Made by a program: the position numbers and the translations under genes. A stretch of 64,000 nt of DNA, taken from Schmidtea polychroa. Lineage: Eukaryota. Positions 1 through 64,000 of the stretch are shown here, one piece after another (positions within the stretch are counted from its first letter, which is position 1; every line of letters begins with the position of its first letter). Below the pieces are notes generated by a model that saw nothing but the letters and a program-made list of their open reading frames with translations, was not told the DNA's origin and ran no database searches. The DNA lies in NCBI GenBank assembly GCA_044892525.1, contig CM097886.1:183384312-183448311 (forward strand), read 5' to 3'.

Positions 1-1940
1 TAGGTATTAATTTGATTGATTATTTGAATAGTTTTCGGTTTTATTCTATTTTTACGCCACTGACCAGGAATATTTTCCTTTCAAAATGTCATAGGTGACT
101 ATTATATATTAGCATTTACTTTGTAGTTACCTTAATCATGTCGGAACAGGAACAAATTAATATTTTTCAGAAACCTTGACACTATAGCACGACAAAAGAT
201 GACTCAAAATATCTTGTTTATCATAAATTTTTTTTTGATCTTATACTGAAAATTTAACAATTCTTTAATCACAAAAAATTGTAGATCTTTAATTTCTCTA
301 TATTTTGAATTTAATTGGCAAAAATTTACCTCGTCGAAAAACTATAAATCTTTCTCGGGAGGTTCCTCAAAGAGATTCGTAAGAAGTACCATGTCCAAAA
401 ATGTTCTTCTAAATCTCTATTTTTACAATGTCAATATTTTTATGTAGGTCAACTCAAAAATTTATACATTTTTCGATTTTCAAGATTTTAACGAAAGTTC
501 AATATTATTATTGATTAGTTTGATTCAGTTGATGAATTTGATTCTCCAGGTAATTTTATGGAATAGACACCAGCGGAATATGGAATAAAACACAGCTTAT
601 GACATTTTATGTTTTTAAATGGCAACTTCAACACTATTTGTAATATATTATTTAAGGCATTTAATATGCTATGTAACCTTTCATATTACTGAGCAAATGG
701 ATCAAGATTGAAACAATTCAATTGTTTATTCATTGTAGTGATTGTAGCAAATGCAATTTGCAAATATATCATAATAATAATACATCATTTTTCATTTTCA
801 GCAATCATTGAACCGATTGTTCTATCAGATTTATCATAAGCACAATTATTTTATGGATCAGTGAACTTATTCTCTAGATTCTGTGAATATGGCAGCAATT
901 GAGCGGCTTGCTGAACTGTGCTAATCATATGACAATCGGTCTAATAGTTGCTGACAATGAAATGAGATGTATTATTATGATATTTTTGCAAATTGCGTTT
1001 GGTACAATGACTACAATGAATAAATAATTGAATTGTTTCATCAACCTGATCAACTGGACCCTGTGTTTGGATTGTTTGAATTGCTTGCCTGTGACATTAT
1101 CTTTTTTATTTGTGACAATTTGTGTGATTTTCTGTGTATAAAGTTTGTGATTGAATTGAATATTTATGCGCGTTCATTTGATTAATTTATTGTGGGTAAT
1201 GATTCCAATGGCTGTCTGTCCACAATTATATTTATTAAACCCGATATTATTCTAGCTTTTGTTTTACTATATTGAAATTTAGAATTAAACTTTTTGTAAC
1301 AATTAATTTATCAAAATTACAAATTTTATTTTTCAGTTTTTGCTATATTTTTATATTTTAATTTCAAGCTTTTACAGCAATTCCTGATAAATCTCTTAAA
1401 ACTTTTCAAAACTTAAACTTGTTTGAATAAGCTAAATTATATATAATTGTTTTATTGAACAATCGTGAGTTATTTTATAGTTTCCATATAATGATTTGTG
1501 GCTTCCTGGAAATGGTCTCATAGAAATCTGGATTCAACCAGATAAAGATTTTTTCATGCTGCCATCATAATTATTGTAAGGTTTTTCAATTGTTATTATT
1601 GTACAATATTATTTGAATATATGTTTAGGAATTGTGATGGAAGCCTTTATAATACGCGCGTGTATTATTACTAGTTATTGCATGTATACATATATTTGAC
1701 CTACTTTTTTAATAACTTTAAATATACATTCCAGCAGAAGACACAAGCCGTCATGATGATGCGAGTCTATGACCTGGAAAATATTTGAGTTGACCTACAT
1801 AATATAAGGCCAAAACAGCCTCAGCAGGGCGAGCGGTGGTGCTGTCATGATGGAGGCACATTTACTACTTATAGCAGCCTTTATTCATTGGCAACAGGTG
1901 TAATCATTGCAGATCCTGATTCTGAACCAATTAAATTATG

Positions 1941-2010
1941 GATCGCGTCTGTGTGCGCGTTGATTATTTGTTGGGATTGCCTTTTGAGTGCGCACACAGA
2001 CACGAGGCAA
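1941..2010. repeat. Fragment of a dispersed repeat (CGCGTCTGTGTGCGC ... GCGCACACAGAC hairpin) shared with the solo LTR at 28117-28897
   Basis: The same inverted-repeat pair occurs twice at 28135-28278. Confidence 0.6.
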
Positions 2011-2147
2011 TTTTTGTGTGTTGGTGCTGGCTATTTATTATTTGTGGGTTCTGGACGGACATTATTATTGGTTGTTTGGATGAACTAATTGGATCGCTTT
2101 TGAATATTGATATTTTGTTTGGTTCATAAAATTTGCTAATGGTCAGA

Positions 2148-2520
2148 AACGTACAAAGGTGGATTTGCCAGAGGTGCTTCATGAGCTGTGTTACTCTCAA
2201 TTGCTGGGCGCATTCTAAACATGAAGGTTTGACAGATTATTTGATGGCAATATGGAGAGGACGATATTACAGGTTTGTAACCACAGCGCAAAGGAGAATT
2301 TGTTCCAGATATTAAAGAATAAATGTGTTTCATTGCTCTTGTTGTTGAGCAAGCAATGCAGGCTACTGCTTTATCATCGCTTCCAGATGAGTTATGAACT
2401 ACCAGATGATCAATTTATAACCATTGGAAATGAAATATTAAGATGTCCAGCAGCTTTGTTACAGCCATCATTCTTGTGAATGGATATTGTTGGTATTCAG
2501 GAGGCAACTTATAACAGCAA
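2148..2520 (+). pseudogene. act: Actin pseudogene fragment
   Basis: Across frameshifts and stops it reads [68 protein letters not shown], matching actin [41 protein letters not shown]. Confidence 0.85.
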
Positions 2521-2792
2521 TAGATTTTCTGCAGGACTAATAAGATATTATTTGATCCTTCCGTAATGCTTCTAGATGTTCCCGTGGCATTGTAACCAAT
2601 GACAACAAATCAAACATTTCATCTGGCACTCAAAATATTTATTTCACAGAAATTATTTCTATTTTCTTTTAAAAATTAATTAAAATTTATAGTTAGATAA
2701 AGTTTTACATTAATACAAATATTAATATCGAAATAATAAAAGCAGATCGATTGCATGTTAATTTAAATTAAATCAATTAATTAATTAATCAA

Positions 2793-3575
2793 TTAACTAA
2801 TTAATAATTTACCATTTTCATTTCCGGAATATCGATTAAAAATCTGTAAATAATAGAAATATAAAATTCATATCAAATAAATTGTGACATTTCCTCACCT
2901 CAACAGATCTCACAACATCGGCACCCCGGTTTACCAGATGGGCACAAACATTTCTCATCCCCCTAATCACTGCACAGTGCAGACTAGTAAATCCCATCTA
3001 TAACTCACATAATTATTCAATCAATAATCAACAAATTTCACAAATCCAGCCTGATCAATATCAATTGATTGATCTATCAAATATTCACAACTGTCCTCCA
3101 ATCCACTTGCAATTGCCTCATGCAATGGAGTTTGCGAATACTAAATAATGCCAATATATCAATATTAATTACTCTATTGATTTACTTTGTTTTGTGTATT
3201 GGTAGCGATCTGGAATTGTTGCAATACTTTGATGCATTTCCTATGATGCAGCGAATGGGCCAAGGCCAATGCAGTCCCCATTGTCTACAAATATACTGAT
3301 TTGATCATTTCAATGAACACATACTTCATTATTTGCATTGATATCTACAATGTCCTGATTATCTAGTATAAATTTGGTCATATCGGCATCATTATCAGAT
3401 ATTGCTGTGTGTAATATGGTGAAATTGACCTTGATAATGAATGATTAATTATTGATTTTGCATTATTTTGATGCACCTTTTGTCGTGATTCCATCAGAAT
3501 CATTCGTTCTTGTATTTCTTCTTGTATTTCCATGAATCCTTTTTCCTTTGCTTTGTCAAAGGCCTTGATCCATAA
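2793..3575 (-). CDS. Ankyrin-repeat gene copy 1, 3' exons (about one repeat per exon, phase-0 introns)
   Basis: GT-AG bounded exons translate VNFTILHTAISDNDADMTKFILDNQDIVDINANNE / TMGTALALAHSLHHRKCIKVLQQF / YSQTPLHEAIASGLEDSCEYLIDQSIDID / MGFTSLHCAVIRGMRNVCAHLVNRGADV; putative stop at 2793-2795. Confidence 0.75.
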
Positions 3576-4913
3576 CTGAATGATGAAATCAATGCTGATT
3601 TAATCAATTTCATCTCAAATTAGTTAATAATAATAATAATAATAATAACAATAATAACATAAAACAGGTAAATGATAAGGTAAGCATTTGCTGCAAAATA
3701 TTTATTAAGTGAGAAAATTATTTATATAAAATAATTCAATTCGATCTTTCATAATTTTGCTTCAATGTTGAAATGCTTGCATGATTTCCTTTTAAAATTC
3801 ATTTCTGATTTTTATTTGTTAAAAATTGATTAATTAAAATTACTGAAATGTAAAGCATAAAATATTTACGTGTTGACATATTTGAAAATATGTCCTACCA
3901 GTCAACTCAGGAAATTATTCACTATAAAATAGCGCTTAAAAGATTTCAAATATCTCAACTGGTTCTAGAGTAACTGATGTAAGCGCTTAGGAACACTAAT
4001 CCCCTAGCCATGGGATATATTAGTCGCTATCATATTATTAATATATTATTATCATATCAGACTATTATCATATTATTAATTTTGATCCCAGAAAATATTT
4101 GTCGGAAACATTTTTTAAAATCTGTTTGTATGTATCCAATAGTAACAAATTGTTATTATTATTATTATAAGAACCTTTTTTACAAATTTCACCACTGATT
4201 TCCATTGACATTATATTTATTAAAAAGCTTGACTATGAATCAGTAAATATATCGATGTTTTTGATATTCACGAATTTTTGGCACTGCCTTTTTCAATTGA
4301 ATTATTATTATTAATATGATTTGATATAATGAAATACCAAAATTCAAAAATTTATTTTATCACAATTTTTAATTATTTAAACAAAATTAATATTTTGGTA
4401 AATGGTTTTGATTAATGCTTTTCTAATCACAACAATTCACCCCTTCTAATTTGATTGCTCTGCTGGTTTCAGACGATCAACTGATACATTCTTTAATACA
4501 TAGCTGGAAATATTTAGCTGAAAAACGGACCATTTTATGGAGCTTCTAATGATTTCCGTACATCTTTTCTCATGTACCTGAATTCGTAGTACTTAATAGA
4601 TGTATTGATCGACATACAATCTTGCAATGGTCTTTCGATTATTCTGAAACTCTCAATTATTTCTTTTAATTGATGTGTAGAAGCTTCTATTGGGGAATTA
4701 AACATAATTCCTGGTACAGCAAGATCACATTCAGCTACTTTTTGTGTCGGAAAAAAACATGCTGAATCCCAAATGTTCCTGGAAATGCATCTTCCGAAAA
4801 CTAAATATCCCCTGCATCATAATCACGCTTTATTCATTGTGTCACTTTTTGGAATTACCTATATTTGTAGTGGGTCGGTACCCGTTACATACTGATAGAT
4901 AATAAGCATAATA

Positions 4914-5975
4914 CGTAGAGTGGTCAATAAGTACTCGGACTAGATTGTAAAAGACACCAACACGAACGGTATATTATAATATAAGAATAACAAGGTCATG
5001 TAGGCTTTATTTTTCAATATAGGGCTCATTGTGGTTCACATGCCTCCTCCAGCAATGCAGCATTTTGATAGATTTCCCACTGAGAATGTTTCCCTATGCT
5101 TGAATAGATAAAAGTCACTGGACGCAAGATCGAGCAGTAAAAAGGGTAATCTAAGAAAATAAATCCATTTTTCTCAATCACAGCCATTGTTTCCGCATTT
5201 TTGTAGAATGATGCGTTGTCATAGGTACCATAGAGACAGACCCAGTGACTTTCAGCAATATCGCCCACAAAGGTGTTATATAAGTCATTATTAATTCACA
5301 GAAATATTTCAGAGAAATCCGAGCAGATTATGCATTTTTTATGAGATATAAATTGTCAACATCAATGATTTTCTAAGACATTCAGATCTCAAATTCCTGT
5401 AATTTGTTTCTCCATGGAATTTGTCACTGGCCTCTCTTTTGATTCGGGTTTTTGCACATTTCAGTGGTGTTAGGGACGAACCTGGATGGTAATTTGTCTA
5501 TACCAGAGTCATTCAGGATATCATACACACCTCCGGTACTTACAATTAACTGCTGCAACATTTCCTTGATAATGATTCGACGTTCTTCCTTCACAATTTG
5601 CAAATAATTCTTTCTTTTATGATCAGTAATTTCACAGGGAAGAACAATATTCTCATCATCAAGAAATGAAATGGCCATAGGGTTAGGGGTGTTAGTGAGG
5701 CATATATTGGCACAAATTGTCTGCAACTGATTACGTATTTGCTGGCTGTTACCGCCACGCAAAACAAAGAATTTAATCACATTTCAATATTCGACAGAAT
5801 ATATCATGATTTGACAAATAAATCGAAAATGAGCTCCCCACACTGCCATGCATGTGAACATTAAAACAAATTATATATTTGTATTCATAGATAATATATT
5901 ATGATTTCAATATAATATTGGTAAAGTTCTCATTATATTTATGGGGTAGTCCAGGTACTTATTGAACGCACGGAA
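4914..5975 (-). mobile_element. Degenerate mariner-type (Tc1/mariner) DNA transposon
   Basis: RRIIIKEMLQQLIVSTGGVYDIL..SRFVP resembles the HTH/WVPHEL region; YDNASF..YPFYCSILRP resembles HDNA..PPYSPDLAP; imperfect TIRs with core TCAATAAGTAC at both ends, each flanked by TA. Confidence 0.65.
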
Positions 5976-5992
5976 TATAAAAAATAAAGTAT

Positions 5993-6143
5993 NNNNNNNN
6001 NNNNNNNNNNNNNNNNNNNNNNNNNNNNNNNNNNNNNNNNNNNNNNNNNNNNNNNNNNNNNNNNNNNNNNNNNNNNNNNNNNNNNNNNNNNNNNNNNNNN
6101 NNNNNNNNNNNNNNNNNNNNNNNNNNNNNNNNNNNNNNNNNNN
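5993..6143. other. Assembly gap (N run)
   Basis: 151 N. Confidence 1.
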
Positions 6144-7027
6144 TATTATTATTATAACAATCACTAAATGATGGCATCGATTTAAATATAAATAAAACGA
6201 CAATCCAATATTAATAACTTTTTTTTAAAATTAAGAAATAATGAAATAACAAGTGATTATAAACGTAGAATTATTTATTGGTATATTTTGGATAGAAAAA
6301 TAGAAATCGTTAATTAATTGCATAATTATATCTTTCTTGAATGTTGCTTTTTAAATTGCGTCTTTCAGAAGCTAGAGATATTCGTTTGAATGAGAATGCA
6401 AATGCCTTTATTGCTCTATTGATGCTAAATGTGCTAACGTTCATTGGAACTATTTCATAAACTTTCGTTCGAATTGACTCTGATGTTATTGAAACATCCT
6501 CAAGAATAAAACCTCACGCAAATTTTTTTTCAGGCGTTAACAGTTTTCCTTCGTGGCTTTTCGTTGATTCAATCCTTCCACCTTTTTGTATACACGGATA
6601 ACACTCGCAACTGTTTGGTAATTTATATTTAATTAGTTTGAAATTTCTTTTATGCTTTAGCTGGGATATATTTATCGTAAATAAATTTGCTCATCGAATC
6701 TGACAGCTTCATACTTACAGAAATTTATATTCACCCTTAATATTTTGATTTTGACATCATTATTGAAAAAAAGATAAAAATGTAATAATAATAAATAATA
6801 ATAATAATAATTTTATATCAATAAATAATAATAAAATAACTTCAAATGTAACTTCAATAAATTCAAATAAATCAATAGTTATTCCATTTCCACAAAGTTT
6901 ATTAAATGAAATATTTCAACATAAAATCGATCGCCTTCACTCAAATGCGAAATTTAACAAATCGATCTGACGCATCATAAAATATTTATTTAAAATTCAT
7001 AAATAAACCAATCAAATATTTTCTCAC

Positions 7028-7735
7028 CGATTTGTCATAAACCGTTTTCTTCATGATCGATTCGACAAACAGATGATGGCCTTGATTGACAGCCAATTCC
7101 AGAAACGACAGCTCGCCCTAATCAATATCAATACAAATCCAAATAACTATTTGACCTTACGATTCTGAGCTGTCCATTGATAACGTGAGCAGAATTGAAT
7201 CTCTTGAACCCGCTCATGTGCCCGTGAGTGATGCAGCGATAAAGGATGCACTGAAATTTATTTATCGATTTATTCAAATAATCAGCTCACTTCTTTCATT
7301 AAATTTGCATTTTTGTCCATTTTTGCTGTCAGCAATTCAATTGCATTATTGATTTCCTATTGATGAGAATATTATTTATATCAATCAATAAATTAATCAA
7401 ACTTTATCATCAATCGGTTTTTCAAGGATTAATTTAATAATCTTATCAGCATTGGACTCGATTGCTCTCTCCAGCACAGTCAATCCAGTCTAAATATCAA
7501 TTATTAACCAATCAGAATATCACAAATTTACATAATTATTCTGCATTGTGAAATCAGAAGATTTGAGCAAATCACTAAATGCGATTGCATCATCCCGTTC
7601 AATGGCAGCAAATAACTGAAATATTTATTCTAATTGATTCATAATGAAATAATTCACTTTCTTCGCATTGGTCAATATTTCCACGCAATCAGCACGTTCA
7701 AATTGCTTTGCTAAAGCTAGCGGACTCTTTCCATC
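7028..7735 (-). CDS. Ankyrin-repeat gene copy 1, middle exons
   Basis: Short GT-AG exons: DGKSPLALAKQFERADCVEILTNAKK / LFAAIERDDAIAFSDLLKSSDF / TGLTVLERAIESNADKIIKLILEKP / GELSFLELAVNQGHHLFVESIM. Linkage to the other exon blocks was not fully threaded. Confidence 0.6.
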
Positions 7736-7910
7736 CTGAATAAATAATCCAATCAAAATATTCGAATTAGCAAATCATTTAAACATCCCCATTCACAAAC
7801 AGATCATTAAAGCCCTGTGGCAATAAATGTCACTTAAAACGCCACTCCAAAACCGCTTACAAAGTGTAAATACTCGTGAGATATCAAGCTAAAGAAATAT
7901 TGAGAAATGA

Positions 7911-8750
7911 CAGCGACCCTCCTGACAATGTAGAAGCTTATTCGTCCACAGAAATTGAGTGAATGTGAGAAATTTACAAAATAAAGGTGCGAATATTACA
8001 GTTGATGAGCAACTATTTCCAACTAAGCTCGATACAGATTTACGCAATATATGGCAAATGATCCTGATAAATTTGGTATCAAATTCTGGCTCGTATCAGA
8101 TGGCGAGGATAATGTATTATAAATGGATTTCCATATTTGGTAAATATGAGAAACGAAATTCATCATCAGCATTGAGTGAATTATTGTGCTGACACATATG
8201 GATCCATTTAATATGAAAGGAGGAACAGTAACGATTCACAATTTCTTTACGAGCTTACCACCATGCCTAGATACCATATAAGGGAACAGCAGCAGATAAC
8301 ATATCAATATTCTAGGCCTAGCTGCAATGAATGCCTCGATACCATATAAGGGAACAGCAGCAGATAATATATCAATATGCTAGGCCTAGCTGCAATGATA
8401 GCCTCGATACCATATAAGGGAACTGCAGCAGATAACATATCAATATGCTAGGCCTAGCTGCAATGAATGCCTCGATACCATATAAGGGGACAGCAGCAGA
8501 TAACATATCAATATGCTAGGCCTAGCTGCAATGAATGCCTCGATACCATATAAGGGAACCGCAACAGATAACATATCAATAAATGATTTCCTATTTCAGC
8601 TTGCAGGTGAATTTGCTGCTCAATACAAAAATCAGAAAGCGTATCACCAGTAAATATATCGACACCTTCAAATAGCCTCCATCTCACGCGTAAATGGCGT
8701 ATGATTGGATATTGCAATAATAATAACATCACAAATAATTATTTTCATTG
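7911..8750 (+). mobile_element. piggyBac (PGBD-like) transposase remnant, internally deleted
   Basis: NITVDEQLFPTK..RFTQYMANDPDKFGIKFWL..NGFPY, NFFTSL, DFLFQLAGEF and a degenerate C-terminal Cys region IGYCNNN..FHC. Confidence 0.8.
8265..8582 (+). repeat. 68-bp minisatellite, about 4.7 copies
   Basis: GATACCATA recurs at 8270, 8338, 8406, 8474, 8542; the unit contains the palindrome GCTAGGCCTAGC. Confidence 0.95.
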
Positions 8751-9287
8751 CTTTTAATGAATTATTTCCAGTTTAATAATGAATATTATATTATAATTAT
8801 ATTTATTTATTATTTGATAATATGCCAGCGTATGTAAGGCTACTTTATAGAGGTTATTTGCTAATCAATCGCATCTGCTTTCGGAGCAAGATATTATATT
8901 TGATGGCCCATTGAAGCCATTATGACTGTTGCTGGTAGCAATTGCTGTGATTGTTATTGGCCGTTCTAGTGTTAGTTATCTAAATTGATAAATTATTTGG
9001 CTGTTGACAATGCAATTTGCTGTAAAAGAGCAAGATCACATGATAATGCTGTCACATCGATATTGACCATATCGGACCAGCAGGGAGCTATTGTATTCTC
9101 ACCCCGCTAACGGTTCCATTGACACATCATTCTGTGATCTCTTGCCTCTCACTAGAGCTCTCTGAGGCAATTCTCAATGGTATTTCATTCATTGCTCCTT
9201 ATGCAATCCATTTCACATATTCAATTAACCAGATCGCAACTCACCAGATTTAATTGATATTTCATTATATTAAATGTAAATGTTTAC

Positions 9288-9678
9288 TTTTGTTAGGCAA
9301 CCAATTCGGCATTTCCGCTGCAGCAATAATTTCAATATTTCTGAATGCCCTCGCCAGATTGCATAATGAATTGCTCTGTATCCCTGCAATTTATCAATTA
9401 ATTATTTATTTGCAATGATTATTTACCCCTTTGCTCTCAGATTCCATATCGCAGTTGCTGTCAAGCAATAACCTGACAATATCAACAAATCCATCACGGC
9501 AAGCAATGTGAATGGGCAACCAGCCCTGAAATCAGAAACATTAACCCAATAATTCACATTGCCAATCAATCTCACATAATTATTATCAACAATCCTATGC
9601 ATAAATTCTCCCCTCAAATTATCCCTGACGCCCTCCACGTTTCCCCTCATTAAGTGCTTCTTGAAACATTGAAAATCC
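9288..9678 (-). CDS. Ankyrin-repeat gene copy 1, upstream exons
   Basis: Exons GWLPIHIACRDGFVDIVRLLLDSNCDMESESKG and GYRAIHYAIWRGHSEILKLLLQRKCRIGCLTK are textbook ankyrin repeats, bounded by AG/GT. Confidence 0.75.
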
Positions 9679-10429
9679 CTGCAATGCAAATTATCCAATG
9701 CAAATCACAATCAATATTTCACCCCATCTTGATATTTCCTTTCTGTTTTATCTATTATTTAAGTTCAAAATCAATAAATCTAGCTTCCTAAAATCCAAAT
9801 AGAAATCAATTAAATAGCAGCCAATCAATTCTCAAGGCCAAATAATAAATTTGAAACGATAAAACAAATCAATTGCAATCAATAATAAATGTAATATATA
9901 TAATGGAATTGTCAGTCTTGTTAAAATTGATATTCGAGTAATTTCCAATTATAATTTGCAAGCATTACACAAATGCCTAAATATTATTTTAAATGCTCAA
10001 TTTTATCCACTCAAATCCTCATGCTAATAAATAACAATATTAATAACAATTTTATACAAATCATTTAATTGCTTTATAATTGCTGATATTTCATAACATC
10101 ACATATAATTGTTACATAAAATGAATTAATTAATTAATTAAATAATGAATCAAATAGAAATTATATTAATAAATACAAAGTTGAAACATAAAAAATTAAA
10201 CATTTGAATAATTATAAAAGCCAACATAATTATATAAACAAATATACAAAAATATTATAATGGTAATATAATTGAAAGCATATTAACGCAAAACAAATAT
10301 ATTTCACTAAAACTGGAAATAATAATGCTTAAATTAAATCAGCAAATATTTAACAAAAAATATCATAATATTCTAGAAATTTAAATATTTTAATTTCAAA
10401 TATATAATAATTAGTAAGAAGGAAAACTA

Positions 10430-12860
10430 CTTACAAAATTATTAAAAGTTCGTTTAAAATTAATGGTTTTTTGAATTTGACTTTGGAATTTGATTTACTG
10501 TTAACCTCTTAAGTGGTAATTGATAACATTTTTGTGAACATAATTTTTCAAAGTTTCTCTATGTCTCAATTCGAATTTCGAGTATCAGTTTCCATCATTA
10601 TTTACAATCTTCTTTCTTCCAAACGTGTATTGTTGGTTTCTGTATTATGCCGAAATTCCGAGCATTTTGAATGCTGCAGAATATTATTATTTTTTCTTCA
10701 TGATTCATTAGTGGTGAACACTTCAGATCTATTGTAGGACAAGGATATTTTAATCGGTTCTTCCTTATAAGTTTCATTCATTAAATTGCTTCAAGTTACA
10801 ATCAATAATATTTCGCATTGGTACTTATTCTAAGGATCCATAAAAACTCGAGGTTTCGAGCTTATATGATATCGCTGGAGTAATTACAAGATATAATTCT
10901 GCCTTCAATTAGGCTCATTTATAATTATTTATCTGACAATTCCACTCATATTTCATTAATCATTTTGCCAATCATGACAGAAAATAGCTATTTTAGCTCC
11001 TCGGTTTATAAAGAATTGATTAGTTATCTGCCTAAGATCAAAGATTGAACCATAACTAATATAGAAATTGTTGGGTCGCTTAGGGGTGTGTCATTTTATT
11101 GCTAAAATGTTTTAGGGGTATTATATGTAAGGAATTGACTCCTTTCTAAACGCCTTAATGACTATTGTACTTTAGTCCATCTGCGTACCCATGTCGACGA
11201 CCATGTTGGTGCTGTACGCAATGGTTGAAAATCAATTAGCAGGTGAGCTCTATTGCTAAAATTACTTATTATTTTATTTTCTTTTCAGGTTCTGGATTAC
11301 CGAAAAAAAGTCTTACGTCATTATTCAGTATCTGTCCTATTGTTAGATTATTGTCATGTCTTCATTTAACTGTGGTCTTCATTGCTAGACGTTTTCAAGT
11401 GTTATCTTCCTTGAAATTTTTTGATATCATAAGGGGATCCACCTTTATTTTTCTGTTAATATATGTTGCTTTGTGTTTCCTGCAATATTTGTGAATATTT
11501 AAGTTATCCTTTAAAATAAATTTGAGCAGGGACTCTCAGTTGTTCCTCATATATTAGTATGGGCTTTTCACCTACTACTGCAAAGATGTAGTATAAATTT
11601 ATTATAATACCCTGTTAAACCAAAAAATCCTTGTACTTGTAATGTTTTTGGGACTGGAAACTTTTTCACATCTTCAATTTTATCTGGGTTTCTAAAATAT
11701 AACGCTGAGGGCTCCGCCCATTTACATTTAGTTGATTTAATCTTTATATTTGTCTTTCTTAGTCGCTGTAATACGTTTGTAATGTCTTTTAAATGTTCCT
11801 AAAATGTTTTTGATGATATTAATATGTCGTCCATGTATACTGCACAATGATGTACATCTACTAATATTGTATTCATTAAACGCTGGAAGGTTGATGGTAC
11901 ATCGGTTAACCCAAAAGGTAATCTTGTATACTCATATAAGCTGTCTTCAATTGCAAAAGCTGTTTTTTCCGCATTCCCCTCTTCCATGTAGATTTACATG
12001 TAACCTTTATTTGCATCAATGACTGAAAAATATTTAGAGTCTCTTAATTTATCAAATTGTTCTTGTGCTTTTGGAAATGGGTATGAGTCTTTTACTGTTA
12101 CGTCATTTAGTTTATGATAGTCAAAGTACTATTGGTAGTGCCCATTGTGAAAAACTTTGTTTAATTACGCCTGCCTGTTTTAGTTCTTTAATTTGTCGTT
12201 TTATTTCATCCTTCAATTTATAAGGTATTCCATAGGGTCTTTGTTTTATGGGTCTAGCATTATTTGTATCTATCACATGTTTAATGATGTCTGTATCTCC
12301 CAAATTAAATTCCTGTTTAGCAAAATCATCGTTATATTCATCAATTAAGGTTTGTAATTGTGATTGTTGATTTTCATTTAGATATTTATTCTCAATTTTT
12401 ACTTTATCGTAGAATTTTATGTGATCTGGTTTACCAAGTTCGACAACGTTTTCACTCGTATTCTCCGTTATTGATATCTCACTTATTTCAATAATTTGTT
12501 CTGCTTTTCCTTTAAATAGCTTTCATAGTTTTGTACCTTTATGTATTTTTATATTATTATTTTCATAATTTGCAAATCGTATCAGGATTATTCCGTTTTT
12601 TGGAGTTACACACTCGTCTATCAGCATACATTGTGATTTTTTGTGATTGCCGTATCATGCTCAAAAATAAAAGTGTCCTCACTTTTGACATTAACTTTTA
12701 CAGGAACTATATGATCGCATTTGTATTCTAGCTCAAAACCTTCTAAAACGATTACCTCTGAAAATTTTGCGTTACCGTGGTTTGCTTTCCTTTTAACTGT
12801 ACGCCAATCAAACATTCTTGTCACTATATATTTCGACAGTTTTCCTCTCATCATCAGGTG
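10430..12860 (-). mobile_element. Degenerate Ty3/Gypsy pol remnant
   Basis: IKHVIDTNNARPIKQRPY, KTAF..YEYTRLPFGL..STFQRLMN..VYMDDILI, FPVPKT..GFFGLTGYY, HGRRHGYADGL; many stops and frameshifts. Confidence 0.85.
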
Positions 12861-13886
12861 GGATATAATAACTATGTAAATTAAGGATTTTAAACAAATC
12901 TATTGATTATATAAAACTTAATATAAAAACTTTTATTTAATAAAAACATTTAATTATTTTTAAAATTTTAGCATTCAGAATTTAATTTAATAATTTAGAA
13001 AATGTTATTAATTATTTAATTGAACAAACAGCAATCAATACATACAATATACAAGAAATGATTATTTAAAAATGTATTATTAATTATTATTATTATTACA
13101 AATATTCACTGCATTCGGCTCATTAATTATCTGATTCAATGGCTTTATCAGCAACGCCTCACAAATCACGCGTTCCCAATAATTATCGCAATTGTAATCA
13201 AGGAGAATGTTGGAATTAGAGAAGATAAGGAGAACATTCTTGGATAGAAAACTATTAAATTGGATTTACTTTGATTCTTTATTATCAAAAATTATAAAAA
13301 TCCGGAATGAAATTTTATTGTCCCCGCTGATAACTCAATAAATCGTGACAAGGGGGACTTTGACCCCCCCCTCTTCATAATCCCGTTCCAATGCAACCGA
13401 ATTTAATCAATTTAACCGAAGTATTAAATCGCATTCATTTATTATCAATAATTATTATCAATATACATTTTTAGTAAATAGCTTAATTTACATATGAATT
13501 TAAACTTTGTGAAATAAATAATATTTTATAAACAAACTTTATTTAAATAAATTAAAATAATGAAATCAGTATTTAAAGTCAGTTATGTACAAATAGAAAC
13601 AAAAATATCATAATTATTTGTCCTATTATTAATGAATATAACCACCTATAATTATTAACATCAACATGAATAATCATCAATTTTAAAAGGAATTTCCTTT
13701 ACCTTGAATTTATATAGCATTTTGCATCTATTGGCATGACCTTTGCGTTTAATAATAGTAATATTCCACCTTATAATATTATTAATTTTTCAATTAAGAG
13801 ATTTTTCATTTATTTTCACTTATAATTTAATTCTACTTTTAGTCATGACGACCTATAATAGATATAACTGCAATGAAAGTTTAAAT

Positions 13887-15365
13887 CAGCGCTCCGTAAC
13901 CGGTGTGTCATGAGCTCAATACAGGTGAGCCGTGGTAAAATTCAATGTGTCGGCATTTTAATATTGAAAAATATGATAAAATTAAATCTATGAAATTATC
14001 CTTATTTATTAAAACAAAATTACACTTAATTTTTAATAAATAGATTAGTAAAACATTACAAAATCGTGATAGAATTTGTGAAAAAATAGTGAGGTAACCA
14101 TGTCAACACCATTCACGTACTAAAACAAAGTATTTATTGCGCAATAATTTAATCAAAAATATTTAATTGCAGCATTTTTTTTCTTCAGCAGTCCTTGAAA
14201 ATACCTTTCATTCTCTTTCACCCTTTCATCCATTTATTTGCTTACACATACTCATTGCCACTGAATGGATATATGCACCTGCTGTGATATTTATTTGATG
14301 GTATTTTCTCTTCTTATATGCATATGATAGAAATTATTTTCAAAAAGATCTATGTTAATAAAAGATAATAAATACTTAATTTCTTTAGCTTCGAGTTCTT
14401 TGGCCTCTTCTTTCTCTACTGCTTAGAAATGAAGGAGATTTCTGTTTTTGAAAATAAATTTGTGTTCAGTTGCTCTACCTGGCTGTAGGTAAGTTGGGAG
14501 CGCGCTCGCGCGCGTGTGTGTCATAATATGTTATTTACCTGTCTGTTTATAGCACGGCAAGCGTCTCAGCTGCGTGGCAATAAAACCCTATTCCCTCACC
14601 GCCTCACCCAACGCTTTGTTACAAAAGGTTGAAAAAGGTAATGAATTTAATTCTATAATAAATTAATTTCAATATAAATCCTTATTGATATTTTTAAACA
14701 TTTTAGTAAAAGGCCTAAGAATGACTGGAAGAAAAACGAAAATATTGTCTGGAGCATAGTATAAAAGAAATCGAGAAGAAAAACAACATGTTGCTAAAAA
14801 ATCTTTGGTTCACTAACCAAATATTTGGAAAAACCTCCCGAAATGCAAAATGCTTGCAGTAGCCAAGCAGATCTAAGCAGTGAATTTTTTTCCAATGAAA
14901 ACGAATTATCTGCCGAAAATACAAATGATAATGACAATATTAGTAGTAATGATGAAATAGGAGATATTGCAGTTACAAATATCGACGATATCACTAAAAT
15001 TGATGAAGAATATTTTGCTATGTGTATAGAACTAAATGATCCAGCTTGCTGGCCTTTAACGCTTACCAATAAAATGCTGGATATTTTAATTGAAAAAGGC
15101 ACTTTTCAAAATATACAATCTACATATCCACTAAATGAATTTGGAAGATCATTTTCAAAGGTTTATTTCTATTGAAAACTGCCAAATGGTGAAAAATTTA
15201 ATCGTGAGTGGTTAATCTATTCTCCAAAAAATGATGCCACATTTTGTTTCTGTTGTAAATTATTTGGCAAACAAGAAATAAAATTAGTTAATGAAGGCTT
15301 CAACGATTGGCAACACATCTGACAACTTATCTCGTCACGAAAAAACACAAAATATCATTATTCGG
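13887..15365 (+). mobile_element. 5' part of a hAT-family transposon with a TTF-type zinc-finger transposase pseudogene (from about 14724)
   Basis: DPACW..[47 protein letters not shown]; a hAT-like terminus CAGCGCTCCGTAACCGGTGTG at 13887 (its link to the ORF is inferred). Confidence 0.7.
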
Positions 15366-15606
15366 CATGGATAGCCAACCGAAGATCACAAATCAAACCA
15401 AAGATCAAAAGTCAACCCAAATCCAATAAAACTATCACCAGATCAAAATTAATCATTTAATTCAATGGGCAAAGATAAAATTGTACTTCATATAAACAAA
15501 AATTAAAAATAAAATATAAATTAATATTAAATATTAATAAATCAATTTCCATTTCCACAGTTTAAGTGCTAAGCCAATCAAATCCATCAAATGGAGCTGC
15601 ATAAAA

Positions 15607-17153
15607 TCAATTAAAAAATATTTGCATCCGATTGGTTATTTCAGCGTTGCAAATAGCACAAGCGTGCAATCGATCAACACAATCAAAACAGAACAAATGG
15701 CCACATTGTAATGCAGTATTTACATTATTGTCCATGCAAATATTGCACACCTAAATTGCAATATCTCATAATACAAATCCATATATTAATTTACTCCTTT
15801 CTCCTTATCTCTGTCACTCTTTTTCACATCAGGTTTTGTAAAATTTTTACCAAAAAAATTCTCAATTTCCTCCTTAACATTGATATCTGTGCAAGAATCA
15901 ATAATCCGCTGGCCACGAGAGGTAACCTTATAGATGTCACCACCTAGAGGGATTATTGTTTTAATAGCTGAGATCAGTCTTATTTTGGAATATGCCTATA
16001 AATCAATAATTATCAATAAACAATAAACAATAATCAATCAATCAATACATTATCGGAAATCGATATTTTCCCAAATAATTGTGTCAATACCGTTTGTCCA
16101 TCAGCATCCTCACAATTGAATTCATTTGATTCATAAATCAAAGCTTCCATCAAATCTTTCTCCTCTATCTCAATTGCCATCTGAAGAGCTGATTGGTTTC
16201 TCGTGTTTTTCAAGTTGACAAATTTCGATTTGTTAATGGATTCCAATAGTTTCCATGCGTATTTCCATTTCTTTTCCTTGATGATAAATGTTAATAAGGT
16301 TTCTCCCACTTCCAATGATCTAGGTTCCAATATTTCTATTCTTATAAGGTGGTCAAACAATTCATTGTTATCATTATTCACAGAATCATGGAGGAGATTT
16401 TCTATGATTGATTGCTGTAATGCAAAACTTGATTTATCAAATAATAATTTCATTAGTTTAGTTTCAGCTTTCACGCATGATTGAAAGGTGACATTTGTAA
16501 TATTTGCGGAGAGACAATTGTCAGAGAGAAGGTTGATCAATATTTCTCCATATTCAAACCAATGATTGGTGAAAGGCGTTTGAAAATCGATTGAGGAAAT
16601 ATTGACCAATTTAGGATTATTGGACACGAGAGCAAGCATTAATCTGATCAATTGATTTATTATCAATGATTTATGGATAAATTTTAATAAATTTTACTTT
16701 TCACTTCCAATATTCGATGCCAATTGGAATACAGTGATCCCATTGGTTGATTTGACATTGACATCTGCTCCGTTTCCAATCAATATATTTGTAATATCGA
16801 TTAATTTATTCAAGTTCTACAATTAATATTTACAAGTCAATCAAAATATTTCCTTACGTCATCATTGATATCAATTGGTGGCTCGGCAAGCATCTCAACC
16901 AACGGAGTGTTTCCTAAATCGTTGATACTATCAACTTGTGCTCCCGCATTGAATAGTGAACTGCATAAATTTGGTTGCAGGCATTTCACCGCCAGATGCA
17001 GCAATGAATTATTGTCTCCGTCATGAGCATTTGAGCTGTTTGAATCCAGTTTGTCAACAAAACATGGGAAAAGAGTCCCATGAAATTTCAATGACAAAGT
17101 CAGTGCATTCTCATTGACTGTCAATGAAATTATTGATTGTGCAAATGGAATGG
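15607..17153 (-). CDS. Ankyrin-repeat + C-terminal RING finger protein (putative E3 ligase); 5' end unresolved
   Basis: Exons 17153-16858, 16816-16698, 16643-16049, 15995-15795, 15750-15607 join in frame through 41-54 nt GT-AG introns (about 450 aa). Ankyrin motifs NSLLHLAV, GADVNVK, NQSALQMAI; RING CNICMDNNVNTALQCGHLFCFDCVDRLHACAIC. Confidence 0.85.
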
Positions 17154-18181
17154 CTGGAAATAAGAAATAAAATGAATGATAACTGTAGTGTATTGTCAAA
17201 GTTTTATTATTGTTATTTACATTACAAAGAAGTTATGAATAAATAAACCCTCTTCAATTTAATCGTCCCGTTCATTATACAAACGATATAGATTTGATTC
17301 TCTATAGTATATAATTTTTATAAAGAATCGATCACAAAAAATTCGAAATTAAAAAATTCATAAATCAAAGATATTGAAGCAGAAAATCCTAAAGTTGGAA
17401 TTTATCTGAAAAATAAATTATAATAATATCTCAAATCCTCTGATCCTATTCAAATCCGTACGGATACTTTGTGCAGCCAATTCTCACTAATTCATATAAT
17501 TATCAAAAGCTAATTACAATTTATTTATAGTCCGGATCCATTAATCGAAGATATAAAAATTTAAATATAAAGTACTTTTCAATTTTACGCGTTATTAAAA
17601 GTATAAATATTGGTATTATCATCACTTATTATTCGTTAATTTACATAGAGACACACAAACTGTCCGAAACAGTTTCTCTACTGGTGACTCGGCTGGGTAC
17701 TAATCTTCTACAATAACACAATAATAAAATACAGTTACTACACCCTTATATTTAGAAACTAATAACAATAACGTTCATTTATTAAAAATCATTATTATGG
17801 TTTACTGATAATATTTCTATATTACTTTCTATTATTTGAGTAGTATGCCTCAATATTCCTCATATTTGAATATTATAAATGTTGCGTTTTAATTGCTATC
17901 ATAACCATATTTGTTAAATAAAATATTAAATTTTAATTCTTTGTTTTAATGCGTCATTGTATAAAATGTTGCGTTCAATAATTTTAATTGATAAAATGAT
18001 AACAGAATTGAATAGAAATTCAAATATTATCATTTATCAGATAATTATAATTAGAAATCATTCGATTTTTACAAATTAATTAAAATTTATAATTTGATAA
18101 AGTTTCACATCAATACAAAATATTAATATCGAAATAATAAAAGCAGATCGATTGCATGTTAATTTAAATTAAATCAATTAA

Positions 18182-21100
18182 AGTAGGGTAGTGTGTGGAC
18201 CCGGGAACAAAGAATTATTACGTGATCGATGACGTAACAAAGGAAATTACGGCATATCCAGGGAGAGTATAATTTTAATTCTCCTAAAGTTACGTAACAG
18301 ATATTACGTAACAAATACATTTCGCATGGTATATTATGTAACAAAGACCTATTACATAACAAAGACATGTGACTCGTCATTTTAAACAAAGACATATTAC
18401 GTAACAAAGACATTTATGAAACAAAGACGCATGAATCATCACTTTTTAATCATTAAATATATTAAGTTACGGTATTTTAAAATTTAAATATATTTTAAAA
18501 ACACATTTTGACGCTAAAGTTGACTTATTGAACAAAGACATAATAAAATTATTGTACATGCTTTGCATAAATATTAATTTTTTGAATTTTCAATATTTTC
18601 TTTCAAAGTATTATTTTAACACACGCGGGAGTTATTATTATTATTATTATTAATGAAAAACCTAAAATATTGTTAACACATACACAACCCATTAACCATT
18701 ATTATTATTATTATCAATATTAGTGAAAAACCTAAAATATTTATTTTTTACACACATACACAGCTCATTAACCATAATTATTATTTATTATCAATATTAT
18801 TATTATCAATATCATTATTATTATTGCAAATATTAGTCAAAAACCTAAAATATTTTTACACACATAAGTTATAGGGTAGAGAATTATTATATGTTTGCAC
18901 TAATTAATTAAATATGAAAAATTTGTTTTCTGTGTTTGCCTTTACAGGAAATTGTCAATAAAAAGCAATAATTTACAATTTTACACACATTCTAAATGCA
19001 CATACCTTGTTTAAAATGGGTGTATATTCTTAATATGTGATTATATAGTCAGAGTTTATCCGACAAGATATTCTGTCCCCCTATGGGTATTGCTAGCAAG
19101 GGTACTACTCACATTCAACATGTCGCAAGGGTTTTCGAGCATATAAATGTTTATTAAGGTTAGTAAATAAAAGTTATCACAAGTAAACGCTATTTTCAAT
19201 AATTATTTAAACGATAAAAATCAAGACAAGAGAGGACAAGGCGAAGTTTATGCATTTAGTATTATCAGGCCTAATGAGCAGTGACCAAATATCTGTGCCT
19301 GAAAGACACGGTGGATATTTGTTCGTGTCCACAAGGGTCGTCTGTGCCTCCTCAAGAAGGGTTAGAAGAACCTGGGCATCATAGTTTTCCGTACGGAACA
19401 TTACGCCTAGCATGTCAAAATACATGCTTCATTGGCATTATAACCAAATTAATTAATGTTTTCACTAACAACAACAATATTTATTTACAGAGGCCTCCCA
19501 CTAGTTGGATTACAACCACCCACCAATACGATCAGCTTGTAAATACATATTAATTAAGGCATTAATAGGACCCACCCAACCCTATTATATCTAATTTACA
19601 AAGAGTTTCTCACTCTTTTGGATTTAGTCTGTAATCTATCTCAAAATGTAGTAATCTCAATCGGGCCATTTGATCATGATTTCATTGAATACATAATTTC
19701 TTTTACAAATTGGACGTATTTCTTTGCTTAGTTTCTGATGCGGTGTCAACTCTCATTGCTAAAATTTATATTGATTTAGCAATTAGCTTAGAGACGTTAT
19801 CTAACATTTTATCGTCACGTGCTTGATAAATTTGAGATTAAATTCTACCTGACTAAATCTATATATTTAGGGTTGTGTCCAGTATTTAATCGCCATCTAT
19901 ACGTTTGTTCAGTTATCACCATGTTCTCGATTTCGCTCATTTTTGTTTAAAACATTCAGGTGAGTTGTTATCTTGTTATCTGAAAAGTTTCAGTTTCTTT
20001 TAGCTCAGTTTTATTAAAAAACTTACGGACCTTTTTGAGGGACGTGACACTGGAAATAAATTAACAATGGGTGGTTTATAATATTACATCCATACATGTT
20101 GTTGGTCTGAGCTGTCGATTTATTTTAGAAATAGGTATATTAAAAACATTTAAGGTATCATTCAGTAATATAATATAGTATTTTTGAGTATTTTCTAGTT
20201 AATTTATAAATAACAGTATTTTGATGTATCAATAAAGACCATATAGTCTGAGTTTATCCGACAAGATATTCTGTCTCTCTATGGGTATTGCTAACAAGGG
20301 TACTGGTCACATTCAACATGTCGCAAGGGTATATTAATTAATATCAGTTAAAAATTCTAATGTAATTTAGTGAGATGATCAGAAATTCGTGAATATTTTA
20401 AATGTAACTTACCGATTTCGATTGAAAATTTTTATTGGTTAACATTTTGGAAATTTAAAGCAAAAGGTAATTTATTCATCTAATGTTCGTTACCATAGTT
20501 AATAATATGAGAAATACATAGTCATTGATAATTTGAAATTCTTTATCATTTGGAGAAAATTTGTTCGAGGAAAAATATTTAAAGGAGTCAGTCATAATAT
20601 GGTTATCATTTAACCAATTAAGGTGCTTAGAAATAACAATTCTTTTCTTATTTAATGAGATGATCATTGGGCGTAATATATCTTTGCAAGAAATAAATGG
20701 GTTAAGATGTTTGAGTAACCAAAACATGGATATTTTTTGCGATCAATTTATGAATATTGGTTAATTTAGTCATTTAAAATAATAATATTTAGCAAAGGTA
20801 ATTTAGCAAAATATCATTGAAAGATTTATATATCCGATAACAATATTCCTTCAACAGATTAACTGATATTCAACTGATTTAATTTCTAGAAATCTAATTA
20901 AAATCATAAATTTCCTTCAATAAAGATCAATTTTCTTTAGTTGGTTTCCATCTTCTTTAAGTCAATATTTCTCGATTTTTGTCAACGATATCCCCACAAT
21001 GAATAAAATAACTTCTTAAATAAAAATAATTTAATGCAATAACCATTGATATCAATTAATTCTAAAGATTTCAAATATTTCATTGTCAAAACCAAGTAAA

Positions 21101-23381
21101 TAAACACCTACTTGATCAATAACCATTAATAAAACCGTTGATAATTAATAAAAACTGGTTCTGAAACATAAATTACTATGCAATAACATTCATCACAATC
21201 TAATAAAACGATATAATTTCACAGGAACTATTATTAATTCATAGCTGACTATTTCCCTTGAAAATTTGATATTTTACCAATAAGAATATTTAAATAGAGA
21301 TTTCGAAACATTAACCGATCCCTCACCAAATGTTTCTACCCCTTTCAACAACTCCTTAAAAATTATATATTACCATCTTAACCTTCACTAAATCCAACCA
21401 ACTTTATCTCTTAATTTCACCCACTTGAGTCCTTTAATATATCTTAAAATCTATAGAAAATTCTTCAAAATATGAATTTTATTTAATTGTTACAAACATT
21501 CTTCCATTGAAATAATTTAGTAGCTAAATTCAAAGAGCTCACTAAAAGATCAAAATTCACTAAAATCAATATTTTCTACAAATATGTTGTCGAATAAACT
21601 CAGAGTATATATAATAAAATGAATTAACAATAACTCCATCAAATTGAATCAGTCAAATTATCACGAATTTTGATAAAAAATCTTATTCTAAAATGGTAAG
21701 CAGCGTAAAATCGAAAGATAATTTTAATAACACAGAGATAAAATTAACAATATTATTCTCAGGTGGTAAGAATCATCATTATTCTATGATTAATTAATAA
21801 TGAAATTCAAAAAGGTGAAAATAAGTGTTTGAATTATTCATTAATTGATTATGGAAAGTAATTGTAAATATACTGAGAAGTGGCATGGAAATATATTAAT
21901 TGCATTTATTTAAAATTATTTCATAAAATTCATAAAAATTCATAAAAATGATCACTTTAATAAAAAATATTTAATACAATTTTAAAAGAAATATTTGTTG
22001 GGAGGATATAAGTGATAATAATTAGTGGAAAATCGAGGGCTATAAGTGATGATATATAAAATTCTTTGAAATATATGAGTAACTAACAAATTAAAATATT
22101 TTAATAATGTTATAAACATTTATTTGATAAAGTATTTAATCCACAAATGACAAACATACATAACAAACCGTGAATGGTATTTGACTGAGCATTATGATAA
22201 ATTCATATTTTAAATTTTGATTAACTCCTTTAATATTGAAATAATAATAGCAATTTATTATTATATTTACTATTTTACACTAAATATTTCAAAAACAAAT
22301 ATACTAAAAGATAATTTAAGATACATCACTCTTTTCAATTAAAATGAGCTCACAAAGTTAAGAAGGAAACAAAGTGTTTCAGAACACATACCCCGCATTA
22401 ACTTTACTTAAATATATGAAAACACCAAGTAAACAATGATAGTAAAGGGATAATAGACTCAAAAATAAAATATTCATACCACCTGAGAATAATATTGTTA
22501 ATTTTATCTCTGTTATTAAAAATATCTTTCGATTTTACGCTGCTTACCATTTTAGAATAAGATTTGTTATCAAAATTTATGATAATTTGACTGATTCAAT
22601 TTGATGGAGTTATTATTAATCAGGTTTTATTATATATATTCTGAGTTTATCCGACAACATATTTTCCCCCTCTATGGGTATTGCTCTTAAGGGTAATAAT
22701 AAATTGATAATAAATAATAATAATGGTTAATGGCTTGTGTATATATGTAAAAAATAAATATTTTAGGATTTTCACTAATATTGATAATAATAATAATAAT
22801 AATAAATCCCGCGCGTGTTAAAATAATACTTTGAAAGAAAATATTGGAAATTCAAAAAATAATATTAATAATATTTATGCAAAGCATGTACAATAATTTT
22901 ATTATGTCTTTGTTCAATAAGTCAACTTTAGTGTCAAAATAAATTTTTAAAATATATTTAAATTTTAAAATACCGCAACGTAATATATTTTGTCCTACCC
23001 CTTCATTGATTTAGGTTACTCAGAATTTAATAATAATTTTAATAATAATAATAATAATAATTATAATATTCCCCGCACGCATAATAATAAATAATAAGAA
23101 GAATAATACTTTGAACTTGTATTTGAAAATAATTTATGATATGTTGAATGTGAGTAGTACCTTTAGGGGGAATATCTTGTCGGATAAACTAAGACTATAT
23201 ATAATAACAGTGCTCGAAGTGAGGCGGGATATCCGGGATATTATCCCGGCATTGATTATGTAGGCGGAATTGCATCCCGGCACTTCATTTCATATAATCT
23301 ATAGGTTTATCCCGGTACTTATTTCATTTTATAGGCACACAAATACTGCAATTAAGGTCACACATAGTACATCCATATATG

Positions 23382-23434
<53 letters not shown>

Positions 23435-23683
23435 TTTATTCTCTATTCTCTATTCAATTAAGAATTTCCCAAGCAGCAGTAATGGATAGGTAGGTATATT
23501 CTGAAACTTATGATTAAATGGGTGGACACCCCCCAAAAAAAAATTGTTGGACACCCCCCAAAGTTTTGCAACACCCCCAACTGAAAATTTCTGCATAAAA
23601 GCCTGGAATCCCGGGTGCCACAGCATGCCTATCCCGGCACATATTTTGTTCCACTTCGAGCACTGCATAATAATATTAATAAT

Positions 23684-23729
<46 letters not shown>

Positions 23730-24130
23730 CAAAGTATGTGCAATAATTATGTCTTTGTTAATTAAGTCAACGTTAGCGTCAAAATGTGTTTTTAAAATAT
23801 ATTTAAATTTTAAAATACTACAACGTAATATATTTAATAATTAAAAAGAATGATGATTCATGCGTCTTTGTTTTTTAAATATTTTTGTTATGTAATATCT
23901 TTGTTTAAATTGGTGAGTCATATGTCTTTGTTTAAAGTGACAAGTCACATGACTTTGTTATGTAATAGGCCTGTGTTACGTAATATGTCTTTATTGTCTA
24001 ATATGTATTTGCTACATAATCGTTATGTAATTGTTGTTATGTAACTTTAAAAAATTTTTTAAAAAATTAATAAAACCCTCCCTGGGGGAATGACGCAATT
24101 TCCTTTGTTACGTCCACACATTACCCTACT
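18182..24130. mobile_element. About 5.9-kb foldback-like composite with long terminal inverted repeats
   Basis: The ends AGTAGGGTAGTGTGTGGAC / GTCCACACATTACCCTACT are inverted; homology extends several hundred bp; AATTAA flanks both sides; the two flanks are contiguous in the paralogous copy at about 2660-2830. Confidence 0.7.
23208..23665. mobile_element. hAT-type MITE, 458 bp
   Basis: Perfect 14-bp TIR CAGTGCTCGAAGTG; 8-bp TSD TATAATAA/CATAATAA; internal (TA)n. Confidence 0.85.
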
Positions 24131-24132
24131 AA

Positions 24133-24923
24133 TTAACTAATAAAAAATTTACCATTTTCATTTCCGGAATATCGATTAATAATCTGTTAATAATAGAAAT
24201 ATAAAATTCAAATCAAATAAATTGTGACATTTCCTCACCTCAACAGATCTCACAACATCGGCACCCCGGTTCACCAGTTGAGCACAAACATTTACCATCC
24301 CTCGAATAACTGCACAGTGCAGGCCAGTCAATCCCATCTATATCTCACATAGTTATTCAATCAATAATCAACAAATCTTACAAATCCAGCCTGATCAATA
24401 TCAATTGATCGATCTATCAAATATTCACAATTCTCCTCCAATCCGCTCGCAATTGCCTCATGCAATGGAGTTTGCGAATACTAAATAATGCCAATATATC
24501 AATATCAATATTGATTACTCTATTGATTTACTTTGTTTTGTGTATTGGTATCGATCTCAAATTGCTGCAATACATTGATGCATTTCCTATGATGCAGCGA
24601 ATGGGCCAAGGCCAATGCAGTCCCCATTGTCTACAAATATATTGATTTGATCATTTCAATAAACACATACTTCATTATTTGCATTGATATCTACAATGTC
24701 CTGATTATCTAGTATAAATTTGGTCATATCGGCATCATTATCAGATATTGCTGTGTGTAATATGGTGAAATTGACCTTGATAATAAATAAAATTAATTAT
24801 TGATTTTGCATTATTCTGATGCACCTTTTGTCGTGATTCCATCAGAATCATTCGTTCTTGTATTTCTTCTTGTATTTCCACGAATCCTTTTTCCTTTGCT
24901 TTGTCAATGGCCTTGATCCATAA
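24133..24923 (-). CDS. Ankyrin-repeat gene copy 2, 3' exons
   Basis: Paralogous to 2793-3575, e.g. YSQTPLHEAIASGLEENCEYLIDRSIDID / MGLTGLHCAVIRGMVNVCAQLVNRGADV; frames open, splice sites kept. Confidence 0.75.
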
Positions 24924-26093
24924 CTGAATGATGAAATCAATGCTGATTTAATCAATTTCATCTCAAATTAGTTAATAATAATAATAATAATAATAACAAT
25001 AATAACAAAAAACAGGTAAATGATAAGGTAAGCATTTGCTGCAAAATCTTTATTAAGTGAGAAAATTATTTATATAAAATAATTCAATTCGATCTTTCAT
25101 AATTTTGCTTCAATGTTGAAATGCTTGCATGATTTCCTTTTAAAATTCATTTCTGATTTTTATTTGTTGAAAATTGATTAATTAAAATTACTGAAATGTA
25201 AAGCATAAAATATTTACGTGTTGACATATTTGAAAATATGTCCTACCAGTCAACTCAGGAAATTATTCACTATAAAATAGCTATAATTAACTATAAACAA
25301 GATTTTAAAACAAAAGAAGGAATTTGAGACGGTTTAGGTGAATAGAAAAGGAAAATGTGCAAGGAAGAGGAAGACAATAATAGATGAAGCTTTATAATAG
25401 GAGAAAGTAAATTGAATTCTAGAGAAAATAACCAGCAACTTCAGAAAGGCTTCGCACATGGTGGTGTTATTATTCCCGATTCCACAGCTCGACACTGGCT
25501 TATCAAAGTTAGAACAAATCTATTAGACCTCAAAAAACAATTATTGAGCTCTGTTCAAAAATGACAACGAAAACTTTAATACAGCTTATATCAATAGAAT
25601 CATTACACGTCCATAAGGACGATGTTTTGATCTGGTTATTCTATAAAGGTACCGGATCCCCTGTGTCGGTTGAAGGCATGATAAACTCTCATAAATAAAT
25701 AGACTGAGAAACAATCGCTACAAATGGAAATATTTGATATTATGGCTGATGTTTGAATGACGTAATATGCTTGACAAAATTGGGTTGAGGCATGTGATAA
25801 ATCCAAGGCAACATGCAATATAGTTGAACCATTTGTAATTAATCTACCAACTTCATACTTAGCAGAGAAAGGTTGGGAAACCCTTATTTACAGTGCATTG
25901 TACACTAAATCAAAGTCAATTTTAGGTTTTTAGGAGAAATTGGTTTAGCGATAAAACAAAAATTTTATTTATTTTTTATTATTGTACCAGTTTTATTAAA
26001 TTGACACGAGTAGGAGTAAATTATATAAATTGTTTAGGGTTAATGACTGATTAGAATATAATTTAATTTGATTTTATATATGTTATGGTGAAA

Positions 26094-26095
<2 letters not shown>

Positions 26096-26176
<81 letters not shown>

Positions 26177-26177
26177 T
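26096..26177. repeat. (ATT)n microsatellite
   Basis: Directly visible; shorter (AAT)n runs near 3620, 23690 and 32570. Confidence 0.95.
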
Positions 26178-26480
26178 ATAATTATCATTGCTATCGTGCA
26201 TTAGTATTGCAATTTCTGCATGTAAAGTATGTATATTTATTGCATTTATTAATAATAGCGTATGTTTATACATTTATTAAGAAAATCGGAATGGCAGAGC
26301 AGAAGGAATGAGATATGTGACATAAGATGGAAGAATAAAATGCAAGATGATAACAAATGATTTGAATATATAGAGAGATTTTAGAGCTTTGATTCGAGTA
26401 ATAAATGAGGATTAAAATGTATTTCCAGGTTCCATTAGCCGTGTAGATACCTTGAAAGCATTTGAAATGCAATTGATTGC

Positions 26481-29400
26481 TGTTAATAATAACCAGTTAG
26501 TAATTTACAAATATTTATTTTTTAATACAAATACAAATTATTGCCTAAATCTGGTATTATTAAAACACCCCATTTATATGGCGAATTAATTAATTAAATA
26601 ATAATGCTAATTATGCGTGCCAGCTTTTATACTTATTATACTTTTACTTATAATACAATATATATTTTAGTTATAAATTAATTATTTAAATATCCCTAAC
26701 ATCTCCCCTGTTTACAAGGTTTTAGCCATTCAACGTTGCGAATTATAATTTTCCCATCTCTGTCTCGTAATTCATAACTATTTGCATGGATCTTTCTAAC
26801 AATTACAAAAGGTCCTATATATCGGTCCTCCTCTTTTTTTCTCAAATCTACTTTAACTAAAACTTCTTCATTTATATCGAATTCTCGGTGTATTCGGTTC
26901 TCATTTTTATAATTTAAATTTCTTTGTTTTGATTGCACTTCCTCCACTATTTTACTTCTATCGTTGTATATTCTTTTATTATTGTTCCATTCTCTAGATA
27001 TCCGAAACCTAAATACTGTTTCTGATGGACTCTTTCCAGTTGTGCTTTGAATGGTAGCATTTAAAGTAAACTCGATTTCAGGTAACACTTCAAACCAATT
27101 TCTTTTAAGTTTATCTCTTAATGATGTATTGATAAAATCTCGTATTGTTCGAAATTTTCTTTCAATCAAACCATTAGTGTTATGATAATAAGGGCTAGAA
27201 AATTGTAGCTGTATATTGTGATTCTTAGCCAACACTTTTATCAAGTTAGACTCAAATGTTTTTCCACAATCAACATGAATAATTCTCGGTACCCCTTATT
27301 TTAATATCCAGAATTTCACAATAGTATCCGCTGTAATTTTTTCGTCCTGCTTTGCTACTGCTGTCAACGAAATGTATCGACTACACATATCTATAATTCC
27401 CAAAATATATTTCTTTCATTGAATGTTTGCCTGCAAAGGTCCACAAAAATCTATCGCTATAACATCAAACGGTTCCGCCACTTGTGTTTTTACAATTAGT
27501 TCTTTTGTTTTTGTTGTCAATGTTTTTCGTTTCTGGCATATTTCACAACTTTGAATATATTGAATCGCGATTGTATTTAATTCCTCCATATCGTAGTTAA
27601 CTTTTATATAATCGATTACCTTCTTGCATCCACCATGACAACATTTTGTGCATGTCTTTGACAAATTCTATTCTATTTACTTTTGGAATCCAAATTTTAT
27701 TTTCTCTTGTAAAAATTAAATCTTCATTGTTTTTAAATCTTGTAGTTTCATTTTTATCAATTGCTTTTCTCATATGTTCTATCTCTTCATTACCTTTTTG
27801 CCATTGATTCCATGTTTAGTGGATGTCATTGCCAACAATCTGGTTTTTACTTTCTCTGTCTTGGCATCTTCATGGATTTCCATACACTGTGTACATCTCC
27901 CACATTTATCTCTCGATAACGCGTCAGCATTCGAATGGTCAATTCCTTTTCGATATTTAATATTCATATCTAAACTACTCAAGAAGTTTATCCATGTCTG
28001 AAATTGTGCCGTTATAGGTTTTTTTGTTGTCATCATAAATGTTATAGCCTTGTGATCCGTTCTTAGCTGGAATCGCTTGCCGTAAAGATAGTGCTTTAAA
28101 TGCTGTGCAAAGTAATTGATTAATTGTCGATGCTCGCGTCTGTGTGCGCTTTTTACTTTCTTTGTGTTTTGGGTTGTGTGCGCACACAGACGCGTAAAAT
28201 TGTCGCATTATTAGTTTATCTCGCGTCTGTGTGCGCTTTTTGCTTTGTTAATTTGGATTGTGTGCGCACACAGGCGCGGAAAAGTGAGAAGATTAGGTGT
28301 TGTTGGATCGATCTCAGAGTTTTGATTGTATCGAGGTTTTATGATTGTATCGGTTTTTTAGAGTGTTGCTGACTTATGGAGATGATATTCTATTCAATTT
28401 TTCTGGAATTGTGGTTTTAAAGAACTGATTTATAATTTGAATTTGAATTTTTGGCCTTAGTGAAATATGGAAGATAATGAATGTTTGATATGTCGTAGTT
28501 CAATGAGCAATATGGCGAAGATGTCTTTTCAGCAGTGTAACTTGTCCAGTTGATCGTGGCTCAGCAAGATCGTTGCAAATTATTAATGGAAGTTTTTCAA
28601 AACGGTTGGAAATCAACGATTTGATTTCTGTAAATCATGAAATGACAGAAGAGGAACTCCAAGATATGTTTATGAAATTTCCCCAAAGCGATAAAAAGAT
28701 AAACTTGCTAACTTATGGATATGATATTCTATTCAATCGAGCTCTTAAAAAGATCAACACAACTCCAATGTTTATTAGCCGAACTGTTGAACCAATGTTT
28801 CAAATTCAATCATTGGACACGATAAATGGTTTTGTACAAATAAAGCTTGTGATATTAATTACAAAGAAATTCTTCTGATGTGTCTTAGATTTAAACAGTA
28901 ATAAATTGCTAAAAGTTCCTTTCTCGTGATACAGTATCCTATTTCATGTTTACTCATCGTATGTGAACTATAGGCAATAACACGTTCATTACCTAGATCA
29001 TCAATCTGTGACAAAACAGCTCCTATGGTGTCGAAACTAGCATCCGTATCCAAAATAAATTCTTTCTCATAATCAGGATATATTAGAACTGGTGTAGTTG
29101 ATAGTGCTTTCTTCAATTCCTCAAAACTTTCTTGACATTCATGTGACAAAACTAACTTGTCTTTATTGTTTCCGCACATCAATTCTAATATTCTTGCGAA
29201 TTTTGAATAATTTTTTATAAATTTTCTGTAATAATAACACAGTCCTAAGAAACTCCTCAATTGTTTTAAACATTTTGGTCTTTGAAACCCTTTTATTGCT
29301 TCTATTTTAGCTTCATCGACTTTGACACCTTCGCAAGTTATAATGTGACCAAGAAATTTTGTTTCCTTCACCAAAAATTTGCATTTTTCAGGATTTATTC

Positions 29401-31080
29401 TCAATCCTGCTTCTTTTATTTTTTCTAATACTTCATTTATTCTTTTTATATGATCTTCTTTGTCTTTTGAGAATATTAAAATATCATCTAAATACACTAT
29501 AGCAATTTTCCTAAAACCATATTCATTAATTTTTGGAATGTAGCTGGAGCAGCAGCAATCCCGAATGGCATCCTATTAAAGCAGAACTGCCCAGATCTTG
29601 TTGAGAACACTGTCTTTTCTTGAGAATTTGCTGTCAATTCAACCCGATAATACGCGCTTCCCAGATCAATGGTGCTAAAGTAAATTGATCCATTTAATGA
29701 ATCTAACATCTGTTCGATATTAGGCATTGGGAAGATTTGTCTTTCTGTCATTTTATTTAAACTTCTAAAATCTAAACATAATCGAATATCATTTTTCTCC
29801 TTCTTCCAGACACATACTAACGGCGTATTCCATGGTGAGTCACACTTCCTAATTATGCCGTTTTCTTTCAAATTTTTAATAGCTTCTTCAATCTTTTCTT
29901 CTAGGTGGGCTGGCTGTCTTCTTGGGTTCAAATGGATTGGTCCTTCAACAGTTTTAATATCATGCTTCAATAGATTGGTTTTGCTATATCCCACTTATCT
30001 ATCATAAATACTTCGGCATTTTTTTATTACTCCATAAAGCTTGTTGTCACACCTTAATCCTATTAATTCTATTGCTCTTTTAAATCAAAGTTCATCGCTC
30101 GTTCTTTTTCCAAATTTGGCTTCAATGTTGCATATTTCCATATTATTATATTCGCTTACATTTGCGCTGTTATTTCCGATAACTTTCATTAGTTTTATGT
30201 CAAACCTACGTAATACATCGATTCCTCCAATTATCGAAGGAGAAACATTTTCGACTACTACAAAAACAATATTTTCTTCTCTATTTCCTATATTTATTCT
30301 AAGCTTGATTCTTCCAAAAGTTTTTAATGGACTACCATTTGCGCACCAGATTTTGTCTCCATGTTCGTTTAAAACTGGATTTCCGATCTCCTTTATAATC
30401 GAACTATCAATCACATTCATTCTAGCTCCTGTATCCAACAAACAATTCTTAAAGTAATTATTTATGCCTATTATTACACTTGGAGGTCCACCCATTTTAT
30501 CATAAACAATATTATACTCATCCTTCTTCAAATATGTTTCACTTGTATCAAATATTTTATCCTTTTCATTATGTAGATAAATCATATTTTCTGTTTTTTT
30601 TAATTTTTTTACGTCATCTATCGATAAAATCTGAGAACAATTATTTTTGCATTCTTCTCTATTATCGTCATCAATTTTTATTTTTTCAAAATTGTTTTCA
30701 TTCGGCATATTTAAAATAATTGCATCATGAATATCCGTAACTTTATTTTTTACCGACTTTTTATTTTTTACACTTTCTATTATATCACATTGATTCGCTT
30801 TTTTAAAATTTGTTTCTAGCTCATTATTTTTTTCAACTATATCGATATTTCCTACAATTCTACTGCTACAATTATTTCTGATTACATTATTCTCATCCAA
30901 CATTTTATTATTTACTTTATTTAAATTATTTACGAAAGGACTTATACTATTCACGTTATTATTAATATTTTCTACATTATTTACATTATTTACAAAAGGA
31001 ATTATACTATTCATTTTTCTACTAATACTATTAATATATTTATATCTACTTATAAATTAATTGTTTAAATATCCCTAACA
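26481..31080 (-). mobile_element. Defective Ty3/Gypsy element (PR-RT-RH-IN remnants, gag absent)
   Basis: TGTT...AACA ends with 5-bp TSD ATTGC (26476-80 and 31081-85); 3' LTR 26481-26701 after the purine tract CAGGGGAGA; only about 40 nt of the 5' LTR remain; LLDTGA, YLDDILI, DTDASF and FDVIAIDFCGP motifs in broken frames. Confidence 0.9.
28117..28897. mobile_element. Solo LTR (781 bp) nested in the RNase H domain of the Gypsy element
   Basis: TG...CA ends and 5-bp TSD GTAAT (28112-16 and 28898-902); excising it restores ELLAIYYFAQHLKHYLYGKRFQLRTDH. Confidence 0.85.
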
Positions 31081-31309
31081 ATTGCAATTAGCAATATCTA
31101 ATCAGAGACAAAAATCGGTAATTATTCATATGAAGAAAAGACAAAATAAAGAAAAATGAATTACAAACTGAAGTACACAGAGAAATAGTGATTATTAACA
31201 CTCAAAAAGGAATTTCCAATATATTTAAAATAGAGTCAAAAATATTAAAATCATGAAATATGTTCAGGAATATATCTGAAACTCCAAAAGTTGTAGTGCG
31301 TCGGCAGCT

Positions 31310-32198
31310 GTTATATGCTGATAGATAATAAGAATAATGGCTTTTGATTTTTCAAGAAAAGTTTCACATCCTGTTCCAAATCTGCAGCATTTTGATAGAT
31401 TTCCCATTGAGAATGTTTCCCTATGCTTGAATAGATAAAAGTCACAGGACGCAAGATCGGGCAGTAAAAAGGAAAATCTAAGATAATAAATCCATTTTTC
31501 TCAATCATAGCCATTATTTCCGCTATTTTGTAGAATGATGCGTTGTCATAGGTACCATAGAGAATGACCCAGTGGCTTTCAGCGATTACGCTCACAAAAG
31601 TGTTATATAAGTCATTATTAATTCACAGAAATATTTCAGAGAAATCCGAGCAGATTATGCATTTTTGATGAGATATAAATTGTCAACATCAATGATTTTC
31701 TAAGACATCTTCAGATCTCAAATTCCTAATTTGTTTCTCCATGGAATTTGTCACTGGCCTCTCTGTTTTGATTCGGGTTTTGCACATTTCAGTGGTGTTA
31801 GGGACGAACCTGGATGGCAATTTGTCTATGCCAGAGTTATTCAGGATATCATACACACCTCCGGTACTTACAATTAACTGCTGCAAGATTTCCTAGATAA
31901 TAATTCGACGTTCTTCCTTCACAATTTGCAAATAATTCTTTCTTTTATGGTCAGTAATTTCACAAGGAAGAACAATATTCTCATCAAGAAATGAAATGGC
32001 CATAGGGTTAGGGATGTGAGTGAGGCATATATTGGCACAAATTGTCTGCAACTGATTACATATTTGCTGGCTGTTACCGCCACGCAAAACAAAGAATTTA
32101 CTCACAATACTCGACGGAATATATCATGATTTGACAAATAAATTGAAAATGTGCTCTTAATGGGGTAGTCCAGGTACTTATTGAACGCACGGAATATA
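31310..32198 (-). mobile_element. Second (duplicated) copy of the mariner remnant
   Basis: Highly similar to 5040-5977, including the TIR-like end GTAGTCCAGGTACTTATTGAACGCACGG. Confidence 0.65.
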
Positions 32199-32572
32199 AC
32201 AAATATTGCTCTATTATTGCTCTATTGATGCTAATTGTGTTAATATTCATTGTAATTTTTTCATAAACTTGCGTTCGAATTGACTCTGATGTTATTGAAA
32301 CATCCTCAAGAATAAAACCTCACGCAAATTCTTTTTCAGATGTTAACAGTTTTCCTTCGTGGCTTTTCGTTGATTCAATCCTTCCACCTTTTTGTATACA
32401 CAGATACACTCGCAACTGTTTGGTAATTTATATTTAATTACTTTGAAATTTCTTTTGTGCTTTAGCTTGGATATATTTATCGTAAACAAATAGCTCATCG
32501 AATATGACACAGATCTACATTCACCCTTAATATTTTGATTTTGACATCATTATTAAAAAAGAGAAAAATAAT

Positions 32573-32626
<54 letters not shown>

Positions 32627-33060
32627 CAATAAAATAACTTATCAATAATCATGTATAAAATACAATTCAAATAAATCAATAATTATGCCATTTTCACAAA
32701 GTTTATTAAATGAAATATTTCAACATAAAATCGATCGATAATAATAAAAAATAATAATAATAAATAATAATAAATAATAAATAATAATAGTAATAATAAT
32801 TTAAAATTAATAAATAATAATAAATCGATAAAATAACTTATCAATAATCATGTATAAAATATAATTCAAATAAAGAAAAATTCAAATAAATTCAAATAAA
32901 TAAATAAATAGTTATTCCATTTTCACAAAGTTTATTAAATGAAATATTTCAACATAAAATCGATCGCCTTCACTCCAATGCAAAATTTAACAAATCGATC
33001 TGACGCATCATAAAATATTTATTTAAAATTCATAAATAAACCAATCAAATATTTTCTCAC

Positions 33061-33770
33061 CGATTTGTCATAAACCGTTTTCTTCATGATCGATTCGACA
33101 AACAGATGATGGCCTTTATTGACAGCCAATTCCAGAAATGACAGCTCGCCCTAAACAATATCAATACAAATACAAATAATTATTTGACCTTACGATTCTG
33201 CGCTGCCCATTGATAGTGTGAGCAGAATTGAATCTCTTGAACCCGCTCATGTGCCCGTGAGTGATGCAGCGATAAAGGATACACTGAAATTTATTTATTG
33301 ATTTATTCAAATAATCAGCTCACTTCTTTCATTAAATTTGCATTTTCGTCCATTTTTGCTGTCAGCAATTCCATTGCATTATTGATTTCCTATTGATGAG
33401 AATATTAATTATATCAATCAATAAATCAATCAAACTTTATCATCAATCGATCTGTGAAGGATTAATTTAATAATCTTATCAGCATTGGACTCGAATGCTC
33501 TCTCCAGTGCAGCCAATCCAGTCTAAATATCAATTATTAACCAATCAGAATATCACAAATTTACATAAATATTCTGCATTATGAAATCAGAAGATTTGAG
33601 CAAATCATCAAATGCGATTGCATCATCCCGTTCAATGGCAGCAAATAACTGAAATATTTATTCAAATTGATTCATAATGAAATAATTCACACTTTCTCCA
33701 CATGAGTCAATAATTTCACGCAATCAGCACGATTATTTTGCTTTGCTTTATCCAGCGGACTCCTTCCATC
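33061..33770 (-). CDS. Ankyrin-repeat gene copy 2, middle exons
   Basis: Paralogous to 7028-7735: DGRSPLDKAKQNNRADCVKLLTHVEK / TGLAALERAFESNADKIIKLILHRS. Confidence 0.6.
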
Positions 33771-34470
33771 CTAAATAAATAATCCAATCAAAATATCCGA
33801 ATCAGCGAATCATTTAAACATCCCCATTCACAAACAGATCATTAAAGCCCTGTGGCAATAAATGGCACTAAAACCGACACTGCAAAACCGCGTACAAAGA
33901 GTAAATAACCGTGAGATATCATGCTAAAGAAATAGTTCAGAAATGGTAAATCTGATCCGAATTGCTAGCCAATGGAATAGCAGATTTGCATTTATTAATG
34001 AATTCTGTCAGTGGAGATCTTCAAATAAATGAACCCGACATTTCAATATTGCATCATTCATTTGAAACATTTACTAAGAGGACTGCATAAAACCTTCCAG
34101 TGCAAGGAATAAATTGCCAGAAAAGCTGCTGGAAAAGCTTTTCATTCATTTTGTGGCGTTACGGAAAATATTTCAAATGGCAAAAGTTATTTCTGTTAAG
34201 ATGTGAAAAAGTGAATTAAAAATAAAATCGATAGCAAGAAAATAGCCAATCAAAAATGCTGAATTTAATGTGAGAAGTAGAGAAATGCAAATTTAAAGGA
34301 AATATTTAACATATCAAAACGTAAACAATATTTGTGATGAGCATCTGGCCTGCACAGGCAATATTCAGTTGCGATTGTTCTGCTTGCACTGTAATTATTG
34401 GCCTGATCTGTTTCACGGTAATTTTGATACAAATGCTATGTAAATATATAATTATTAAATAAAATATTAT

Positions 34471-34890
34471 AGATAACATATCAATATGCTAGGCTTAGCT
34501 GCAATGAATGCCTCGATACCATATAAGGGAACTGCAGCAGATAACATATCAATATGCTAGGCCTAGCTGCAATGAATGCCTCGATACCATATAAGGGAAC
34601 TGCAGCAGATAACATATCAATATGCTAGGCTTAGCTGCAATGAATGCCTCGATACCATATAAGGGAACAGCAGCAGATAACATATCAACATGCTAGGCCT
34701 AGCTGCAATGAATGCCCCGATACCATATAAGGGAACCGCAGCAGATAACATTTGCTGCTCAATACAAAATCAGAAAGCGTATCACCAGTAAATATATCGA
34801 CACCTTCAAATAGCCTCCATCTCACGCGTAAATGGCGCATGATTGGATATTGCAATAATAATAACATCACAAATAATTATTTTCATTGCT
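34471..34890 (+). repeat. Second copy of the 68-bp minisatellite (about 4 units) plus the piggyBac 3' remnant
   Basis: Same unit as 8265-8582, followed by sequence matching about 8615-8750. Confidence 0.9.
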
Positions 34891-35434
34891 TTTAATGAAT
34901 TATTTCCAGTTTAATAATGAATATTATATTATAATTATATTTATTTATTATTTGATAATATGGCAGCGTATGTAAGGCTACTTTATAAAGGTTATTTGCT
35001 AATCAATCGCTTCTGCTTTCGGAGCAAGATATTATATTTGATGGCCCATTGAAGCCATTATGACTGTTGCTGGTAGCAATTGCTATGATTGTTATTGGCC
35101 GTTCTAGTGTTAGTTATCTAAATTAATAAATTATTTGGCTGTCGACAATGCAATTTGCTGCGGCGGCTGATAAAGGGTAAAATCATATGATAATGCTGTC
35201 ACATCGATATTGGCCATATCGGACCAGCAGGGAGCTATTGCATTCTCACCCCGCTAACGGTTCCATTGACACCTCATTCTGTGATCTCTTGCCTCTCACT
35301 AGAGCTCTCTGAGGCAATTCTTAATGGCATTTCATTCATTGCTCCTTATGCAATCCATTTCACATATTCAATTAACCAGATCGCAACTCACCAGATTTAA
35401 TTGATATTTCATTATATAAAATGTTAATGTTTAC

Positions 35435-35838
35435 TTTTGTTCGGCAATTGATTCGGCATTTCCGCTGCAGCAATAATTTCAATATTTCTGAATGCCCTTC
35501 ACTGCATGCATGATGAACTGCTCTCACTCCCTGCAATTTATCAATTAATTATTGATTTGCAATGATTATTAACCAATTTGTCCTCAGATTCCACATCGCA
35601 GTTGCTGTCAAGCAATAACCTGGCAATATCAACAAATCTCTTACGGCAAGCAATGTGAATGGGCAACCAGCCCTGAAATCAGAAACATTAACCCAATAAA
35701 TTCACATTGCCAATCAATCTCACATTAGTATCATCAACAATCCTATGCATAAATTCTCCCCTCAAATTATCCCTGACGCCCTCCACATTTCCACTCATCA
35801 AGTGCTCCTTGAAACATTGAAAATCCCTGCAATGCAAA
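35435..35838 (-). CDS. Ankyrin-repeat gene copy 2, upstream exons
   Basis: GWLPIHIACRKRFVDIARLLLDSNCDVESEDKL and GVRAVHHACSEGHSEILKLLLQRKCRINCRTK. Confidence 0.75.
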
Positions 35839-37559
35839 TTATCCAATGCAAATCACAATCAATATTTCACCCCATCTTGATATTTCCTTTCTGTTTTATC
35901 TATCAATTAATTCCAAAATCAATAAATTTAATTATAATTTATTTAAAAAGTTCAAAATCAATAAATCTAACTTCCTAAAATACAAATAGAAATCAATTAA
36001 AAAGCAGCCAATGAATTCTCAAGGCCAAATTATAAATTTGAAGCGATAAAACAAATCAATTGCAATCAATAATATAATATATAATGGAATTGTCAGACTT
36101 GATAAAATCGATATTCAATATTCAATGAGAGAACCGAACGATCTGACGGATTCCCCCGATGCGGCAATTATTATCAATGATTACAACATTCCAGGCAGCT
36201 GCAAATATTATTATTATTATTCTTTGGTAGCTTTCAAGTAATTTCCAATTATAATTTGCAAGCATTACACAAATGGCTAAATATTATTTTAAATGCTCAA
36301 TTATATCCACTCAAATCCTCATGCTAATAAATAACAATATAAATAACAATTTTATACAAATCATTTAATTGCTTTATAATTGCTGATATTTCATAACATC
36401 ACATATAATTGTTACATAAAATGAATAAATTTATTAATTAAATAATAAATCAAATAGAAATTATATTAATAAATATAAAGTTGAAACAAAAAATTAAACA
36501 TTTGAATAGTTAAAAATTCCAACATAATTATATAAACAAATATACAAAAATATTATAATGGAAATATAATTGCAAAGCACATTAACTGGAAATAATAGTG
36601 CTTAAATCAACAAATGTTTAACAAGAAAACTATATATTCTAGAAATAAAGTATTTTAATTTCAAATATATAATAATTAGTAAGATCGAAAACCAGAACAA
36701 AATTTCATATAAAATTGATGGAAATTGAAATTTGTTAACAGTATCATTGGAAACGGTTTAAACTTGCTGGGTTTAGTAGGCTGACTGGATAAGCTTACTT
36801 TATCCATGGAAACTATCTGGCATTCAGTTACATGAAAGGAATCCGTGACTTGGCAAATCTTGGGCAAATTCTTTTACAAATCTTGGGCTAAAAGCTACTG
36901 TTGCAATCGAAGAGTTTTATAACATCAAGAATGAGACACGTTAGATGAGACATTTATACTCATGACAGTCCAGGTCTACAGCAACAGATTAAGACGAAAG
37001 TTTGGGACATCTAGATCGTCATTGAATCAAGGTTGATTTTCAGATGACACTGAGGGATAGGCCGATTCTTTTCTTTGGTCATTTTGTGTAATATAGATAA
37101 AATATAATAAAGAAAATCAGATTTTTGCCTTTCTACTTGCTAACTGTAAGTCTCAGTAATCAATCTTTACTATTTCTTATTAAGAATAGTTCGTCCTAGA
37201 CTTAAGCTTAATTCAAATTCAACTCAATGCCTTAACTCTTACAACGATTTGAATAGCAATAGTGACTTACTAAATGATATAATTTTTTCCGACATCACTA
37301 TATTTTAAAAATACTTTTCATATTCTCCAATGTTGTCTCAAATCTTTAATTTTCCTTTGTAATATAATTTGCCCAAACATTTGACTCTTTTAGTCTTTAT
37401 TTACCTATAGTTTTGCTCTCATATCCACTTCTCTTTATTTTATTTCCATCCTTCATAAAGAGTGAGGTGATTTACCATGGGTGGTTTATTTTTTGTTTTG
37501 GCATAAAATAAAGTTTCTGTGATATATTAAAAAAGTTTGTAAAATAAACATTTAAATAT

Positions 37560-38760
37560 ATTATAATAACTTAATTATTAAAAGTTTGTATAAAATAAAT
37601 GCTTTTTTGAATTTGATTTTGGAATTTGATTTATTGTTAACCTCTTAAATGGTAATTGATAACATTTTTGTGAACATAATTTTTCAAAGTTTTTCTATGT
37701 CTCACTTCGAATTTGGAATTTCAGTTTTCATCATTATTTACGATCGTCTTACTTCCAAACTTGTATTGTTGGTTTCTGAACTATGACGACATTCCGAGCA
37801 TTTTGAATGCTAAAAATAATTTTTATTTTTTCTTCATGATTCATTAGTGGAGAACACTTCAGATCTATTGCTGGGCAAGGAGATTTTAACCGGTTCTTCC
37901 TTATCAGTTTCATTCATTAAATTGCTTCAAGTTACGATCAAGAACATTTCGCATTGGTACTTTATCTATGAATCCATAAAAACTCGAGGTTTTGAGCTTA
38001 TATGATATCGCTGGCGTAATTACAAGATATTATTCTGCCTTCAATAAGGCTCATTTATAATTATTCATCTGACAATTCAGCTTATATTTCAATAATCATT
38101 TTTCCAATCGTGACAGTAAATAGCTATTATAGCTCCTCGGTTTATAGAGAATTAATTAGTTATCTGCCTAAGATCAAAGATTGAACCATAACTAATATAA
38201 CAATTGTTGGGTCGCTTAGGGGTGTGTCATTCTATTGCTAAAATGTTTTAAGGGTATTATAGGTGTAGAATTGACTCTTTCCTAAACGCCTTCATGACTA
38301 TTGTACTTTAGAACATCTGTGTACCCATGCCGACGACCATGTTGGTGCTCTAAACAATGGTTGAAAATCAATTAGCAGGTGAGCTCTATTGCTAAAACAA
38401 CTCCTCTTTGTATTTTATTCTCGGGTTCTGGACTTTCGATAGAAGTCTAACATTAGTCAGTATCTATCCTCTCGTTAGATTATTGTCATATCTTCATTTA
38501 ACTGTGGTCCTCATTACTACACGTTTTCAAGTGTTATCTTCCAAAATTTGGCGCAGGAATCCGCCTTAATTTTTGTGTTAATAAATGTTGCTCTGTTTTT
38601 CCTGAAATGTTTGTGAATATTTAACTTATTCTTCAAAAATTATATGAGCAGGGATCGTCTCTTATTTCCAAGTTAGTAAAGGTTGTTCTACGCTTCCTAT
38701 GATATTTAAATTATTCTTCAAATATTTCGAGCAGGGATCTGCCTGTATTTTTAGTTCTAA
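37560..38760 (-). mobile_element. Duplicated Gypsy pol remnant
   Basis: Diverged direct copy of about 10460-11530. Confidence 0.7.
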
Positions 38761-41589
38761 CCTGTTTGACCAAAGTTACTTCCAGCAACGGAACCGTGGA
38801 AAAGCCTCTACATTTCAGCCCAAAATCAGCTGAGGGACTGAAAAATCAGCCTATCCTCCAGCCTGAGCATCCCGAAGGTACTCCAAGCTATGGTATGCTG
38901 AATTTCCACTCTACTGTAACTATTTTTCATAAGAAATAAATATAAAAATTGAACCCAACAAAAGTTATTATTCAAAACTTAAAAACTAAATGAAAATTAA
39001 ACAATTAAAACGAACAAAATAAATTAACTAAATTGAATATAAAATTTATTTGCTTAAACATTACATTATAATTACACATTAAAAGAAAAATTCCAAATCC
39101 AATACCACGATGGCATAAATTCGAAAACTGAGAGCATGTTTTTACCGTCATGTGTTTACGCTATCTGAAATAACAAGTTGTGGTGTTTGTTGGCCGGTCT
39201 ATTTTCGTGATTATGTCAATTCGGCTTCTTCTTAATATCTCCATCTACGTCTCAACATTATTTTATTTAATCTCTAGAGGTAGTGGATTCATATCTATCT
39301 ACTAAAGTCAAATTCTTATTTTTTTATTTTCTTTTACACATGCTCTTTGAATAGCTTCATTTTATAAAAGGTATCGTATGTAAATGTTGGTTTTTATGAT
39401 CTTGATCAGTTCTTGACTTTGTTTCTCAAACTCCTGTTGTCGGTTTCTTTTTCTCTACCTGAGGCAACTGCCAGTTATCTGAATTTGGAGTTTCCATATA
39501 TACTCCCATAATCATTGTAATTGCTCCGTGTTTGACCTAATTGGTTTTTCCTTAGTTATTGTTTTCTAATAAGTTATTTCTGTTGACTCTATAATTAAAT
39601 CCCCTTCTTTTGTTCACCCTCGTTTATCCGACTGTTTAGATAATTGCCCTCTAAATTCTCAATATGTTTATTTACCCAAAATGCTGCGCTCGTTTTTCTT
39701 GTCACTCAGGTTCTCCATTGGTTCCGGTTTTCCATTAGCCAATTAATTAATTAATTAATAGTTTGTGTTTATTCATATTTGCCTATTTTTCAACCCTTTC
39801 TAAACATTTTCTAACAATTTATTGCTCAATGTCTTTTTTACCATTCCCAAATCTACACCTCTCCAGTTTTCCAGCTTCAATTTCGATAACATTTCACCTT
39901 TTCCACTTCCTCTGATTTGCGCATTTTTCTATTTTGTGTCTTATTGTACTCTTTTATAGTTCTGCTTTTGTCATATTCTTCTTTGCCATTAATTCTCCGC
40001 TTGATCACCATTCTCTTTCGTTCAATTTCGGTTTTCTTTTTAGTCGAAACTATTCAATTTAACATAATTTAATGAATTACTTTTACAACCTCAACATAAA
40101 TAATATTTGTAAATACTATATTAAGAATTTAAATGTAAGTATAATTATAATATAATTATATAATTGAAATTAATAGCATTATTGTAGAATGATGTCTTCT
40201 TGCTCAATATATTGTTGGCGTAAAATAATCCTCTTGTTTCAATATTGTGAATAACAATAAATATTTGAATTTCGAGTCTTAGTTAATTTAAATGAATACA
40301 ATTAATACTCGGTCAACACAGTCTAAAAATGAATTGGCTGAAAAATCTTACTTAAATATAATTTGTTTGAATGAATGAGTCTAAGATGTTTTATGCCTTT
40401 ATAACCTTTTATAAGAGACGTTTGAAAATAATAATAGTTCTTTTCTCACACTAGTAATGTTTTTATTAATTGTCTTTCATATTCTTCTCGTTCTTTTAGT
40501 TTTCTTTTCCAATTCTTTCCTTTCTCATCTTCAAAAAATCTCGAAGGTATTTTTTCATCGAAAACGGTATGCTTGTTGAAAAGACAGTTGATTGCCCAAT
40601 TGAAATGCTTGTACAATAGTTGTTCTTCTCTCTGTCTATTAGAGATATTAGAGAAAAATGACAATCAGAATAAACCTTTCTAAAAATGCTTGGCAATTTT
40701 TCAATGAATCTTAAAACCCTTTTTTTATATTTAGATAGTTACAAAATCGCTTACTTGTTGATGAAGCCATGATCAATTTGATGAGCTTTTGAATAGCTAT
40801 TAAATAGGGACTTTGGTTAAGCTTGCATGAGAATGATCAAAATTCAATTGGTATAAAAAACTTTGTATTTTAAATTAAAACAAATATTTGCACAAATACT
40901 ATGGAGGAAAGGTCTTAGAAATAAGTCATCTGATAAATATTTGACCCTGGAGTTCATTATTAAAATAGCCACCAAAGATTGACTTACCTATTATTGAATT
41001 ATTTTGATGCTGATTACATATACAAGGTGATTCATATTTAATGACCACAATGAAACCACGAAGTAACTGGGAAAATTGAAATCAAATCCAATGAGCGGGG
41101 CGTGAAACGAAAGCTTAAACGACAAAAAGAAGATGAGTTAAGATTTGCTTATTGATCATAATGATATTGGTTCAACGTAATTAAAAGAGCTACTGGGTAA
41201 AGAACTATCAGTTAATATCGGCGTGACCCCCAACATAATTACCTCTGAACATGTACATACAGACAATACGGATTGACACAAAGTTTCAAGGAAAGCGTCA
41301 ACGAATTACTAAACCACATTTTCAACTAGCCTCAAATTATCAGTTTGATAATAAGGAGAAACAATTCAAGTTTAAGGTTTTTCATTTTGTACTGGACAAG
41401 ACCCATGCTCAAATTAATCAACGTTTTACGGATTTCGCAATGTGACAAATTTCTTTGGTGTACTCGAACCAAAATATATAGTCAAATTATCAACAGTATC
41501 CGGAGGTTATATTTTCTGAGTTTCACACCCAGCTTCTGAATGTTATCTCAATTGTGAAGAATCAATTGAAGGAAAAGATATAAATTAAA

Positions 41590-41881
41590 ACATTTGCGGA
41601 ATTACTTCTTGCAAAATATAGCTTTTTAGAAAGTGAATTTTCGGAAATCTTTATAGCTTTCATGTTGTTTTTACACTTTCTGTTACAGGAGCTTCACTAT
41701 ACAGAGAGGGGTATTTAGCAAATTCAACATTATCAAAGATTACAAAAGAAATTCTATTGTCCAAACTAGACTACATGATCTTGCTATCCTAAACATGGAA
41801 CATGCAGAAGCAGATAAAATGGATCTCAAAGACCTTATTAGTGATTTTGCAAATATGAGAGCGAGGCGAGAACAATTCTAG
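41590..41881 (+). mobile_element. hAT transposase C-terminal dimerisation-domain remnant
   Basis: FSEIFIAFML..SVTGAS..FSKFNIIKDYKRNSIVQTRLHDLAILNME..DLISDFANMRARR resembles LPVTxASxERSFSKLKLIK..RL..LAIL. Confidence 0.75.
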
Positions 41882-43526
41882 ATAAATCATGGTGGTGTGT
41901 GCTATGTGCCATGTTTAATAATAAATAGTTTTTATTGTTCTATCAATCACATTAACAATATACAAATTAATGTTATACTATTTATTCTCCTTCCTTCTAA
42001 TCAATGTAGCCAAACATCCCGATTTCACCGGAGGTCTCCCGCTAGGAAAGTATATTTTCCAACTCCCGATATACATGGGAAAAGCTCCCGTTTCCTAAAT
42101 TATTTTTTTCCAGCAATTGGCATCACTTAACATTTTGAAGTGATGCCAATTGGGTGAAAATGGTGATCTCTTTTTGTCATTTTGCACATTTTGTGTTTTG
42201 CCTATAAATATTGCTCCGACATCTAAATTTACTTACTGATGTATTCCCAGAAGCTAAATCAATTAAAATGATCGCTAAGTAACAAAATATTAAATAAATA
42301 AAGTGATACAATTGGAAGCTCAAATTATAATATAATGAATTAATATAAATAAAAACGATATCATATATAAAGTAAGTATAAGCTACAAAAACTTAATATA
42401 TTAATATTGAATTGTGTAATGATTTTCATTTTTTAATAAGACGTACTAATTATACCCCAAATGTATGATTCGGATTTGGAATGGTTTGATTCTGACGAAA
42501 ACAGAGGAAATATGAAAAAAAGTTGAAGTATACAGTAAATTTCAATCAGAAATGGACAAAATCATATGAACGTATTCGCTAATGCGGTGATCATTACTTG
42601 TTCATTTTGTAATAATTTAAAAATTTCTACATTAGATGGTGCTGAAAATGACATAAAAAAACACATAAAACGGCTAGCAATCGATCCTATATAGTGTTGG
42701 TTACCTAGGGAAATGTACGACTCTTAGGACGAGTTTTCCTCAAGTATCCGTCACGACTTAGCAGTAATCTCCTACATGTGTGCCCATGATGATGAGTCAT
42801 GTTGGTAATGCGCACATTGGTCGGAACTTATGAATAGGTGAGCCCCTGTGTTAGGACTGCTCATTTCAGACTTAATATCACACGTCTCGCCATCATGCCT
42901 CTATTTTCTTATCTCCTTCCTTTAGTTGGTCATCTCATTCGATCTCCATAGATGTCGGTTTTATACCCTCATCTTCACATGTCCGTGCGATTTCCCAGTG
43001 TCCTACCAAAATTTTTGACATTCAACTATTCTCTTTCTTACTCAATCCAATTTCTAGTGGCTTTACCGCTGAAGAAACATTTCCTGACAATCATTTCTGA
43101 CAATCATTTACTTGCGTCAAGAGAAAAGAACTTAGTCAAAATCATTTGAATAAATTTTATTGAATTATTGAAATATACATAATGACTTGTAATAAATTAA
43201 TTAAAATTAAATAAAAGAATATTTACATTTTTCCTTAATATTCAGTACGATTCCAAGATTTGTTAATATCGAAGAGTTCGGTTAGAGTATCGTTGGGCTG
43301 TCCGGTGGCTAAATCTGTTTTTGAATTTTGTAGAATTATACAAAGTTATTAACAAAAATTTTTAACTGTTTTTAAATTTTGTAGAATTGAGGGAATCAAC
43401 CAAGTGTTTGTTTATATTATGGTTGGAGGTTTCGGTGTATTATATTCTATATGTTGGATTATATTCTATATTATATTCGTGCTGGTGAATGTGTAAAGGT
43501 GAATGTGTGTAGGAGGAAATCTGGAG

Positions 43527-44192
43527 AGCCCGATAGAGTCACCATTTTGTAGAAATGTTTTGTAGAAAAGGTACAAAATAACAGTTAAATAAAATTACGA
43601 ATTTTATTAATCAAAAAATAAATAATACTTCAGAGAATCGTCAGGTGGCGGTGATTGGACTGATTTTTGTAATAGATATGATATCAGAATTTGGCAGAAC
43701 AATTGATTGCGAAGATCCAACGCTTGAAATTTCTTCGATTAATTTTCAGATAAATTCGCTTATCATCAAAAATATATCTATCACACGATCTCTTTCTTTA
43801 ACTTTGAAGTTCCCGATTTCTTTATTGTAGCAAATGTTTGTGTTTCCTGGGTTTCAGAGATATGTTTTTTTATTTCAAATATTTTCAAATGTCCAAAATC
43901 TCAAAATTCAGAAGTTTCAAAATTCTATTCAAATTCAAATCGAAGCTGGGTAGTAATTCAAATCACCAGAAGTTTCAGAAAACGATCTGTATTTTAATTT
44001 CCATCTTTTCAAAATAAAATCAAAATCTCAGTCATAACAAAATCATATTTCTATAAGTTATATTATTATCTTTAGTCAATAATTTTTTATTTTGTATTTG
44101 TTCAATATTTGTATTCCATTTTCAAGCGCGACAAATGGACAGACGTCATGTACCCTTACTTAGAAATAAAAAAGAATATGACTGTACATTAC
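43527..44192 (-). mobile_element. Possible old LTR with an adjacent PBS-like sequence
   Basis: The minus strand reads ..TACA AAA TGGTGACTCTATCGGG; the far LTR end is a guess and no TSD was found. Confidence 0.3.
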
Positions 44193-44997
44193 AGTTTATA
44201 TAGTAAATTTGGTCCAATCAGGACTTAGCTTGTGTGTAAAATAATGTTTTATCCTATTTTTTGTGATTTTTAATCATTTTCTGAGTTATTTGTTTATTTT
44301 TTCTTGCTATTTTATTAAATAATTTAATTTTTTATTTTTCCTCCTATTTTCTGCTTAGTTTTGCTGATTTTTTGGTTTCTAATTTTGATTTAATTTTCAT
44401 TTGTTTCAATTTATAGTTTTTCCTTTTTCTAATATTTATCTCTTTAATGTTATTTTATTCTCTTGATTTTTATTTATTTTTTCCTAATTATTTTGTCTTA
44501 ATTTTGTGGATTGTTAACTAGTTTTGTTTATTTTTGATCTGCTTATTGTTTGATTTATTTTCGTGGTTTTTGTTTTACTCTTTTTATTTTATTGTTTCCT
44601 TTTATTTTTCGATTTTTCTTACACTTGGTTGATTACCCCAATTCCTTTTATACAGGTTTTTTTTAATTAAGTTAATATTTATTATGATTATAAATTTTCT
44701 AAAATTTAATTATTACCGTTTTCAGCCCAACAATAGCTGCATCGGTCAATTCAAAGAAGAACTTCTTACATCGGCAGAAGTGGCTTTTTGCGACCATACA
44801 ATCATGCATTCACACAGCTTTTTATCACGCGATATTGCTGATTCAATATTTTCGGGGTTGTTTACTGATTCCAATATTGCATGAAAGAACAGTTGTGGAA
44901 GTATCAAAATATTCAAAATTTTTAGTAATGTTTTGGCCTCGGAATCGAAAAGAAGAATTTAGGAATAGTTGAAAGATGATATTACATTTTCTGGGAG

Positions 44998-45995
44998 TGT
45001 TGGGGTTCAGTAGGAACCAGAATCAAAAGTTTAGAATAATTACTAAAAATAAATAAAATTAAGATTAAAATATAAAAAGTAATAAATAATTACTAAAAAT
45101 AAATAAAATTAAGATTAAAATATAAAAAGTAATAAATAATTACTAAAAAATAAATACACAATAAAAATAGTAATTAATAATTACTATTAATAGATTTGAT
45201 ATAACTAAAGTCGTATAAATACCAGAAAAATTTCATTGATCGAGGAGGGAAATCGAGATAAGTGAATTTAAGAAGAAACCACAGGAGCTAAATTTAGAGA
45301 GAACAAAACTTCAATCCGATTGGATAATTTCAACAAAAAATCAAACCGATTCTGGAATCTAACTAGTTTAGGAATTTTAACTATAGTCATTGAGCGAGAG
45401 AAAATTAATTGGAATTTTACTTCATTTAAAACTTCTATCCGATTTGGAAAATTTCAAGTGATATTAGATATACCGATCAATAGGAATAAATTTTGAATAT
45501 TCATTCTTTGGAGCCATTTTAGAGAGAGATTAAATTAGTTAGTTTTATCAATTATTTAAATAATTATATTAAGACTTTTTGTTTAAATTAAATTAAACTT
45601 AAATAAGGGGAATAATAGTGTCAGCACGTATTTTGTGTTGTTTCGCTATTAATACTTATTTGAAAAAGAGTTAACCAATTTCTGGGTTGACTCTATCGCG
45701 TAAAATTTGGTGATCTTCCCTATCTTTTTTCCTTTCACTTATATCGGGCTGTTGGCGCATTTAGGGCCAGCCTTGATTCGTAGAAATATTCTTCAGGGCG
45801 GTTTGCATAACCGTTTTCTTTTCTTCAGAGAGCAGCGTGAATAATTTGTACAAATAAACAATCGTGTAATTTTTATCATTAATAAATATTGTAAATCATA
45901 TTTCTTATTTATTACCTATACGCATAAATTATTTATTTGGAGTCAGATAGAACGTTTTTTGTGTTAGTTCGACTACCTACCTATCGAACCTAACA
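44998..45995 (+). repeat. 5' LTR
   Basis: TGTTGGGG...CCTAACA; internal 50-bp tandem duplication at about 45051-45150; I saw one substitution versus the 3' LTR. Confidence 0.97.
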
Positions 45996-45998
45996 TTT

Positions 45999-46016
45999 TG
46001 GTGAGCCCGACGTGAT
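45999..46016 (+). promoter_or_regulatory. Primer-binding site, tRNA-Trp
   Basis: TGGTGAGCCCGACGTGAT, 3 nt after the LTR; 17/18 match to the complement of the metazoan tRNA-Trp 3' end as I recall it (TGGTGACCCCGACGTGAT). Confidence 0.85.
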
Positions 46017-46095
46017 AAAAATTATCAGCGGGTAGATATTGAAATAAAACAAAATAGCGTTAGGAACTAGAGCCAGAGTAAAACTGGATAATCAA

Positions 46096-47716
46096 ATGGC
46101 AGAGGAAGCTAATGTAAATGCATTTGCCAGATATCCCGCTCTGCCCGTAAAGGCATTCAGCGGTGATCCAGGAGAATTCCCCGAGTTTATGTCTGAATAT
46201 TATCAGATGGCCAAAGCATATGCCTATCCAGATAATATCATGATACAAAGGTTACCTATATATTTGAAGGGGCTGGCAAGAGGAAAAATATAACGATATA
46301 ATGGCATTACCAGTTGCTCAAGCACCAAAAACATGGGCGGAAATGAGAGAACAAATGACTGCCCGAATATTGCCCGGAGATGTGGGAAGAATATTTAGAC
46401 AATTTTATCATCGAAAACAGAATGCCAATGAACATGTGGGGGAATTTGCACACCAGCTATCATTAATTGCTGAAAGAGCATTTGGACCAAAAACCACATG
46501 GGCAAAACCTACAGAATTGTTAGTTAAGGATCAGCTATGGGCAGGACTTACTCCTACTATGAGGAACGCTCTAATATTACATACTAGTGATGATTTTGAC
46601 GAATTGACACGGAAAGCTGTCGTAATTGAAAGCAGCTTGGAAAAGTCAACTATGTTCCTGGTAAACAGTGAAAGAACACCGGTGGAGTGTTTCAATTGCC
46701 ATAGAAAAGGGCATATAGCGAAAGATTGTACCAGCAGGAAAAGTATGGACAATCGCAAAAGTATACAATGTACCAAATGTGGACGGAATAACCACGGTGC
46801 GGAAAATTGTAGAGTGCAGAATTTGCAATGCGAAAAATGTAAACGTAAGGGACATGTTGCTGCGGTCTGCAAGACTAGAAGTCCTCAGAACAGCAATAAT
46901 TTTAGTACAATTAAAAGAGATGATGTAAATTCATCAGGAAAGATAAAATGTCACGGATGTGGGAAATTCGGACATATGATGAGGTCATGTCCTCAGAATC
47001 AGAGTGGAAATACGGGTCAGTTCAATAAAAATACCGATAAGGGTAATGTGAACAAGCCTAAGACAACTTTTATGGTTAACCAGGATCAAGGGTTAACTTA
47101 TCTGCAACAACTGGAAATGGAAATCCATGAGGAAAAGAATAGGTTGGCTAGATTAACCGACCAAGAAGGTACCATCTTTATGGTAGAAGTTGGAAGAGAT
47201 GAATTTCTCAGAAAAAAGGACTCCGTTAGGGAGGACCTTCAGGAAACGGAATCAGAGGAGAGTTCCGATGATGAACCTAGTATGGCCACCATACCAAGCG
47301 AGTTCGATAGAACCTTGCCAGGGAAAGCAAAGGTAAAAGAAGGGTCAGATACCCTAACAAAATGTTTAAAACTGGTGGATTCCAGATATGAGTACCAGCA
47401 GAAGCTGGCCAGACAATTGGGAAAATTGGGAGAAACAGAAATTAAAATTCATGAAATAGATACAGTAGTAAAACTGATATCGCAGGTCGAAGATGATCCA
47501 AAGTATCATAACAACACGTACAAAATCCTAAGGAAATTAGGAAAACTCTTGGAACGTGAGTGGGATCTCCAAGATGCCCAGCTCAATATAAAACTCCCAC
47601 AGGATAAAGAGTATAATCTCGATATAAATGTAAGAAGTCGAGCCGATAAATTAACGGAAGCATTGGCAAGTACTAAGCATCAAGGATATACTTATACTTA
47701 TGTGGAACAAAACTAG
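46096..47716 (+). CDS. gag: Gag (capsid-like region + 4 CCHC knuckles + helical extension), frameshifted at about 46285
   Basis: FSGDPGEF..LPIYLKGLARGK joins YNDIMALP if one A is removed from an A5 run; knuckles CFNCHRKGHIAKDC, CTKCGRNNHGAENC, CEKCKRKGHVAAVC, CHGCGKFGHMMRSC. Confidence 0.9.
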
Positions 47717-49197
47717 AAGCAAATCAAACACTTCTACAGAACGGGATACTCCCAGGTAGAGTGACGAAGCTCACAGCAAAGAGAGCACAGAAGCCAGTAG
47801 CAGTAATGGATCAAGATAGCGTATTCTTGATTACTCAAATGGAAATAGAGAGTTTGGAAGAAACTCAACAATTAACCCAGCGACTAGGGTTGGAACTGCA
47901 GAAATCCCCACGAGATGGAGAAACTATAAAGGAAATACTTGACTGGATGTTAGTATTACGAATACCAGTAGATTTGTTGGAAGCAATAATTCCACTTATA
48001 CTACCAGTAGTAAAGGAAACAAGCCCATTCCAGACGCAAATTGAAGCGCTGATGAGGAAAAATGGGAAAGCTATCCGAAGTCAGCCTGATAGACAAGGCA
48101 ACATTAATCTAGACGTGCGAATGATGGGAAAAGAACCATTAACAATGATTTATAATTGTTATATCAAGGTTAAAATATTGAGGAGAGATGTAATTGCCAC
48201 CGATCAAACTACAGGTATATTCCTGATAATGGTTCATGGCAGGCAAGTGGATGATGATGAATATCTAGTGGATGTGGGTTGTCTACCGTTGGCAACAACC
48301 ACGGTAATGATCATCCCGGTAACTCCACCCGAGTCCCAATGGTCATTAATGAGACTGCCAGATATAGCAAACGAAATTGCGGAAGAAATCGAGGAAATAA
48401 GACTAGAGGAAATTAATCCCTGTCAAATGGTGGACATTGACGAGGAAGATTACTTCTCAGAGTACGTCAGATTAAATCCAGGAGAAACAAACATAGGAGC
48501 TACTACGTCACAAGCTATAACAAATCCGGAGACTGAAAAACCTCCGGAGAAAGTGAAAAAAGATGGACGAGGACGTCCCAGAAAGGATCAAATGAAACCT
48601 TCACCCAAGGAGCAGTTAAATCCGGAAACGATTCGGAAAATTCAGTTAAAAACATTAGCAGGGATAGCTCAAGAAATGGACGACCAGGCGGGAGATGAGA
48701 CATCGTCAGAAAGGTCGTTATTGTGGCAACGTATACAACAAATGATCGGGATTATCAGGCCCGAATGGAGAATTCCAAAAACCAAGGGGATCGAAGTTAA
48801 GAAGATAACAAAAGAAGTCAAAAAGACAATGGATAGGATATCCAAAGATGTATCAACAGGAGATATTCAGGATACCATAGAAGCATTCGTACAGCAAGGA
48901 TTAACAAGAGGGAAAGTGTTAACATCGCTATCATTGTTAATTCAAAATGCCTTAGCCCGAGTAGGGGACGATAAAAAGCTTATAGAACGAGAAATCGATC
49001 AAGTAGTCGAAATGGTAGATTATTACCTGGAGGTATGGATGACCGTAAACAAATTTTGGGAAAAGGAAATTATTCCAAAACCACGATATGAAGTCATGGA
49101 AGAAGCCATAAATAATGGTAGTTCAGGCACAGGAAACATGACAAGCATGATCCTGATGTTTCTAGTAATGATGGGCATATTAAAACAAACAAATTCA
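47668..49197 (+). CDS. Unknown element-encoded protein with an AT-hook, ending in a signal-peptide-like segment
   Basis: Open frame of about 510 codons; GRGRPRK at 48565-48585; hydrophobic MILMFLVMMGIL at about 49147-49182. Confidence 0.65.
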
Positions 49198-50060
49198 TTA
49201 ACAGTATTTGACTGTGGAAATCTCGGGTATATTCGCTAGTAGATGCAATTGAGTGCAAAGAGGCGTATCCCGAGAAGGTTCATCAAGGGGAAAAGGTAGA
49301 ATATTACGTCTACCAGGAGAGTGAATTTTATAGAACCACGATAAAGGAATGTAGAGTTCAGAGGGCTACATTTGAATATTATTGCGGTAGTAATAGCTAT
49401 TCTGCTTTTCTGTCCGCAACATTAATACCAAGGCCGGTAAACATAATGCCCGAAGATTGCTTAGATGCATTTCGAAAAGGAAGTCTGAGGATAGACAACG
49501 AGGTATCAATCTCAGCAGAAACTGGGAAAACATTGGGAATAACAATCACTCGAGGAGGAACAATTGCCTCAGTTGGAACCTGCGAAGGAAGAAAGAAAAT
49601 TCGCGGTAGCAATTTAGTTTCCTATGTGGTAGACATAGAAGATTACTCAGTAGAGCTACGAGAATACGAGGGAACATACTCCCGACGATATCGAGGAAGC
49701 AAGAAGGACATTGCTATTCCCACAAATCAGAGACAGAGGTATCACGGAAATTATAAGAACAATTTATCATGAGAGCTTAATACGACCAGATTACAATTTA
49801 TTATTTAGACCGGAACACTATAAAGAAGCAGAAAGAACGTAATGATGAAAATATGGGGACGATTCACCAATTTTGGTATTTTCGTCGCGGGATGTTCAGG
49901 AATTTACGCAATATTTGTAATTTTAAAGCTGATAATTACACAACTGATGTCAACATATAGCATATTCAAAATTGGAGGATGGTCATGGAAACTGCTATTA
50001 GGACTATGTCCTATGTGTGCAGAGTTTGCATTATTCAAACATCACAGAAAGGAAATTAAA
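49198..50060 (+). pseudogene. Chuvirus-like viral glycoprotein (env-like), internally deleted and frameshifted
   Basis: N-terminal LTVFDC..YSLVDAIEC..YVYQESE..KECRV..YYCGSNSY..C..GTCEG, then in other frames TPDDIEEARRTLLFP..KIWGRFTNFG..IYAIFVILKLII..GGWSWKLL. Both ends follow the Cys and TM pattern I recall for chuviral glycoproteins. Confidence 0.75.
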
Positions 50061-50329
50061 GAAATTAGACAGAAACATTTGGTCAAGCATGAAGTAATTG
50101 GAACAGAAATGGAAGAGTATTCTAGTTATCGGGACGATAACAATTCAAAGGGAGGAGGTAATGGAGGCTCTCGTGAAACATCTTCAAGATCAAATCAATC
50201 ACGAAAACAGAACTACAACAAAAAACCGAGTCAGCAACAAAGAAAATCGAGATTTAAGGAATATCTTCCTCCATATGACCAATCAAAGGAAATCTATGTG
50301 AGAAAACAGTCCTCAGAAGGAGAATATGA

Positions 50330-53300
50330 CAGTTCCGACCAAATATTCGACATAAGGTCACCCAGATTCAAGAAAAGCCCAAGATATGTACAATTGCCAA
50401 CTTTGAGGAGTTTACCACCCCACCAAACGAGAGGCGGGAACGCTCAAAGGAAACAACACTCAGAACAGGACGACACCAATGGAAAATCGGTGAAGATACC
50501 ATATTTAATAATCTGACATGTTCAACATTGCCAGAATTACCTAAAGTGCACTATCCAAAGGAAGCGTTAGAATCAATTAAAGCTAAATTTAAAGAGTATA
50601 ATCCTCAACTGAGTGATCCTGAATTACTGGAAGCAGAACAAACGAGAGCCAATACAATCGGTATCTCGTACGATACTATCTTGATGGTCAATAACCCAGT
50701 GAATTTGGATAAAAAGCCAATGATAAAAATAAGAGTGAACCGACATACAGTTAATGCGGTGATAGACTCAGGAGCAGATGGTACCATAATAGAAGCTAAA
50801 TTGTTAAACCATCATGAACTGCAGTCGCTAAAACCGGCAGGAGTAAAATTAACAGGAGCAAACGGATCATCATTAAACGTAATAGGGTCATTATCCTGCC
50901 AGATTAAGCTATGTGACCAGGAGCTCCATCACGACATCATAGTAATGAGAAGTCTCCCAGCCGAATGTCTATTGGGTATGGACGTTCTAAAAAGACTACG
51001 AGGAGTAGTATTCGATTGTGCATCTGGATTGTTAATCCGAGCACGAGGTAAAAAGAGAAAAATTTACAACGATGATACAGCTTATATAGATCATACAACT
51101 ATCATACCACCCAGAGCAGAAACAGTATGCTTTGTAGCTACAAGCAATAATTGGGAAGGGGAAGTTGTATTTGAACCAGACGAAAGATTTTCGGAGAAAT
51201 ACAATATACCAGTTACGCATAGCGTTGGTTTAATAGTCAATGGCAGAATACCAATCAGGGTAGCCAATCTGGACATTAAACCACTGTACTTATATCCAGA
51301 TACCAGAGTGGGCAGAATCTGGAAACAAAACGAACCACAAGCCACGAGAGAAGGGTCGATACTCACCGTAAAGGCAGAAGAAAGAGATCCAGACATTGAG
51401 TACTATGATGCTCCTACAGCAAATAGCAAAGTGCTAACCAGAAAGGAAAACATTCAAGTAAATATGCTGTTGAGGAAATATGACCAGGTATTCGCGAAAC
51501 ATGAATACGATCTGGGAAAAACAAACCTGCTAGAACATGAGATCGTTCTTACCAATACAAAACCCATAAAATTGAGACCATACCGTATTCCTTTCAGTCT
51601 GGAGGAATCAGTTGATAAACAGGTGAAATTGATGTTAAAACATGGCATAATCAGACATAGTAAATCACCATATCAATCACCAATGATAGTGGTGGCCAAG
51701 AAGGATGGATCAGTACGATTATGTAACGACTATCGCATGGTTAACGAAGCAACATGCAAAGATAGCCATCCATTGCCATTGTTAGATTATATCTATGGAC
51801 GCATGAGAAACGCTAGGTTCTTCTCAGTAATGGACGCTCAAAAGGGATTTTATCAAATTAAGTTAAAAGATGAGACTATACCAATAACAGCGTTCTCTAC
51901 CAGTATGGGTCATTACAAATATAACGTAATGCCATTTGGACTCACAGGAGCTCCAGCCACATTTCAAAGAGCAATGAATTTGATGCTCATGGATGTACAC
52001 CATGCGATGGTATACATTGACGACGTCATAGTATTTTCGCCAGATTTGGAAAAACACTTGGAACATTTGGAAGATGTGTTCAAGAAGTTGATCAATGCTA
52101 ACATGAAAGTAAAACCAACCAAATGTAAATGGGCCGAACCAGAAGTGGTATATGTTGGCCATATTATATCACGAGACGGGGTTAAACCCGATCCAGCTAA
52201 TGTTGAAAAGGTTAAGAATTTTCCAGAGCCTAAAACCGTTAAACATATCAAAGGGTTTTTAGGCTTAGTTGGATACTATAGAAAATTCATTAGAAACTTC
52301 TCGGTTATAGCCTTTCCACTTACGCAGTTAGAAGGCAAAAACGTCAAATTTGTGTGGGGAACAGAACAGCAGGAAGCATTTGATATGCTCAAGGAAAAAC
52401 TCGTCAAGCCACCTATATTGCGATTTCCAGACTTTGAGAGACAATTTTTGGTTATGACAGATGCCAGCACTCGGGGCATAGGTGCTGTGTTAGGTCAGAG
52501 AGATGACCTAGGAGATGAGTATGCAATTGCATACGCTAGCAGAGGATTAAAACCGCACGAAAGAAACTACGCAGTGATAGAACTAGAGGCTTTAGCAATT
52601 GTATATGCTATAACCCAGTTTAGGACATATCTATGGGGTCGAAAGATTATAGTGTACACCGATCATAGACCGTTACAGTGGTTGACGAAACACACAATGG
52701 ATACATCAAAACTGGTCAGATGGGCATTAATTTTACAGCCATATGACATAGAAATCCATTATAGAAAAGGAGATCATAATGGAAATGCAGACGCTTTATC
52801 GAGAATGGACCAGGAGGAGGAAGCAGAAGATGTGAAGGAAGGACGTCTCGAAGGGACTATCTTCACACTGACTCGAGAAGCCAACCGGCTAGCTGATTTA
52901 ATGGAGGCACAAAAGGCTGGCGAAGAAATCAATGTCATTCGACAAGCCTTGGAAGCAAAATACGTGCCCACAGAATTCACGAAATACTGGGAAAAGAATA
53001 AAGATAAGTTTGTGCTGGAGGAAGGATTGGTCAAATATTCCGATGTAAGAGACAATGTTATAATGGTCCCTAAGAAATACCGTGAAGCACTCATGTTGCA
53101 GTATCACGATGGAGCCTTAGGAGGCCACCTGTCATCCAGAAAAACATTGTCAAGGTTAAAACAAAAATATTTTTGGCCCGGCATGAAACAAGATGTTAAA
53201 ACCTGGTGTCAGACATGTAAGATCTGTATCACCAGAAGAAATACCGGAAAGAAACCACACGTGCCTTTGAAGCCGATGCCAGTACCATCTACGCCTATGG

Positions 53301-55189
53301 AGATGACAGCAATGGATGTGTTGGGGCCATTTAAAGAATCCAATAGCGGAAACAAGTACATATTAGTTTTCTGCGATTACTTGACTAAGTGGCCAGAAGC
53401 CTACCCGATGCCTAATCACAAAGCTGAAACAATAGCTAGAATTTTCGTTGAACAAATTGTCTTTAGGTATGGAGTACCTACAAAGCTATTAACGGATCGG
53501 GGAGCTGATTTCATGAGTAATTTGCTCAAAGGAATAAACGATTATTTCGGAGTTTTAAAGTTGAACACTTCCCCATATCACCCACAGACGGATGGGCTAG
53601 TAGAGCGGTTTAATGGAACATTAGCTAATATGTTAGCATCATATGTAAATTCAGGGCAAACGGATTGGGATATCCACATTCCATCCTGTTTATTTGCATA
53701 TAGAAATGCAGTACACGAAGGAACAGGTGAAACACCATTTTACCTAATGTATTTGAGACAAAGTAAAATGCTCATAGATCTGTTGTTTTTTCCGAAGGCC
53801 ACACAATACTTGGATCAGGAAAATTATCTGATGGAAATGAGGGAAAGAATGCAGGAAGCATGGGCTAGAGCGGGTCTCAGTATAAAATATAATCAGGAGG
53901 CATCCAAAGACTATCATGACAGAAAAGCCAAGGATCATGGCATATCGGTTGGAGACCAAGTGATGTTGGAAAGTCATTACAATAAGAAAGGCTTATCACC
54001 AAAGCTCATGCGAAATTTCAAAGGGCCATACGAGGTATTGAGAACCACAGATACAAACCTCATATTACAACTAGTAGCCAACAGAAAAGCAGAACCAATA
54101 ATGGTGCATGCTAATCGGTGTAAAAAGTGCGAAATCTCAACAAAAGGAACCTCGGGAAATTCAAAAGTAAAAGCACCAGAGAAACAAGCGAAACTAAACA
54201 CTACCGAAGAACCACAAGAGCACCGATACCCATTGAGATCACGGGGTGTTCCAAAATCGGTAACCTTTTTGTTGATAATAAGCTGTATGATGACTTTAGC
54301 AATGGCAAAAAGGGATAGAAAGGCATATTTTCAGCCTATGGCGATGCAAGTAGAGCATTTACATTTTATAAGGACATACCACGGAATTAGCATACTCACG
54401 ACGTGCGATAATGCTACAAAGTTCAATTTACATTTCTACAACAGGTACTTGCGGATCCGCCAACTCGATTCAGAAGACAAAGAGTGGGAATTATATGATT
54501 TAAAAGCAGAGACGGATTATAAACTGCATATCGCAGCGTCACGGTTATATCGGAATGGTTGGTATACCTATCACGTATCAAATTGGATCCTACGGACGGC
54601 AGATTTCACAAATCGCATATCGATTTCCTACGAAAGGGATAAAGTAAAGTTTAGCCAGCAAATTAACAGGGAGGAGAAAGTGAAAATCAGCATTCTAGAC
54701 GGATCAACCACGAGAGGAACATTATGGTTAGACCAGAACTCTCCCTCCCAAGAAATGTATCTAAATCAGTCAGTAAAATATTCGGTTCTAGTTATATACT
54801 ATAGTCCGAGGAAACGGGAAGACGATAGGTGGTTCGAGGTATTTGAGGAGATTCTACCTCTGAAACAGCCGGTTATAACGAAAATACCACCAAAAGTAGT
54901 CAGAGAGAACATGGTGATACATCCCGAAATGTGGCAACATCTTAGACAATTGTCACCTATCAAACAAATATTTTGTCAAACGCCCCCAAACCTGACAAAC
55001 TGTTGTGATTGTAATGCCATCACAAACTTTAATGCAGGATATATCCTGAAAATACCCGTAGGGGTATGGATTACGGTATCGGCCGTACTATCGCTAGTAA
55101 CTACACTGATAGCTATGGGTATTTGGACCAAGCTATATTTTAGACAAGCCATAAGAGCTTACGATGGAGTACTGATGTCGCAATTATGA
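50330..55189 (+). CDS. pol: Pol (PR-spacer-RT-RNase H-integrase) with a C-terminal membrane-protein extension
   Basis: The frame is open from 50330; VIDSGA (DSG 50765), YIDD (52013), MTDASTRGIGAVL, HHCC zinc finger, MDVLGP..TDRGADF..YHPQTDGLVERFN, and RYPLRSR at the integrase end. Confidence 0.97.
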   Translation, partial: QFRPNIRHKVTQIQEKPKICTIANFEEFTTPPNERRERSKETTLRTGRHQWKIGEDTIFNNLTCSTLPELPKVHYPKEALESIKAKFKEYNPQLSDPELLEAEQTRANTIGISYDTILMVNNPVNLDKKPMIKIRVNRHTVNAVIDSGADGTIIEAKLLNHHELQSLKPAGVKLTGANGSSLNVIGSLSCQIKLCDQELHHDIIVMRSLPAECLLGMDVLKRLRGVVFDCASGLLIRARGKKRKIYNDDTAYIDHTTIIPPRAETVCFVATSNNWEGEVVFEPDERFSEKYNIPVTHSVGLIVNGRIPIRVANLDIKPLYLYPDTRVGRIWKQNEPQATREGSILTVKAEERDPDIEYYDAPTANSKVLTRKENIQVNMLLRKYDQVFAKHEYDLGKTNLLEHEIVLTNTKPIKLRPYRIPFSLEESVDKQVKLMLKHGIIRHSKSPYQSPMIVVAKKDGSVRLCNDYRMVNEATCKDSHPLPLLDYIYGRMRNARFFSVMDAQKGFYQIKLKDETIPITAFSTSMGHYKYNVMPFGLTGAPATFQRAMNLMLMDVHHAMVYIDDVIVFSPDLEKHLEHLEDVFKKLINANMKVKPTKCKWAEPEVVYVGHIISRDGVKPDPANVEKVKNFPEPKTVKHIKGFLGLVGYYRKFIRNFSVIAFPLTQLEGKNVKFVWGTEQQEAFDMLKEKLVKPPILRFPDFERQFLVMTDASTRGIGAVLGQRDDLGDEYAIAYASRGLKPHERNYAVIELEALAIVYAITQFRTYLWGRKIIVYTDHRPLQWLTKHTMDTSKLVRWALILQPYDIEIHYRKGDHNGNADALSRMDQEEEAEDVKEGRLEGTIFTLTREANRLADLMEAQKAGEEINVIRQALEAKYVPTEFTKYWEKNKDKFVLEEGLVKYSDVRDNVIMVPKKYREALMLQYHDGALGGHLSSRKTLSRLKQKYFWPGMKQDVKTWCQTCKICITRRNTGKKPHVPLKPMPVPSTPMEMTAMDVLGPFKESNSGNKYILVFCDYLTKWPEAYPMPNHKAETIARIFVEQIVFRYGVPTKLLTDRGADFMSNLLKGINDYFGVLKLNTSPYHPQTDGLVERFNGTLANMLASYVNSGQTDWDIHIPSCLFAYRNAVHEGTGETPFYLMYLRQSKMLIDLLFFPKATQYLDQENYLMEMRERMQEAWARAGLSIKYNQEASKDYHDRKAKDHGISVGDQVMLESHYNKKGLSPKLMRNFKGPYEVLRTTDTNLILQLVANRKAEPIMVHANRCKKCEISTKGTSGNSKVKAPEKQAKLNTTEEPQEHRYPLRSRGVPKSVTFLLIISCMMTLAMAKRDRKAYFQPMAMQVEHLHFIRTYHGISILTTCDNATKFNLHFYNRYLRIRQLDSEDKEWELYDLKAETDYKLHIAASRLYRNGWYTYHVSNWILRTADFTNRISISYERDKVKFSQQINREEKVKISILDGSTTRGTLWLDQNSPSQEMYLNQSVKYSVLVIYYSPRKREDDRWFEVFEEILPLKQPVITKIPPKVVRENMVIHPEMWQHLRQLSPIKQIFCQTPPNLTNCCDCNAITNFNAGYILKIPVGVWITVSAVLSLVTTLIAMGIWTKLYFRQAIRAYDGVLMSQL

Positions 55190-55387
55190 CAATTACAGAC
55201 TCCCCCGAGGGAAAAATCATATATAAATATTTATATATATCTTAAAATCTATATTTACGTAGAGCTCCAGGTAGCATTAAAATTCAGCATATGTAGATCT
55301 TTTATAATAAGACTCATGCATATCCTTTTAGCCTATTATGGCATATCAGTATATCTGATATTATGGTTAATGATTTTTATTTCAGGA

Positions 55388-57472
55388 ATGCAGAGCCATC
55401 CAATATCCCAATACCAAGGAAGGCATAGCATTATACGTGCTACGACCTTGCTAAAGGAAAAACTTATTTACAAAAACCTGGAGAAGCAGGTTATGGAGCA
55501 AGGTAGAAAAGGCCAAAGGCACTGGTTTTACGGTCATTGTTCAGGCATACCCAATAATTTCAAATTTTACGAGGCTCCAAAGCGTCAAATGATTATCTCC
55601 AGAATCCCGGGTAAGCATAACGGTAGTATTAGGCTTACCGAGGTCATGCCTGAGTTTGGTAGACATAGTCTGACCAACCACCTGTGGATACACGCCATTA
55701 ACAAACCAATTACGGTTTACGTTCCTGGCGCCACAAACCCTATTTTGCTACAAAAGCACACTACCCTCGAAATAGAAAACGGGGACGGAAGGGAAAAGAA
55801 CATCTCACTGTTATGTGAAGGTATAGATACCATCATAGCAATGGAAATCCTGGAACCTCACAGAGAAGCACAAACAAGATGGGTTAATGACCCAAACTGG
55901 ACATATAATGTCAACGATAACGACATTAAAACATTTAAGTCCTTTGTTCGACAGTGTTTGGACCTAGAGGATAACTTCACCATTTTCGTAGCAGCTCACT
56001 ACGCTACACTACGACAATTCCTGAAACCGGCAATTGTGGCCATTTCAATCTCACATTTCAATGGCGATTTGATACTCAACACGAGAGTCACCCCCAGAGC
56101 ACAGGTCAAACATTACCAATCGCATGCGCATGGTATGACCGAGAAAGAAATAATAGGACAGTTCGACGGAGAAGACTGTGCCGAACGAATCAGGAAAATC
56201 TGCGATGGGAAAATCATCGTGGGATTGCTAGTAAAGGACCTACTAGAAGTTATTAGATTCCCAATGCAGCGCGCTCTCGGAATCCGTGAGTTAGGCGCAG
56301 CTAAATGTCTCGAAAGTAGGGACCTAAAGAAATGCAACGGGTATTACCGTTTGGCATATTTGGCAACGGCAGTCACCGGTAAAGAAGCACATCACTTCTC
56401 GGATCTTCAAACGGAGAATGATGTAACTACCATCAAGGAGATTTACGATAATCTACGAGACATCTGGGTCGACGACATTTCACCGGACACCCGGAAAGAG
56501 GTGGTGTCTTCACAAATCAAGCAGATGGAACCCGGTACCTCAAGCAGGCAGAAACCATTAGCTATGGAGAGCTATGTGAAAGAAGATATCCCCAGGACGA
56601 AGTTGCTGAAAATAGTGGAAGAAGATTCCTTGTCGCCGCCAGCCATTTCAATTGCTGATGAAGACGACTATGCCACTTGTGAGAGTGCAGACGATAACTG
56701 CCTCCAAGTCACCCTTACCAATGACGGTAGAGTGGTGAATTCGGCTAAAATGGAAGTAGAAAAACCCCAGCCAGCAGAAAAGTTAGTTGAACGGGTCACC
56801 AAGATCCTGAAAGCGTTGGCCCCGTTGGGTGAACCCAAACACGGAGCCGAAGGAGGATCATAACCGCAAGTTGTAGCTCCATTACTTAAGTTACAAGACT
56901 TGAAGTTTAAAAAGAAAACAACGGAGAAACCCCCCCAGAAAGAGGACAAGGAGAAAAATGTTCCTACCTCTACAAAGAGGAAAACGGAGATTCCTAAGAG
57001 CACGAAAAAGAAGATGCCTAGGATATCCATCCAAGATGAGGATGACGATCTCCTAGAAACCCACTATCAGCCACCAGATCCTGCGTTGACCAAGATATTG
57101 GCAACAAAGAGTGAACCCACGATTTCAGGAGAGCCTATTATCGTAAAGGAAGGCGAGTTCGTCGGAAGGGGCAATTCAATCAAAATACGGTAAGACCTCG
57201 ACAGGGAAGATCCTAGTTGGTGGCAGAGACCCGACAGCAAATGGAAACCGCGTATCACGGAATACGACGGAGGCCCAATCCATGAACTAGCCGTATCCAA
57301 TTTCCCCGACTACGGAGTATTGGAGGCAATTGAGGGCTCATATATAATCTCCTCAATTGTGTACAAAGAGGTAAGTACACGGGAGACTTTGGTGGTCAGT
57401 TACAGACCTGACATTGTAGAACAAAGGATCCGTAACGAAAGTGCCAAGGTCATGAAAAGGAGAAAATACTAG
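55388..57472 (+). CDS. 3' accessory ORF with a degenerate DEDDh (REX4/ISG20-like) exonuclease domain; two in-frame TAA stops
   Basis: The same frame runs 55388-57472, broken only by TAA at 56861 and 57191; IVAISISHFNGDLILNTRVTP..HYQSHAHGMT..GKIIVGLLVKDL..ENDVTTIKEIY; strong acceptor TTTTATTTCAG 2 nt before the ATG. Confidence 0.65.
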
Positions 57473-57770
57473 CAATTCGGCTATGTGTTCAATGGACCTA
57501 GCAATTTGCTATACGTCCTCAATCCCAACACCTTCGACAACTCAATCCAATCCAGATATTCAAATTGATAGACATTATGAACAACATTTGATTAATCTGA
57601 TTTTTAATTTTGTTTAACAATCTTTGATTATTTTGATTTTGATTTTGATTACTTTATGTATATACATTTTATTCAGTTGTTTTATTTTATTTTTATATTT
57701 TTATTTTTTATGTATTGGCTGCAAATTGTCTTGTCCTTACCGCTTTATTTTCGGGACGAAAATCTTGTTA

Positions 57771-57781
57771 GGGGGAAGACA
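57771..57781 (+). promoter_or_regulatory. Polypurine tract
   Basis: GGGGGAAGACA abuts the 3' LTR and is preceded by the hairpin TTTTCGGGACGAAAA. Confidence 0.85.
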
Positions 57782-58779
57782 TGTTGGGGTTCAGTAGGAA
57801 CCAGAATCAAAAGTTTAGAATAATTACTAAAAATAAATAAAATTAAGATTAAAATATAAAAAGTAATAAATAATTACTAAAAATAAATAAAATTAAGATT
57901 AAAATATAAAAAGTAATAAATAATTACTAAAAAATAAATACACAATAAAAATAGTAATTAATAATTACTATTAATAGATTTGATATAACTAAAGTCGTAT
58001 AAATACCAGAAAAATTTCATTGATCGAGGAGGGAAATCGAGATAAGTGAATTTAAGAAGAAACCACAGGAGCTAAATTTAGAGAGAACAAAACTTCAATC
58101 CGATTGGATAATTTCAACAAAAAATCAATCCGATTCTGGAATCTAACTAGTTTAGGAATTTTAACTATAGTCATTGAGCGAGAGAAAATTAATTGGAATT
58201 TTACTTCATTTAAAACTTCTATCCGATTTGGAAAATTTCAAGTGATATTAGATATACCGATCAATAGGAATAAATTTTGAATATTCATTCTTTGGAGCCA
58301 TTTTAGAGAGAGATTAAATTAGTTAGTTTTATCAATTATTTAAATAATTATATTAAGACTTTTTGTTTAAATTAAATTAAACTTAAATAAGGGGAATAAT
58401 AGTGTCAGCACGTATTTTGTGTTGTTTCGCTATTAATACTTATTTGAAAAAGAGTTAACCAATTTCTGGGTTGACTCTATCGCGTAAAATTTGGTGATCT
58501 TCCCTATCTTTTTTCCTTTCACTTATATCGGGCTGTTGGCGCATTTAGGGCCAGCCTTGATTCGTAGAAATATTCTTCAGGGCGGTTTGCATAACCGTTT
58601 TCTTTTCTTCAGAGAGCAGCGTGAATAATTTGTACAAATAAACAATCGTGTAATTTTTATCATTAATAAATATTGTAAATCATATTTCTTATTTATTACC
58701 TATACGCATAAATTATTTATTTGGAGTCAGATAGAACGTTTTTTGTGTTAGTTCGACTACCTACCTATCGAACCTAACA
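57782..58779 (+). repeat. 3' LTR
   Basis: 998-bp direct repeat of 44998-45995. Confidence 0.97.
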
Positions 58780-60662
58780 GGAGTACCGATGCTTTGAATA
58801 AAGGAAATGTTAAACGTTTCCTATAGTCTTGCAATATTTTACCAAAGTAAAAGCTATACAAAATGTTCTATATGGATGAAGTTAGACAATGGTTAATGAA
58901 CAGAAAAGAGCAACAATTTTACGACTCAATAGCAAGAACAACATTATAAAAATGAGATAATGATTCTGCCATAAAAGATTTGAATTAGAAGAAATAATTG
59001 AACGATTTAATATTTGCAATATTGATAAAGATATTTTATTCAAAGAAATCCATAAATTAAATTATTTTATCAACACAGAAAAACTAAACACCAAAGAAAA
59101 AGGTACAAAAAAATTGACAATTATACTTTATTTAATGAAATATATAATGAATATCTTTCCGAATCAGTTTTCGCCGAAAATAATCTTTCCAAAATCATGC
59201 TATTTAAATGTTTTTGTAGCATTTCAAATCTATTAACCGATGGTTTTTTGATTTGATTGTTATCCAAAACCGCTCAAAATATTGAGTATGAATGTTGTTA
59301 TCATCACAATTGACCCCTAATATAGTTGAGGTCTGATAAGCCGTTATACTCACACCATTCTTTAGTCATGATCGAATTTCCTTCTAACACAATCATGGCA
59401 AGTTTCTCTCGTACCATTAACAAAATCGAACATTTTTAGTTCTTCTACAAAATTCCAAATTATTCAGTATTTTTTCCTGTATTACTAATGCCTTTTGCAT
59501 CTCGACGTGAAATCAGATTTTGTTTTTCAATAATTTATTTACTTTTGATTTTATTTTTGTTATTTTCATTTATATTCGCTAGATAGTTGTATTACTGCCA
59601 TTCAGAGCAGTTCTACTGAGACAATTTTGTTTAAATTTTAAACCTTTTTTTACAGTTTAAACCCCCCCCCCGAGTTTGGGTTGAATTCTTCACTGCCCTG
59701 GTTTGGGTTGTGGGGCCCATTGATCAATTTCGCAGTCTACAAATCCTATCTACATTTATTTACAGGCTAGCAGCAGTGAACACACAATCTTACTTCTTAC
59801 TGAAGGTCTGTTAATTGTTCGCAACTTATTTTACTAGATACAATCTGCTTTTGTTGAAGTTGAGTAAGACATTGACAGCCATTCGAAATTACCTTTATCT
59901 GTTTTTAAATCTTTAATTTTATGTTCTGAATAAAAAATAAGCTCCTAAGAAGCAACTTTCTTAAGTTTTAAGCTGCATGCTTTTATAAGATCATTGAGCA
60001 TAATATTTTGACAGCACCAACTATCACAATTTCCAGCTTGTAATATAGTAAAACAGAAGTTTTCAATCCTTTTTAGCAGCGGAGCAATATTTTATATTTT
60101 TCGCTAATACGGAGCCTCAATATTAAAATCATCTTCAATTTCGATAACTTTTCACTTTATTCCACTTCCTCAGATTTGCGCATTTTCCCATTTCGTGTCT
60201 GACTGTACCCTTTTACAGTTCTGTTTTTACCATAGCATTCTTTGCATTGCTTCTCTGCTTGACCGCCATTAAATTTCGGTTTTCCTTTTAATCTGAACTA
60301 TATAATTTAATAATTTATTTTTAACACCTCAAAAGTTTAAAGAGCCTTTAGGAACTTTCCGAGTTGCACACATCGAAAACCTGCATTAAATGAAATAAGT
60401 TTCCTGAGATTTGTAAAGCCATTGCCAAAGCCGCCAAATATCAAAAATAACAGCCAACATTTAATCAATAAGCACAGTAAAATCAATAGATTTAACAAAA
60501 CAAACTGAATATTTATTACCACATCTGCCAAATATATTTAAATATATAATAAAATCAAAATTACTAATAAATGCAATCTGCCGAACGAGGAAATTATGCT
60601 TTATTAGGAACGCTATGTAAATACTAGTTGCTAGGCAACAAAGAATAAATCACAAAATTTTA

Positions 60663-61401
60663 TTAAAGTTGAAATTCCGACGAAGATTTCAGTTTCATCA
60701 GCAATTCATCAACTCGCATTGCCGGATCAACCTGAAATTTGGCACAATACAAATCAATACAAATTATCAATATAAATCATCTATAACCGATTTCAAATCC
60801 TTGCAATGTTCCAGTAAATTCTTGATTCCGATCGCCAAATCCGAGCAGCTGGGTAACCGGGATAAAAATCAATCAACCAATCAAATAAATCAATTACTCG
60901 CCCATCTGCAAATGATTCTCGATCCGTTGCAGATCTGAATCACTGTAGAGATCCTGATCTGCCAATACCGAGATTATTTCCGAGGAGCTTGTGATTTCCG
61001 GAATTTTGATGCAGTTCTTATCGAAAGCGGCAAAGAATTCCAATTCTTGCATGGCAGACAAATGCTTTGTGGTGCCGATGATCAGCATCTTCTTGTTCTG
61101 GAATCGTGTTATCCACTTGTTAGCAACATTTCTATACAATACTCACCTTAGGAACAAAGCAATTGATCATGCCAATAAGATTGTTGACAAGAAATATCGA
61201 AAATCTCGGACCAATGCTGGAATAATCTGAAATTATCGGCAAATGGGAAATTTATCCAATAATTGATTTCATTATTATTATTGTGATTAAATATATAAAT
61301 TGATTCCAATGGAGGAAATATGGGAAAGGAATTAATTGAGAAAGATTTATTCGGAAGCAGGACATCCCCCGTGCTTTTATCGCGCAATCATTTATCTATC
61401 G

Positions 61402-61494
<93 letters not shown>

Positions 61495-63327
61495 CAATGC
61501 TTTATCTAGATCTAATATTTATAATATTAATTATTAAATTGCCCAAAAATCATTGTGAAAAGTAAAGGCAATTGTTAGATTATTGTGAAGATAACTACAT
61601 CGGAAGACGTCGAAAAAGAGCTAATCCTGTCTTTGTTTCTCATGTTTGGAGTGCATACAGTCGTTGAAGGTTATAGCGTTGAATGATGGCATCAATAAAT
61701 GCAAGCTGTGATAATACTTCAAAAAAAACAATCATTTCTGAATGTGCTAATAAAGTTTANNNNNNNNNNNNNNNNNNNNNNNNNNNNNNNNNNNNNNNNN
61801 NNNNNNNNNNNNNNNNNNNNNNNNNNNNNNNNNNNNNNNNNNNNNNNNNNNNNNNNNNNNNNNNNNNNNNNNNNNNNNNNNNNNNNNNNNNNNNNNNNNN
61901 NNNNCAGATAATGTCAGGGGGTAAATAATGAGGGGGTAATATCAGGAGGGTAAATGATCAGGGGGTAATATCAGGAGGGTAAATAACGAGGGGTAATGCC
62001 AGGAGGGTAAATGATGAGGGGTAATTTCAAGGGGTAAATGATGAGAGGGCAATATCCTAGACACGGTTTAGTCAAGACAAGCATAAATTACAAAGATAAA
62101 TGGAGAGTATCAAAAGAAATGAGAAAGCAAAAAATTCGGAAATAACTTATTCACAGCGAAAGGTTGTCCAATGATAATAAAATATAATTTAATTATTTAT
62201 TATTATTATGATTAAATAATTTCTTGGTATCAGCATGAATTTAATATTAAACAAATCAATATTTTGCTGTAAAATCTTTCTTGAGAAAAATTCCGATTCT
62301 AAAATAATAAACGCATGAAAAAGCAATAATAATAATAATAAATCAATTATTATTATCAACCAACCGATCAGCCGCTCAATGTCATCCAAAATAATCACGC
62401 TGGCGGGTGCCTTGAGGGCGTCATCGAATATCTGAATGAAGCAAAATAATCATCCAAAAAATTTATCAATTCGCTTAGACACCTTTTTGATAGCGAGACA
62501 ACGAGCAGGCTCACTGAACCCGATCATGTTCCTCATTGAGCACATCCGAATGAATGTGAACCCGGTTTGCTTGGCCAAGTGGACGGCAATCGATGACGTT
62601 CCTGCAAGCGGCTCTCCATATATTAGCAACCGCTTTCGGCTGATATTCTCATTGGTCTTTAGGCTTTCGATCAATAATCCAGCTGTTGCGAGTGCTTTGG
62701 AGATTTCCGGGCTCCATTTTAGCAGCCGATTCTCCTTGAATTCCTGCAAATCGTCGTCGTGTCGTCCATAAAGCTGTAACAGCGAGAGATAAAATATCGA
62801 CAATATTAATAAATCCCGATTACCGCTTTCACGTCGTGCTCAATAGCAAAAATGAAATGCTGCCGATTTATTTTGAATGATTGCAAATCTTCTATCCGAA
62901 TCGCGATTCCCTTTTTCGGCTAAACCAATGGGTAAATTGTGCTACAATTCAATGATGAGCAGCAGCGGCTTACGTCGAATTTCTCGTCTTGCGCGTTCGC
63001 CAATGCCGCCATGACAACTGCCTCGATTTCGGCCCCACTGTAATTTTTTGTGAGTGCTGCCAATTCTTTCAAATCAACATCTTCGGCCAATATCTTTTTG
63101 TCGCGCAATTTCTTCGTATGGATCTCGAATATTTGATGCCGGCCGTGCTGGCTGGGTAACGGAACCTCAATCTGGACCCCCATGCGACCCGGTCGCAACA
63201 ATGCCTCATCAATCATATCTCGTCTGTTTGTCATGCCGATAATCAATATGTTATTCAGTTGCTCAACTCCATCGATTTTAGCGAGCAGCTGGTTGACAAC
63301 GGTGTCTTGCACAGCTGATCCGCCTGT
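60663..63327 (-). CDS. NSF: Divergent NSF/Sec18-like vesicle-fusing AAA+ ATPase, last 8 exons
   Basis: Exons 63327-62974, 62919-62824, 62773-62483, 62431-62365, 61226-61147, 61097-60898, 60848-60788, 60731-60663 join in frame; [79 protein letters not shown]. Confidence 0.92.
61407..61491. repeat. (TA)n microsatellite in an NSF intron
   Basis: Directly visible. Confidence 0.95.
61760..61904. other. Assembly gap (N run)
   Basis: 145 N. Confidence 1.
61905..62068. repeat. G-rich short tandem array (AGGGGTAAATGATG / AGGGGTAATATCAGG-like units)
   Basis: About 9 alternating 14-15 nt units next to the gap; resembles a transposon subterminal array. Confidence 0.7.
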
Positions 63328-63791
63328 CTGGATCCAACAAGTTCACATTTTAATAATCACTTCATATTATCAATAAAAAAATAAAATATTTTCAAATATC
63401 AATAATAATAACCAATGACAATTATAATCAAATATTGATTTTTTTGATTTTGACAATTTTAATAAAATTAAATTATTAAATTATTATTCAAATATGGATT
63501 TGTTTATTTTGCAAATAGAATGATTACGTTAATTAAAAATAAATTAATCATAATTTAAATATTATTAAATTAATTAATTTTTTATTCATCTTTAAATAGT
63601 CAAATATTGATTTATTTGATTTTGACAAAATTTAATAATTAAAAATAATTAATATTTATTAAATAAATAATTTAAATATTCAAATACGGATTTGTTTATT
63701 TTGCAATGATTACATTAATTAAAAATAAATTAATGATAATTTAAATATTGATTTGTTTATTTTAACAATACATAGAATTAAAAATTAATTA

Positions 63792-64000
63792 CCGTAATTA
63801 TCCGAATATAAGACGCATCATTAAAAATTGACTGAATTCAAGAAAATATAAGTAACCCAAATATAATTATTACATTAAATTTATTTTTTGTTTAAAATTA
63901 AAATTTCAGTTACTTAAATTTAAATTTTTATTTCCCTATAATGTCTTCTAAACGCTGCAGTTATACGACAGGTTTCAAATTGAAGGTAATTGAAGCAGCC
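63792..64000 (+). mobile_element. Left end of a pogo-like DNA transposon
   Basis: TA followed by CCGTAATTATCCGAATATAAGACGCA (pogo-type TIR); ORF from 63941 MSSKRCSYTTGFKLKVIEAA resembles the Brinker-type DNA-binding start. Confidence 0.75.

Follow-up and report, generated by a model that had tools for sequence, protein, structure and literature searches.

A disabled Gypsy element of Schmidtea polychroa with a chuvirus-type glycoprotein gene between gag and pol very probably belongs to the GAG-ENV-POL errantiviruses of planarians

We hold it very probable that the env-like sequence in a 64,000-nucleotide stretch of Schmidtea polychroa DNA (the whole of which is henceforth referred to as 'the window') is what a deletion and frameshifts have left of the gene in a single young and disabled copy of a Gypsy element that is present many times, that the least damaged copies of this element have a chuvirus-type glycoprotein in frame with gag and pol, that the glycoprotein is likely a class III fusogen, and that the family belongs to the published GAG-ENV-POL (Burro-related) errantiviruses of planarians. 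The element occupies window positions 44,998-58,779 (13.8 kb, + strand) and has the following features:

44994..44997 (+): target-site duplication, 4 bp, with the right copy at 58780-58783
44998..45995 (+): 5' LTR, 998 bp, TG...CA, differing from the 3' LTR at one base
45999..46016 (+): primer-binding site, complementary to the 3' end of tRNA-Trp of the same genome
46096..46990 (+): gag, with a capsid-like part and CCHC knuckles; the window copy has a frameshift near 46,280
47579..47790 (+): putative first ubiquitin-like domain, frameshifted near 47,690 in the window copy
48100..48325 (+): putative second ubiquitin-like domain, a weak assignment from a pattern seen by eye and an alignment
48715..49070 (+): predicted divergent Bcl-2-like domain
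49138..50040 (+): env, with a predicted internal signal, the start of a likely class III ectodomain, a large internal deletion near 49,675 and a membrane anchor
50723..50995 (+): aspartic protease (PF13975)
51695..52744 (+): reverse transcriptase and RNase H, Ty3/Gypsy type
53066..54050 (+): integrase, with H2C2 finger, core and GPY-like motif
54254..55189 (+): in-frame second membrane protein, with a predicted signal, a possibly FN3-like ectodomain, a transmembrane helix and the tail S-Q-L
55316..57472 (+): ORF2, a 761-aa frame in sister copies, with two stops in the window copy
57768..57781 (+): polypurine-tract-like stretch, by its sequence
57782..58779 (+): 3' LTR

All the marks of an LTR element, i.e. 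TG...CA LTRs, target-site duplication, tRNA primer site and polypurine tract, are present, and the two LTRs are identical at 997 of 998 bases. A contig of the public run X6 skips 13,786 bases, which corresponds to the element plus one copy of the target site; since this contig joins the flanks without the element, the insertion is polymorphic. The primer tRNA of these elements is the tRNA-Trp(CCA) encoded by a tandem gene array with a 284-bp period at G000:C4 from 55,022,433 (loci L102 and L103). The 3' end of this gene has 821 matches genome-wide, with 99 of the 100 matches listed falling in the array, and ~990 further matches of a shorter tRNA-Trp motif are likely primer sites. Elsewhere, the window holds one or more older, decayed Gypsy elements without an env match (24,100-37,900 and 2,800-11,500 (-)), with long direct repeats, a 68-bp tandem array and a reverse transcriptase/RNase H piece 45% identical to that of the 13.8-kb element, as well as host exon(s) of an AAA ATPase, NSF-like by eye (62,450-63,342 (-)), and of an ankyrin-repeat protein (16,034-17,232 (-)).

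Pfam searches place gag, region X (the ubiquitin-like and Bcl-2-like part), env, protease, reverse transcriptase, RNase H and integrase in this order along the element. The best PDB match of the reverse transcriptase is Ty3 (E 4e-80, the next PDB family following at 1e-49), and Pao-specific Pfam families gave no match at E 0.1 in either the window element or a sister. With its PR-RT-RH-IN order and Ty3-like reverse transcriptase the element is a member of Ty3/Gypsy (Metaviridae), as a reading of the letters alone (henceforth the sequence-only reading) had proposed.

The env remains start with the ATG of a hydrophobic stretch at 49,138, followed by F-D-C; the motifs S-L-V-D-A-I-E-C, E-C-R-V and Y-Y-C-G and two further cysteines (49,458 and 49,581) lie in the next frame, and a hydrophobic anchor extends over ~49,851-50,037. 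These are the signal-like stretch, cysteine pattern and C-terminal anchor upstream of protease that the sequence-only reading had described. The signal was judged by eye and is conserved in 5/5 aligned relatives; the stretch, which is short, was not picked up by a 19-residue hydropathy scan (threshold 1.6). Frameshifts lie near 49,220 and 49,830. Both pieces of env match PF24664 (Monjiviricetes_fusion) above the Pfam cut-off, the N-terminal one at profile positions 37-187 (E 2.9e-14) and the C-terminal one at positions 534-615 (E 3.2e-12). Because 29 of 29 sister loci examined (the top-scoring ones, selected by their env match) have 929-954 additional bases at this point, the profile gap in the window env is a deletion of ~950 bases. 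All 29 also carry region X upstream of env, and in one unaltered natural sister gag, X, the whole of env, protease and reverse transcriptase share a single frame, with env matching PF24664 at E 2.4e-87. The chuvirus-like glycoprotein and the gag-X-env-pol order that had been read from the damaged copy were recovered, with an undeleted gene, in its sisters.

A search of the genome (G000) with the env piece yielded 2,073 candidates, 150 of which were scored. Of these matches 102 were 77-100% identical, four of them in open frames of 3,366-3,369 aa, and 48 were 68-71% identical (family 2), with 11 of the latter lying in 3,513-3,516-aa frames; the PF24664 search added two more families, a third, whose frames are 3,334 aa long, and a fourth. 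The undeleted length of the window's family is ~14.7 kb. Thus the family has intact open reading frames and multiple copies, and the window copy itself is broken: gag, X, env and the stretch preceding protease are all frameshifted, ORF2 contains two stop codons, env bears its large deletion, and this copy cannot make env. None of its eight lesions was common to any of the 5 to 35 sister loci covering each site. A mobile, non-autonomous subfamily of the deleted form was considered and rejected, since the deletion junction was spanned by the window copy alone (40 scored of 253 candidates) and the deletion was found in 0/35 fetched loci, some of which overlap the same copy. At a related element (L046:1694-3970 (+)), a 759-aa frame, hAT transposase-like by eye, is inserted at the 3' end.

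Strong purifying selection acts on env, with 118 synonymous and 14 non-synonymous variants (pN/pS 0.03; here and for region X below, pN/pS is taken from counts, uncorrected for mutation bias, of variants common to at least 2 of 28 copies against one natural copy). A model of the sister ectodomain (mean pLDDT 88, 91 sequences) is strand-rich and contains a central helix of 48 residues. Searching PDB with the env sequence alone gave no match; a profile of the sister-ectodomain alignment had herpesvirus gB as its top PDB match (E 0.002, covering only ~75 residues), and it is this profile match that suggests a structural likeness to gB. A profile of six env sequences matched 2,154 proteins at E 0.001. 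The top matches were long polyproteins, in which env was followed by protease in 8 of 11 scanned and in 3/3 from a separate search for longer proteins. Next came stand-alone proteins of ~650-690 aa at 18-25% identity. Among the ten best of these that were looked up, two were named chuvirus glycoproteins (Tacheng tick virus 4 and Wufeng shrew chuvirus 2), which are thus the closest named stand-alone relatives, two were clusters with insect-genome proteins and six had no informative name. Four public relatives (P0004, P0007, P0008 and P0018) have two or three protease domains per polyprotein, one of them behind integrase, and an env-pol polyprotein of the same kind filed under Flavobacteriaceae bacterium (P0011) probably comes from animal DNA that entered a metagenome bin.

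How did env come to lie in this element? That a viral fragment was inserted secondarily into the window copy only, or that env is an artefact of the assembly, is practically negligible as an explanation. Such an origin could draw on the three places at which the window env is broken, but env is present in 29/29 sisters chosen by their env match and in three more families, and it is the breaks, not env, that are private to the window copy; the sister comparison proposed with the sequence-only reading thus places env as a family trait. The near-identical LTRs sit oddly with so many breaks, and some of the single-base breaks may still be assembly errors, or the parent may already have been damaged, though env itself is shared by the family. 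We consider it highly improbable that the glycoprotein was captured anew, independently and recently from a chuvirus, founding an undescribed family of endogenous viruses. The chuvirus glycoproteins as closest named stand-alone relatives would agree with this, as would a FastTree tree in which a single clade (local support 0.996) unites the 18 env sequences taken from long proteins, set among 30 stand-alone glycoproteins; this tree is midpoint-rooted, its stand-alone set is drawn from the top of the match list and so biased, and 3 of the 18 long proteins had no pol domain shown. Against it, env and RNase H-integrase identity vary together across five elements (rho 0.69, 10 non-independent pairs), and since env divergence tracks pol divergence, the capture would be old and shared; the data fit one old env capture rather than a recent one. 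The window env is also ~66% identical to that of Smed_errantivirus_4, the closest listed element (86/130 residues, ungapped, counted by eye), and the GAG-ENV-POL design itself was published in 2019 (PMC6431247) and in 2026 (PMC13524379). The sequence-only reading's suggestion of a new enveloped family and an unreported capture accordingly falls away. That the glycoprotein was captured independently from a negative-strand RNA virus, as that reading also suggested, is compatible with the env tree, which leaves direction and date unsettled. A scan of viral contigs found no relative.

Region X, upstream of env, probably contains two ubiquitin-like domains and a Bcl-2-like domain, as judged from evidence at the level of the family. 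For the first ubiquitin-like region, PF00240 was matched below the cut-off in related families (E 0.0011 and 0.0018), and a Pfam search of the window's own family gave no match. The second matched UBX at E 0.2 in family 2 and at E 0.006 in P0006, and its pN/pS is 0.08. The Bcl-2-like region (pN/pS 0.16) gave nothing useful in a single-sequence PDB search, but a profile of five relatives matched BOK (E 3.8e-5) and Bcl-xL (E 2e-4), and Bcl-2-family chains made up 59 of the 60 PDB matches listed for this profile. PF00452 was matched in relatives at E 0.0093 and 0.00096, both under the cut-off, and the domain of the window's family has no usual BH1/BH2 letters. Matches to picornavirus 2B, 14-3-3, centrin and GCN5 were weak and were taken as chance.

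Two proteins follow integrase. The first, of 312 aa and in the same frame as integrase, begins with a hydrophobic segment, continues into a body rich in strands and carries a single transmembrane helix ahead of a short tail. It was assigned to no family by profile searches of Pfam and PDB. Its FN3 likeness comes from atlas scores of 0.86-0.88 and from a Foldseek comparison of its model (pLDDT 49), which returned tandem FN3 domains at a best E of 8e-5 with TM scores of only 0.2-0.3, and we treat it as a lead. The tails in three families are S-Q-L, T-E-V and T-R-L, which we take to fit the class I PDZ-binding pattern. The second protein, ORF2, has a hydrophobic N-terminus and an ISG20L2/REXO-like DEDDh domain at ~55,976-56,450 (profile against ISG20L2, E 1.2e-9; atlas RNase_T 0.92) from which most catalytic residues are absent. 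It lacks the D-x-E, D, H...D set of an active DEDDh enzyme: families 1 and 2 have neither the acids of motif I nor the histidine of motif III, and both are present in the related locus L046 (L046:7768-9000 (-)). The third family showed no such exonuclease-like ORF in the stretches examined. Both the post-integrase protein and ORF2 are under purifying selection (pN/pS 0.13 and 0.04, respectively; 20/20 copies examined). Neither was found in the searched literature; Repbase entries and the Grohme 2018 supplements may describe them.

From this order of domains we infer the topology and cleavage of the polyprotein and the particles and infectivity that may follow from them. One polyprotein would be made that crosses the ER membrane four times. 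Gag, the two ubiquitin-like domains and the Bcl-2-like domain would remain cytosolic, and the internal signal would thread the env ectodomain into the ER; once cut, this signal may stay as a tail anchor of the Bcl-2-like piece, so that uncleaved Gag would be tethered to the membrane. The env anchor would bring the chain back to the cytosol for protease, reverse transcriptase, RNase H and integrase, and the second signal and its helix would display the FN3-like surface protein. Particles carrying env trimers could then bud and enter neighbouring cells, by which stem or germ cells might be reached; there, reverse transcription primed by tRNA-Trp, followed by integration that duplicates 4 bp of the target, would give rise to new copies.

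The step in which env trimers fuse budded particles with neighbouring cells is, in our estimation, probable. It is rather unlikely that env is instead kept for an intracellular or touching-cell role, for instance in tethering assembly to membranes or in fusing cells with one another, in elements that form no free infectious particles. Selection on env is evidence of function and not of infectivity, and a single frame would yield gag, env and pol in equal amounts, whereas retroviruses do not make the three in equal amounts. PMC13524379 treats transmission by env outside Drosophila as an open question. However, the full ectodomain, its cysteines and its anchor are conserved with virus glycoproteins at 19-25% identity, as would be expected of a working fusogen. 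Beyond a fusing env, we put forward as possible, if doubtful, that the compact planarian elements are endogenous viruses capable of infection and equipped with a set of accessory proteins not yet described: the polyprotein would supply a Gag tethered to the membrane, a Bcl-2 mimic that blocks cell death, a class III fusogen and an FN3-like attachment protein with a PDZ-type tail, and a separate membrane-anchored, catalytically dead ISG20L2-like protein would shield the element RNA. The headline gag-env-pol arrangement is already known and the window copy alone adds little; what interest remains attaches to the two proteins encoded 3' of integrase, which lie outside the env coordinates. The family is young, with ~100 copies, and purifying selection acts on its env, Bcl-2-like, FN3-like and exonuclease-like parts, which makes it a handle on the question, raised in PMC13524379, of whether, beyond Drosophila, such elements owe infectivity to a gB-type env. 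If the parts act as attachment protein, death blocker and RNA shield, the life cycle would be more virus-like than that of any described Gypsy lineage.

The closest described systems are planarian. PMC13524379 (Chary and Hayashi, eLife 2026) catalogues GAG-ENV-POL Gypsy elements with gB-type env in flatworms, nematodes and bryozoans, among them six from Schmidtea mediterranea (Smed_errantivirus_1-6; HSV/gB-type env, configuration C1a), reports chuvirus-type env adjoining gypsy pol in arthropods too, and finds GAG-ENV-POL elements not to be monophyletic. As they are presented there, Smed_errantivirus_1-6 share with the window's family a Gypsy pol, multiple copies and a homologous gB-type env between gag and pol, and their listed spans are 14.5-18 kb compared to ~14.7 kb for the undeleted family. 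The window's family is nevertheless a separate one, and the window copy is disabled. The window element has a tRNA-Trp primer site, whereas the primer site is listed as 'none' for the Smed_errantiviruses in PMC13524379, and exonuclease or accessory ORFs, present in the window element, go unmentioned in the main text of that article. The Burro section of Arkhipova and Yushenova 2019 (PMC6431247) describes giant planarian Gypsy elements (Burro/GYPSM1) with one polyprotein, in which gag with CCHC knuckles is followed by ubiquitin/SUMO-like and BCL2-like domains, an in-frame env matching mononegavirus glycoproteins and then PR-RT-RH-IN. Ubiquitin-like and BCL2-like domains thus precede an in-frame env in both, with the matches in the window's family being weak or profile-level. 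Burro as described in that section exceeds 30 kb, has a polyprotein of 4,873 aa (~3,370 aa in the window's family) and carries MATH, BIR, ankyrin and dUTPase-like domains, of which the 13.8-kb window element has no Pfam match; the post-integrase membrane protein and the exonuclease-like ORF2 of the window's family are unmentioned in the Burro section. Given the small size and the absence of MATH, BIR, ankyrin and dUTPase matches, the window element is Burro-related and not Burro. The nematode endogenous retroviruses of Sacco et al. 2022, reportedly (going by the title) metaviruses with env ahead of pol and a glycoprotein captured from an RNA virus, resemble the window element in gene order and come from another host phylum. 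Anakin elements (Dezordi et al. 2020, PMC7642597; PMC10084718) reportedly carry a Chuviridae glycoprotein, i.e. one of the same family, but on a BEL/Pao backbone, whereas the window element has a Ty3-like reverse transcriptase and no Pao-type pol. Finally, the bdelloid LTR elements Juno and Vesta, as outlined in parts of PMC5408684, are Gypsy-type and, like the window element, have a 3' ORF for a DEDD-family exonuclease; theirs (ORF3) is of the DEDDy type, with its residues intact, and replaces env, whereas ORF2 is of the DEDDh (ISG20L2/REXO) type, is degenerate and stands beside env.

Follow-up and report, generated by a model that had tools for sequence, protein, structure and literature searches.

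Retrotransposon and accessory ORF

The window, by which we mean the whole 64,000-nucleotide stretch of Schmidtea polychroa DNA that was analysed, contained an LTR retrotransposon whose accessory ORF lies 3′ of pol. The following features were assigned.

44998-58779, + strand: LTR retrotransposon, 13.8 kb, carrying the accessory ORF
44994-44997 and 58780-58783: target-site duplication GGAG
44998-45995, + strand: 5′ LTR, 998 bp, TG...CA, from LTR comparison
45999-46016, + strand: primer-binding site (PBS), which we take to be tRNA-Trp-like; in the sister families, the LTR is followed by an 18-mer that is identical or nearly so
46096-47716, + strand: gag with three CCHC zinc knuckles, frame broken in the window copy (PF00098 E 5e-10; PF03732 weak)
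47677-49211, + strand: cargo region between gag and env, with a homologous region in sister families
49212-50516, + strand: env, chuvirus-like/HSV-gB-type fusion glycoprotein upstream of pol, in pieces (PF24664 E 3e-14 and 3e-12)
50330-55189, + strand: pol, 1619-codon open frame with protease, RT, RNase H and integrase in Ty3/Gypsy order
54248-55186, + strand: Pol C-terminal tail with a signal-like and a transmembrane-like segment, dN/dS 0.18
55187-55387, + strand: pol stop TGA with CAATTA (CARYYA) next to it; downstream, a hydrophobic spacer open over 66 codons, in frame with pol and the accessory ORF
55374-55385, + strand: splice-acceptor-like TTTTTATTTCAG, ending 2 nt before the ATG, putative in its use
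55388-57472, + strand: 3′ accessory ORF, 694 codons, ATG at 55388, terminal TAG at 57470-57472
55388-55870, + strand: predicted N-terminal double-stranded beta-helix domain, 2OG-Fe(II) oxygenase fold, dN/dS 0.07
55955-56485, + strand: predicted REX4/ISG20-type DEDDh pseudo-exonuclease domain, dN/dS 0.08
56486-57187, + strand: charged low-complexity linker, acidic then basic, dN/dS 0.18
57194-57469, + strand: C-terminal conserved segment of about 92 aa, dN/dS 0.13, common to two sister families in the genome
57769-58779, + strand: polypurine tract and 3′ LTR (LTR at 57782-58779)

The gene order was gag, cargo region, PF24664 glycoprotein, PR-RT-RH-IN, Pol tail and accessory ORF. Several features of GAG-ENV-POL errantiviruses were present, namely LTRs, a PBS, the PR-RT-RH-IN order and a chuvirus-like glycoprotein (PF24664) between gag and pol. 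By its sequence, the element is a young GAG-ENV-POL Ty3/Gypsy element of errantivirus type with an HSV/gB-type env. Such errantiviruses have been described from Platyhelminthes, Nematoda, and Bryozoa (PMC13524379), and the present element shares with them, as they are described there, the env between gag and pol, the chuvirus-like glycoprotein and the Ty3/Gypsy pol; its env resembled by eye the Smed errantivirus env rows listed in that paper. The terms "exonuclease", "DEDD" and "nuclease" do not occur in the main text of that paper, nor does "exonuclease" in seven of its supplements. The initial annotation had placed the accessory ORF in the position that env usually occupies. Because the PF24664 glycoprotein sits upstream, between gag and pol, the ORF is no stand-in for env.

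The 5′ and 3′ LTRs differed by one mismatch over 998 bp, and contigs from two sequencing runs joined 44994 to 58781, corresponding to the empty site. These results indicated that the insertion is young. The window copy was nevertheless defective: gag and env were spread over several frames, env had a deletion of about 950 bp near 49677, and the accessory ORF contained two stops. Since the near-identical LTRs and the empty-site allele coexist with several internal breaks, the element was probably copied from a defective template, with the proteins supplied in trans. The Pol tail at 54248-55186 is predicted from its sequence to be a second membrane protein, with a stretch of about 270 aa between the signal-like and transmembrane-like segments; a hydrophobic segment closes Pol in several sister families as well. 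The cargo region (47677-49211) had no significant family match in Pfam or among PDB sequences. Identification with 14-3-3 was rejected, the best PDB-sequence match reaching only E 0.36; by eye, stretches of the region looked ubiquitin-like and Bcl-2-like. Poly(A) ends of contigs from run X7 were located at window 47416-47425 and 50050, which may represent internal priming or 3′ ends.

The frame of roughly 695 codons with two TAA stops that had been proposed 3′ of pol was recovered as 694 codons, with premature TAA at codon 492 (56861-56863) and codon 602 (57191-57193). The stop at 492 was present in 1 of 58 other copies and that at 602 in none of the 58; the window copy's own product is shortened by both. 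An A-rich run around codon 515 (window about 56910-56935) was a frameshift hot spot in about a dozen copies, which may reflect mutation or assembly error. A Pfam search with the accessory ORF yielded nothing above noise (ToxA_N E 0.13, Photo_RC E 0.29). The C-terminal 92 aa found no match among the 82 proteins compared; assignment of this segment to phage baseplate families was rejected, the atlas matches being of low recognition (2024).

Predicted folds, catalytic residues and relatives

The AlphaFold2 model of aa 1-371 comprised two domains (pLDDT 92). In this predicted model, residues 190-366 (approximately) superposed on ISG20 with Z 18.1 and rmsd 2.9 over 162 aligned residues, and matched ISG20L2 in Foldseek with E 2e-9 and TM 0.83 of the target. 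The family profile matched ISG20L2 (1e-32), ISG20 (1e-20), and SDN1 (1e-17); the window protein alone reached only E 0.029 against ISG20L2, and PF00929 was matched by many homologues but not by the window protein. These results bear out the likeness to REX4/ISG20 that had been seen by eye at 55975-56455, for a domain now placed at about 55955-56485; the RNase H-like DEDD fold, for which AlphaFold and Foldseek had been suggested as the check, was indeed predicted. On the model, the domain is an ISG20/REX4-type DEDDh fold with a degenerate active site.

The five catalytic columns were occupied in the window protein by A202, H204, L285, L340, and D345, so that one of five, the ExoIII Asp, was kept. 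Absent were the Asp and Glu of ExoI, the Asp/Glu of ExoII and the His of ExoIII, which is the DEDDh His. The initial annotation had correctly named the ExoIII Asp as the only residue retained, and the loss of the His adds to its account; it had also recognised the loss of the ExoI acids, though in a register two residues off, as it is A202 and H204 that sit on the Asp and Glu. The replacements were nearly invariant among 60 copies (L285 and L340 in 60/60, A202 in 59, H204 in 58). The lost catalytic residues are therefore fixed in the family and not a product of decay. Near the old active site, D284 was found in 60/60 copies and D345 in 59/60, so residual metal binding may remain. A third dead family had Glu rather than Asp at ExoIII. 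Judging from these residues, it is very likely that the window domain lacks canonical nuclease activity.

Residues 1-160 folded alone with pLDDT 90. This N-terminal domain, which was absent from the initial reading of the ORF, had no match in Pfam or among PDB sequences. In the model comparisons, it scored almost equally against ALKBH1 (Z 10.6), a prolyl-4-hydroxylase (10.4), and ALKBH6 (10.3); the best oxygenase aligned over 138 residues with rmsd 3.3 at Z 10.6. PHD2 was matched with E 2e-4 (model) and the N-terminal domains of vaccinia C16 with Z 8.1 and E 8e-4. An HxD/E motif occurred in 3 of 50 rows, scattered within aa 63-99, and not in the window protein, the stretch having been chosen from the sequence and not by residue-level superposition. 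One His of the domain, H102, was conserved. The domain is thus predicted from its model to have a 2OG-oxygenase-type fold without the iron triad, and the tied scores make it not assignable to AlkB over prolyl hydroxylases.

A full HMMER scan returned 73 relatives with less than 50% identity to each other, where a word-based protein search had given no match with the window protein and one with the profile. Names were found on none of the 20 relatives' records looked up. After one relative (P0062) had been discarded as a repeat artefact, 72 remained, of which 18 lacked one of the three motifs and were not counted; the final set of 62 rows, with all motifs covered, consisted of 54 public sequences, the window protein and seven sequences hand-picked from the same genome. 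All five catalytic residues were present in 37 of the 62 homologues and at most two in 25, with none holding three or four. The His was present in 37/37 active rows, and ExoII was Glu in 23 of these 37. The dead group had no common replacement motif at the catalytic columns. Quick trees required six and five state changes, of which at least two were forced by strong branches. In an AU test with the catalytic columns removed (57 rows; LG+G4 on a quick tree with long branches), a single clade of dead rows was rejected with p 0.013. The cellular relatives of the ISG20/REX4 class are active enzymes, and repeated loss is therefore the likely direction of change. The sequence comparison suggested that catalysis was likely dropped in several lineages, that of the window included.

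An active-type query found 116 further matches in the genome. Among 10 own-genome loci viewed in context, seven had gag, env, pol and the ORF in order, one was the partial sister L056, and in two the ORF lay beside unlinked or deleted parts; several own-genome loci kept DxE, GHDLxxE, and HSxxED. The ORF was located 3′ of pol in sister families too, and two long metagenome contigs had the order env-pol-ORF. All five residues were kept in five metagenome loci, which had been found with a pattern demanding ExoI, and no relatives were found among 58 pattern matches in viral contigs. The initial annotation had proposed a captured host nuclease. Such a capture would be an old one, because the gene is lineage-wide and many relatives keep an active-looking site. 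Some further structures were also observed. At locus L133 (G000:C2, about 116.106-116.110 Mb), a natural deletion inside the element has fused PR-RT-RH in frame with the spacer and 3′ ORF, and integrase is gone. L051-L052 are tandem elements with a common LTR, 100% identical over the 2670 bp compared. Many of the public homologues P0001-P0025 come from contigs that exceed the ORF by only 150-850 nt, which would fit subgenomic transcripts or assembly breaks in AT-rich flanks.

Selection and expression

A translated genome search gave at least 112 matches, of which the best 59 other copies and the window were analysed (60 in total). Because the ranking rested on aa 1-371, it favours copies in which this region is intact; the rest of the ORF led to the same result. 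The ORF was covered in 58 of the 60 copies (window included), 28 without and 30 with a stop or frameshift. Pairwise dN/dS among copies was 0.07 for the N-domain, 0.08 for the nuclease domain, 0.18 for the linker and 0.13 for the tail, compared with 0.05 for integrase. The pN/pS of the nuclease domain had a 95% interval of 0.065-0.138, and its variants in at least three copies comprised 57 synonymous and 13 non-synonymous changes (60 copies). Singleton variants in this domain stood at 0.55, as expected after insertion. The third dead family (12 loci) gave a dN/dS of 0.08. With purifying selection in all four parts of the ORF, the comparison across family copies that the initial annotation had suggested came out in favour of a gene: the accessory gene is real and under purifying selection, with hardly any room for doubt. 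In dead members, P55, N56, P236, and R237 were present in every covered row, K/R59 in 22/22, R66 in 18/22 (10/30 in active rows), and R300 in 22/25; the conserved basic residues may be structural.

The acceptor noted earlier directly before the ATG at 55388 proved well conserved: TTTTTATTTCAG, ending at 55385, was kept in 60/60 copies, and one 26-nt context in 56/60. An acceptor-like YAG lay 0-11 nt before the first ATG in 9 of 12 lineages, compared with 20% of 786 background ATGs (p 8e-5; the lineages are related and were grouped by eye), and three of the 12 had no close YAG. Diversity in the spacer was low at all sites, with pS 0.024 against about 0.17. A conserved splice donor was not found, the candidates after the PBS differing between families. 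None of the 15 contig joints listed (four runs, three of them guessed to be RNA) joined the leader to 55385, and the joints carry no evidence on expression. The YAG enrichment and the low spacer diversity favour splicing, in cis or trans, which from the sequence is probably the main expression route.

Readthrough of the pol stop, producing the ORF wholly or partly as a membrane-tied extension (Pol tail, hydrophobic spacer, pseudo-nuclease), is less probable, at perhaps one chance in five, and would be compatible with any function. TGA-CAATTA was present in 58/58 covered copies and in sister L056, whose ORF is only 50% identical, and the spacers in frame with pol were open over 66 codons in the window family and 68 in L056. 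A Markov model of the spacer's own sequence put the chance of its being open at 0.005, the other two frames held 10 and 2 stops, and one subfamily had an in-frame 3-nt deletion in the spacer. CARYYA stimulates readthrough after UGA according to the relevant part of PMC4132726, and the 3′ ORF of SIRE1 is described as expressed by stop readthrough (PMC2829016). Against this route, the spacer was without selection at the protein level (dN/dS 0.80, interval 0.38-1.86), the ORF of the third dead family was out of frame with pol, and CARYYA followed none of the other pol-frame stops listed (11 loci, some of the stops premature). Furthermore, the window family and L056 have both retained the AG before the ATG, although the surrounding codons differ. 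TGA-CAATTA with an open in-frame spacer was conserved in one sister family only, L056. For the spliced subgenomic mRNA proposed initially, these results uphold the conserved acceptor-like site and set beside it a rival, the readthrough context in the pol frame, that the proposal had not included; both routes could operate.

Possible function and related systems

We favour the reading that the locus encodes a selected accessory gene, made of an oxygenase fold and a dead ISG20/REX4 fold and likely expressed from a spliced mRNA, whose product would likely serve as an RNA-binding decoy against decay or silencing; taken whole, we give this reading an even chance. In the proposed mechanism, an ancestor of the lineage would have taken up a REX4-class nuclease, probably from its host. 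By analogy with arenavirus NP ExoN and plant SDN1, active versions would shorten, from the 3′ end, the RNAs by which silencing is triggered or guided. Several lineages, including that of the window, would then have dropped catalysis and kept the fold and surface, so that binding would be what selection now maintains, and the dead protein, as a decoy, would shield the RNA of the element from decay by the host and from silencing by small RNAs. The disarmed form is likely to bind RNA rather than cut it, because four of its five residues are lost while relatives keep all five. The decoy is favoured because the family can do without catalysis but has retained the fold and several basic residues, and because DEDD folds are used for immune evasion by arenaviruses and for RNA binding by Maelstrom and EXD1. 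In the sources consulted in part, the arenavirus NP ExoN acts against innate immunity, and Maelstrom and EXD1 are motif-less RNA binders of the piRNA pathway (PMC7968707, PMC5408684); all three are analogies only, and the arenavirus NP feature match was weak (0.82, rank 30). The protein is fairly likely to be a nucleic-acid binder. An anti-silencing role specifically, proposed by analogy, is possible but on the unlikely side. Somewhat more doubtful is the broader proposal of a counter-defence gene of enveloped flatworm-type elements that would have changed, on several occasions, from the degradation of small or double-stranded RNA to its mere trapping, a piRNA/RNAi suppressor with cutting and non-cutting versions in one genome.

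About one chance in four may be given to the protein being a replication-cycle helper that acts on the element's own nucleic acids by 3′-end trimming, clean-up of RNA:DNA hybrids beside RNase H, or RNP packaging or export, the dead forms being RNA chaperones or scaffolds with no anti-silencing role. As far as the passages drawn on go, Rodriguez et al. propose 3′-end processing for the rotifer DEDDy ORF3s (PMC5408684), and REXO4 cooperates with RNase H1 on R-loops (PMC12915616). The gene also accompanies pol in 7 of the 10 own-genome loci viewed in context. Yet most Ty3/Gypsy elements replicate without such a gene, and a core processing step should need catalysis, which is lost in 25 of the 62 homologues. 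Rather improbable is a protein-binding decoy, in which the two dead domains, as mimics of host enzymes, would bind not RNA but proteins of the host, such as partners of its REX4-class nuclease or of a 2OG oxygenase. The N-terminal domain of vaccinia C16 is a viral oxygenase-like fold that binds host proteins, and the likeness of the N-domain to it (Z 8.1; E 8e-4) points this way, as does the lack of a conserved HxD/E even where the nuclease is active (3/50 rows). The C16 match was weaker than those to cellular oxygenases, and the most conserved residues of dead members include several Arg/Lys. There is only a slim chance that a rearranged active site still allows the domain to cleave RNA. The copies hardly vary at D284 and D345, and Maelstrom, a DEDD fold without the motif, has been described as an endoribonuclease in the portion of PMC7968707 relied on; the domain has, however, lost the two acids of ExoI as well as the general-base His, and the dead group has neither a common replacement motif nor, in the third family, the Asp at ExoIII. 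Finally, a captured nuclease decaying as a pseudogene, which the two stops in the window copy and the stop or frameshift in 30/58 covered copies might suggest, is refuted by the dN/dS among copies (0.07-0.18 in all four parts; third family 0.08), with 28/58 copies free of breaks and the breaks mostly private or at the homopolymer near codon 515, and is extremely improbable.

Among known systems, the bdelloid rotifer LTR retrotransposons Juno and Vesta and the Terminons carry a DEDDy-type ORF3 (PMC5408684). As described in the sections of that report used here, ORF3 resembles the present ORF in being a separate ORF 3′ of pol with a DEDD-superfamily 3′-5′ exonuclease fold, and its ExoII is often Glu (DEED), as it is in 23 of the 37 active rows here. 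By description only, ORF3 belongs to the RNase D-like DEDDy class, has its residues intact and occurs in elements that lack env, whereas the present ORF is of the REX4/ISG20-like DEDDh class, joined to an oxygenase fold and often dead, and its elements carry env as well. The His in 37/37 active rows and the best matches, which are ISG20-like, place the family in the DEDDh class and not in the rotifer DEDDy class. Cellular ISG20, ISG20L2, and REXO4 and plant SDN1 share the fold and profile match; the window protein differs from them in the loss of four of five catalytic residues, the extra N-terminal domain, the long tail and the mobile-element context. Orchid Ty3/Gypsy elements carry an AlkB domain, a recent functional m6A demethylase by the title of the report (PMC9289625). 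They likewise place a 2OG-oxygenase fold in Ty3/Gypsy, but the domain here is old, lacks the metal motif family-wide and scores equally against AlkB and prolyl hydroxylases. Burro elements, in the part of PMC6431247 concerned, carry other cargo and measure 30 kb, compared with 13.8 kb here. DEDD-type ORF3s in rotifer retrotransposons are thus already known. The fusion of an oxygenase fold with a DEDDh fold and its repeated inactivation are apparently new, as we found no description of either in the literature searched, a scope outside which subscription papers and Repbase lay.

Few accessory genes besides env are known in animal LTR retrotransposons, and these are mostly uncharacterised experimentally. 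Here, one gene occurs in many high-copy families and is constrained nearly as tightly as integrase. The matched active-looking and dead versions in one genome offer a natural experiment on nuclease capture and pseudo-nuclease retention. Should the protein indeed block silencing by small RNAs, this would be one of the rare cases of an animal transposon that encodes a counter-defence.

Several minor observations were made elsewhere in the window and genome. A second, unrelated-looking broken Ty3/Gypsy pol (PR, RT, RH and IN pieces) lies on the minus strand at window 26696-31056. A 219-codon frame on the minus strand at 16034-16693, with ankyrin-like repeats at its end by eye, is possibly a host exon. 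A short tandem repeat of about 28 nt was found at 61909-62021, and diverged AT-rich repeats at 63419-63763. The genome's best PF00929 match was an intron-free 388-codon DEDDh frame (L031; G000:C3, about 127.853 Mb), which we presume to be ERI1-like.
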